Assembly: GCA_030704615.1 (NCBI GenBank)
Contig: CM060733.1
Location: 73,346,001 to 73,410,000, forward strand
Length of the DNA: 64,000 nucleotides
Reading direction: 5' to 3'
Source of the DNA: Takakia lepidozioides
Taxonomy: Eukaryota; Plantae; Bryophyta
Made by a program: the position numbers and the translations under genes. Positions 1 through 64,000 of this stretch are shown one piece after another. The notes under the pieces are model-generated. The model saw only the letters and a program-made list of their open reading frames with translations, made no database searches and was not told where the DNA came from. Numbering within the stretch: the stretch's first letter is position 1; every line of letters starts with the position of its first letter.

Positions 1-76
1 CGTGCTGCAGCTAGCTCCTCGGACTCTTCCTGCGGCTCTTCGGATTCCTGCGATCCCTCCAGCACGTCCACCTTTC
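1..76 (-). CDS. Probable 5' portion of the large exon of the M1 accessory gene (rest outside window)
   Basis: Minus strand reads ...cctaacAG|GAAAG then KVDVLEGSQESEEPQEESEELAAA. This matches in position and in the EGSQ motif the start of the M2 accessory gene (MGAGEGSQGG). Confidence 0.4.
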
Positions 77-714
77 CTGTTAGGCATGCAAACATGTTCT
101 GCATTCAAGTCTCCCTAGCATTCAGTCTAAGAATTACAGAAGCAAAATGGGGGGTTCGGTGCTCGATCAGCTGCGCGCAGCCCGATCGCATGGAGCTCTC
201 ACTGGTGGCTGGGTTGCCTGAGTGGCCTGCTGCTCGGAGATGGCAATCTCCTCCTGTAGACGCATCTGCTTCCTCCCCTTCGGCATTGGCCTACGTCCGA
301 AGTATAATTTCCGGAGCTTGCGACGAGGTCTCCTGTCTGGTGCACGAACTCCCCCCTCTCAGGTTCGAGCATAAGAAGAACAGAGAGAGGGAAAAGGGGC
401 AAAGAGTGCAGATGGAAAGGGCGCGAGAGGGGGACTGAGGAGACACGACAAAAGTAGATGAAACGGCGGTGATGCACCACTTGGGTTCGAAAGGGTTGGA
501 CGAAAGTGTCTCCTCGTGGAGTTTGCGTCATTACGAAATTCGAATCGTTGAGGGTACGCCTGCCGTCCGAAAAACAAACATCATTATCCAACGGTCAGGC
601 CGCGCCGCCTCATGCCCCTTCAGTCAGATAGAGTGCCGACATGTGCAGCAATTCCGTTGCTCCACGTGTTCACATTTCAAGGTATTTCCGTCCCAGCGTC
701 TGATGAGTTGGAGC

Positions 715-2255
715 GAAAATGCGAATGCGGCGCCGCATTTCCGTTAAGTACCATCACGAAGCTACACATCCGTACTTGTTGGAAGAAAATGCGGCACCGC
801 ATTTCCGTTCCACCTTCACATACCTTAGTTGTTGAACGGAAATACGGTGCCGCATTTCCGTCCCACAGCTCCATGTATGAGATTCAAAGGGAAATGCGGC
901 GCCGCATTTCCGTTCCCACTTCACATACGTTAGTTGATGAATGGAAATGCCGTGCCACATTTCCGTTCGGGAAAGTATAGAGGTCTCACCTGGACAGAAA
1001 TGCGGTGCCGCATTTCCGGTCTGGAAAGTTTGAAGGTCTCACATGGATGGAAATGCGGCAACACATTTCCGTAGCACAGCTCCAGGCCCAATATACAAAA
1101 CGGAAATGCGGCGCCGCATTTCCGTTCGAGAATGTCGGAAGGTGCGACTCGACGGAAATGCGGTGCCGCATTTCTGTTCCCGTTGCGCACGATTTTCAGT
1201 CAGAATGGAAATGCGGTACCGCATTTCCGTTCTGTAGAGTATTAACGTCTGACGCTGGCGGAAATGCCTTCCCGCATTTTCGTTCCACAGCTCCATGCCT
1301 CACATACAAAACGGAAATGCGGCGCCGCATTTCCGTTTTGGAATGTCGGATGGTGGGACTCCGACGGAAATGCGGTACCGCATTTCAGTTCCGATGTTTC
1401 AGGATATTTCATCAGAACGGAAATGCGGTGCCGCATTTCCCTTTTGAATCTAATACATTCCGTTCTGGAATGTTGGGAGGTGCGACTCGGATGGAAATGC
1501 GTGCCGCATTTCAGTTCCGATGGTTCACGATTTTCAGTCAGAACGGAAATGCGGTACCGCATTTCCGTTCTGGAATGATGGTAGGTGCGACTCGGATGGA
1601 AATACGGTGCCGCATTTCAGTTCAGATGGTTCACGATTTTCAGTCAGAACGGAAATGCGGTGCCGCATTTCCGTTCTGGATAGTATGAATGTCTCAACGG
1701 TCGGAATTGCGCTGTATGAAGCTGTCGGAATCGCACTCGGCTCCATGCATCAGATACAAAATGGAAATGCGGCGCCGCATTTCCGTTCTGGAATGTCGAA
1801 AAGTGCGACTCGGACGGAAATGCGGTGCCGCATTTCTGTTCCCGTTGTTCATAATCTCAATCAGAACGGAAATACGCATTTCCGTTCTGGAGAGTATGAA
1901 TGTCTTTTAAGGACGGAAATGCTGCAGCATTTCTATCCCTCAGCTCCATGCATCAGATACAAAATGGAAATGCGGCGCCGCATTTCCGTTCTGAAATGTC
2001 GGAAAAGTGCGACTCGGACGGAAATGCGGTGCCGCATTTCTGTTCCCGTTGTTCATAAATCTCAATCAGAACGGAAATGCGGTACCGCATTTCCGTTCGA
2101 CCTTCACATACCGTGCTTGCTGGATGGAAATGCGTTACCGCATTTCCGTTCTGGAGAGTATAAAGGTTTCCCCGGACGGAAACTCGGTGCCGCATTTCCG
2201 TCGCTCTGGTGCATGACCAAGATGCAATACGGAAATGCGGCGCCGTATTTCCGTC
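715..2255. repeat. M1 palindrome array: about 28 units of CGGAAATGCGGCGCCGCATTTCCG at ~52-55 bp period with variable spacers
   Basis: Perfect 28-bp palindrome at 1099-1126 and perfect 34-bp palindrome at 1307-1340. Centre variants are GGCGCC, GGTGCC, GGCACC and GGTACC. Unit count is by eye. Confidence 0.95.
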
Positions 2256-2668
2256 CACCAGCAATCGAAAGAATCACTCGGGACGGGAAATCTGGAACCT
2301 CAATGGGTTGCATTGTTCCGAAACAACACAATTGCGGCCAGTCTTGATGAGCACAACTTGGTTGTCTGACCGTTTTAACCAGCAGTCCTGGCACTTGTCA
2401 GTGCGAACGTTCCTGTCTGCACCGAGAATACTGCTGGATCCACCCTCAGGAGAAACTGTCAGGAGATGTATTTTCGTCGCCGAATCGGCCATCATTGTCA
2501 TACTCACTGGCTATGGAATCAAACCTCCCACCTTCATGCATGTAGCTTGAAAAATACTTTCCACTTCAATGTGCGACTTCCAATCGTCGATGGACTCCGC
2601 AGATCCACTTAGATGGTGCCTGTGAGCCTTGGTCTGTCGCTATACTGAACCTCGCACTTGCCAACTCC

Positions 2669-5600
2669 GTGCGGTGTTCGATGGCTCCGAATTCCTACGC
2701 TATAGTTTGCTGTCCTCCGCAACTTGGGAGAGCCTGGATCCCAAACGAGGGAGGACTTTGCAGAGTGACTGAAACTTACCTTTGTTCCAAATTCAAGCTC
2801 AAACCGGGCACAGTTTATTTGGAAGAAGAAAGGAAGGATGTTCCTGGACAGGTTGACGAGACCATTGTCGTGCTAGGTAACGACGGAGGTTGCGGAATCG
2901 AATGGCACGTTCCCCCGTCAGACACCATCCTGTACCGAGCTGTGGGAATGCCCATTCCCTTTCCGAATCAGTCGCTGCCCACACCATCCACAAAGGAGTC
3001 CGGAAACCGAGAGGCGGCCACTGCCAACAGAGAGGTATGCAACGATAATCATTCCCGACCTGGACCGTCAAGACCCTCCATAGCTTCTCGTGTGGACGTA
3101 TTCGACATTTCCGACGAGGAAGATGATTGCATTGAGGTACCCATGTCCTCCACACGGTCGTTCAATCCGGCATGGACGTCTCTGTAGGTGCTACGCATGT
3201 GCCCTCGAGCATAACTCCAACCCGGTCCATTGTGCAGCTCCTACGAACAACATCACCTCGATGGTTCTCGCTCCGAGCTGGCTGCTCTCGACTATGCCAA
3301 ATTCCCAGTCAGAAAGGTAACTTTTCTGCTCCCGAAGTCGATGGCAATGTCATTCTTCGAGTTTCGCCACCTTGTCAAAGAAAGCCTCCGGGATGTTAAC
3401 AGACATGGATCGAAAGCATGACGGACACCCCTGGTGTGTGACGAAGACCAGTAGCACGAAAATTGCTGATGGTGTTCGTGTACGATATGTCCTCTGTGCG
3501 GGGAAGCTGAGGTGCCTCAATCCCACCTGCTTCCACTTTCTCTCCAAAGGAGGGCGGAGAAACGACGGATTGGACTGGCACAACGCATCATCCATTCATT
3601 GTCTCCAGCCAAGCTCCTGCGGGTTCTTTCAAGTGTGCACATTGCAAAGAACCACCGACGTGCATGTCCATGTGCAGAGCCAAGCAATATTACGTAATCC
3701 ATTTGCTCCCGACTTGACTAGAGCTTGCATACACGTTGGGGTCCACTGCCACCCCCCTTGGCGAGAGGCAACATGCGTGAGGCTGTGCAGGAAGCACACG
3801 ACATCATAAAAGAGGAGGTGAAATTGAGCCCCGGAGCCAGACCAAAGCAGATTCAGCTGAAGGCAGCCCACAAGATTGCTCTTGGCAAAATCATGTCTGA
3901 AGATGGTTCCGACCGAGAGCCCTTGACCGAAGACGAGATGCGTGACCTCTTGGAGTCCGTCTCGCACGTTTGTAGTCCGAATGTGCGGAATCACATCGTA
4001 TCTTGCAAGCAGGAGTTCGGCAGGGGGTCGGACATGTACTCAATCCTGGAGGTGAAACGAATGACTGGATATGACTACATCCAAGGTAGCAGGTTTCCAG
4101 GGCAAGGCAGCGAATCCGATCGTTGTTACATTTTCAAAATGTCGACGTGTGGGCCTGGGAGTGGAGTCGACTTGGTCACTCGCATGACAACTGGAAACTT
4201 GTCGAATGCTTGGGTGATGTTTGATCACATCAAGCGAATTACAAACCATCAGTGGGTGACTATGGGTGCGCATGTTTATGACTATCACTCCAAGAGGCTC
4301 ATGACGATTGCAATCTGCGAGATGAAAGGGGAGGACACACAGTCCGAGATGCATCTGTGGGAGGGCATAAACGAGCAGATGGCAAGGGCGGGATTGCCAG
4401 AGCCCAATTTCAGGGGATTCATGGCAGACAACGCTCAGGCCAACTGGGCAGCGGTGCGGCGTGTGTACGGTGAGGACCCCAATGTTCCAATGGAGGGGAA
4501 AGAGAGATCCTGTGGATTCCATTGGATGCAGAGTCTATCCCACTACACTACCAAATTTGTTGCTAGCTCATTCCAGGCTGAACACCGTGTCCTTTGTACG
4601 GCGTGGAAGGATGCACCCACATTTGATGACGCGGAGGTTAAGTTTGCTATCATCGAGGCTTGGTGGAACACGTCAGGTGCAGTGGAGACAACCAATCTGG
4701 GAGCATTGCACAGCTGGTTGGGGTGGTGGCATTTTCGGTATCGACAGTTCGGACAGTACATGCGGGAGGTAGGCTGCTGTCAATTTCGTTCATTTGTCTT
4801 TCTGTTACGGACATTTCGATTGGTCCCTCACCATTGTTTGTGTCCTTCTAGGAGCGGTGCTTGGATTCCGACACGGACATGCCGAACACGAATATGGCAG
4901 AATCGGTCCACTCCTCCTGGCGAGCGTCTTCTGCCGCACATCTGGTGGACGTAGTGACGGCCACAACGGAGGACATCGACAGAGCAATCATGCAGCAAGC
5001 CACGTACTACAAGTTCCTGAGCGGCAAACAATGGGGCTTTGGGCCGGACAGGGAGGAATTGTTGGTACGAACAGCTTCGAGGTCCAAGAATCCAGTGAAA
5101 TGGGCGACAGCATTGCGAGAGAAGATCAAAGGGACGCCTCTGCACCGCAGAGGTGAACACCTAGAGGGGGACGTCCGGACTCGCCCTGTCAGGCGGAGGA
5201 TTGAAGAGGAACCCGGTGCGAAGAGGATTCCTGGAGATCCGACAGGAACATTCGGACAGCACCTCGAGGTCCCGTCATGTTGCCGCACAATGTGTCTTCC
5301 AGCAGTGGAAGCCCAAGAAATTCCAGATCGCCGTCGCCTTCAACCGGGGATTTCGTGCAACAAATTCCCACCGCTCCCTTGCCCCACATTCCGCCCGCTG
5401 TTATGCAGTATGGCCAAGCCATTGTGGAGACGACTGTGTCTGCCTCACAGTGGAGAATTGCTCGCACAAAGCCGTCGTTTCGAGGAAGGTGTTCCGCAAT
5501 TCGTGTGGATACACGGCAACGTTGTTTAGAGATGATAAGGAGGAATCCAGATGGGGCTGTCCCTGCTCCTACTTTTACAGGAAGATTTGTCCATGCAAAG

Positions 5601-6275
5601 TTTGCGGAGCGACAACCACCCAGTTCTGGTTCTGCAGGCACGACATTATGACTTGCGTGTATGGAAAGCCCAAGTACGGCATACAAACAATGCCAGAGGC
5701 TCCCCCGGTGTGGCCGGTGGAACCAGGCTGCGATCTGAGTCAGGTTGAGGCCGACGCCCTTACCGCCGCAGGATTTCGGATGGTGCAGCGCACTGACGTC
5801 CCCAGACAACCATTTCCGCTTCCACAGCCTCCACCACCGACCCCTGTGAGAGCAAGAACAATGGGACACGACAGCTCTAAGCCTCACACACTTGGGGGAA
5901 ACCGAAGAGGCGGCGACCTCCCTCAAAAGTGAACGAGACAAGGATGGGGAATGCACTTCGGATGAACTGTACAATCCAGAGCTCGACAGAAGTGCCCCCA
6001 CCAGGATTCGGGCGTGTGTATCAATGGCCACGGCGGGCTCAGCTGTTCGCAATGAGGTGTACACCATCACCATTTCAGAATTACCCACCTGCAATTGCAC
6101 CGACTTCCAGATCATGGCGAACAAGGGGGCATCATACTGCCCTTGCAAGCATTTGTACTACGTGTACCTAAAGAGACTCCGTTGTAATTCCACAACTCAT
6201 CACTTCATACATGCACCAGGGTTGAGCCCCCAGGAGGTTCACACTCTTCTGAATATGGATCCAGGGGACCAGTGA
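2669..6275 (+). pseudogene. MULE transposase of M1 (GCM/WRKY-like Zn domain, MULE DDE domain, C-terminal SWIM finger), frameshifted
   Basis: Motifs across ORF pieces: KHDGHPWCVTKT..YVLCAGKLRC..IHVGVHCHP; WVMFDH; FRGFMADNAQANWAAVRRVY; CGFH; TNMAESVH; SWIM CNCTDF...CPCKH. GT-AG intron at 4769-4851. Several single-base frameshifts. Confidence 0.85.
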
Positions 6276-6826
6276 GCTTGGCTTGCGGTCCACATACAAT
6301 GGTACGCCCATCCTTTTCGGATAGTAGAACTGTACTGCTGCCAGTACCTCAGACTCTGGCCACAGAAAGGTCCGACATATGTCTTGCCTACCAGTAACCT
6401 GTTTTGCTCGAACTAATATTACTATATCGTTCACTTGTTTCCACGTGCATGTATTTTTGTATGTTGGAGGGTTCATGTTTTTCTGCTTTCCGAAAACTTG
6501 CTTTCCTCATTCGACCTCCGACAAGGAAATGCGGCGCCGAATTTCCAAGTATCGTCGTAGGTACCCCCAGAGGCGGCCTTCGCCAACACCAAACCGCTCC
6601 GAAATTTCGCACGTGCGAACCCTAATGCGGCACCCTATTTCCCAGTTCAGTTGCAAACCTTTCCCGCCGAATACCCGAAGAAGACAGAATTGTGAAGTAC
6701 TGCAGACTGTATTGGTGCAGACTCCATTGGTTCAATCGCGGCAAAAGGGTCAGCTTCATTCCAATGTTAAGGCATGTAAAACCGCGGAATACTCTATACA
6801 GGCCAGTATGCGACGTCCTTTTGCAG

Positions 6827-6890
6827 GAGGTTTACTATTTCATGAGCGCATGAGCCCATGAGCCTATGAGCCTATGAGCTCATGAGCGGA
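6827..6890 (+). repeat. M2 left TIR with tandem (C/T)ATGAGC subterminal motifs
   Basis: catgagcgcatgagcccatgagcctatgagcctatgagctcatgagcgg; mirrored by GCTCATG repeats at 20451-20510. Confidence 0.9.
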
Positions 6891-7510
6891 CATCCGCGGA
6901 ATTGGAATTTTCCTGCCTTTATTGACGGTGTTATGTCCTCTTACCTCGGTAATAGGGTCTGTTTCTCCTGGTCCAGGATGCGGAATGAGGAATTTCGGCG
7001 CCGTTATTCCCAAGAGCAGTGTGCTAAAATGGTGTTTTGAAGACATCCACCGGGGTATTTCGGCACCGAAATTACCTCTTAAAATGTGATATAGTGCGGT
7101 ATTTAATGGCGCAGAACGGGCAATTTCGGCGCCGAAATACCCAAGTGGAATGTGGTGAAGTGCCTTGTGCTGAAGGCTTCCATCGCAATATTTTGGTGCA
7201 GTAGTGGAATTTTTGAGGCCCATATAACGAAGGCGCAAACTGGGCTATTTCGGCGCCAAATTTCCCAATAGGAATGTTAGAAACGGCAGGGTTTTCATGG
7301 CTTCAAGTTCCCGGGTCGATGGTGTGCATAAATTACTTGTAGGGTTCTTCACTGAAGTTTGCGTCTCTTCTGCTTTTATTATAGATTTTGGTTGGCGGAA
7401 GAAATGTAGGGAATGGACAAGCAGTCTGAACACAATGATTTTTCAAATCGTCAATATATTCATTAAGTGTTTTCAGAACTGTACAACAAAAGGATCCAAA
7501 TGAGACTTTG

Positions 7511-10500
7511 CTATGGTGAGGATCCGCTATCACTGTCCGATGCATCCCCGCCCTCATGCAAGGATGGCTGCCTTCCACCTGCCTCCGAACCTGCAGCCGC
7601 TACCGCTGTTACTCTGAGAAGCCCTCCCCTCAAAAATACCATCCTCACCAGCCGGAACTGTCCACTGGGTGCGGAAGTGTCCTCGACATTCCCCTCGCTC
7701 TCGGACGCGGATTCTATTACGAACTTCCCTACTCTGCCTTTCACAATTCTATGTTTGGCCTCACGCCTCATTATAATTCTCTGCTCATTCCCGTATGTCA
7801 ATTGCTCTAACCGAGTAGGCCTATCCTCCCTCCTGATGGCTTCTTTGGCAGCCGTGTCTGCATAGGCTGGTAGAAAAAAGGGCTTCTGGGGACTCGCGAG
7901 AAACGATTTTCTGGCAAAGAATGGCCGATGCGATTCTGTCTCCTCCTCTGCAACAGGGTCCGATTCGAGCAAGTCTCCCAGCTTCTCCTCGTCGGACGAC
8001 TCTGCAAGGCTGAGTGTACGCACAAACATAGAATGAAGTACATTAGAGAATTCAAACAGGGAATCATCGGCAGGTTGCATGGTCCCTACAACCGAAACCA
8101 ATACACTTACTATGGTGCAACTCACTCGAAGACAGGCATTGGGGGAAGCGGCTTCGGGCGCCCCTGCATCGAACGAATTTCCCGGACTTCCTCCTCTTCA
8201 TCTTCCTCCTCTCCTTCCACGTCCTCTTCTGCGTTTTTGGGATCCTCAGTCGAGGCAGACGCTGAAGGCCCGCCAAATTGTAATCGTACAAGGCCGTATC
8301 CCCCTCAAATGAGAACACAAATCGGTTCGACATCCTTCCCGCCCACATACAGGCACCTGCGAATTCATACGACAACCACAGCCAAACTCAAGAATGAGTC
8401 GCTTCCTCGCACAAGCAAACATACAGAAACGGAAATGGTGTCAATTTCGGTGCCGCATTCAATTAACGTTCTCACCTGTATTTGCAGTGACGTCAAGGAC
8501 CCTGCCTTCAACATCCGTACACGTTTCCATGAGCGTCTGGATGAATGCAGGACTCCTGGTCCTGCCATACCTCCATGGCTTGCCCGACAAATCACAAAGA
8601 ATGTCCTTCTCTCCCACATGGTTGAACAGGACGTTATACTCCAGTGGATCAACTGTGGAATCAACAAGTCTTCCTGCTTCACGTAATTTGAATTTCGAAT
8701 GTTCCTTCACGAAGCAAAATGCCTGAAAGATAAGAGTCTGCAGAGAAGGAAATGAAAACGTCAGAGGTGGCCTACATGTACAGGGGCAATTTCGGCCAGA
8801 AATTGACATAGCAGAGGAGAACCACAGCATACCTTCTGGCCATCGTTGAGAAGACCCTGCGTGTTGATGCAAGTCCAGATCTTTTTCAGGATGGGTGCTG
8901 CACTTCTCCCCGTCCATACTTTGATATCATTCTCAGTGACTTCTCCATCGGCTGCACACAACAACACAGCCAACGTCGTCCAACATGTTGGCTGCGAACC
9001 CGAATGTGTGGCTCCAGTATCGTTCGTCGTACTTGTTCCACCAGGGAACTGAGCCCAGCCCCAGTATCTCCTGCCCATCCGGGATATCCACAAGGATCAT
9101 GTCGATGGAGGCTTTCACCGCCCTGCCCCCGACTGTGCTCTTTTTGCCGTGGCTCATCGCCACAAAATACTCCATCATCTTTGTGTAGCCAGGAGTGTCC
9201 TCCATATCATTGCCAGTGGCCTTCCTCTTCCCCTTCCCCTGGTGGGCCTCGATCGCCTTCCTCAAACTCGTTATCTCCAGCCTTCTGGTCAGAGCAGTTA
9301 GGAAATTTTCATTAACACACTCCACAATTGTGGGTGTTTTGAGGACTTCCCTGCCCGCAATCTGCACCGCACGGTAGGGTCTGCCAGGTGCATCCTCGTA
9401 TAGTGATCTCTTCGCAGCCGACCCCCCGGAGCGCTGGCCCTTGTGAATTTTCGGACGAGGTGTGGCCCCCTGGGTGTTTTCCTGCTGGAAATCGTCGTCG
9501 AATCCTCCTCATCTGGCTGACTGTGTTTGCTGCTTCTTCTTCTTGGGTGTGGGGGTCTTCGTCTCTTGCCCCTGTTTGCGCGTTCTTTTCTTCCTGTCCT
9601 TGGGCTGCTCAGCTGCCTGCTTCTCCATCTGCTCCTTCGCCAACGCTGCCGCCTTGGCTGACTTTCTCAGTGCTTTCTGCTTGGCTGCCTCCTCTGCTTT
9701 CAGTCTTTCCGCGTCCTCTGGTTGGGGATCCGATTGCGCCTTCATAGCCCTGGCATTCGCTTCCTTCTTCAAGTTAACCTCCGAGAGGTCAACGGTCCCA
9801 CTTGGGAGATCCACATACCAGGGGCAGTTTAGCTCGGCATGCCACTCCTTCGCCATTACTTCTGTGTACATCGTTCCACGACCTCCAGGTGTCCTCCACG
9901 CCAGGAAGAATGGTGGAACCCTTTGAATGGCTCCGGACGGAATGAGTGCAAAGTTTATGTACCTGCAATCACGAGGCAGTTCAACAAAAATCATTCTACC
10001 GATGCATCATGCAAGTGGAAGTTGTCAATGCACAAGGTATTTCGGCACCGAAATACGGAGTGGACCGTGCCCCAATTACCCAGAACTCACATCTTGCAGA
10101 GGTATATTTCGGCGCCGCAATATCCATCGCTGCTTAACCAAATCATCTAAACTGCAAATAGGGGATGCATTGTCAGCAGATTACCTGAACAGGACACGCA
10201 TTGCCGCTTTGTCGGCACCCTCCTGCTCTTCGATGTATACGCTGCGTCTTGCCTTTGCAATTTCTCTGAAAAAGAGGTTTGCGAAGCGCCCTCGCCACGA
10301 CTGCACGTAGTTCTCCATTGTCTCAGGCTTCGTCCAGTCGATCTGTAACTTGAAAGTGGTGGTGTTGCAGTCCAATTGCTCCTGGGCGTGGGTCAGTACC
10401 TGCATCATGGCAGGTTTCCAAAACATTCATGATTTTGAAATTGCGACGATGTCCAACACAGAATAGGAGAAAATTATACCTGATGCCACCATCATGACAT

Positions 10501-12399
10501 TGAGCCAGTCGTTCATTTTGTCGTCTGTTGGCTCGATGGGAAAGTGGTACAGCAGCTTCGTGTTTGTATGGCCGTTCCAGATTCGCAGCCACCTCGTCTG
10601 CAGCCACCTCACATCGGTCAGACAAGAGCTCCAACATAAGAATCGCGAGAAGTCACAAAAAAAATAAACACATGCTTACCTTCTCCGCCGGCTCAACACA
10701 GGACACTGCGATGTGATGAAGTTTCTCCATGGACATTTCCGGTTTCATGGGTCTGGAGTAATGCAGTCCTATCTCCGCCAGGAACTCGGCACCAAGACCA
10801 GGGTCAGCGATTGCAACTTGCTTAACAAGTTTGGACCTGTACTTGGTCCGGGATTGCTTCCCTGCCTGCACAATATGACTCTCTATCGACGCGTCCGCCT
10901 TGTTGGGGGCATCATTCTCAAAGAACTGCCTTTTGGCATAGGCCAAGTCATCCCTGATTTCGTCTGCATTCCCATACCCAGCAGATACAGTCAGGCCACG
11001 GATCCCTGCAACAAATAACATTAAATTGATACTGAAATTTGAGATGAACCTCACCGAATAGAGGATCTCCACCATGGCGTCCAGTGTTGGTCGGTACCAG
11101 GTGCGATCTGCTTTCGCTAGGGACTTCCTGTACAGCTCGGGATCGAGGGACTTTTGGAAGTCCGTCAGCGGAGCTGTCCCCACTTCTTGCACTCTGTAGA
11201 GCGTATGTGCCAGATGAGTTTCCACGAAGGCCCTCTCTGTTACCCTGCCATGGAGAAAAAACAACATGAAAATATGATTTCGGCACAGCAATCCAATTTC
11301 CAGTTCATAGAGTGCATGACAGTGGTGAACATTGCCTATTTCGGCGCCGCAATAGGCAGTACACAAGGATGTAATTGTATACTTACAGATTTATATCCGC
11401 CATGGCACCCTTCAACAGTCCTCTGTCCCTGACGTCCACCTTCACGACAATGCAGTCCACCATGTAATGCCAACTGATATCTTGCGGATGCATTTCAGCA
11501 ATGTACTCTGTCCAGGCAAGCATCCTGTGGTTCCCGTCCCAAACGAAGAACATCTTCCCTTCCATGTGTGCGAATGTGGGATTAGTCTTCAGATAGGCTT
11601 CAAACTCGGCATTAACAGTGTGCCAGTGGGGGCCCCAATTCTGAAGCTCCTCTGCAGTGGGGCCCCTTGTGACACCCTGGTCATTCTCAATGGAAACGTA
11701 GAATGCTGCCGACCCCCGTCTGTACCCTTCTCTGAAGTTGTGCTTCAGTCGATCGATATCCCCTGGCAGTGCTTGCCTTACAACTGGAAGGCTTACCATG
11801 CGACACAAAGGAACTTTAAGGTTCTCGGGATACACCATGGAGCCCAAAACGCGGCCTATGTTGCTATGAGTCTCTGCCAGCAACCTGTTTGCTGCTATGT
11901 TCATGTCTCGTGCGCTCATGAGCATACCCGCCACCAGTTTCTTACTTGTATCACCTCTGTCACTTCCCTCACCCCTCTCACCAGCCTGTGTACTGTCCTG
12001 GAGGTTTTGCTCCTCCGCAAGCTCCAGCAGGTTCTGATCGTCGCCAAGTCGTACCACGTTATCGTCCTCTCCTTCTGTCAGTTGAATGGGCCGCCCTTCT
12101 GCAGATCCGACTCCCACATCTCCAGCGGCCTCCACCGCATCTGTGTTTTCTGAAATTGACTGCAAACCCAATATCTCCGCTTCCAGTCTCCCTAGGGGTT
12201 TTACTGGCGAAGCCATGGGCTCCTTCTGCTTTCTCGGCTTCCGAACTCTAGGTGGGCTTTTCGGAGGCGATATCTGAGGTGTTGAATGAGGACTCGTCTG
12301 CCTCGATGCACTTCCACCTTGTGAGCGCAGCACCCGGGCAGGAGTATCCAAAGTTGACTGTGTTGCCTCGCCCCCCTGCGATCCCTCCCCAGCTCCCAT
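7511..12399 (-). CDS. M2 accessory multi-exon gene: ParB/Srx-like domain plus beta-class N4/N6 DNA-methyltransferase-like domain (predicted single spliced gene)
   Basis: Successive minus-strand ORFs joined by GT-AG introns (e.g. 11245-11386, 9963-10184, 8357-8475). ParB-like FFVWDGNHRMLAW (DGNHR 11524-11538). Motif IV-like IDMILVDIPDG (9074-9088). RSPAFIQTLMETCTDVEGRVLDVTANTG|TCMWAGRMSNRFVFSFEGD (8300-8560). Collinear homologues occur in M3 and M4. Confidence 0.75.
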
Positions 12400-13058
12400 G
12401 TCAAACAAACAGGAAAACATGAGACACTGCACGCCAAAACAAAGGTGTAAAGGAATATTGCGTATGGAGTGCTTCACATCCGCGAAGCACGAATCTCTCA
12501 CTGGTGGGCGATCCGAGTCTCCGGATAACGACGTCTGCATTTCATGCATGAGACGGCTTAAGTCGTGTCGTCGGCGGCTTCCCAAAATCCCGCGTCCTCC
12601 TCTTTGCCGGAGTCGCCTGACCTTCCACAAACTCTATGCTACCACTATGCCGCATAAGGAGAGGAAACGCAGGAGAACGTCACTGCAGAAGGGCAAGGAG
12701 CGAGAGAGCGAAGCGGTGGAACATGCAACCACTATGCACGAGCAGATGCGTAAGCAGCCACGTCTCCCGAAGCGTTGCCACCGTCCACCACTTTCTGCCG
12801 TATGGGTGATGAAGAGATTGTGACCCCTGACACGTTCGCACGGATGAAGTCGACTGGAACACGACGCGTGCCAGTTCCAGCCACCAGTGTATGACGGTTT
12901 ATCCGAATTGCGGCACCGAAATACGTTCCGTTCACCGGATGGTTCCCCCGGAGCAGCCGGCATTGAATGAAATATCCGCACATCATGAAACCCAACCGCC
13001 ATGAAAATCCCCTGCATATGACATTCAACAGTCAGGTCGGTACGTTTCATCAGCGGAC

Positions 13059-14820
13059 GGATGAATTTCGGCGCCGAAATTCATCCTATTCAAGTGCTTT
13101 CATACAAACTTACAAATTTCGGCGCCGCAATTCATCGCTTCCAAGTCCTCATTCGTCATGAGCAAACCTGTCGGTGGGATATCGGAGCCGGAATTAATTC
13201 CGGGACAACGGAAACGGCTGCACTTCGGCACATTTCATCCATATTTCGGCGCCGAAATTCATTACGAAACCATCCATATTTCGGCGCCGAAATTCATTAC
13301 GAATATGTCCGTCCACGCGTAGACGAGGTGAAATCATCCATATTTCGGCGCCGAAATTCATCGCTTCGCAAGTCCTCATTCGTCATGAGCAAACCTGTCG
13401 GTGGGATATCGGAGCCGGAATCAATTCCGGGACAACGGAAACGGCTGCACTTCGGCACATTCCATCCATATTTCGGCGCCGCAATTCATTACGAATATGA
13501 GCGTCCGCGCGTAGACGAGGTGAAATCATCCATATTTCGGCGCCGAAATTCATCCAGAGCGAAGATTAAATCTGCACGATGCTATGCTTTGCCGCCATCA
13601 TTGCCCCTGACGGATGCTGTCCATGACTGTTGGACTTGCCATTTCTGGACATTTAACTATAATTTCGGCGCCGAAATTATACTTTATGTGCGGCAACGTC
13701 CCGTGCGAAAAAGACCACTTCATGGATACTGTCGGTTTCAAATGAAAAAAAAACGGCTAAAATGCAATTAATTTTGACAGAAGTGGTTTAATATGCCGAT
13801 TTCTCCATTAAATGCAGAATATTCCTGTTATATTCGTCGGAACGGGGTATTTCCAACGATTTACGGAAAATTATCATCCAAAACCAAAAAGTAAGTGCCG
13901 GGTTTGGACGAATTTCGGCGCCGAAATTCATCCGTCGCATAGAAAATGTAATATTAGAGTTACTCATTGCGGACAGTAAGGATGAATTTCGGCGCCGAAA
14001 TTGATCCATTTCAAAGAAAAATAAATATTGGAGGGAAGGCATTGGATGAATTTCGGCGCCGAAATCCGCCGCTAAAACCCTGAAAAGAATTTGGAGGGAT
14101 GAAGTCGTCTGAATTTCGGCGCCGAAATTCATTGCTCGCGAAGGAAAAAAAAATTTCTGGAGGACTTCGGATGAATTTCGGCGCCGAAATTCATTGCTCG
14201 CGAAGGAAAATAAAAAATATCTCCTGGACTTGGAATGAATTTCGGCGCCGAAATTCAATGCTCGCGAAGGAAAAAAAAAAATCGAGAGGATTTTGGTTGA
14301 TTTCGGCGCCGAAATTCATTGCTCTCGAAGAAAAAGGGAAATTAAAAGGGAGTACTTGGATGAGATTCGGCGCCAAAGTTCATCTGTCGCAAAGAAAAAT
14401 AAAAACAGAAAGGACTTCCGATGAATTCTGGCACCGAAATCCATACGCAGGGCAGCAGAATTAGGGTCGGAAAAGGAGATGAAGAATGAATTTCGGCGCC
14501 GAAATACATCCATTCTGCCGAATCAGGATTACTGTCATTCGGAAGTCGGCACCGATATCCGGACACGTGGTCAATCACGACTGTAATCAGGAACACATTT
14601 ATCCGTATTTTGGCATCTAAATTCAACCCATATGTGCAGATACAATTTAATGAAGAAGAAGTTCATCCGAATTTCGGCACCGAAATCCATCCGTTGGGTG
14701 CTTGGTCAGTTTTATGAGGTAAACAAATTACGATTTCTGTTGCCAGAATTCATCCCTTGGCTTCCAAAGCTGTTACATGACAGAGATGTTCATCCAGATT
14801 TCGGTGCCGAAATTCATGGG
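13059..14820. repeat. M2 intergenic palindrome array: GATGAATTTCGGCGCCGAAATTCATC units, including a ~227-bp direct duplication
   Basis: Perfect 28-bp palindrome at 13059-13086 and more than 20 further copies. Duplicated block starts near 13145 and 13372. Confidence 0.95.
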
Positions 14821-15065
14821 AAGGCCTGATTTATTGTACCCCAAGTGGTTGTACATTACAATTCAGGCACCAAATATCCGATGTGAACTTGCTGTTTTCG
14901 TCCGTTTTTTTAACGTACGTTACACACCTTCATCTTTACGTGCACTGATCACCCATCATGTTGGATACGGAATCCTCCAGAAAATCATTTGTGTTATTAG
15001 GTAGGACACACTCTTCTCATTGCAGGACTTCGCTGCGGAGCGTACCGAGAGGTCCCGTCTTCAAA

Positions 15066-18000
15066 ATGGACTCCCGTGTTTGGGTCAACGTGTACTTCCA
15101 TCCTGATTCTCTGAAAGCTAAAATACCCTGCGACCAAGGATTTGCGATTGTCACTGAGCAGTACTTGTGTGTGAAGTTCGGGCTCCGCCCTGGAACGGTG
15201 TTTTTGGAAGAGGAGACGAAGGATGCTTATGGAAATTTTCTGGAAAGTGCCGTCATTCTGCATGCAGATTTCGGAAAAGGCAAAGAGTGGCGGCTCCCAG
15301 CTTCTGAATCCATCCGGTACAGTGCCATTGGTGAAATCGTGCCTAAAGAGTTCCCACGCTGGAACTTGGTTGATCCTCCTTCCACAAGAGGGTCTGGGGT
15401 GCAAGATGTGAAGGATGTGGGCACCTCTTCACAAGCAGAGAAGCCCAAACATGTGAAAAGGGAAATCCAGGAAAACAGGGAAACAGTCGTCCAGGACTTA
15501 TCCAGTGACGATGAAGACTGTATGGTCCTTCCATCGTATGTTTCGAAGTCGTCCGTCACTAGGAGTGTTCAGCATACACCGTCCGACTCAACTTCCGTCC
15601 GCTCAGTAATCGACATATTGCGGAGGATGAAGACAACGGGTTCCCGCTCCAGTGACCTTCTTAGGCTTGATTACGACAAAACTCCAATCCATTCTGTGGA
15701 AACTTTGCCTGATGTTGTGGATGGGAATGCTATCTACGAGTTCCCTCCAGTGCCGGCAGGCGCAGGCCCAGACGGCATGCTCGCAGGAATGAACAGGAAA
15801 CATGACGGCCACCCTTGGTGTGTCACCAAAACTTCATCGTCCAACCTGGGTGATGGAGTTCGAGTGAGATATGTATTGTGTGCTGGGCATCTTAAATGTT
15901 TCTCGAGCACATGTTACCATTACACTAGCAAAGGCACCAGGAATGAGACTGACTGGATTGGCAATTCGTCGACCCCATTTTGGCCTCAAGGTAGAGTTCC
16001 TGCAGGGACGTTCAAGTGTGCCCATTGCAACGCAGCCCCTACGTGCATGGCAGTGTGCAACGCCAAGCAGTACTACGTCGGGACCGTCGGCCCAGCGTGC
16101 ACCAGAGCATGCATTCACATCGGAAAGCATGAGCACCCCCTCGCCAGAGGCAATTGCAGAGTCGCTTTTCAACAAGCCCAGGATATTATCAAGGAGGAGG
16201 TGAGGTTGAGGCCGGGTGCAAAACCAAAGCAGATACAGCTCGCATCGGCACATAGGATTGCAATTGGCAGAATAATGTCGGAGGACGGAAGCACAAGAGA
16301 GAAGCTGGGCGAGGGGGACATGAAGGACCTGCTGGAAGCTGTCTCCCATGTGTGCAGCCCCAATGTCAGGAACCACATTGTCAGCTGCAAGAAACGAATC
16401 GGAAGAGGATCAGACATGCACTCCATCTTGGAAGTGAAACGCACATGCGGCTACGACTTCATCCAAGGCAGCTTCTTTCCTGGTCAAGGCTCGGAGATGG
16501 ACAGGTGCTTCATATTTAAGATGTCAACGTGCGGACCGGGGAGCGGCGTCGATTTGGTGAAGCGGATGACCAGTGGAGACCTCTCAAATTGTTGGGTCAT
16601 GTTTGACCACATCCGGCGAATTACCAACCACGATTGGGTGACAATGGGGGCACATGTATACGACCCACATTGCAGAAAGTTGATGACCATTGCTATCTGC
16701 GAAATGAAGGGAGAAGACACAGATTCGGAGTTGCATATGTGGCGCGGCAATTAATGAGCAAATGGCGAGAGCCAAGTTGCCCCCTCCCGATTTTAGGGGC
16801 TTCATGGCTGACAATGCCCAGGCAAACTGGGCTGCAGTTAGGAGGGTATATGGGGACGACCCAAAGACTCCAATGGAAGGAAAGGAGAGATCTTGCGGGT
16901 TCCACTTCATGCAGAGTTTGACGCAAAACACGAAAAGGTTCGTGGCGTCACGCCACCGGCAGGATCATATCAGTATGTGCCTAGCGTGGAAAAATGCGAA
17001 TTCCATCGACGAGGCGGAGACCGAGTTTGCAACCATACGCGCCTGGTGGGTGTCTTCAGGGGCAGTGGATGTGAAAGATCAGCCAGAACTGCAAACGTGG
17101 CTTGCGTGGTGGCATTATAGATTCCGCCAGTTTGGAGACTACATGAGACAGGTAACACATTTCTGTACTTGACAATTGTTCTGTTTTGTGCTTGGACATT
17201 CTCCACAATCAGTGACATATCTAATTTCCTTCAACAGGACATGAGCTTGGAGGATGACACGGATATGCCGACGACGAACATGGCCGAATCGGTGCACTCT
17301 TCCTGGCGTGCTTCCTCTGCAGCACATCTCGTTGACATGTTGACAGCAACAACAGAAGATATTGTGAGGGCCATCATGCAACAATCTCATTACTACCAGT
17401 TTCTGGGAGGAAAGCAATGGGGTATCGGACCAGACAGGCAGGAGATGCTGATGAGGGCGGCGCATCGTTCGACCGATCCCAAAAAATGGACTGCTGCATT
17501 GCGGGAAACTATAAGGTCAACGCCGTTACACAGTCGGGGGAACTGCCTGGAGGGCGATGTCCGCAGCCGGCCGGTGAAGAGAAGAATTGAGGACATGCCC
17601 GGAGGGGATGGGGATTCATGGAGATCAGATATGAACATCCGCACTCAACCTCGGGGCGCAACGATGTTGCGTCCCACGCCTCCACGAAGCAGGACTCGTA
17701 CCCCCTCTCCTGCAGCATCCATGGAATCGCTGCCAGACTCGGGACAACATGCCGAGGATGGGCATTCTGCTCCTGTTTTCGTTACCCAATACAACATTCC
17801 AATCGTGGAGCGAGATGTGTCGGCCTCGCAGTGGAGAATTGCACGGACCCGTCCGACATTTCGTGGCAAATGTTGTGCTGTTCGTGTCGACACCAACCAG
17901 AGATGCAATGAGATGATTCGGAGGAGCCCGCAGGGCGGTGTGCCTGCCCCTTGCTTCACAGGGAGATTTGTGTGCGCAAAGTTTGTGGAGGCCACACTGA

Positions 18001-18665
18001 AGGAGTTTTGGTTCTGCAGGCACGACATCATGTCGTGTGTGTTCGGCAAGCCCAAGTATGGTGTACAAGGCATGCCTGAACCACCGGCAGTCTGGCCTGT
18101 GGCAAGTGGTACAGATCTTACCCTGGAGGAGGCAGACGCTCTAGGAAGTGCAGGGTTTCGACTGGTGGAGAGGACAGACGTTCCACGAAATCCAATTCCC
18201 AATCGTCATCCTCCTCCCACGAGAAGCTCTTCGCCCCGCATACCGGTGGGTGACCCCGCAGCTTGGCCCACCCATCGGTGGGGTAAACTGAAAAGACGGC
18301 GGCCACCAACAAAGGCGAACGACACCAGGATGGCCAACGCTCTTGCAATGCCCTGCATAGTGCAAGGTTGCAGGGATGTTCCTCACCCCGGGATGGGGCG
18401 CATATTTCAGTTGTCAACAGCCGGGTCTGCTGCGCGCAGTGTCGTGTATGCAATCACGGTTTCACAGTACCCAGCTTGCAACTGTGAGGACTTCCTTGTT
18501 ATGGAATCGAGGAATGCAGCATACGTCCCCTGCAAACACCTTTATTACATTTTTATGAAGCGCATGAGTTGCATATCCGCAGTGGACGTCTTCATCCATG
18601 CTCCAACACTGAGTTTCAACGAGCTGCACAAGGCCCTACGGCAGGATACTGGTCGGACTGCTTGA
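15066..18665 (+). CDS. MULE transposase of M2 (GCM/WRKY-like, MULE DDE, Cys-rich insert, SWIM); near-intact with one frameshift at ~16748
   Basis: ATG at 15066 (MDSRVW). ORFs 14958-16754, 16762-17172 and 17169-18665. Intron 17152-17237. Motifs WVMFDH, FMADNAQA, CGFH, TNMAESVH, and SWIM CNCEDF..VPCKH. Confidence 0.9.
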
Positions 18666-19121
18666 CATTCCACATTCGGGAAGGAGTTAGTGGCAATTAT
18701 ATTACATTCATCTTCTTGCACCCTATTTTTTTGTGAGGAATTATACACTTGGTGGTGCCGCATCGCCATGGCTACATGTGAATTTCGTCCACCTTTATGA
18801 GAAGACTCCAATTTGCTACAAATACATTGTTACTGTTCTGCAAATGTGATGCCTTTACAAGATTGCTAGTTCTGTGTCCCAGTGGGAAGGGTCCTACTGC
18901 ACATTCCAGCATTTGCATACTGCACCTTGTGCAAACAGCAATCCATACGACAAAGGACACGTCCCAGCATACTGGCAGTGAATTGCAAATAACATTAACA
19001 GAAGATTATCGAAGCCTGTATATTCCCCATATGGCACAGGGAAGCTGCTTGATTTCTGAATGAAAATGTATGTGCCATGAGTGTCAGCAAGTTGAAACAT
19101 GTCTACTCTAGCATGCAAGAC

Positions 19122-19742
19122 CTATGGTCCCCTCGCCCAAGAAGAAGGAACTCGAACTGGCCTCTCAAGGACCTCCTGAGTGACCGGGTGCCTATATTTG
19201 AACAAAATGTCAGTGGTTTCTGTCGCCCGGTTGAAACTAACGAGGATGTCGTGTTTATCGATAGCGCCCCCTTGGTAGAAGGACATTTTCACAGTGGGCC
19301 CTGTGTTCCCCTCCTCCTCATCCTCATAACTGAAGAGAATGTCCCCACTTTCCGAGCCAGTCCGTCCACGCGTAAAGTTTTCACCTATGCACTCATCATA
19401 CGTCCACTCGCAACAATTCCAGCGATACAGCAACGCTGTGCGTGATCTGTTCGGCTCCCACACATGCGGAAAGTCCAGGTCCATGATGCGTAGGAACCAC
19501 CTGCTCCCCAGCCGGGGTCCAGGAGAGTCGTGCAATCCTGGAAGAAACTCCATTGCTCTCAGCTGGACAAGTCGAGGATCGTTCCCTGTAAACATCCAGG
19601 AAGACAATGATGTCGTCTGCTTTCGGGAAAATGACTCCCGTCTGGCGTCGATAGATGTGATTCGGGCACGACATGGCCTCACGACACAACACGAACTCAA
19701 AGCAGGGAGGACATGGGCACAACAGAGAAGAGTGAAGAGCAA
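19122..19742 (-). CDS. Hypothetical protein inside the 3' region of M2
   Basis: 206-aa ORF with globular-looking composition in its C-terminal 170 aa. No recognisable motif; no equivalent seen in M1 or M3. Confidence 0.35.
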   Translation of the reverse strand: MLFTLLCCAHVLPALSSCCVVRPCRARITSIDARRESFSRKQTTSLSSWMFTGNDPRLVQLRAMEFLPGLHDSPGPRLGSRWFLRIMDLDFPHVWEPNRSRTALLYRWNCCEWTYDECIGENFTRGRTGSESGDILFSYEDEEEGNTGPTVKMSFYQGGAIDKHDILVSFNRATETTDILFKYRHPVTQEVLERPVRVPSSWARGP

Positions 19743-19794
19743 AATGAGAGCAAGGCCTCCCTCACCGTAAGGCGGGTATTTGCTCTCCGACGCC

Positions 19795-20100
19795 CAATTT
19801 CGGCGCCGTTATTACATGGAGTGCGGAAGCTTCAGCCGAGAATTTTGTTTCCGCAGGTCAATTTCGGCGCCGTTATTGGTTGCAATCCCCAGCCTTCAGC
19901 CGGGTATTTGGTTTCCGGACCCAATTTCGGCGCCGTTATCGGCTGCTCTCCGGTGGCTTCAGCCGAGTATTTGGTTTCCGGGGCCCATTTCGGCGCCGTT
20001 ATCGCCTGCATTCCGGAGGATGCAGCCGGGTATTTGGTTGGCAGAGCCCAATTACTTTCACCGTTGTTGGCTTCACTCCCGAGCCTTCAGCGCGCTATTT
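19795..20100. repeat. M2 3' subterminal tandem array (~63-bp unit with AATTTCGGCGCCGTTAT)
   Basis: Four clear units near 19796, 19860, 19923 and 19987, plus degenerate copies. Confidence 0.85.
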
Positions 20101-20724
20101 CTTTTCCTGTTCCCAATTACGGCCTCGTTATAACCAACCATCCTGCACTTCTGCAATAGTACTATCCACGGTTATAGGTCGCCATTGCGTTTTCGGAGTC
20201 TGCAAACCCGGATCCTAATTCCGCTTGCGTCTCTGCCTCTGGGATAATTTCGGTGCCGTTATTGCCCAGAATTCTGTTATTCTATGACCTGGCCTGGCGG
20301 TCCATGAGCCTGGGCTCCAAGTCATGAGCGTACACTGGTACTCATGAGCGGAGTACTTCCAGCATGAGCGCGGAAATCTTCGATTTTTGATTATTTTATA
20401 GTTTTTGGCCCGAAAAAAATCTGCCGAAATTCGAAGTGTGTTACTTTGCGGCTCATGGGTTAGCCATGCCCGCTCATGAGCTCATGAGCTCACCGCTCAT
20501 GAGCTCATGGAATAGCAACCCCCCTTTTGCAGTGGTATACTGGATTTCCCGTTGCACGGTCACTTATTTCCATGAGCGGATCTAAAAAACCATGAGCGGA
20601 CTTGTTACTGACGACATATCTTCGCCGCATTACATGATCTGGAACGTCCAAAACGGCAAGGTCAAATAAAAAACTATTATTTTAATACTTGTTTAATCTG
20701 CCGCATTTCCAAATTTGGAGGAGT

Positions 20725-20829
20725 CCGCTCATGAAATCCGCGTATCTTAGACTTCGGCTCACCGCTCATGCGGCTCATGCGGCTCATGGCTCATGGCTCA
20801 TGGTTTCTGCTCATGAAATAGTAAACCTC
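20725..20829 (-). repeat. M1 right TIR with GCTCATG subterminal repeats
   Basis: ccgctcatgcggctcatgcggctcatggctcatggctcatgg...gctcatgaaatagtaaacctc. Confidence 0.88.
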
Positions 20830-23529
20830 CTCTGCATGGGCATTGCCTTCCAGCAACTCTCCAGGCCAACTAACTGCAGCTGTGAAGGCGGCTAGTGTTG
20901 GCATCTTGCCCCGCTGGGCAGCTGCAATACCCCCAATGAATGTCACAGGGAGCTGTGCACGGCGACCATCCCCTGACTGCCATCCAGGCCTGTAGGATGC
21001 TGACTCCTCCCAGAAATCCAGGGTGAAGCCCATGGGGTATAACACTGCCCACCAACGAGGACATCGTAAGAGACCGCGTCTGTCACAATGGCCTTGGCTC
21101 GCATCACTGAGCCATCTACAGGATGATCCGGCTGCAGTCTAATAGCCAACTGATGCCGTGTCATGCCGCGAGCCTACTCTGATCCTCCCAGAGATGTCTG
21201 TATCTGGAAAGGACAAGGCTCCATATCCGCCTCCATGAGGCCCAAACCTGCAATAGCAGCTATGCCCAACATCAGTGGCTGAGCTCCTGAGTCCAACAAG
21301 ACCCGCAGTGGCCGATACTTCTGCCTGCCGGTCCATTCAAAGTGAAAATGCCTCCCTGGTTGTCTAACAAGACAACTCCAGGTGTCACCATGGCGCGCTC
21401 AATGGCTGGCCTAGCTGGCAGCTCCGTTAACCTGGCAGCTGCAACTTGCCATTGTGTAGCCGTGGCAGTCTTGACCCTCAAATCCGAGGATCCCTCTGCC
21501 ACTACACCTTCTACTAACTCCGCAGAAGATGAAGTGACCTCCCCACTCTCACAGAGTGTTGCTGCTAGTCTGAACACTGCAGCTGATCTCACCCCCGGCG
21601 TCACAATCATTGTTGCCGAGAACAGTGGGGCCTGACACACAGAGGTGGCTGCCCCCAATAACACACCGGCCGCACTAGCCTTGCAGCAGGAGTCAATGCT
21701 GCACGTGTAGCTCTCCCCAATGGCATAGTAACCTCCGCCTCGGTAACATCGGGCGAGAACTAGGTGCCATGGATGGCGTCGACACAGTCTCCGCCAATGT
21801 GAATGACTGAGGAAGCCTTGCCTGACGGCTTGCCTCCCCACGCTGTGGATCCAATTCCACCTTTGCACCTCGTGGCTCAGGAACTCGTGCTGCTCCTCGA
21901 GTCACGGCTGCAGCAGCCTCCACCTGCTCTAGTGGTAGTGCTGCTCCGCACATAAATCCCATGCCTCCCATATCTCCTCCCTCAGGAGCAGGAGGTGGAC
22001 CATCCCGCCTGGGAGCCGGTACCGCCTGAGCTATAGCCATGGCAGCCAGCCTCTGCTCTAGCTGCTGAAGCCGGTTGGCCATGCCTTGATCAACACCCTG
22101 ACCTCCGCGTCCTTGGCCATGTTGAGGTTGCCCTTGGCCTGCACCTCGTGCCCGACCACCTCGTCCTCTCTGGGCTGGTCCATTCGCCCCCGGCCACCAT
22201 TGTTCCCTTGGAACTGGCCTGGGCGCAACTCAGGATGCAAGTCATAACACTGGGCATCTCCATGCCCATACTTGCCGCAATGCCCACACTGCAACTGTGC
22301 AGGCTGTGCTTGTGGCGGCCTTCTGCCATTCTCTGGGCAATCTCTTTTGACATGGGGTCCTCCACATATCCAACATATCACCCCTGGTTGCTGTTGGCCT
22401 GCAAAAGATGCCACGGGCCTCTGCACCTGAGGTCCCCTGTAAGCTCCATGGAACTTGGGCTGGGCAACCTTGCCCCCTGACCACGCTGTTGGGCAGTCCC
22501 TTGTGCCTGTGGGCTGACAGCTGTGCCCCGTACAGGCATGTCCTTGCCAAATCCAATTGTAACAACTCGCTCCTCCACCATGTTGAGCTCAATCCGCTCA
22601 GCCAGCAGAAACACATCTGCTAAGGTGGGTTGGCTGCTTGTAACAGGGTTGCATCTCGCACCCTTCTCTTGAGCTCCTTGTCCAGAATTCCATACCAAAA
22701 CTGGATTGCCTGAGCTTCAGTAACCCCTTGGGTCACACTTATCAAGCGCCTCATACGAGTGTACGCCTCTCGCAGGCTCTCACTGGGTTTGCGCTGGAAG
22801 TCTTGGCAAACTTCGCAGCTTCTCTGTCCGTACACCTTGGTAGTTCCTCCGCAACTCCTGGAAGAACTCCACCACCGGGTTGAATCTAGGCACATGTGTT
22901 GTAGTCGTGGCAGGAGGAGTAGTAGCACCTTTTGAACTGGTACCACCTGCAGAAGTACCAGCACTACTTGCTCCACTACTAGTGCTGGCAGTGGGAGCTA
23001 TTGGTACTGATGCAGCTACTGTCGCATCGTGCCTCGAGTAATGGAGACGTAGTCAGGTGACCAATACATCCTCCACTCCTCAATCTCTGCTTCATGTCCT
23101 CGCCTGAACTCGTGGTAATCGTCCATAGGCGGGCCTTCCAAATGCTGGAACAGTCCCTTCCACGCCATGAATGGGGTGAAATAGCTGTGGATTGCGCATC
23201 TGCTGCAAATCACACCAGCTGTCGAACTCCTGGATAAAGTCATCCAACTCAATTGTGCCCACAGCTCCAGAGTACCTACGAGGCCCCTTGGTAGCTCCAT
23301 ACATCTCCTCCATGTCGTCCCACAACAATGGCGAATGAAAGTGCACACCTGTTGATGAAGCCTCCGAGTCTGTGTCTGACTCTACAGTAGTTGAGGGTGG
23401 CGGTGAAGGTGGTCTGAACCGAATACCTCGTCTTGTGAACCCACTCTCACTGTCACTGCTTGTAGCCGTACTCCCCTCAAAACCCTTGGGTAACTCCGTA
23501 ATGACACTCACAATGTGCACCTCCTCCAC
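20830..23529 (-). pseudogene. gag-protease of element B, degenerate
   Basis: IELDDFIQEFDSWCD; Zn knuckles CWICGGPHVKRDC and CGHCGKYGHGDAQC; protease PLRVLLDSGAQPLM near 21270-21311; many frameshifts and stops. Confidence 0.85.
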
Positions 23530-24134
23530 GTGACACTATAAGGCTCTAGTACTAATCTAATAGTGACACGGGTGGGCACCTGTTGCAGTCTAAGGGTCAT
23601 ATCCCAATGGCTCAGGGCACCTGCACCTGCATCCACCGCAAGAACTCCTATGGTTGGCTGGTCATCAACCCAGCCTCACCATAGAAGAAACACTGGTGGT
23701 CTTGCTGGTCATCACTCCAGCCTCACCACCGACAGCATACTCTAGGATTGACCGGTGTATCAATCCAGCCTAATCCCTATGAAAGCAAGCGCCCACACAA
23801 AACCAACATGGCGCACAGTCAAGCATGCAGGTGTTGGGGGGGATCCAAACACAAAAATTAAAACATCACACCCCCACACCAAATCCAGCAGCAACGCTGA
23901 TTCTGCAGAATATCCCAGCCCAAAACCCCGGACTGACTGGCCTCCACCAAGAGAGGCTTTGGCAACTACAAGTACAAGGTAATGAAAATAGTACAGAGAT
24001 GGAGGGGAAGAATAGAAGCCCGCCCAAGCAGATCTAATCCTGATCTATGCTATCAACTTCCAGACTTCTCTCAAGTGCCTCGCTCTGCTTGATGGTAAGG
24101 TGTAGGAGGTATATCTATGTCCAGAAACCTGCCA

Positions 24135-24791
24135 CTAACCTTGTCCCAAGCTACAGTAGCTCGCTCTAACCACCCTCCTCCTCTTTCTGCCAGGTAGAGA
24201 CAAGCAACACTCTGCTATCTCCCGCTCACTGAACACTAAAGAAAACAAAGGTAGGGTCTGATAGTCTCTCAACTCGAAAGCTTTGAGACGGTTGCGGGTG
24301 TCCTCATTGCGAATGACTGCATCTCCTTCACGCACAACAAACATGTCATTGCTGATGAACCCCCGCTCGTGGTTGCCCTGTGCAGAGCGTATCCGGCTGC
24401 AACCATGTCTGATTGCACAAACTTGTGTAGCTCCTGCTCCTCTGCTCCAGTACACCACGGCCTTGTGGCTGAACACCTTGGTCCCCGGGGCTGTCTTTGG
24501 CTGTGTTCCAAGCCTAGCTTTCACCCACTTTGGTATTTCACCTACAGCTGCAGAACTGCTGGCTCCAACAGAGTTCTGACTGTCCAAGGCAATATTGAGG
24601 CCCTCAATGCCAACTACAGCAGTCTGTTGTCTACTGCTAATGCTTGACTCCCAGTATGCAATCAACTCGTCCAACTGTTCTCCACTCAAATCAGTCTGAG
24701 TTCCTTGGGAAACATAAATCCTGTCCCCTTGTGTGCACAGGCTAAGAGAAGAGACCTGCCCTTCAATTACGTCCTCATTTCCCCCAGCCAT
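24135..24791 (-). CDS. Hypothetical ORF upstream of gag in element B
   Basis: 218-aa ATG-initiated ORF in the same sense as B's gag; no recognisable domain. Confidence 0.3.
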   Translation of the reverse strand: MAGGNEDVIEGQVSSLSLCTQGDRIYVSQGTQTDLSGEQLDELIAYWESSISSRQQTAVVGIEGLNIALDSQNSVGASSSAAVGEIPKWVKARLGTQPKTAPGTKVFSHKAVVYWSRGAGATQVCAIRHGCSRIRSAQGNHERGFISNDMFVVREGDAVIRNEDTRNRLKAFELRDYQTLPLFSLVFSEREIAECCLSLPGRKRRRVVRASYCSLGQG

Positions 24792-27214
24792 ACAAGGAGT
24801 ACATCCACAGATTTGTCTCTAATATAGACCAGCACAGGTTCTAGAAACAGGATTGTGGATCTTTCATGGCACACTCACACTCTAAAAATTCCATAGATTT
24901 TTAGCAGAGTCCCAAAAACAGAACCAGGTCTAGATAGGTAGATTTCCCCTTTCTGCAGCTATCCCTCAAAAACTGAGTCAAACGGAGCTCATTTGACAAA
25001 GATATTACCAACCAGGCTCTTTAAACATTTAAATTAGATCAAAAAGGCTTTTTTTTTTTAACACCAAAACGCTTTTGCCATTACAACCTGTTCCCAGGTT
25101 ATCTACGAGTTCCCGAGGTCGTTCCCCTCCAGGATTCTCCAGGCACCAAGAGCTCGTTAATTCCAAAACTCGACCTCAGTTATGGATGGGGTATCACACC
25201 CTAGGGCGATTTCAAGAGCAGGTCAAGAGATGCACTGCGCAGCACCTTCATGGCTTATGGACAGGCGGCCTGCAATCGAAAGATTCGTGGATGGTTGCTG
25301 GACTTGCACAATACATCTACCACATCGGAGGTGAAACCGAGGAACTGACTCCCACATATGACATTGCCAGTGTGAGAGGAAAAACAAGTTGTCCCATTGG
25401 TGGATCCCTTCGATATCACAGAGCTTTCAGGTGCACTTGGCTTGACGGCGAGAGTATTTGGCAAAACATCTCTTCCCTGTTTCTGTAAAACCCTGCACCT
25501 GCTTGCCATTACTTCTGCCAATTTTTCTAGTCTCTAATTCTAGTTTAGAATCCTGCTTTGCACCCATATCCTGATCGTCCTCAATCTCTTTGGCAATATG
25601 GTGTGTACTGCCATCTTTGATTCCAACATCTGCATTTAGTTCTTTGCTTCTCCCTTTTGTATCCCCTGATCCTACATTGTTCCGGTTAGTGTAAGTAGAA
25701 ATTGGGGAGCTGTTTTAAGCGCCTGACAATGGGGGAGCAATGGACCAGGGAACACAGGAGTAGCTGCGTGGCCTCGTACACCTGAAGGAATCGACCGAGA
25801 TCTTCTCAGCTGCTTGGCACCAGCCCTGGAAAATATGGGTGGGGAATCACTCACAGGACTCAAAGGATCGTTATGGCCCACAGCTGGCCTAACCACTGCA
25901 ATCACAGGCTCTTCGGCTACGGCATTGCTTTTCGGCGTTCTCTCCACATGTTGCATTCCATTTAGAGTGTCATTGTAGTGGTAGCCAACTGGCACTCCTA
26001 TAATCACGCCTACGTTGAGCCAGGCTCGCCATGCATGACTCTTAGCCCCATCTCAGCAGTTGGTGACTAGCATCAACATCTTTCAGTTGACTCTCTCTCT
26101 ACGTACGAGGCTTTGATTTAGCAGCCACAACTTATCAGCGTCGTTTCCCGAAATGATAGGGTCTCGCCGAGAGATCACATAACGACTCCTCGGCGCATGG
26201 CAATGCCTTAGTTGACTTCAACCTGCCCTCCAGGCCAAGATTGTCCAGAACAAACACACCCCCGAATCACTGCCTGCCGCTGCACACTCAGATGTACCCA
26301 AGATTTTATTGCTCTCTTCAGCAACCCAACCGGATCAGACTAGTCAGCCAGACTCAGGCTGCACAACTCAAATTTCTCCAGACCATCCCTGCACACTCGA
26401 TGATTTCCAAGACTCCGGAAAGAGCCTCCTCCTGCAAGAACCCCAGCCTCTCTCTGGCTTTCGGAGCGCATGCGTACAAATCATTGCGACTTCCTCAGTC
26501 TCTCGCCATCCAAAATCACAACTTTTCTTCGCGTTTGAGCTCTCAAAATTCTGCAGCGAACTTGTCTGCTACAGAACTGGCCATATCTGTTTGGTAAGCC
26601 CGCAGCACCCACAACCTGCAATTGTCAACCACGGAAGAGTTCAACCAAGCACGCAGCGCTCATCGCTGCACAGTCAGCGGAGCTCGTTCCGCTCCCATCT
26701 CCTCCCCCACCACCCAGAAACCAAAGATGATCGAAACCTGCATGTTTCTTTTTTTGTTTATTAAGCTTCTTAAACTAAGCACTACTTACACACAGGTAAT
26801 CATACAAGTGCTAACCCTCAACTCCTACCTTGCACTCACAGGTAAGAGATCATCTCTCTCGAGTGATAAGAAAACTCAAAACACACTGTTCACACAAAAT
26901 ATGAAATCCATCAACATCACTCTTTAATATAATAGTCGAGCCAGGGGCACCCCAAGCTATGGGGACTCCACCCCACAACAACCTATACCCCTACATAAGC
27001 ACACTCAGATTCTAAAGCATGAAGGAGCTCGGTCGCGCAGGCTCAACTCGAGAGAGATGAGCCGCGCGACTGCCGCTCTCGTGAAGATAAGACGGACCAG
27101 GTGTCAAACTAAACTTGACACCTGATTTAACACTTGACCTAAATCCAAGTGTTAAATACAAATAACTAGTTTTATGCTAGCTGTTTTCACACTGTGCTTG
27201 TTTAACTTGACAGG

Positions 27215-29631
27215 TTGTTTCAGCACCTTGAGGGGCCGCCTATGGATTACTACCATGAGTTTAGGCGGGGAAATGAGGTGGAGATTGAGGAGTGGCGACA
27301 ATATTGGTCACCTGACTATATCTCCATCATTAGAGGCACAAGGGCAGCGGCGGCACCAGCAGCTACACCAACATCCCCAACTGCAAGCACTAGTAGTGGG
27401 ACAAGTAAAGATGGAGCTGGGAAATCCACTCAAGCTCCTGCTGCAGCACCAACATCCGTGCCTGCCTTTAACCCAGTTGTGGAGTTCTTCGAGGAGTTGA
27501 GGAGAAACTACCAGGGGATAAGGACGGAGAAGTTGCAGAGCTTGCAAGAGTTCCAGCGGAGGCCTACTGAGTGTTTGAGGGAGGCTTACACGTGCATGAG
27601 GCAATCGATAAATGTGACCCAAGGGGTTACGGAAGCTCAAGCAGTCCAATTATGGTATGGGATATTGGACAAGGATCTGAGGATAAGGGTGCGGGATGCA
27701 ACTCTCCTACAAGTGGTCCAACCCACCTTAGCAAACGTGTTTTTGCTGGCAGAGCGGATAGAGCTCAATATGGTGGAGGAGCGAGTGGTCATGGTGGGGT
27801 TTGGTAAGGAGACACAACAAAGTGGGACTCCTAGCCAACAACAACCACTACCCCAACGTGCTCAAGGCAACAAGGTGGCTCAGGTGAAGCCTAGGGAAGG
27901 ACAGAGAGGATCTCAATTGCACAGGTCACTTCCTTCATTCTTAGGCCAACAACAGTCGGGTGTGACATGTTGGGATTGTGGAGGACCCCATGTTAAGAGA
28001 GATTGCCCAGAGAGAGGCAAAGGGCTGGCACAGGCACAGCCTACACAACTACAGTGTGGGCATTGTGGCAAGTATGGGCATGAAGATGCCCATTGTTATG
28101 ACTTGCATCCTGAGCTACGGCCAGGCCAGTTCCAAGGGAACAATGGTGGCCGAGGACGAGGCAATCTAGTCCAAAGAGGTAGAGGAGGCAGAGGTAGCGG
28201 TGGAGGTCGTAACCAAAACCAAGGAGCACATGGTCAAGGTCAAGGTCATGACCAAGGCATGGTGGATAGGCTTTCCTAGCTAGAGCAACGTCTTGCTGCC
28301 ATGGCCACTACTAATGTGGCGCCAGCTCCAAGGCCTGAGGTTCAAGCCCCACCTGCACAACCTCATATGCCTAGGGAAGACCAGATTAGTATGGGCTTCA
28401 TGTGTGGAGCCGCACTTGTTGGACCATTGCATGTGGACTCTACAGCTGCTGTCACTCGAGCAACAACTCGTGCTCCTGAGCCAAGAGGAGCGGATGTGGA
28501 TTTTGATCCACAAAGGGGGGAAGCAAGTCGACAGACAAGGCTTCCACAGTCTTTCACATTGGCTGAGACAGTGCCAACTATGCCATCGATGGCACCCACT
28601 CGCCCAAGTGTGTCAGAGGTAGAGCCATGAGTGCCATTGGGGAGAGTTAGTGTGGCTCGGGAAATGCCAGTGGGTGGTGTTGCAAAGCAAGGTGCAGCCA
28701 GTACATTGTTGGGGGCAGCTACGGCGGTTTGCCAAGCTCCATTGTTTTCTGCAATGACAATTGCAATGCCGGGGATTCGGCCAGCTGCTATGTTCATACT
28801 AGCAGCTAGACTCTGTGAGAGTGATAATGCATCGGCACTATCTGCGGGGATACCGGATAATGTGCAGTGCATGGATGCCCTGGACTCAAGGGTGAAAACA
28901 GCCACAGTTGCACCATGGCAAGCGGCAGCTGCAAGGTTGCAGGAGTTGCCAGCTAGACCAGCCATTGAGCGTAGTATGGTGACTCCTAGGGTAGTCCCGG
29001 TGGACAATCAGGATGGTGTGTTTCAGTTGGGTGGCCTAGCCGGGAGGAGATATAGGCCACTACGGGTCTTGTTGGAGCACAACCATTGAGAGCAACAATT
29101 GTAGGCTTGGGCCTTACAGAGGCGGATTTGGAGCCTTGCCCTTTCCAAATTCAAACATCTTTGGGTGGTTCAGAAAAGGCACGAGGGATTACATGCCATG
29201 AGCTCTTCATTCGATTGCAGCCAGATCATCCTACGGATGGCTCAGCCATGAGAGCTAAAGCCATTGTTACGGACGCGATGTCCTATGATGTGCTTGTTGG
29301 TGGGGTTGTGTTATACCCCATGGGCTTTACTTTGGACTTTTGGGAAGAAACGGCATGCTATAGGCCGGAATGGCAGTCAGGAGATGGCCGACGTGCACTG
29401 CTCCCAGTGCGGTTTATTGGGAATGTAGCGGTGGATCATAGGAACATGATGCCCACATTGGCTGCATTCTTAGGGGTGGTGGCTTGGGGTGGTGAGCTCT
29501 TGGAGGGCAATAGCCATGCAGATGATAGGCCATCACCTGATGAGGACAAACAATTGGCATACAAGGCTGATTTGCTTCCTCATGTGCCTGTGCATATTCC
29601 ATTGTGGGGTACGGTTAGGAATTTGCATTGA
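27215..29631 (+). pseudogene. gag-protease of element A (5' truncated, stops, protease DSG motif deleted)
   Basis: Zn knuckles CWDCGGPHVKRDC and CGHCGKYGHEDAHC; YDVLVG. RVLL[DSG]AQP has lost bases at ~29075 relative to B. Confidence 0.85.
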
Positions 29632-29768
29632 GCAGCAAGCGAGTGTGTGCACCAAGCATGGCAGGAGGCCTTTCCATTGGTGAGTGAGGGGAGTTCAGTG
29701 GCATCACCTGGACCTCCTAAGTTAGCTTCTTTGGACACGGTGCCCATACCTGGCAACCACCTGACTCA

Positions 29769-30665
29769 GGGATTTGTTTACTAGACCTGTTTGGGGGCAT
29801 AAGCACTAGGCTTGCAGGAGTATTGCAAGCAGGGATTAAAGTACACAAGTACTTGTATGTGGAGAAGGATGAGATAACTTGACATATTTCTATGCGCCAC
29901 ATCGCCTTGCTCACATACCGGTATCCTGAGTTGTTGTCTTTCTCAGCAATTCAAGGGTATCAAAAGGCCTTGCCAGCAGACATTACCTTCTTGGGGGCGG
30001 ATGATTTGGACCGGCATGGTGCCATTGATTTGGTGATAGCCGGATGGCCTTGCCAAGGACACTCTCCCGCAAGTCATGAGAATGGCTTGCACAATGCACG
30101 ATCACATTTGTTTTGGGAGATGTTGCGAGTGTTGCGGGACTTGTAGACGAGGCAAGTGCAACCTCTAGGCTATATCTTGGAGAATGTTCCTCATATGGGC
30201 GATTCACGGGCCAGGGTTATGACCAGTGTGCATTAGGTGCGGTCTTGGATTGGATCGGCGGTGCTATTGGATGCAGCAGCGGTGGGATCTCGCGCGCATC
30301 GACCTCGATTGTGGTGGACCAATCTTGCACCACCGGAGCTGCTCAAGAGAGCATACGATTCCATCCAACCGCCACCCAATCTCACGGTTGAGGGCATTTT
30401 GGACCAAGGGAGACAACCACAAAGGGTGCGACATGATGACCGTCCACCTCTGGCGGTGGTCAATTGAGTGGGGCAGCCACGTTCGACTTTGCCTACGCTC
30501 ATGAGCTTTCCCTCGTCTCATGCTTTTTGAGACAATGGTCCTGGATTGATTTGGGACAGTGTGCTACAGCAATTGGTGGAGCCCAATGCGGATGAGCGAG
30601 AGAGGGCAATGGGTTTTACCACGGGCACTACAGATGTGCCAGCTCTGTCAGAGGTATCACGCCGC
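29769..30665 (+). pseudogene. C5 cytosine DNA methyltransferase domain (DNMT3/DRM-like), motifs I-IX, inside the retrotransposon polyprotein
   Basis: One frame with premature stops: motif I LLDLFGGI (~29778), YVEKD, motif IV IDLVIAGWPCQG (PC at 30048-30053), LFWEMLRVL, motif VI YILENV (30180), motif VIII AHRPRLWWTNL (~30295), motif IX ERERAMGF (~30595). Confidence 0.92.
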
Positions 30666-31656
30666 TGTTAGAGGGCTGCTTGGGACTTAGACGCTTTTAC
30701 GGGTTCTGTGGGATACCCTTAATTTTTGCGCAGACTGAGACCAATAGGAGCCTTAGGGGTGGCAGGAGCAGGCTTTAGGAGGGTTAGACAGCTCGTCACA
30801 GTCTATCACAGCTTCGCACAGCCAGTCACAGCCCGACACAGCTTTACACAGCCCGTCACAGTCTATCATAGCCAGACACAGCCCGACACAGCTTTACACA
30901 GCCCGTCACAGTCTATCACAGCCAGACACAGTCTGACACAGCCCAACATAGCTTTGCACAGCCAGTCACAGCCCGACACAGCTTTACATAGCCAGTCACA
31001 GCTCGGCACAGCTTGACACAGCCAGTCACAGTACATGGGGAACAGTTATCATTGACAGGGAATGACTGTGTGGGAACGACATCTGCAGAGGGAACGTGTT
31101 ACTTCAGGGGTGACGGTTAGTTAGTTAGGTGGTTAGAACATCTTGCGGGTAGATTAGGCAGAGCGGCAACAGGAAGGGTATCACTTCTTGAGGAGGGCGA
31201 CTTGTTCAGGAGAGGAAGAGACGTAACGGAGAGCGGAAACAGTGAAGAGGAGATGATAACTTGATTGAGGCTTAATTCATGCAAGCTGTAAAATTATACA
31301 GTATGGTAGATTAGAGACACCATGGCATATGCATGATACATGATTAATCTTAATCCGATACTGAATCGATACAAACATACTGTGTAGAGAGACACGAGAG
31401 AAGCTGTGGAATGAATGCATGATTAATTGGAATTTAAAAGATACTGAAGCAATCTCATGCTTCAGTATACACGGTAAGGAAAATTGATAACATGAAGGCA
31501 AGAAGGAAACAAATAGGAAGCACAACCATGATTCACTAGCTGCAGGTCATGACTGATTGTTCTGAGCGGGCTGAGTGCTTAGAGATATCCAACTCTTCTA
31601 TCTTGGAGTTTCCACCTCGGATAGCGAAGGGATGGGTGAGTAAGAGCCGCTCGACA
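30666..31656 (+). repeat. 5' LTR of element E
   Basis: TGTTAGAGGG...CCGCTCGACA; highly similar to 54807-55809; internal ~14-bp CACAGC-type tandem repeat at ~30790-31030. Confidence 0.96.
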
Positions 31657-31658
31657 TT

Positions 31659-31676
31659 TGGCGACCGTACTCGGAG
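31659..31676 (+). other. Putative primer-binding site of E
   Basis: TGGCGACCGTACTCGGAG begins after a 2-nt spacer (TT) following the LTR end; priming tRNA not identified. Confidence 0.6.
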
Positions 31677-32297
31677 ACTGGGTCATGAACAACCAGATGT
31701 GACAGGCATCTGGTGGGATCATGGTGGTTTGAGAATTAAAGAATTTGATGTGAATCAAATTCCCTGTGGAACTGAGAAGGAAAGATTGTCCAAACAATTC
31801 TTTCAGAGGTTCTTGGAATTGCCAGACGGTTGTAAAGAAAACATTCTTAAGAGAGTGCATGATGTTGACCCTGAGTGGGGTCTGGAGAAATGAGTGATAA
31901 AGATTTATCAGGTGGCCTGTAGAGGAAGAGCACATTGGTTACCAACACTGGTTTATGTGATAGCATTGCTATCCATTTAAGCGAGTAGAGTTTGAAGGCT
32001 GGGAGGAAAGGAAGGTGAATGTTTATACTCATATGCATGAGGAGCTTGTACTGGTAAAGAATTGGATTCCAAAGGATATTTTGTGGATCAAACTCACACC
32101 AAGAACAGTTTTTCAGACTTGTTTGCCATATGGTTATATGGTAACGGAGACTTCTAGTATAGCCAAGGGTGCATTGAAGCTTGAAAGAAACCCAAGCATA
32201 TACGAGAGATACTACAGAAGAGAGTTTTGGTTATTGCCACATTAAAGAAATGAAAGACATGGGACATGAGTGATGAAAGAGAAGTTAGACTCCAACC

Positions 32298-35200
32298 ATG
32301 GGTCACATGTGTATTGTGAACAATGAGAATGGCGATGATGCCAAGATGAGACTGTTTCCTTGTTCACTTATAAAGAAAGCAAGTGAATGGTATGCAAGAT
32401 TCCCTGATAATCATTTCCTAACCTGGAATGGCTTGAATACAACATTCCGAAACAGGTTCAGGACAAGTAAAACTGAGGATGAAGTGTATGGTACAACAGT
32501 TAAAGCAAAAGAAGCATGAAACTGTTGAAGAGTATATGGAAAAGATGGAATTGATGATGAAGAAGCTGGCTGCTGTACCAGCACCAGGTTTACAGAAGAC
32601 TTGGTTTGTAAGTGGACTAAGACCAGAGTTGCAAATGAAAGTGGATATGTTACCCCATAATACAGTGGAGGAGGCATTTGAAACAGCGAACAGAATTGAA
32701 CAATTGGGAATGCTCAGGAGAGAGAAAAGGGATGATGAGGACTCTGAGGATGAGTCAGATGAGGAAGAAGAGCAAGAACTTAAGAGGAAGAGTAAGAGGA
32801 AGGAAAAGTTGAAGAGGGATAACTATGAGAAAAGATTAGAAGAAATCTTGAAGAAGTATGCCACAGAGGCTGTAACACATTGGAGGAAGGGTGTTTGGTG
32901 TGCAAAATGCCAGAATGAAGGCCATACCACCACTGAATGCCACATGAAGGAGAAACACTGTACTATCTGTAAAATGGATAACCATTCTACTGAGAATTGT
33001 TACTACAACAGAAGGACAGCAGCAAGAGAACCTAGGCAAGTAAGGGTGCATCAAGTGCAGCCCCAGCCAAGAAGAAACAGTGATAAGGACCACTATGGTA
33101 GGCTTGGTGGATATAACAATGGCATGGAAGGGAGAGGTAATCCAAGAGGGAATTACCAAGAAAATTCCAAAGGCAACTATCAGGGTAATCCAAGGAGGAA
33201 TTACCAGCCAGGGAATCAGGATTACAGAAACAATCCCAGAACAAACCAAGGGCGAGGACCTAATGGGGAAGAACTGTGTTACTATTTTAATCAGGCAGGA
33301 CATCGCAAGGCAGCCTGTCCATTCTGGATCAGACACCAGAATGAGATGAGAGCTCCTGTGAATGAGGGGCCAGTGGTGGCAGCTCACATGGTTAGGCCAT
33401 GTGTTGTACCAGAAGTAAGTACAATGATAGTAACCAGAAGCAAAGCCAAAATAATACCTCCAGTAGATGAGGAAGGTGATGATAGTGAAGATGGCAATGA
33501 TGTGCCTGAAGATGATGAGGCTTGGAGAGATGAGAAGGAACTGCACAAGGAAGTGGTGGATACCATAAGGGAAATGCAGAAGAGTACTGATATTCCTATG
33601 GCAGATTCCTCTGATTCTGAAAGAGAAGAGGAAATGAGTGAGGATGAAGGGAAGAAAGAAGCTGCAAAAATGCAGAGTAATGAAGGGACTTTGGCTGAAG
33701 TAATATGCCAGTCCAAAGCGGAGATTACCATTGGACAGCTATTGGCTGTGGCACCTTATTGTAGACACAGGCTGTATCAAGCAATCAATCGGATTGCCCA
33801 TGTGACAGGGAACACAGACCTGAACAGCAAGGTGACCAGTTATAATGTGAAGCCGGAAGGGCGAGAAACAGTCATGGACTTTGATGATTCTATGCCAGTA
33901 ATCCAATTGAGAATTGAAAGCACAGAACTAACTGATGTATTGATAGATGGAGGCTCTGGAGTGAATATCATGACAAACCAATTAAGGCAGAAGCTTGGTC
34001 TAAGTAACATGAAACCAGCCCCATTTACAGTAACAATGGCAGATCAAAGAAGTGTTCAGCCATTGGGATTGATAAGAGGAGTTAAGATACAGATTCAAAA
34101 GATGATCTTTAATATCACAGTAACTGTGTTGAAAATGGATGAAGTCATGGAAGCTTACTCCTTATTGCTGGGTCGACCGTGGCTGAAACAGGCCAGGGTA
34201 TTCCATGACTGAAATTCCTAGTTACTAACTGGCATGATGGGATGCACAAGATACAAATCACCACTAAGAAATCTAGTAGAATACCTGCTACAAGAAGACC
34301 TCAAGGGGTCAAGGAGTATGACTGGAGGGGAGGACTTGATGAGGAGCAGGAAGCTACCCTGTTCACTGCACACCCAGAGTGGGAGCAGGTTGCAGAGATG
34401 CAACTGGAAGGCCTAAGTTGTTTAAAAGGTATCTGTTGTGGTGTAGTGACACCAACACCAATTGAGGGTGAAACAAGCAGTTACCCACCATATTTCTATG
34501 AAGAAAGAGAGGGAGAAATGGAAATCCTAGAGGAACCAGCCACTGTGAGTTTACAGGATGAAGTGGTGACTGGTTGGACAATCACAGCTGATGAGCAGGT
34601 GAGAGAAGTGAATGTGGGAACTGAAGGGGAACCGAGGATGGTGAAGGTAGGGGCTGATTTGGAGACAGAATTCTTTGAGGAAGCTAAGAGTCTGTTCATC
34701 AAATACAAAGATGTATTTGCTTGGAGCTACGAGGATCTGAAAGGGATACCACATGAGATCTGTCAGCATAAGATTTTGAACTGGAAGCAGGGTCACTACC
34801 AATCAAACAGGCAAGGTACAGAATGAATCCCAACTATGCACAGAAGGTTGGAGAAGAGATCAAGAAGTTGGCTGAGGCTAAGTTTATATACCCGATAGAG
34901 TATACAACTTGGTTGTCACCCATTGTGATAGTTCCCAAGAAGAATGGTAAACTAAGAGTTTGTGTGAACTATAAGAAGTTGAATGCTTGTACGAAGAAAG
35001 ATCATTTCCCTTTGCCATTCACAGAAGCGGTATTGGACACTGTGGCAGGCCATGAGATGTACTCATTCATGGATGGCTTCAGTGGTTATAATCAAGTGCA
35101 AGTGGCAGAAGAAGACCAGGGAAAGACAGCTTTCATCACAGACTGGGGTGCTTATGCATACAAAGTCATGCCTTTTAGACTTTGTAATGCACCAGCAACC

Positions 35201-37580
35201 TTTCAGAGAGTGATAAGTGAATCTTTTCATGAGTATCTGGATGATTTCATGCAGGTGTTCTTGGATGTTTTCAGTGTGTACAGCTCTAAGAATGAGCACT
35301 TGCATAAATTGGAGTTATGTTTGGCCAGATGCAGGATGAGAGGTCTGGGCCTGAATCCAAAGAAGTGTACTTTCTGTGTGAACTCAGGGGTGCTTTTGGG
35401 ACACATCGTGTGTAAGAGGGGACTTCTTGTGAATCCCAGAAAGACAGAGGCCATTAAAGCCTCTCCACCACCAGTAAATGTTAAGAGTCTAAGGAGATTG
35501 CTTGGACAAACCAGTTATTACAGAAGATTTGTCAGACGGTATGCACAGATAGCAGCACCATTGAGCAAGCTTCTGAAGAAAGATGCAGTGTTTGCATGGA
35601 CAGCTGAATGTCAACAGGCTTTTGAGGAACTTACATTGTCAGTAACAACTACACCTGTGCTGATTAACCCTCACTGGCATGTAGTATTTCATGTTCACTA
35701 TGATGCCTCAGGAGAAGCGTTGGGAGCAGTGTTAGCCCAAAATGTTACAGGAAATATAGATTCACCTGTGTACTATGCTAGCAGGTTGATGAACAGTGTT
35801 GAAAGGAACTATAGCACAACTGAAAGAGAAGCACTGGCAATGATTTATGCAGTCAAGAAATTCAGGCATTACCTATTGGGAAGGAAGTTTAAGTTTTATG
35901 TGGATCACCAGGCTCTGATATATTTGGTGAACAAACCTTTGATAAGTGGAAAGATAGCAAGGTGGTTAATAATCTTGCACGAGTTTGAATTCGAAGTTGT
36001 TTACAAGCCTGGCCGTTTGCATCTTGTGGCAGATCACTTGTCACGCCTATCAACATGAGAGCCCGCCACAGGAGTAGACGACCAATTACCTGATGCGAGT
36101 TTATTTGCAGTGGAGGTGCAGGAAAATGCAGATGACTGGTTAGATTGGCAGTGGCCAATCAGATACTACCTTACTCATGGTCAGTGCCCACCTAGTTATG
36201 GAAAGGAGCAGAGGAAGAGAATCGCTATCAAGGCTTTACCTTATACTATGGTAGGGGGCAGAATGTATAAGCTAGGACCTGATGGAGTACTTAAACGATG
36301 CTTGTACCACCATGAAGTAAATAAAGTTTTGGAGGAAGTTCATAAAGGAGTGGCTGGAGGTCATTTTGGAGAAGAGACTACCAGTAGAAAGATACTACTT
36401 GCAGGTTACTGGTGGCCTACTTTGTTCAAGGATGTACACAAGTATTGTAAGAGTTGTGATGAGTGTCAGAGGCTAGGACCATTGCAGAGATCTGGGAAGA
36501 TGGCTTTGCTTCCTACGATGCCTACTGAACCATTTCACAAATGGGGACTAGACTTTGTTGGACCAATTAACCCACCAGCCAAGAATACACAGAACAAGTA
36601 TATAATCACAGCCACTAATTATACTACAAAGTGGGTGGAAGCTAAAGCTCTAAGGGACAACACAGCTAAGTCCACAGCAAGGTTCCTGTATGAGAACATA
36701 CTTACACGATTTGGCTGTCCCCTGGAATTTATCAGTGACCAGGGAAGTCACTTCATTAATGACCATAGAACTATTGACTAAAGAGTTCATGATTGTGCCT
36801 AGGAAGAGTACAACTTATTACCCACAGGGTAATGGGCAGGCAGAGGCTACCAACAAAATACTATGTACTATCTTGGCTAAGATAGTCAATGCAAACAGAA
36901 CAGATTGGGATACAAAGCTGCTGACAGCTTTGTGGTCATACAGGACTTCATATAAAGTCACCACTAAGTATACACCATTCCAATTGGTTTATGGTATGGA
37001 AGCTTTACTTCCGGTGGAATTCTTGTTACCTACCATGAGAACTGAATGGGGAAGGAGAATGGAATTGGAATATTCAATTAAGGTCAGGAAACATGAATTA
37101 TACCATGTGGAAGAAGTACGTGTTGATGCAGCTGATAACATGACCAGAATTCAGATGAAGAGGAAGGATCAGTTTGATGAAGGTAAATTAAAGACTTTTA
37201 AGATGGGAGATTTGGTACTGTGGTTGCAGAAGAAGGGGAAGATTAAAGCTTCTAAGCTTAAATCACCATGGAAAGGACCTTATGTCATACAGAAGATGTA
37301 TGATAATAACACCGCCATGTTACAAACCATTAACAAAGAAATGCTGGGAGGAGTCAATGCCAATAAGTTGAAGGGATACAGTGGTATCCATGACAAACCA
37401 TTGCAGCACGATTTGCATGTTGAAACACAAAAACAGTCACGGGCTGCGCCGGTGATACCAATGGAGTATGGAGCACTTGTCGCTAAGCCGAGCGTGTATG
37501 ATCAGGGCGGGAAGTACAGGTGTTCGCATAGCTATCACAGCCCATCACAGTGTGACACAGCCTATCACAGCCCACCATAG
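32298..37580 (+). pseudogene. gag-pol of element E (gag, protease, RT, RNase H, integrase), disrupted
   Basis: Zn knuckles CAKCQNEGHTTTEC and CTICKMDNHSTENC; protease VLIDGGSGVN; RT FMDGFSGYNQ with a mutated active site VFLDVF; RNase H DASG..YSTTERE; integrase GGHFG..CDECQ, WGLDFVGP, SDQG, GQAE. Stops at 34210 and 36056, plus frameshifts. Confidence 0.95.
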
Positions 37581-37720
37581 TGCCACACAGCCTATCGCAG
37601 CCCATCACAGTGTGACACAGCCTATCACAGCCCACCACAGTGTCACACAGCCTATCACAGCTCGTCACAGTTTGACACAGCCTGTCACAGCCCAACACAG
37701 CCCACGCAGGTTACACAGTC
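37530..37720 (+). repeat. ~14-bp-unit tandem repeat downstream of pol, related to the LTR-internal repeat of E
   Basis: cacagcctatcacagcccatcacagtgtgacacag..., compared with LTR cacagtctatcacagc...cacagcccgacacag. Confidence 0.85.
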
Positions 37721-38489
37721 CATAGGGTCAGTGATAGGTGGACGTGGGTTAACGTCCGGAAAGTGGCCGGCGGGTGAAAATACAGCTTGGAAGTCAAACT
37801 TGGAGAAGGTGCCACGCGGACAGGGAAAGACGGAGGCAGGTCTAGAAACGAACACGTGGTCGCCAGGGCGAAGCACACCGCAGTGCATATATTGCAAAAG
37901 CAGGTGTCATCATGCAAGAAGACAAATTGGGCCGTCAAAGTACCTACCCGGTACATCAACCCAAACTATTTGTGGGGCCATTAATGCATTCAGGGCAAGG
38001 GTAACGGAACCCTTTACGAGTACAGAAAAGGGGGATCTTTGCCGCATGTGCTATCCTAGTGGACATTCCAAGGGGGAAAGTCCATTGAGGGGAGTTAAAT
38101 TAAGAAGTTACCCAAGGAGGCAACAGCCAATCACGAGCGAGAATTATATGCAGGTGGTTTCCTCCAAGAAACAAGAGAAAGAAATTAGCAGGGTTATGAG
38201 CGCGAGAGTCGGGGTGGCTCCGAATAACCAGCGTCTCGGCAGGAGAGGCAATCAAAGCTATAGCTTTGTAGCTATGGTGGATATAACGGATTACATGCTC
38301 GCCTTACTTCTCACGCAGTGGCACAAGGACGGACGGGTTGAGAGTACATTCTCTCTCACTCGATACTTGCAAGCCCCACAGGCTTACACGCACTTACCCG
38401 TTCCATTATGTGCCAACCATACCTTTATGCTCTGTGCCCTGCAAGCTTTTCTTCAGTTGTTTCAAACAAGGCCTTTTTGTTTGTCTAGA

Positions 38490-40814
38490 ATGAAGAGAGT
38501 GAGGGGAATGGAGGATATCAGGGTGAAGAGCACCACGATTCTGCAGAAGCAAACAATTGCTACACCGCAGGCAGTGCAGCTGCTGAGGGAGTTGCGATTG
38601 GAGGGGCTGCTAGGCAAGGACTGGTCCTTGCATCATCGGCAGTATATGATTCAATTTCTTCAGAACTTTGAGCCTCGGACGGGAGTTACCTAGGTGAGGG
38701 GAGTAGATATAGAAATTACTCCCCAGTACTTGCAGCAATTGTTTGATTTGCCATCGGGTCATGTGGATGTGGATGAACACAGGGCAAGATTGCAGATAGG
38801 GAATTTGTTCCAAGAAGGGAGTTTCTTTAAGACTCAAGGTTACGCTTGTACCAAAGCCGAGTACCCGGGGCTCAGAGAAGTTGGCCAAATATTGAACGTT
38901 CTGTTTGCCATGAAACAAAACCAACAATATTTGAGCAGGTCATTCACAGAGGAGATCTTGAAAGCTTTGAGGGGAGAGGATGAAGCTTGGGCAGAGTTAA
39001 TGTACAATGGTCTGGTGGAAGAGATGAAGAGGTTACAGGGCACTGCTACTAAGTCTCCGATCATTGTGTCTGGTCCAGTAATTGCCCAAATCATTCTTGA
39101 CTCTTGCATACTTGATACTCGGGAACGTAAGGAGATGGGAGTGTTTGAGGCAGTAACCACTGCAATTGAAGAGCAGGGCTCTTCACATAGTGAGGGTGGA
39201 CTGGCAGGGCAACACCTGTCTAAGAGACAGAAGCGGGGTATGACTGTAGTGGCGGATCCACTAGCTTCACGAAACCGCAAGATGATGTTTCCCAAGCTCT
39301 TGTGCAGGATGGGGCACAGCAGCACAGAGGGCTGTTATTATTGGAAGCACGGCCTTCGGAGAGGGAAGAAGAAGTCACTTCAGTACCACAGCCATCACAG
39401 CCAGTTGACTCAGTTGTCTCAGAGGTTCCATAGTTAGAACATGCTGTGACACCACCCCCCAATTGCTCTAGACGGAGAAAGGTTGGACATTCCCACTACA
39501 GAGCAGGTCGTGGCAGAAATTGAGAAGGGTGACCTTCTCTATGAAAACTCTGGCTTGGTCAGGGAATCAGTGGTACCAGAGGTGCAAAGTCTGTCTAGGG
39601 AAATCCCTGCTATGCATGTAATACCCACACCTGCGACGGAGGTACCAGGGGTAGAATATAATGACACTGTAGCACATGTGGAGGATGAGGTGGTTCAAGA
39701 AGAGGATCTGGTGGGGCAATAGCCTGAATGGTTGGTGAAGCATCACACTGTGGAAGATCAGGGAGAACAGCAGCAAGTTCACCATGATGACCCCCAGCAG
39801 GCCATGCTTGTGAGTTCCATAAGCAGGACACTCAATTTGTTGGGCACTTATGTGAAATCCCATGTTTCATCTACCCAATTGGCAGCTTTGAGGGAGGAAC
39901 TCAGGAAGGAGTTTGAGACTTGAATTGCCACTGAGTGTGCTTACAAGGTAGATGATGAGGTCAATCTCAAGTTACATCAAGAGTTGGAGGACACAAAGTC
40001 TGTCTTGCAGTTGGCTAAGGGACATTTGATTGAAGCAAGTCTCGAGCAGGACCAGTTGCATGAAGCACATAAGCAACAGTTATACCAATTGCAGGTGAAG
40101 CATGAGGGCAAGTTGCAAGAAGTGAACGTACTACATACAGAGTTGGAGGCAGTACATCAGAGGATGACCATACAATGTGCTACACTCACAACTGCTCTAG
40201 AGCAAACTGCATTAGAAGTTAACAGACAAGGGGAGAGATGTATGATGGCAGAAGCTGAGATAATAGAGCAAACGAAACTCATTGTTGATTTACAGGCTAC
40301 AATCTGTCGCAATGAGAATACTTTCCAATAGTACAGACAGGTTGAGGCTGACCAGGAGAGGTACATCCTGGAGTTGCAACAAACAGTCATGATCAATAGA
40401 AATGAACTCTTTGTGGCTAACAAGGCTTGGAAGGAAGCCAATAATCTGGCTGCTGCCTATGCGGGCCTGGTTGAACCTCATGCAAAGCGCATGGAGGCTT
40501 TACAGCAGCAGTTAGATGTGTACAGACTCACAGAGGAGCAGACTCTCAGGGGTGCCACACAGGACCTGGTGGATAACCACCTTATGCAGGTTTGGTTAGA
40601 GGGCAGGTGGTAGTAAGGCAAAGCACCAAGGAATCTCACAAGGCAAGAAGCAAGATGAATGAGCTCAGATTGCAGGTGCAGAAACATTGCCACAACTACT
40701 ATAGACAATGTCTATAGTAGGATAGCGGAGCTACAGGAGGATGTGGAAGGCCTGCAGACTCAAGTGGATGACCTGAGTTCAAATATTGACAAGAGAGTCT
40801 TTGTTCCTGAGGAG
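38490..40814 (+). pseudogene. Extra 3' ORF region of E (coiled-coil-like), 5' part, interrupted by M3
   Basis: Chain of plus-strand ORF pieces separated mostly by single stops (MKRVRGMED..., EAWAELMYNGLVEE, heptad-like Glu/Gln/Leu-rich C-terminal part). Confidence 0.6.
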
Positions 40815-41055
40815 GGGGGCTGCTATTTCATGAGCGGCATGAGCATGAGCGGAAAAAAAAAAAAACATGAGCGGGCCGAATTGTGTCCACGGAAATAGGG
40901 TCATGTGGACTCGTCATAGCAATGAAATGCAACATTTTATTGCAAATTTGGTGGCAAGCCACGTCTATACAAGTGTGTCCTAACTGTCGTAGCAGGAATG
41001 GGAACTACTCTCCTACACCTTCCGAGAACTTGGCCCTCCTTCTTCCTCATCCCCC

Positions 41056-44000
41056 TCATCCCCCCCCATCCTCCGAGCTCTGTGATGCATCGGTTGCAGT
41101 ATGCCTCTCAAAAATGTCGTCCTCTCCTTGGGGGACTGTCCACCTCACCTCCTGGGAATCTTCTGCCTCTTCTCCCCCACTTTCCTCAGCAGAATCCAAG
41201 ACAAATCTACGAGCCCGACGGGCTCTAATAGCTGCTGCCTCCTCCCTCATCTTCATTTTCTTGAGGCTTGCCTCGTCTAAAATCTGTTGTACACGACTAG
41301 GTTCGGAACACCTCCTAATGGACACCGAAGCAAACCGGGCAGCATAAGTAGGAAGGATGAAGTCCCTTTCTGGACTAGGCATGAAATCCCCCCTGGCAAA
41401 AAAAGGCACGTTCCTCCTGCCCATGAACTCCGGTGTAGACGTCCCTCCTGCCGTACTTGGCATCCTACAGTAAGAACAAATCCACTTCAAGAATGTCAAT
41501 ACCAGCAGAAGCAGAAAGGGTAATAAGAGAGCGAAGGGAGGTGCCTCACGAAATCTGGAGGCAACTTACAATGCGACCACTCACTCGTACACTGGGGCTC
41601 CTCGGCCTTGATCCCAACTTGTTCCTCCCCTGCTCCTTCTCGGATTTTTCCTCATCCTCCGAGGATGCCTCTTCCTCTTTCGGCAGACGTTCAGCCGCTG
41701 CAAGTTCCGAGTTGTGGAGGGCAGTATCTGGCTCGAAGGCAAACACATGCCTGTCAGACAACGTCCCTGCCCACATTGAAGCACCTGAGGAACAAAGCGG
41801 GCGTTAATAGCTTGCGGCATGCAATTGCAATCGGGCCAAGGGACAAACTGAGCACGTGAAGGCTTACCCGTGCCGCATGTGAGGTCCAGAATTCGCCCTT
41901 GGACATCCGAGCACGTCTCCATGAGGGTTTGGATGAAAGCAGGGCTCCGGGTCCGGCTGTACCGCCACGGTTTGCCTGTCTTTGTGTCCTTCGGCATACT
42001 GGAGTGGGGCACATAGTTGTAGAGGACATCGTAGGTAACAGGGTCCACAACGGCATCAACAAGACGACCGTCGTTGCGGAATTTGAACATAGACCCTCTC
42101 TTCATAAAGCAATATGCCTCAAACACCAATGTCTGCACATCCAACAAAATAGGGATCAACTCCGGGATCTTGTTTAGATACACCACAATATGAGGTGAAT
42201 GAAATAGATTGATAACTTACACTTTGGCCCTCTGTTCGCAACCCCTGTGTATTGATGCAGAACCATTTTCTGAGGACGACCGGGGTGACACTTTTCGGTG
42301 TCCACCTTGCCACCGCATTCTCTGTGGTCTTCCCTCTTGTGGCAAGGACAACCACACATCCACCGTCATCCAGAAGCATCCCCGCCAGCCCAAACCGGCT
42401 TTCCAGTAGTCCTCAATAAACCTGTTCCAGGTGGGCACACCATCCAGGCCCTCCAGCAGCTCCCCATCTGGAATGTCGAGGAGAATCATGTCGCAAGCTC
42501 TCTCCACCTCAACCCCCCCCCGAGTGCTCTTGCAATCCGTGCTCGCAGCCGTGAAGAATTCCATCATGGCTTCAAAACCAGGGGTGTCTTTAGGCTCTGT
42601 ACCGGCAGCCTCTTCTTGGCTTTCCCCTTCTGCTCCGCCAGAGACTTGTTGTGTGCCACCTTCTTCGCCCTGGCAGCGAGAGCGTCAAGGAAGCTCTCAT
42701 TGACGCATTGGATGATGGTTGGAGGTTCTAGCTTTGGCCTGTGCGTAAACGTCACCGCCGAATACCGCCGTGTAGGCTCGCCCTCAAATGCCAACTTCTT
42801 GGCAGAGCCAGTCCCACTCCGAACTGACTTGGGAACCCGGACGACCGGTGACGGGTAGCAGCAACAGCAGTCGCAGGACCTTGAACAAAGTTGTCGTCCG
42901 AGTCACTCTCTTGGGTCCCCTCCTGCGCCTGCTGCTCCGATGCCCCGATGGTTTTCTGTTTTTTGGGTGTTACTGCACTCACCTGTTTGCTTGTCCTTTT
43001 CCTTTGGCCTTTACTCTTCTCATTCAATTTCTCCTGAATTCCTGTCTGAGCAAGCTCTGCCGCTTTCCTGGAGTTTGCAAGCGCTTTTGCCTCTTTTGCA
43101 CCCAGCGGAGGCAGCGGAGCCCGGTTTCGTCGGGCCTCAGCATCCAGCTTCAATTGAAACTCAGATGGGTCGAGCATGCCGGGCGGAAGGTCCACATACC
43201 AAGGGCAATCACGCAAATGTTCTAGATGCCACTCCTTCACAATATTGTCAGTGTACATGGAGTCAGCCCCAGGGTTCCTCCATGCCAGGAAGAATGGTGG
43301 CTCGAAAGACAGATGACCTTTCTCCAAAAGGGAGAACTTGCAGTACCTGCATTCATGAAAAACACAATGAGGTCCATGAACTGCAAATTCGGCACCATTT
43401 TCCCAGGTTGGGGCGGATCTGAGTGGGCCTAGAAATGGAAAAATGGCGCCGAATATCGGTTTTCGGTGACTACCACCCTAGGGACTTAGCCATCTTGGGA
43501 GCCCTGAACTGGAAATTCGACGTCATTTTTTTCCGGGTTTGGCCCGAAGATGGCTAAGTCCCAGAACGGCAATAGGGCCTAGAACTGGAAAAATGGCGCC
43601 GAATTTCCAGTTCAGGCCAGCCACCTAGGGACTTAGCCATTTTCGGAGCCCTGACTGGAAATTCGGCGCCATTTTCCCAGGTCAGGCCCGAAAATGGCTA
43701 ATCCCACAAGGGCAATAGGGCCCAGAACTGGAAAAATGGCGCCGAATTTCCAGTTCAGGGCCAGCCACCCTAGGGACTTGGCCATTTTCGGAGCCCTGAC
43801 TGGAAATTCGGCGCCATTTTCCCAGGTCCGGCCCGAAAGTGGCTAAGTCCCATATGGCCTTGACTTGGAAAAATAGCGCCGAATTTCCAGTTCAGGGCCA
43901 GCCACCCTAGGGACTTAGCCATTTTCGGAGCCCTGACTGAAAATTCGGCGCCATTTCCCAGGTCCGGCCCGAAAGTGGCTAAGTCCCATATGGCCTTGAC

Positions 44001-46710
44001 CTGGAAAAATGGCGCCGAATTTCTAGTTCAGGCCAGCCACCCTAGGGACTTAGCCATTTTCGGAGCCCTGATCTGGAAATTCGGCGAAAAATGCAAGGAC
44101 TGAAAGGAAGGCATCGCGTATGTACTTGTACGGAAGGCGCATTGCTGCTTTGTCCGCGTTCGGCTGGTCGGTGAACTCGTGGCTCCGGCGGGCATGTGGT
44201 ATCTCCCGAAAGAATAGTCGGTTTTGTAGTAGAGCACCTCGTCACATAGTCGCGTAGGCTCTCTGCTGCAGGAGAAATCTCCATCTTGAACTGATGTGCT
44301 TGTGTGTCCAGCTGCTCTTGCGCATTCGTCGTCACCTGTGGAGATTCTCCATCAGATCGCATTGCTGAAAAAATACAATGAATCCACCCCTACAAGAGTA
44401 GAAGCGCCAAACGAAGCGTGGGGAAGTACCTGAAACCACCATGTCATGCGGTTCATCCACATGTCGAATGTGGGGTCAGACAGTTTGTCCGGTTTGGGGA
44501 AGCTCCACATGTCCCTTGTACTTTGGGAACCATTCCAGATTTGGAGCCACCGGGTCTGTCCAACCACCCAGCATATTCGTAAGCGCCAAACACCACAAAA
44601 AACGAGTTGTTGCCACCACAATTTGGTTAAGAATGTATCACCTTTTCTGCACCATCCACACAGGATGTGGCTAGACGATGGAGCTTCTCCAATGTCATCG
44701 TGGGCTTCAGAGCGCGGGAGTAGTGCTTCCCCACCTCCACCAGAAAGTCGGCACCAAGGGCGGGATCAGCTATGGCCACGTACTTTATCATCCGCGACTT
44801 GTTTACTTATGCGGGCCCTCACCTCCGCAGCTTGAGATACGATTCGAGTGCCGGGAGGGTTAGATTCTTCTCTCTGACTCCATGTAGGACCTCCGCGCAT
44901 GTGCCAAATCCTGCTGAATTTTCGTCTGTCAAGAATGCGCACATAAGATTAGAGATCCTGCTCAACACTTTTTCTTCTATTGGGGGAGGAGAGACAGATT
45001 AGCTCAACAAAATAGTCAGGAGCTTTACCCGAAATATGTAGTCCACCATGGCATCCATGCTCAGCCTATACCAGGTTCTGTCTGCCTTTGCCTCCGACTT
45101 GCGCAGGAGGTCGGCACTGAGCGAATTGGCAAACTCTTGCACCCCCTGCTTCCCGACATCCTTCACTCGGAAGAGCATATGGGACAAGTTGGTGGCAATG
45201 AAGGCATTCTCAGTCACCCTGCAATGCCACATTTCCATGAAACAATTCTGAAATGGGAATTTACAACAAATATGAGGATTCGCAATGAAATGACTTACAA
45301 TCGGATGGGTCCAAAAAGCAAGAGGCGTTGTAACTTACGAGTTGATGTCCGCCATTGCAGCTTTGAGAAGACTGCGATCTTTGGGCCCGCAACCTTCAGC
45401 ACAACACACTCCACGGCGAAATGCCAATCGAGGTCGTTGGGGTGGGCTTCGGCTATGTGCTCCATCCATGCCAGGAGGCGATGATTGCCGTCCCACACGT
45501 AAAACATCTTTCCGGACAAGTGCTGGAAAAGAGGATCAGTAACAATCGATCTCTCGAACTCCTCATTTCGCCTTTGCCAATGGGGACCCCATTTGTCCAC
45601 CTCATCGGAAGTGTGGGCACGGGAAGCTCCGTGGTCGTTCTCAATGGAAACGTAAAATGCGGCAGACCCCATTCGATATCCATCCCGGAAAGAGAATTTC
45701 AGCTTGTCGATATCGCCTTGGGAGGGCAGGTCTCACCACCTGCAAAGACACCAAGCGGCAAAGGGGGAATTCGAAGCTTGGCCGGGTACACCATGCCCCC
45801 CAGCACCCTGCCAATGTTGCTGTGGGTTGCCTCCAACATCTTGGCAGCGGCCAACTTCATATCCGCCTTGGACATGACGTCTGCTGCAGAAGGGTTCTCC
45901 GGCAGCCCACCAGGACCGCCAAATCCAGCCTGTATGCTGCGGGTTTTGGGGCCTGGGGGATGTCCGGGAGGATGTCATCCTGATCAGAAAGCTCGGTGTC
46001 GTCCTCCTCAACATGGTGAACCACCGGCAAAACCACCTCGAGCACTCTCCCTGTCTCTACTGCCATCTCCCCGCTTCACCTCGAACTTGCACAATCCGTG
46101 CTCTTTGTGGTGTTCTTTCCTCTCCTCCACTCTCCACCGTATGGGTAATTGCGGGGGCTGCTCTTGTCCGCGATGGTGTAACCGGTGTGTTACTTCCTCT
46201 TTGTGGTGTCTTGGAGGGATCCACTGTCTCTGTGCATCCCTCGCTTACATTGGCATCTGTCATTTGGGCACCCCTGGCCTCTTCAGTGGCCTTTTTTCTT
46301 TCCTCCTGGCTAGCCTTCTGTCTCGCCTGTTCTTTTGCCCTCTCTTTTGCCCTCTCACGGGCTTTCTGTTTCTTACTAGGGCTAGCAGCAGGGGAGCCCT
46401 CCAGGGGACCACCTTTGATTGAGGAGGAAGGAACACCCTCGCGCACTGCTCACTCCCCCTCCGCAGCCCGTGACGGCTCTCTCGCCGGGGATTGCATGTG
46501 CTTAGCTTTCTTTTTCTTCTTTGCGTGGGCGGGCCTTACTGCATGTGCATCAACAACCTCCATTGCCGGATCTGCTGTCCTCACGTCCTCACGCCCTTCA
46601 CCTGCCATGCCGCCTGCACCAACCTCCCCAGTGCCTATTCTGTCGTACCCTCGCTGCAGGTCCTCCCGTCCACCAACAAAAGGTTGAAGTTTGCCCTCTC
46701 GCCCCAAGTT
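41056..46710 (-). pseudogene. M3 accessory gene (ParB/Srx-like plus beta-class MTase-like), many frameshifts
   Basis: GKMFYVWDGNHRLLAW (~45471-45515); CDMILLDIPDG (~42465-42495); RSPAFIQTLMETCSDVQGRILDLTCGTG (~41867-41950). Exon order is collinear with M2. Confidence 0.8.
43430..44090. repeat. Intronic tandem array in the M3 accessory gene (~120-bp unit, two GGAAAAATGGCGCCGAATTTCC-type motifs per unit)
   Basis: About five units with alternating motif orientation. Confidence 0.9.
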
Positions 46711-47384
46711 GGGCGATTCAAAAATGCGATGAGTTGGAGCGGTCGATGATACCACCTGCGTGCCGGGCTCGTTGTCACTCTGTCATTCCAAAATCGTGAG
46801 AACCAACATCGGTGCCAATACCAGCATCGCAACGAGCAGCGCAACACCATAAACAACAATCATGGAACAACAATGAAAACAAAACAAGTTTAGGAAGTAT
46901 GGAGTGCCATGGAACAACAATGAAAACACATCCAACCAATGCCAAAAAATGACATGCTTCCAGCGATGCCAGGATGAAGATGCAAAAACAAAGCGAAACA
47001 ACAAAGCGAAAACGAAAGCGGAAGCGAAAGCGAACAAAGCGAAAGCAGAAGTGGCTTGTCTGAGAGTACTCGGCTTCAGTTGGGTTGTGAGCAAGACACT
47101 GGAATCTCCTGCTGGAGCTTAAGTTTGGCCATGCGAGAGATTGGCCGTCGTCCGTAGTACAAGCTTTCAACTTCCGCCGCGGTCTGGATGTGAGGTCTCT
47201 CTCAGGAGAGCCACGCCCTTCAGGCGGCATAAGTCCCAGCCAAAATGGAAAAAAAGATCTCAGTCTTTTGGGGTACATGCCTCGAATAGAAGTTAATCCA
47301 AGATTAGCATCATTATTAGGGTACGTATCGAGGAAGCCATGTGTCGCCAGCCCAAATAAAAACGGACGGCGGTAGACATTTAAT

Positions 47385-48860
47385 GCCCATCCGCCAGGTA
47401 CGGCGGCGCGCAAAATTTCCGTCATGCAGGTAATTCGGAGAGCAGCAGGATGGAAATCCGGCGCCGAATTTCCATCCTGTCAGGTAGGGCGTCGTGCGAA
47501 ATTTCCGCCACGCAGGTAATTCGGAGCCGGATGGATGGAAATCCGGCGCCGGATTTCCATCCTGCCAGGTAGGCGGGCGCGCGAAATTTCCGCCACGCAG
47601 GTAATTCGGGCCGGATGGATGGAAATCCGGCGCCGGATTCCTCCTGCCAGGTAGGCGGCGCGCGAAATTTCCGCACGCAGGTAATTCGGAGCCGGATGGA
47701 TGGAAATCCGGCGTCGGATTTCCATCCTGCCAGGTAGGGCGGCGCGCGAAATTTCCGCCACGCAGGTAATTCGGAGCCGGATGGATGGAAATCCGGCGCC
47801 GGATTTCCATCCGCCAGGTTGGTCGGAGAGTGGATGGATGGAAATTCGACGCCGAATTTCCATCCGGCAGGTAGGGCGGCGGCGGGCGCGCAAAATTTGC
47901 GTCATGCAGGTAATTCGAAGCGGATCAGATGGAAATTCGGCGCCGAATTTCCATTCGCAGGTAAGTCGAAGCGCCGAATTAACCTTCCTGCAGGTAATTC
48001 CGAGCGTGGCCGCTTGGTTTTTCGGAGAAAAACAAAGTAAACTGTCGTTTGTGGTGAAGTTGAGTCACTTTTAGACACGTTTTTCATGGAATCCTTGACT
48101 GCTAGAGGGAAATCCGAACGGCCTCGGACGGAAATTTGGCGCCGTTTTTCCATCTTGTTCGGTTTTTATATCGTCCAGTATTGGGCCTCACCACCCGACC
48201 GGACTTCCTTTGAGGGGGCCCGGATGGAAATTCGGCGGCGCGAATTTCCACGGGGGATGGTCTCTATCGGACCGGTGCCGGCCTCTACGCCCGAGGCGAC
48301 TTCGTCCGGGCGTCACCTGTGGATATTCGGCTTGCCGAATTTCGTCCGGGGGTTGAGGGGGTTGAAAGTGACGGCCAGGTGCCGGCCTCTCCCCCTCCCC
48401 GACTGCATCGGAACGGCCCAGGGATGGAAATTCGGCGCCGTTTTCCCATCTGGGGAGGGTTTTTATGTCGGCCAAGTTTTCGCGGCCTGCCCCCCCAACA
48501 TGACTTCGTTTGGGGGGGGCCCGGATGGAAATTCGGCGCCGGAATCTCCATCTGGGGGGTGCTCTCTGTCCAACACGCGCCGGCCTCTACGCCCGAGGCG
48601 ACTTCATCCGGGCTTCCACTGTTGGATATTCGGTTGCCGAATTTCCGTCCGGGGGTACCGGTTGTAATTGTGAGGGCCACTGTGGCGGCCTTCCCCCGAA
48701 GCCGACGAGCATCGAACGGCCTCGGATGCGGAAAATTTCGGCACGCCGTGGTTTTCCATCCGGGGAGGTTTTTTATGTCGGCTAGTTTCGGCTCCTCCTG
48801 ACCCCCCGACACGACTTCCTTGGGGGGGGATCGAATGGAAAGTCGGCGTGGATTTCCATC
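47385..48860. repeat. M3 intergenic palindrome array: GGATGGAAAT(C/T)CGGCGCCG(G/A)ATTTCCATCC
   Basis: Perfect 30-bp palindrome at 47533-47562. Tandem units of ~80-83 bp over 47400-47960, then longer units to 48860. Confidence 0.93.
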
Positions 48861-49316
48861 CGGGGGTTGTTCTCTGTAGGACAGGTTCCGACTCTCTGCC
48901 CGAGGCCAACTTCATAAACGTGGCGCCCTGGGATATCGGGTGCTGGAATTTTCATGAGGTAGTAATGGACGGCACGGTGCCGGCGTTCTCCCCTTCAGCC
49001 GACATCATCCGGCCGGCCCCCCACTTTTTGACTGCATACCGTTGGCAGTATTGCGCAAAAAAACCAGGGGCCGCATTCTGAGACAACGGTTCATTAACAC
49101 TCTGACTGGGATTTTTGAGATAGGTGGCTCCCTGATTGGATCAGGCTTCGTCGCTCGGACAAATCGGCACCGCATTCCTTCCCATCGCTGCATCCCCTTC
49201 TACCAGGGAGCTTGCCCGCACGCCATCCTGGGAGTCTTGTGTGCACATCTCCCATGGCGGAAAACCTGAGCGCTACAGTGTACTGCCCTCCTCATCGAGC
49301 ATAGAGCTTCATTTCC

Positions 49317-52300
49317 GTGCAGAGGGGACATCTGCCGGGTGATGAGAAATATCTGTGCGTTCGATACCACCTGAAACCGGGGTCGTTTTTTTGGAGGAGG
49401 AGGAAGGAAGGACTCAAACGGCTTGTTGTCGAGAGTATTGTTGTGCTCCACGATGATTTCGGCGATGGCATGGAATGGCGAGTTCCACCATCAGACAACG
49501 TCATATACAGGGTTGTTGGGGACTTCATTTGCCTGCCAAATGCACCTTCTATCCTGGCGCCTTCCACGAAACAATCCGCGAATCAGAGAGTGGCTACCTC
49601 AAAGAGAGAAGTCCGCAACGAAGTAAATCCAGAGCCGAACCCATCCATGAAGACGAGCGAGAACCGGGTTGTTCACAACCTGTCCGACTCAGACGAGGTC
49701 ATGGAAGTTCCGAGGTCGTCCTGGAGATCAGGCAAGTCCTCAATGGACGTCAGTGGACGAGGGAGTCATATTCCCAGCACGAGCACCGCAGTTCGATCTA
49801 TTCTTGAAATTTTGCGAGGGCTTCACATGGAGGGACACCGCTCGGAGCTGGCCGGGCTGGTCTACAGCAAGTTCGCAATTAAATCGGTTACATGCCTTCC
49901 CGCGACGTCGACGGTAATATCTTCTTTGAGTTCCCTCCTCAGACGGACTACTTGAGGGCGTCCGGAATGTTGACAGATATGGATAGAAAACATGATGGTC
50001 GTCCTTGGTGCGTCACCAAAACCACCAGCATGAAGATGCTCGATGGTGTGCGGGTGTGCACTACGTTGTTTGTGCGGGCGCGTTGCGGTGTTTCTCCCCA
50101 ACTTGCTTCCATTTTAAATCCAGAGGTCACAGGAACGAGACCGATTGGACAGGCACAGCTCATCAACCATTTCGAGCTCAGGAGAAGGTTCCGAACTCCA
50201 CATTTAAGTGTGCGCATTGCAAAGAACCACCACTGCATGTCTGTTTGTAATGCCAAGCAGTTCTATGTGTTGCACCGTTTCCCTGACCTCACCCGAGCTT
50301 GCATACACGTTGGTTCCCATTGTCACAAATTGGCAAGGGGGAACTTGCGGGAGGCTGCCCACGAGGCAGAGCAGCTCGTTCAGGAGGAGGTTAAGTTGAG
50401 ACCGGGTGCCAAACCAAACAGATACAGCTCCAAGCCGCCCATAAGATGGCCTTGGCCCAGAATTATGTCGGAAGACGGCTCGATAGAGTTCCTCTCGATG
50501 AGAAGGAAATGGAGGCATTGCTGGAGTCGGTGTCCCACGTATGTTCACCGAATGTCCGAAACCACATTGTCTCATGCAAACAGAAAATTGGGCGTGGCTC
50601 GGATATGCACTCCATTCTGGAGGTGAAGCAACGATGTGTGGATATGACTACATTCATGGAAGTAGGTTTTCCAGGACAAGGGACTGAGGCAGATCGTTGT
50701 TTCGTATTCAAAATGTCCACGTGTGGACCTGGCAGCGGCGGCGTCGAACTGGTCGACAGGATGACGAGTGGGGACTTGTCAAACAGTTGGGTCATGTTCG
50801 ACCATATCAAGCGAATTACAAATCACCAGTGGGTGACAATGGGGTGCACATGTCTACGACACCCACTGCAGGATGCTAATGACAATTGCTATTTGTGAGA
50901 TGAAAGGAGAGGACACACAATCGGAGATGCTTCTTTGGCAGGGAATAAAAACGAACAGATGGCCAAGGCGGGATTGCCCCCTCCCAATTTCCGTGGTTTC
51001 ATGGCGGACAACGCACAAGCAAATTGGGCTGCCATCCGAAGGGTGTACGGGCAAGACCCCAATGTTCCCATGGAAGGCAAGGAGAGATCTTGTGGGTTCC
51101 ATTTTCTGCAGAGCCTTTCGCAGTACACAACCAGGCTCGTGGCGCCAGATTTCAGAGAGGAGCACCGTTCCATGTGTCTTGCGTGGAAGCGCGCTCCCAC
51201 CTTGGATGATGCAGAGACACAATTTGCATGTATACGGGCTTGGTGGACATCGTCAGGTGCTGTAAGGAAATCAGACGAGGGAGCAATGGTCAGTTGGCTA
51301 GCATGGTGCATTATCGTTTCCTTCAGTTCGGCGACTATATGCGGGAGGTGAGGTTTACACGAATTCGCGTCCCGTTGAATATTATTCCCTGGCATTATTT
51401 GTAACTTGCTTGTAACCTGAACATGTGCTTGTGCAGGAAATGTGTCTCGACTCTGACCACGACATGCCCACGACAAACATGGCCGAATCAGTGCATTCTT
51501 CCTGGCGTGCCTCTTCTGCGGCGCATCTGGTGGACATTCTCACTGCCACAACGGAGGACATTGTGAGGTCAATTATGCAGCAATGCAGGTACAACGAGTT
51601 CTTGAAAGGGAAACAGTGGGGCTTGGGGCCGGACAGGCAGGAAATGCTGATGTGGATTGCCTCCAGATCGAAGAATCCTCCAAAGTGGGGGCGGCCGAGC
51701 GAGAGGGCCTTCGGGACAAGCCATTGCTTCGAAGAGGCAACATTTGGAAGGAGATGTTCATACCCGTCCAATGAGAACGAAGACTTGACGAGGCACCTGG
51801 CGGGGAAGATGATTCATGGCGAGCTGACAAGAATATTCGCACGCTCCCTCGTGGTCCCGTGATGTTGCCCGAGGAGGTCTCGTCGAGCACCGCAAGTCCT
51901 GCACGTTCAAGATCGTCATCTCCTTTGAGCACAGGGCACGTGCCCGAGGAACAGAACAAGCCATCTGTGGTAACGCAACAACATACCCATTGTGGAGACA
52001 GAGAGTTGTCGGAGTCACAGTGGAGAATTGCAAGGACATTGCGGGCATTTCGAGGGAAGTGCTGCGCCATTCGGGTGGATACGAGAGCACGCTGTGGTGA
52101 GATGATTCGGAGGAACCCACACGGTGCTGTACCTGCACCTTGTTTCAGCGGCAGATTTTTTACTCCCACATTTGCTCACGCCACACAACGCAGACATTTT
52201 GGTTCTGTAGGCACGACATAATGACCTGTGTATTTGGCAAGCCCAAGTACGGATTCAGGGAATGCCGGAGCCTCCGGGCGTCTGGCCTGTTGCACCGGGT

Positions 52301-52800
52301 TGCAGCTCTCTCATAATGAGGCGGATGCTCTTTTTGCAAGCAGGATTTCGAATGGTGCAACGCACAGATGTCCCGGCCCCCGCATTTCCAGTTCCTCAGA
52401 CCCAGCCATTGCAAACTGCTCTCCAGTAGAGACGGATTGGACAATTCTGCACATCCCACAATGCGATTCGGAAGAGTGAAGAGACGACACCCTCCAACAA
52501 GTGAATGGGACTCGGATTGCCAATGCTCCTGGGATGCTTGCACTATTCAGAGCTCCGGGACGTACCTCCACCCGCCTTGGGCGTGTTTATCGGATGGCAA
52601 CGGGCCGGCTCGGCTGTACGCACGATGTATACCACAATTACGATTGGAGTGGAGCCGACTTGCAATTGTACGGACTTCTCGTTTGTGATGGAAGCAAAGA
52701 AGGGTTCAAAGTATTATCCGTGCAAGCATCTGTCTTACATTTACCTGAAGGTTGAGGATGAACGTGACTATTGAGACTTTATTCATGTACCGGCTTGAGC
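49317..52800 (+). pseudogene. MULE transposase of M3, heavily frameshifted
   Basis: KHDGRPWCVTKT, WVMFDHIKR, FMADNAQA, CGFH, TNMAESVH, SWIM CNCTDF..YPCKH. Intron at 51348-51436, in the same position as in M1 and M2. Confidence 0.88.
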
Positions 52801-52914
52801 GTGAACGAGCTGCACAAACTCCTCCTTAGGGATTCCAGAAATCATTGATGGGGCAAAGGGAATCCTCCATATGGATATTTCAATTGCATTTTCATGTATC
52901 AGACTTTTTTTTTC

Positions 52915-53290
52915 AGATTTGGGCCGAAAACTGGCTAAGTCCCAACATGCACTGGTACCTCGGCCTGTTCTCTGGGGAAAGGCGCCGAATTTCCCTATTT
53001 TGGGCCGAAAATTGGCTAAGTCCAAACATGCTCGGGAACGATGTCTGGAAAATGGCGCCAAATTTCCAGTTACATGGCCCAGAACTGCCCAACATCTGTG
53101 CATCCCCGGCAACCATGTACCATTCGGCGCCACATTTCCAAATTTTGGGCTTACACACCTGTCATGAGGGGACCTATAGCCGCGGAATTCGGCACCATTT
53201 TTTGCCAGAGAGACCTATTACCGCAAAATACGTCGCGATTCTTTCCGGTTACGGACCCTATTACCGCGAAATTCGGCGCCATTTTTGCAC
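52915..53290. repeat. M3 3' subterminal GGCGCC-core motifs
   Basis: e.g. ggaaaatggcgccaaatttcc (~53047) and gaaattcggcgccattttt (~53268). Confidence 0.75.
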
Positions 53291-53525
53291 ATGTCGCGGG
53301 AATTGGCAGAGCGGAAGACAAAATATCATGAGCACAACTCTCAAAACTACAATTTCCCCTTCAAGGTGCCGAATAATATATTTGTTTTTTCTGACACATT
53401 TCATTAAATTAATGTTTTATAATGTTTTTTATTTTCAAAATTTGTACTTCTGCTCATGAAAACCGATTGTCTTGCTACTCCGCTCATGCCGCTCATGCTC
53501 ATGAAATAGCTAACCTCCTGAGGAG

Positions 53526-54723
53526 CAGCTGATGGCTACTTAATTACATGCCATGACTCTAATTTTTCAGTCTTCTTCGCAGGGGGTGCAGGAGATGCTA
53601 GTGGTAGAAGGGCCAGTGGTACCAATACCACAGCACGTGCCTGTGCAGGTAGCTGACCCTGGTGCTACTACAGCCAAACCACAGCCTGAGGTATGGGGGG
53701 ATGCTGCTTTTAACCCACCTAGGACGAGTTCCTGCTGCACGGGAGTACAGTCCGGCTATGATTATGCCCTTCAACCAAATTCCCATTGTGCTGGATTTGG
53801 CTTGGAAGGAAATTAGTCCTCCGCAGTCATTGGCACATTACTACCAGATCATGCGCATTTGGTTGCCAGTGGCAACTCGGACTAAGGTTCTTCCGAACAA
53901 TCGACCCATTGAGGATCATCACTTTGCAAGGTACTGGTCTGAGGCAAGTACCATGCTGAAGGAATTAATTGTCTTCCAGGTTGTACATGGGTACATCTAT
54001 ACCAAGACCAAGGAGGTATCTAGTATTGCATGGGCTGTGGATTATACTATGCTGTTTGTTTTATGGCACGATATCACATTGAGCAGCAGAAGATGCAATC
54101 ACGATTTCTGAGTTATTCCAGTGGGGATCATTGGGTCTTACATTCAGTGCCACCTCATATGTACCTGTATGATGCAAAAGTTATGATGCAGAAGGATTCC
54201 CAACTTCGTTCATGGTTTAATTTCGGCTTGGAACAATTTGGCAACAGAGAAATTCGGCCCTGAGGATATTTTCTTTAAGGGACATGAAGCCTGGAAATAC
54301 TTACACTGTTCCAAAGTCATTGGCACACCTCTCACCTATACGGCTAAGGAGTTCAAGGCGTTCACTAATTTTGCTTGCAAGCGCTTACAGCAAGTCGTAC
54401 AGTTTAAACTTCCAGACATGGTGGGCCCACATTGTATGTCACGCAGGATTCCCGAGAAGCCACTTAAAGTTCGGCCATTAAAACACCTAATGGGGGACGA
54501 GGATTTTGATACTACTGTTTCTTTAGAGGACTCTTTTGACATGGCAGAGGACTATGCACTTCAGATGGCAGAGAAGAAACGACGGGGATCTCCTATGCCT
54601 GAGAGGTTACCTCGTTATCAGCCAAAGGAGGGTCAGACATTTCCAGGTAGTGCTCAAGCATCTCCATTAGCCAGTGACAGGACTCGGGCTCGCACACGGA
54701 GTCCTTCACGAGACTCTCACTGA
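53526..54723 (+). pseudogene. Continuation of the extra 3' ORF region of E after M3
   Basis: Overlapping plus-strand ORF fragments 53553-54723, ending shortly before the PPT. Confidence 0.5.
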
Positions 54724-54789
54724 CAGAAGGGTGCTCGCTCACAAAGGTTTGTTGATCCCAAACAGTAAACCGTGAGGACACGGCTTTTT

Positions 54790-54803
54790 GAGAGGGGGAG
54801 GGG
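54790..54803 (+). other. Polypurine tract of E
   Basis: GAGAGGGGGAGGGG, separated by 3 nt (TAA) from the 3' LTR. Confidence 0.9.
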
Positions 54804-54806
54804 TAA

Positions 54807-55809
54807 TGTTAGAGGGCTGCTTGGGACTTAGACGCTTTTACGGGTTCTGTGGGGTACCCTTAATTTTTGCGCAGACCGAGATCAACAGGAGCCTTAGGGG
54901 TGGCAGGAGCAGGCTTTAGGAGGGTTAGACAGCTCGTCATAGTCTATCACAGCTTCGCACAGCCAGTCACAGCCCGACATAGCTTTACACAGCCCGTCAC
55001 AGTCTATCACAGCCAGACACAGTCTGACACAGCCCGACACAGCTTTACACAGCCCGTCATAGTCTATCACAGCCAGACACAGTCTGACACAGCCCGACAC
55101 AGCTTCGCACAGCCAGTCACAGCCCGACACAGCTTTACACAGCCAGTCACAGCTTGGCACAGCTCGACACAGCCTGTCACGGTACATGGGGAACAGTTAT
55201 CATTGACAAGGAACGACTGTGTGGGAACGACATCTGCAGAGGGAACGTGTTACTTCAGGGGTGACGGTTAGTTAGGTAGGTGGTTAGAACAGCTTGCGGG
55301 TAGATTAGGCAGAGCGGCAACAGGAAGGGTATCACTTCTTGAGGAGGGCGACTTGTTCAGGAGAGGAGGAGACGTAACGGAGAGCGGAAACAGTGAAGAG
55401 GAGATGATGACTTGATTGAGGCTTAATTCATGCAAGCTGTAAAATTATACAGTAGGGTAGATTAGAGACACCATGGCATAGGCATGATACATGATTAATC
55501 TTAATCCGGTACTGAATCAATACAAACATACTGTGTAGAGAGACACGAGAGAAGCTGTGGAATGAATGCATGATTAATTGGAACTTAGTAGATACTGAAG
55601 CAATGTGATGCTTCAGTATACACGGTAAGGAAAATTGATAACATGAAGGCAAGAAGGGAATACAAATAGGAAGCACAACCATGATTCACTAGCTGCAGGT
55701 CATGACTGATTGTTCTGAGCGGGCTGAGTGCTTAGAGATATCCAACTCTTCTATCTTGGAGTTTCCACCTCGGATAGCGAAGGGATGGGTGAGTAAAAGC
55801 CGCTCGACA
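54807..55809 (+). repeat. 3' LTR of element E
   Basis: TGTTAGAGGG...CCGCTCGACA followed by TSD GCCGC. Confidence 0.96.
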
Positions 55810-55814
55810 GCCGC

Positions 55815-55900
55815 CAAGTGTTGGGTCAAACAATGGATCTAAATTGCTTGACATGGGTCATTGGCTTGTGCATGGCTGAGCAACGGAGATTGCAAGCATT
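55815..55900 (+). pseudogene. C-terminal piece (motif X) of element A's C5 methyltransferase
   Basis: Rejoined frame reads ...PALSEVSR-RQVLGQTMDLNCLTWVIG. Confidence 0.8.
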
Positions 55901-56254
55901 GATGGCTACTTCTGCACTCCCATTGGATAGTGCATCCTCCCTGCCAACCGGGACGGTTGAGGCAGTGAGTGGGGACGAGCACAGGATCATGGGTTGCAAA
56001 CACCCATGGCATATATGGGATGAGATGCGCAAAAAGAAAGTCATTGGATCTCTCAAGCAGCAGTATGAGGAGTGGGGAGAGCCATGGACTGAGGGTCAGT
56101 TGGAGGCCAAGGTGGCCAAGGTTTTGAAGAGGTTGAGGATGTTTCTTGCGCGGAGGATGTTCTCAAGGTGGCTATGGCGGAGCAAGTGGAGGCTACGCCA
56201 CAGTCAGATTGGGCGGACAAGGCCCAAGAGGTTGCTATCTAGCAACCAAAGGAT

Positions 56255-58048
56255 TTGTCTCCTACTTCCAAGCCTGGTGTACCCAAGGTTGCAGATACTG
56301 AGGACAATTGGGAACCAGATGTTGGACCTATAGTCATCGGAGGAGAGAGACGGAAGATCCAGCAATTTCTAAGGGCTTATAGAAATTGCTTTGCCTTCGG
56401 TTTGAAGGATTTGGGGAGTTTGAAGGGTCAGGAGATTCGTATTGATTTGGCAAGTGACACGCCAATCTTTCGAAGGCCCTACCGGTATAGTGACATGGAG
56501 AGGGCATTGATCCAGTCACGGACTATGGAGTTGTTCGAAGCTGATTGGTGGAGTTGTCAGGCGGGGAGTATGCCTCGGCAACGGTGATGCCAGCTAAGAA
56601 GGATATCTATGGCAATTGGACAGAAAGAAGGATGTGTGGGGACTATCGTCCTGTGAACCATCAGACTAAGTCCGATAGATATGCCATGCCAACTCCAGAG
56701 GAGATCTTTGATGCCATTGGGCATGCAAAGGTGTTCAACACATTGGACTTGCGATCCGGTTACCACCAGTTGCCAATCAAAGAGGGTGACAAGCAAAAGA
56801 CGGCATCCTGGGGGATTGACCAACATGGGAAGGATTGTTTGTACCAATGGCGGTTCTTACCGTTTGGTTGAAGAATGCTCCTGCAGAGTTTCAGAGGGTC
56901 ATGGATAGGATTCTCGCGGGGCTAGACTTTGCCCGGTAGTGCTACATTGATGACATCATCGTCTTTAGTGCTACGATTGTCTTTAGTGGCTACGGTTGAG
57001 GACATGAGAGACACCTTCAGGTGGTGTTTGAGCGCTTGAGAGCGCACGGGTTGAAACTGCACCCCAGAAAGTGCAAGTTCTTCCACAATCAGATTGAGTA
57101 TCTGGGCCACATGATATACCCTGGAGGATTGGGTGTTCAACAAACAAAGGTGGAGGCCATTGCATGCATTCCACGCCCCATGGATGTGAATAGAGTTTGT
57201 GCTTTCATGGGATTGATAAACTACTATTGACGGTTTGTCAAGGGATTTAGCAACATTGCAAAGGCTCTTACCAAGTTGACCAAGGTGGGTCAGGAGTGGC
57301 AGTGGGAGGAGAAGCAAGAGGAAGCCTTTGAGGAACTCAAGGCTCGATTGACTTCTGCACCTATTCTGAGGCAGCCTATTTGGGGGCGGCCTTTCCAGCT
57401 ACATACGGATTGGAGTATGCTGGGGATTGGCAGTTGCTCACACAGGTGGATGATGAGGGAAGAGAGTTCGTAGTGGCATGTGCTAGCTGCACGAACAATG
57501 ATGTCGAGGCGAAGTATAGTTCCTATGAAGGGGAGTGTCTAGCTACGGTATGGGCAGTGGCACATTTCAGATGCTACCTCTATGGCAATTTCTTCACCCT
57601 TGTCACGGATCACCAACCATTGAAGTGGTTGATGGAGTCAGTCAAGCTTATAGGGAAGCTTGCACGGTGGGCACTTATGCTTCAAGAGTACGACTTCCAG
57701 ATGGTGCATCAAGCCGGTATTGTCAATCGGGATGCAGATGGATTGAGTCGTAATCCATGCACGAGCGAGCATGATGATACTGGAGCTCGGTGGCATGGTG
57801 AGACGGATGAGGAGATGGTGCCAGGATGGCATGCATCGGTTTTTTTGTGCATTCTAGCAATGACAGCTCAAGCTGGTCCATCCCATGCGATTGGTCATGA
57901 AGATAGCGTGCATGACGATCCAGAGACTAGTGAGGAGTTTGGTGGTGCTAAGGATGTGCCTGAAGATGCAGCAATGTTGGCATACCTTTGTACTGGAGAG
58001 ACAACAGCCAGTGTGACTGCTAAGGAGAGAGATCGGGTCCTACAACAA
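56255..58048 (+). pseudogene. RT-RNase H of element A, disrupted; cut by M4 before integrase
   Basis: RMCGDYRPVN, LDLRSGYHQ, YIDD (tacattgatgac at ~56943), FQLHTDWS, YSSYEGECLA, VTDHQPL, ADGLSR. Confidence 0.93.
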
Positions 58049-60014
58049 GGGGGTTGCAAATCCATGAGCATGAGCGGTGAGCGCATGAGCATGAGCAGAG
58101 TTTCCCGACCCTCGCCCGAACCTACACCGAACCTACTCTAAGGTGGAGGTCGGGAACCAAAACTGCCGACTTAATGCATAGTGGTAACACTCCACGGAAA
58201 TAGAAGGTGGATTGCCTATCACCGTGGGCTGCAGGTGAGTTGTTGTAGTCGCCACCGACTATAACACCACCCTCAAAATTGGCAAGTCTGTACGGCGATG
58301 TTAGGTGTTATGGTCGCCACCGACTATATCATCCCCACTGAAAGCTGGACCTAAGCTGGACCTGTTGTGTCTATAACTACATAGTTGAAACTACTTGTTC
58401 TTGAAATGGACACTGTTGAAGCGTGACTGTCTGTGAGGGAAGGAGTGTGCACATGGGCATAAGTTTAATATTTGGGCATTGCGGCTGGCATGTCATGGCA
58501 AGGGTCTTCACATCAATCAGCAGAGTAGTAACCTATTTCATTTGGATATTTGTGACCGACAATTTATGACTTCAGCAGACTAGGCTCAGCACTCCAGCAA
58601 TTCCAAACCAGGGGAATGTGAAGGGTTGGAGGATGGCGAGGATGTGAAGATCGTGCAATTAAGAAAACTGAACATCCACATTGGAGTAAAATTTTGCGCA
58701 ACATTCAATTACACCCATATCACCCAAATGATTCAGCGCATCAGAGAAACCCTTTTGTGTTTAGGGTTTAGGGTAAAGCAAATGCAACTAGGTAACATTC
58801 GGACTACCAGGGTCCTCACCATACTCCGACGCTATGTCTTGCAACACCCCAGAAACTACTATTACGGGGGAGGGACCCGGTAGCAGGTCGAGGCCAAGTC
58901 TTAAACTGATCTTTGGGCTAGGAGTCCTCTCCTCACCAATGACCTCGTCAACATACTCTTCGTCGGAGCCTTCCTCGGTCGTTGGATCCTCGCTTTCCGA
59001 TCCCTCTTCTGCAGAATTATCAAAATAGTTATGTACCGTAGAAAATCGAGCAGCAGCCCTCACCTGTGTTGGCCATTGTGCATGCTGAGACATTCTTGTC
59101 CACGGTTGCTCAGCCTGAGCCTGCGCTTCTGCTGCAGCATAAGGAGGCAGGTCGTACCCTTTCTCCGGAGTAGTTAGAGCTGCAACCTGTTCAAGCACTT
59201 TCAACCTCTTCTCCCTACCAGCGTTCTCCCCCCCAGTATCCGTGGAAGACCCTGGAATCCCTATGATGGCCTCAGCGGGACGCTTTGCAATCTGCAAGGG
59301 CGGCTCGTAACTGCAATTACGACATAACATATTAGATCAAATTTTGCATGAATGATGATTTGAGGAAATGGGAACATTCAGAACATGCTAACAATGAAGA
59401 CACTTACATAGAAGTTGGACTTACTCACTCCAACGATTGTATGTGAATCTGAATGCCATCCCTTTCGTCGTTCAACCAGTCAGTGTCGGCAGCTGTGTTA
59501 GCGACAACAGTGGCCACAGGTGCCCGCCGCTGCAATCCCCCTAGCCTTCGCAGTAGCTCGTCGTCCCCTTCCAAGGTGAGCAGATGTCTTCCGCAAATTG
59601 TTGCAGCCACCATGGAGGACCCGCATCTCGCTGTCAGATCGACTACTGTTCCCCCTTCTGGTGAACACATCTCCATGAAGGTTTGCATGAACCTGGGGCT
59701 TTTCTCACGTGCCCCGCGGAAGAAGGTGTCATCTTGTCGTTTGTGGAGTCTATCCTCCCTGACCATGTTCCTGACCACATCCTCAGTGACGTTGTTGTGA
59801 TTGGTGTCAAGCTTTGCAGCTCTCTCCCGCAAGTTGAAATTGGCGTCAATGCCCCTCAATAGGCAAAATGCATAGAAAATCACAGTCTGCCATTACAAAT
59901 TTGAGGAGGAACCCCGTCAGATCGGTATTATGTAAGAGAAGACGTACAACATTATGTAAAGGTTATGTTTCAAGAAACTAATGGACTTTGTAGCTGCACA
60001 ATTCTAAAATGAGT

Positions 60015-60272
60015 TGTGGTAGTCGTTACAGACTATAACGTCGAAACCACACAATTTTGGTTGATAGTCGGCACCGACAATGATCCAAACAAATCCGACC
60101 AAATCGGTACCGACCAAATCCGACGATCCGGCACTTCAATGACTAAGTAACAAGACACACCATTCTAATAGTCGGTGCCGACTATAAATATTAACGTGGG
60201 TGCACTGAGAAATAGTCGGTGCCGACTATGCAAAAACAGTATGCGACCTGAGACATAGTCTGCACCGACTAT
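60015..60272. repeat. M4 intronic ATAGTCGGTGCCGACTAT-type palindromes
   Basis: Copies near 60064, 60168, 60212 and 60255. Confidence 0.8.
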
Positions 60273-61629
60273 ATATCTATAGACAACCCATAACTAAAAC
60301 AATAGATATTTGACGACTATTAAATATATTTTTAAAAGAATGTCGATGAAGATGTGGTACATGCGATGAAAAGTTGAAAGTGCTCATCAAACAATATAAG
60401 CAGTTTAGGCAGTTTGAACTTACCTGTGGCTGCCCTGGCTCTCTAGATTGAAGTGGTAGCCGATTGAGACAAGTCCACTTTCTCTTGATAACTTTGAAGG
60501 GCCCTGCTGGGCCCACACATCTCCGAATTTCCACCTCTGTCTTGGCATCACCCTTGCAGAAAATAACAAGGCAGCCGTCGTCCTTCAGTAGAGATGCTGC
60601 CAGTGCCAGTGCATGCGGGACGGTATCCTTTGACTTTGCATTCCAAGCGGGCACAATGTCATCTATGCCACATCCTTTGGTAGACTGCCCGTCTGGGAGA
60701 TCCACCATTACAAGGTCTGCCCCTGCTTTAGGGACTGTGCCACCCCTACGCAATGGCTCGGGGGAGCGGTGCCTCTCTAGAAACTCGTCGATATCTCCCC
60801 TAGGCTCTGGCCACTTACTCGTTGTTCCTTTGGATGCAAGCCTGCGGATGACTAGCTGGAACCAATTGCACTTGAGGCATGCTACGTCTGTGTTTGGTAC
60901 CCCTTCTCGCAAAGAGATAGCCTCGTAAAGCAGCACGGTTGAGAGCTGCATGCCCCTACCATCACTTGTGTTTGCCCAAGCAGGATTTCGAGAAGATCGA
61001 TCCCTTCGCTCAATCTGGAATATGTAGGGCGTCTATAAACGCCAATTGGTTGTCTACCCTCTGAGCACCATCTGTCTCATCCACACCCTCCACACCTTGA
61101 TTGCCTGCATGCCTTGTGCCGGGGGGGGGGGGGGGTTGCTTGCCCTGTGGTGGGTGTCTTCTTCGGTTTTTGTTTCCTTTTCCTTGGTTTCTTCTTGGCC
61201 ACCGCTTCTTCCAGAGCTATATTCGCTTGTTGCAAGTGTGCGGCAGCGACAACTACAGCCTCCTCGACACCCTCTTCCGTCAATGGCTCCATGTGAGTTG
61301 GTGCAGCCAGTTCGTTCTTGGTGTACTTCTTATACACTTCCAGTTCAACGTCAGGAATGATATCGGGGGGCAAATCTAGCCACCAGTAGCAGGGCAGATG
61401 CGTGACTTTAGCGTACGCGCCCAACTGCCTGCCTACATTGTGCAGTCTGATCGGAGGCTGGTCCACTGTGTGACACTAGCGGGAATACACCTGATATGCT
61501 TGTTGGCGAGCAAAATAAAGTTTATGTACCTATTGCAGTGCACCAAAAGTTGACGTCAGGATAGACATTGGCCTGATAATAATGAGAAGTGTAGGATATG
61601 AAAACCGAACATTTTTGTCTCTCACCAGA

Positions 61630-62500
61630 TGCAGTAGTTGGCAGTGACTGTGACACCAAATAGTTCGATGGCAGTGTCATAGTCGGTGACGACTACGACT
61701 CCGAACTGTGGGTTAGCCAACCACCTAGCTGGGCAATACCGGAATGTGGGTGTACATTATACGGCATGGATTCGAAGGACCCACCACATAGTCGTTGCCG
61801 ACTATGGAATTGAGTTAGTTTTTAATTTGTGGGCTAAAGTCACGCCCTACTTGTAATAGTCGGTAGCGACTATGATTCCCTAAAGGGCAAAACCTGTGTC
61901 ATAGTCGGTGGTGACTATGACCAGGCCAACTTTGGCTACGACATGGCCGGCTTTCTATAGTCGTTGCCGACTATACCCAATGGCTACCCTATATGGAATT
62001 GAGTTAGTTTCTAATTTGCGGGCAGTAGTCACGGCCCATTTGCAATAGTCGGCAGCGACTATGAATCCCTAAGGGGCAAAACCCGTGTCATAGTCGGTGG
62101 CGACTATGACCAGGCCAACTTTGGCTACGAGAGGGCCGGATTACTATAGTCGTTGCCGACTATACCCAATGGCTACCCTATATAAAATTGAGTTAGTTTT
62201 TAATTTGCGGGCAGTAGTCACGGCCCACTTGCAATAGTTGGCAGCGACTATGAACTCCTAAGGGGCAAAACCTGTGTCATATTTGGTGGCGACTATGACC
62301 AGGCCAATTTGGCTACGACAGGGCCGGCTTGGTATAGTCGTTGCCGACTATACCCAATGGCTACCCTTTACCCAATACCCTATACCCAATGGCGCCTTTC
62401 TTTAGTCGTTGCCGACTATGAATACAATGTCTGAGTCCAGTAGTCGGCGCCGACCACGAGCAACAACACTACTGCCGACTACCGGAATGTTTGCCGACTA
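61630..62500. repeat. M4 intronic array (~195-bp unit x3, three ATAGTCG-N4-CGACTAT palindromes per unit)
   Basis: catagtcggtggcgactatg, tatagtcgttgccgactata, atagtcggcagcgactat; tagtcggcgccgac at ~62441. Confidence 0.9.
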
Positions 62501-64000
62501 CAACGAGCCTACAATTTTTTTTTCGACCGCTACTTCCCACACCCAATTTGCTGTATGGCATATGCGAAGGGTGGGTGAATTGCATTGACAATTATGTACC
62601 TGTACCTGCGAGCTGGTAAAGTTCCACCAGGCTGCTCAGTAATTGGCCAACTGCGGGCAGGCCCATCCTTCATCTCGCACCAGAATAGCTCCTTCCAGAA
62701 CTTGAGGCGGAAATCGTCCACCCAGACAGAGAGGGTCTTCAGAGTGGGAGCCTCTTCTAGGGTTGGCAGCTGCAGGAACCCTTTCTCAACCAGCATGGCC
62801 AACTGCCGCTCTGCTTCCTCCTTTTGTTGCGAGTCCAACATGTCAATTGTTAGAGATGAGAAATTGCAACAATAACTGTAACATGAAGCCACCACCAGTA
62901 TTGCCAACATCTTACCTGGAACCACCATGTCATTTTGTCGCACCACAAGCCAAACACCACATCTGTTGGAGCATGGGGGAATTTTCCATTTTTGCGGGTT
63001 GTCGAGTCAGAATTCCACAGCTTCAACCATAAAATCTCTTGTTGGACACATTTCCACGATCTGTCACGCTGCAAAACGCACGGAACAAGACCTTCATTTG
63101 ACCATGGACCTTATTGAAATTCGTGAAAGAAAGTACTACCTACAAAACTCAGCAGGGATTTTAGGGCTTAGGGTGGGCTCCATGGTATAGTCGGCGTAGA
63201 CCATACTTTTAGCGAGGCGGTTGTCAACGGAGGCATTGTGGGCATCTTCTCTGAACTCCCTCCCACCAGGCAATACTTCCGACTTCATCTCACACTACAC
63301 GTCAAATTAATGAATTGGTCCACGAAGCACCCATTGGGACTGCTTATACAAGACCTGCAACCCCATGCAAACAACATCCCCAAATTACTAAACCCTATAC
63401 CTATGCTCATGTGAGCAGAAGAGGAAAAAAAAACTCACACATTCATACGATTCATTGCACGCCGTATGAGGCCCAGATCGGAACTCTTCACATCCATAAT
63501 CTTGGCGTTCACCCAGTAGTGCCAGCTCGCCTCGTCTGTGTGCTGCTTGCGTATGACCTCCATCCAAGCATATCACATGTGATCCCGTCGTAGATGTGCA
63601 GCCATTTGTTGGAGAGAAACTCCCACTCCGTGTTCTATATGTCTTCCTCAAATGCTGCATCCGCTGCCTGCCAATGTTCAGACCATGCATCCCGATCTCC
63701 TTGTTGGATTTCTTGGCTCTGTCCACTGTCATCATTGATGGAAAGTAGTAGTGATGCAAGTGCATCATTGTACCTGTCCGCCTCAAAATACAACTTGAGC
63801 TTGTTGATGCCTGGGCGCTCAACCATGCGCATAGCCGGGAGGGGTTGCATCCTGCATAATGGTATCCTTGGCGGAGCACCATTCCGCAGCAAGTGCAAAA
63901 TAGAATTCATTGTGTGGTTCATGGCACTTGTAGTGAGTGAGAGTAGGGCTTGCTTCCGCATGTCGCCAGTCAAAACAACGTCCGCCAGAACAGTGTTTTG

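Follow-up and report, generated by a model that had tools for sequence, protein, structure and literature searches.

Repeated amplification of palindromes in predicted introns of an accessory gene of putative Mutator-like elements from Takakia lepidozioides

Introduction

Palindromes specific to each subfamily of a group of related DNA transposons occupy predicted introns of the elements' own accessory gene, and their arrays there arose several times and by more than one route, either through copying of whole units of the central array or as units with unmatched spacers. Four such elements, M1-M4, are interspersed with LTR-retroelement pieces in the 64-kb stretch of Takakia lepidozioides DNA analyzed here, hereafter the window. 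Each subfamily has one inverted repeat of 16-22 bp with a core of the TCGG-NN-CCGA type, which is found between the genes, near both ends of the element and in the accessory introns, and almost never in coding sequence. On balance, we favor the reading that these palindromes are candidate binding sites of the element's own accessory protein, which would serve self-protection in a VANC-like manner.

Elements of the Window and Their Transposase

The elements and parts of elements on which the analysis is based are as follows.

6826..20522: M2, read as Mutator-like, located within the right end of M1, with short terminal inverted repeats (TIRs) carrying CATGAGC repeats
6817-6825 and 20523-20531: target duplication of M2, 9 bp (10 bp also fits)
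15069..18665, plus strand: M2 transposase, D-D-E with CxxH and a C-terminal SWIM-like finger, no palindrome match
40815..53516 (about): M3, with a 9-10 bp target duplication of its own, a frameshifted accessory gene (minus strand) and a transposase (plus strand)
721..2252: central palindrome array of M1, 53-bp spacing

M2 was inserted into the subterminal sequence on the right side of the related M1, whose right TIR is at about 20760-20830, and the empty site (joint 6816 to 20523) is present in contigs of two public runs, X1 and X2. The accessory gene of M1 would fall outside the window. In M2 and M3 the transposase (plus strand) and the accessory gene (minus strand) are divergent, with a palindrome array in between, and the divergent gene layout recurs in the outside loci L023, L071 and L044. 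The CATGAGC repeat is common to the TIRs of M1-M3 and distinct from the palindrome; it is a candidate site for the transposase itself.

Inspection of the transposase alignment by eye reveals D, D, CxxH and E, and a SWIM match has an E value of 0.019, below the cut-off; Pfam gave no MULE match. We take the D-D-CxxH-E pattern to indicate the MULE type. M2 and M3 also show the MULE hallmark of short TIRs with target duplications, here of 9-10 bp (expected 8-11 bp). The M2 and M3 transposase is therefore probably Mutator-like, as read from these residues and the weak SWIM match. Sola-1 elements make a 4-bp target duplication, and membership in that group is ruled out by duplications of 9-10 bp. 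No other transposase type was found among 54 long ORFs adjoining the outside accessory genes.

CpG at codon positions 3-1 reaches 0.74 of expected in the elements versus 0.21 in the neighboring LTR frames, which is compatible with less historical methylation and also with age differences. A 228-codon open frame of M2 (19122-19808, minus strand) between the transposase and the right array has no Pfam match and is possibly a third gene. Arrays of 10-bp units of the CACAGCC type, tied to LTR-retroelement segments, lie at 30784-31032, 37532-37704 and 54925-55180.

The Accessory Protein

8067..12399, minus strand: accessory gene of M2, predicted to have 8 exons, both limits likewise predicted

The M2 gene is laid out as a ParB/Srx-fold domain (exon 1), a helical middle, a lysine-rich linker and a beta-class amino-methyltransferase-like domain (exons 6-8). 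A full HMMER search gave 619 homologs, with the family also present in Riccia sorocarpa and Adiantum. A word-seeded homolog search with exon 1 returned nothing, PDB sequence searches returned nothing useful, and Pfam showed no significant family for pieces of the window and no VANC-type family in these pieces or in full-length homologs.

The exon-1 model (pLDDT 95.6) has a ParB/Srx fold and is nearest to Noc, ParB, KorB, PadC and sulfiredoxin; the matches are modest (Foldseek E 0.008-0.1; VIA Z 7.4, rmsd 2.6-2.8, 91-92 residues aligned), and all top rows of both searches are of this fold. In the Atlas, exon 1 is similar to DUF3723 and ParB_N clusters. The clusters nearest to the segment 11389-11898 (minus strand) are fungal DUF3723 proteins. 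DUF3723 is presumably a common cargo of Starship elements, and if this link is true, two kinds of mobile-element cargo would be joined by one ParB-like fold.

The C-terminal part, seen in an M4 exon, resembles N6_N4_Mtase (for a Riccia homolog of 1207 aa, the Pfam E value is 5e-5), and the model of this domain from a Riccia homolog matches CcrM with an E value of 3e-11. The catalytic position reads DIPDG in M2 and M3, DLPDG in M4 and D[LMI]P[ST]G in Riccia homologs, and not [DNS]PP[YFW]. Because D-x-P-x-G stands where DPPY is expected, methylation activity is doubtful, and the domain may be a reader or scaffold instead of an active enzyme. The models thus portray the accessory protein as a predicted ParB/Srx fold joined to a fold of the beta-class amino-methyltransferases whose catalytic motif is changed. 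Within the parts that they covered, the ParB-fold and methyltransferase-fold regions, no DNA-binding domain was identified, and enzymes that do not bind DNA (Srx, SerK, SbnI) have the ParB/Srx fold as well, which speaks against a role of the accessory protein at the palindromes. Several large Riccia sorocarpa contigs also encode 37 related methyltransferase-like proteins (P0161-P0197), many automatically named trimethylguanosine synthase, which are probably transposon cargo.

Predicted Introns of the Accessory Gene

M2 and M3 each have seven GT..AG introns with matching positions and phases, and M4 has at least introns 1, 4, 5 and 6 in common with them. Those that hold palindromes in M2, and the corresponding array-bearing introns, are listed here.

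9963..10184, minus strand: M2 predicted intron 5, 222 nt, GT..AG, phase 2, splitting R-Y; two palindromes
11245..11386, minus strand: M2 predicted intron 1, 142 nt, phase 2; palindromes at 11277 and 11338
8738..8832, minus strand: M2 predicted intron 6; gapped palindrome near 8788
8357..8475, minus strand: M2 predicted intron 7; palindrome at 8444
43347..44125, minus strand: M3 intron 5, 779 nt, phase 2; 10 palindromes in alternating orientation
61530..62599, minus strand: M4 intron 5, 1070 nt, phase 2; 14 palindromes, 189-bp unit of three motifs
59887..60423, minus strand: M4 intron 6, 537 nt; 6 palindromes (60020-60271)

The introns rest on comparative evidence, namely GT..AG ends, common position and phase, and contiguous homologous proteins, and are accordingly called predicted. 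Removal of intron 5 joins RVLFR-YINF in M2, RLPYK-YCKF in M3 and RRYR-YINF in M4 (hyphens mark the junction). The first-pass annotation had named the following exon RY[I/C][N/K]F, a label that fits M2 and M4, where the junction reads R-Y, and has to be amended for M3, which reads K-YCKF. M2, M3, M4 and the copies of other plants agree in the position and phase of intron 5, which is 93-171 nt long in four outside loci. When the joined intron-5 ends are used as a profile, the alignment bridges the junction in five of eight long homologs, all five of them annotated proteins of Riccia and Adiantum that read R-x-x-F-R-Y unbroken at this point. At the intron 1 junction, two database proteins (P0001 and P0035) read across, and the exon end is matched by the termini of 47 of 150 relatives. 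Intron 3 is absent from the outside loci, where the sequence is contiguous.

Public contigs add the following. X1 and X2 contigs retain introns 1 and 5, as expected of DNA. Contigs of run X4, whose status as RNA is a guess, cross the predicted donors 10679, 10479 and 8832 unspliced, and no splice joints were seen in the presumed RNA contigs over the M2 gene. One X4 contig ends at 9965, the point at which a spliced transcript would depart from an unspliced one; it is given no weight because it was seen in one study only. Two further contigs of the presumed RNA runs X3 and X4 (2138 and 2284 nt) match only 10722-10766; beyond this segment their reading frame stays open and encodes a diverged relative, which may be a copy that is expressed or has been domesticated.

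The M2 accessory copy has frame breaks near 10960, 10490, 9510 and 8960. Contigs aligned on M2 differ from it by numerous indels and by few substitutions (one of 639 nt has 2 substitutions and 7 gap letters), so some of the frame breaks in M2 may be assembly errors.

Placement of the Palindromes

For M2 and M3, the motif matrices were trained only on each element's own arrays outside the accessory gene. The window has no M4 array outside the gene, and M4 matrices were therefore trained on in-gene copies, either on intron 5 alone or on the other copies alone. The positions most relevant here are the following; none has a strand.

10039..10054: M2 palindrome in intron 5, 26.8 bits
10106..10121: M2 palindrome in intron 5, 26.2 bits
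12907..14813: central array of M2 palindromes, separating the two divergent genes, with a spacing of mostly 63-64 bp
6992..7262: four subterminal palindromes at the left end of M2
19797..20262: M2 right subterminal palindromes, 5 copies with one arm altered, 63-64 bp spacing
63188..63203: weak M4 match, probably exonic and the sole exception, scoring 11.9-16 bits with the different training sets

M2 has 5 matches in 831 nt of intron and 0 in 3502 nt of exon, which bears out the first-pass annotation, where none had been noticed in M2 exons, and M3 has 10 in 1353 nt and 0 in 3548 nt. M4 gives 20 intron matches and 1 exon match with intron-5 training, and 19 and 1 with training on the other copies. 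Shuffled introns gave a mean of 0.005 matches for M2 and of 0.005-0.06 across the elements, there are 0 matches in the three transposase regions, and the best background match in 24 kb of retroelement DNA has 12.3 bits. The binomial P value for introns versus exons is at most 3e-4, which is too optimistic because tandem copies are not independent; counting the three occupied introns of M2 instead gives P of about 0.007 (hand calculation).

The five ungapped M2 intron sites (8444, 10039, 10106, 11277 and 11338) score 16-27 bits. The first-pass annotation had listed six full-arm motifs; all six lie within GT..AG introns (1, 5, 6 and 7 of the seven), and that at about 8788-8789 needs a gap of one base to match (18 of 20 positions identical), so that it is not a full ungapped copy. 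The pair of motifs noted before the RY[I/C][N/K]F exon is present at 10039 and 10106 in M2 intron 5, and the same intron indeed carries arrays in M3 and M4. By TRF, the M3 array spans 43425-44086 (period 137, 87% matches) and the core of the M4 array 61803-62367 (period 189, 91% matches). The second M4 cluster, the six copies in intron 6, had been missed earlier. An ungapped motif is lacking in four of seven M2 introns and six of seven M3 introns.

The same placement was seen beyond the window. A metagenome scan yielded 80 related loci in 45 clusters, and in 12 outside loci there were 54 own-motif matches outside the exon matches (21.4 kb) and 0 inside (13.7 kb). This count rests on hand-chosen seeds and on those 12 of 21 seeded loci that had at least 2 upstream copies, the other 9 being left out. 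Automatic motif picking gave weak exon-overlapping matches in L033, L062 and L079, which were gone with hand-chosen seeds.

Copies at about 170-730 bp from both M2 ends might suggest that the palindromes are instead sites of the transposase, like subterminal repeats, with the intronic copies extending coverage for synapsis or self-activation. The N-terminal zinc-finger-like region of the transposase diverges among the subfamilies (32-50% identity), which is in line with this. However, the densest arrays are internal and not terminal, and the TIRs carry the other repeat, which M1-M3 have in common. Transposase identities among M1-M3 are about equal and do not track the palindrome arm sequence. 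Among the 15 outside clusters that extend 4 kb or more upstream, a divergent transposase of this type is still detectable in only three, whereas arrays persist next to the accessory gene, although decay of old copies also fits this. ParB-domain genes, moreover, adjoin inverted-repeat arrays in elements with an unrelated transposase (10.1101/2025.02.11.637652). AtMu1 transposase is reported to bind its own TIRs and, without a partner, to cause hypomethylation and activation of the family to which it belongs (10.64898/2026.08.24.746577), and for this reason transposase binding stays a live alternative, albeit a somewhat unlikely one.

Origin of the Intron Arrays

Arrays of accessory introns are not confined to one place. 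In L030, an 85-bp array of at least 14 units begins directly after the intron-5 donor, as does a 64-bp array in L063. Others occupy intron 2 (L011 and L018), intron 1 (L045), intron 4 (L079) and an extra intron of the linker region (L033, with the same array in L052). Comparison across subfamilies thus extends the intron-5 arrays of the first-pass annotation to two more lineages; since the arrays of other lineages use introns 1, 2, 4 or 6, intron 5 is not special. It is visible in 19 outside clusters, 2 of which have an array of their own unit there, and in most outside copies it is short and has no array. Because many M2 and M3 introns and most outside copies are without motif or array, the intronic sites are dispensable, which counts against the favored reading.

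That amplification in non-coding space was repeated and independent, as had been proposed, holds on three grounds. First, the spacers of the M3 and M4 arrays are unrelated (an equally high score is reached by 17 of 100 shuffles). Second, a tree built from 39 accessory proteins requires 4 changes to account for the four intron-5 arrays, and strong branch support makes 3 or more of these unavoidable. Third, the close kin L030, L011 and L045 have arrays in three different introns.

The routes differ. Intron units of L030, L011 and L063 are whole-unit copies of their own central array, spacers included (0 of 100 shuffles as high), and not new amplification from one motif. In M2 and M3, by contrast, intron spacers are no more like the central arrays than shuffled sequence is (36-65 of 100 shuffles score as high), and M4 likewise shares only the motif. 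Weak spacer likenesses link the M3 intron to the M3 right end (1 of 100 shuffles) and M2 intron 5 to the M2 left end (0 of 100), and these may reflect older copying.

Such whole-unit copies would lead one to think that the intronic palindromes are functionless segments of central arrays, spread by slippage, conversion or template switching and surviving where no frame is broken. Their patchy presence over introns and lineages fits this, and selection on the protein alone explains their exclusion from exons. However, the intron and central arrays of M2, M3 and M4 have only the motif in common, isolated motifs sit in four separate M2 introns (the intron 6 copy gapped), and half-sites are kept while centers drift. 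We therefore consider absence of function improbable.

AT-rich arrays of 25-60 bp units lie in or after the accessory genes of L038 (4800-6600), L028 (10100-11150), L050 and L069; they have no matching upstream array, are probably unrelated insertions, and were not counted. In L024 (9728-9964) and L057 (3706-3939), the first part of exon 6 lies in the opposite orientation to the remainder of the accessory gene.

Motif Architecture and Proposed Mechanism

The TCGG-NN-CCGA-type core is common to many families and the arms are family-specific; some outside families have other palindromes, and the L063 unit is palindromic only loosely. The central CpG is intact in 7 of 26 copies of M1, 26 of 40 of M2 and 2 of 24 of M4, versus 47 of 52, 74 of 80 and 38 of 48 for the outer CpGs. 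M3 is without this contrast (28 of 39 versus 51 of 78), and the contrast could reflect element age. The two central bases also differ between outside families.

Array spacings, picked by eye for this test, cluster at a period of 10.55 bp when one is taken per array (34 spacings, R 0.56, P 0.002 after the period scan); P is 0.02 for the 20 distinct spacings and 0.07, not significant, for the window alone. Spacings of 45, 51, 56 and 67 lie off this period. Kept arms, a variable center and phasing at about 10.55 bp fit a dimeric protein that reads half-sites on duplex DNA.

Conserved arms with a variable center also suit a short stem-loop, and VANDAL non-coding tandem repeats are described as RdDM targets (PMC10398659), so that the palindromes might act as RNA or single-strand hairpins, or as host-factor sites, on splicing or small-RNA production. 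However, variants that break an arm have been amplified within arrays (the M2 right array, the M3 intron and L030), families have retained the sequence of the core and not just its ability to pair, helical phasing points to duplex DNA, and there is no Rfam match in the window. The motif is also absent from the neighboring retroelement DNA. This explanation is highly improbable.

We return to the accessory protein. Judging from the motif architecture, the palindromes would be double-stranded sites of the element's own protein with ParB and methyltransferase folds. A dimer would read the two half-sites and tolerate change of the central two bases, and the protein would bind cooperatively on one face of the helix. 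The palindromes would collect in introns because these are free space inside the gene, where extra copies can arise and multiply. More tentatively, the bound protein might mark or shield its own element from host silencing, as VANC does. A more specific version resembles parS, in that a ParB-type nucleotide-gated clamp would load on the helically phased palindromes, those of its own introns included, and spread along the element, the non-canonical methyltransferase domain would lay or mimic a mark that blocks 5mC silencing, and arms and protein would co-evolve as a private subfamily address. We regard this version as unlikely.

Comparison With Known Systems

The accessory protein exhibits similarities to several known proteins, but there are also differences. 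It shares a ParB-type N-terminal fold with bacterial ParB, Noc and KorB. These bacterial proteins have repeated palindromic sites similar in length to the motifs described here. However, no ParA partner was seen, the nucleotide motif reads DGNHR, and the gene here is eukaryotic, contains introns and is fused to a methyltransferase-like domain. The latter resembles CcrM, M.RsrI, M.PvuII and bdelloid N4CMT in its fold and motif order, with the catalytic motif before the SAM-binding motif, but unlike beta-class N6A/N4C methyltransferases it has D-[LIM]-P-[STD]-G, in the window and in Riccia, without the aromatic residue of DPPY/SPPY.

Among eukaryotic elements, Sola1-1_Ec32 of the brown alga Ectocarpus has a gene of about 1100 aa, ParB-like and N4C/N6A methyltransferase-like, opposite its transposase, for which binding and modification of its own element have been proposed (PMC12477816). 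The elements described here have the same layout, a ParB and amino-methyltransferase gene on the strand opposite the transposase, and the likeness is one of domain description. Sola1-1_Ec32, however, belongs to Sola-1, whereas a Mutator-like transposase and a 9-10 bp duplication are found here, in plants, and the main text of that paper is without the word "palindrom" (PMC12477816). In Plavaka elements of the red alga Bostrychia, the ParB-like gene PAG3 adjoins inverted repeats in tandem arrays, to which its own protein has been proposed to bind, and Mutator elements of Chondrus have related accessory genes (10.1101/2025.02.11.637652). PAG3 is fused to a 2OG oxygenase, with the methylase as a separate gene, whereas the ParB and methyltransferase parts are fused here; the Plavaka arrays lie beside the gene, whereas those here are also in introns (10.1101/2025.02.11.637652). 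The accessory family is not described in the available parts of PMC4738411 and 10.1101/2021.02.12.428880, and no report of a land-plant version was found in the open-licence literature. ParB-type cargo genes have already been published for algae.

The closest analogy of layout is with the VANDAL elements of Arabidopsis, Mutator-like elements with an accessory gene and family-specific, tandem-amplified motifs in non-coding regions, as is also the case here (PMC5735166; PMC10398659). VANC21 binds a 9-nt motif in introns and in intergenic and terminal non-coding regions, where it is tandem-amplified (PMC5735166; PMC10398659). VANC motifs, however, are 8-9 nt long and non-palindromic, whereas those here are inverted repeats of 16-22 bp at phased spacing; VANC binding and demethylation are established by experiment, whereas the sites here are candidates; and the protein encoded by the accessory gene of the present elements combines a ParB fold with an amino-methyltransferase fold.

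These elements offer candidate protein-site pairs in several subfamilies with different arms, in a family that extends to Riccia and Adiantum, and the self-targeting idea is therefore directly testable. If it is true, the VANC layout would have been reached by an unrelated bacterial-type protein, as a general solution to escape from silencing, and sequence-specific epigenetic tools could follow.
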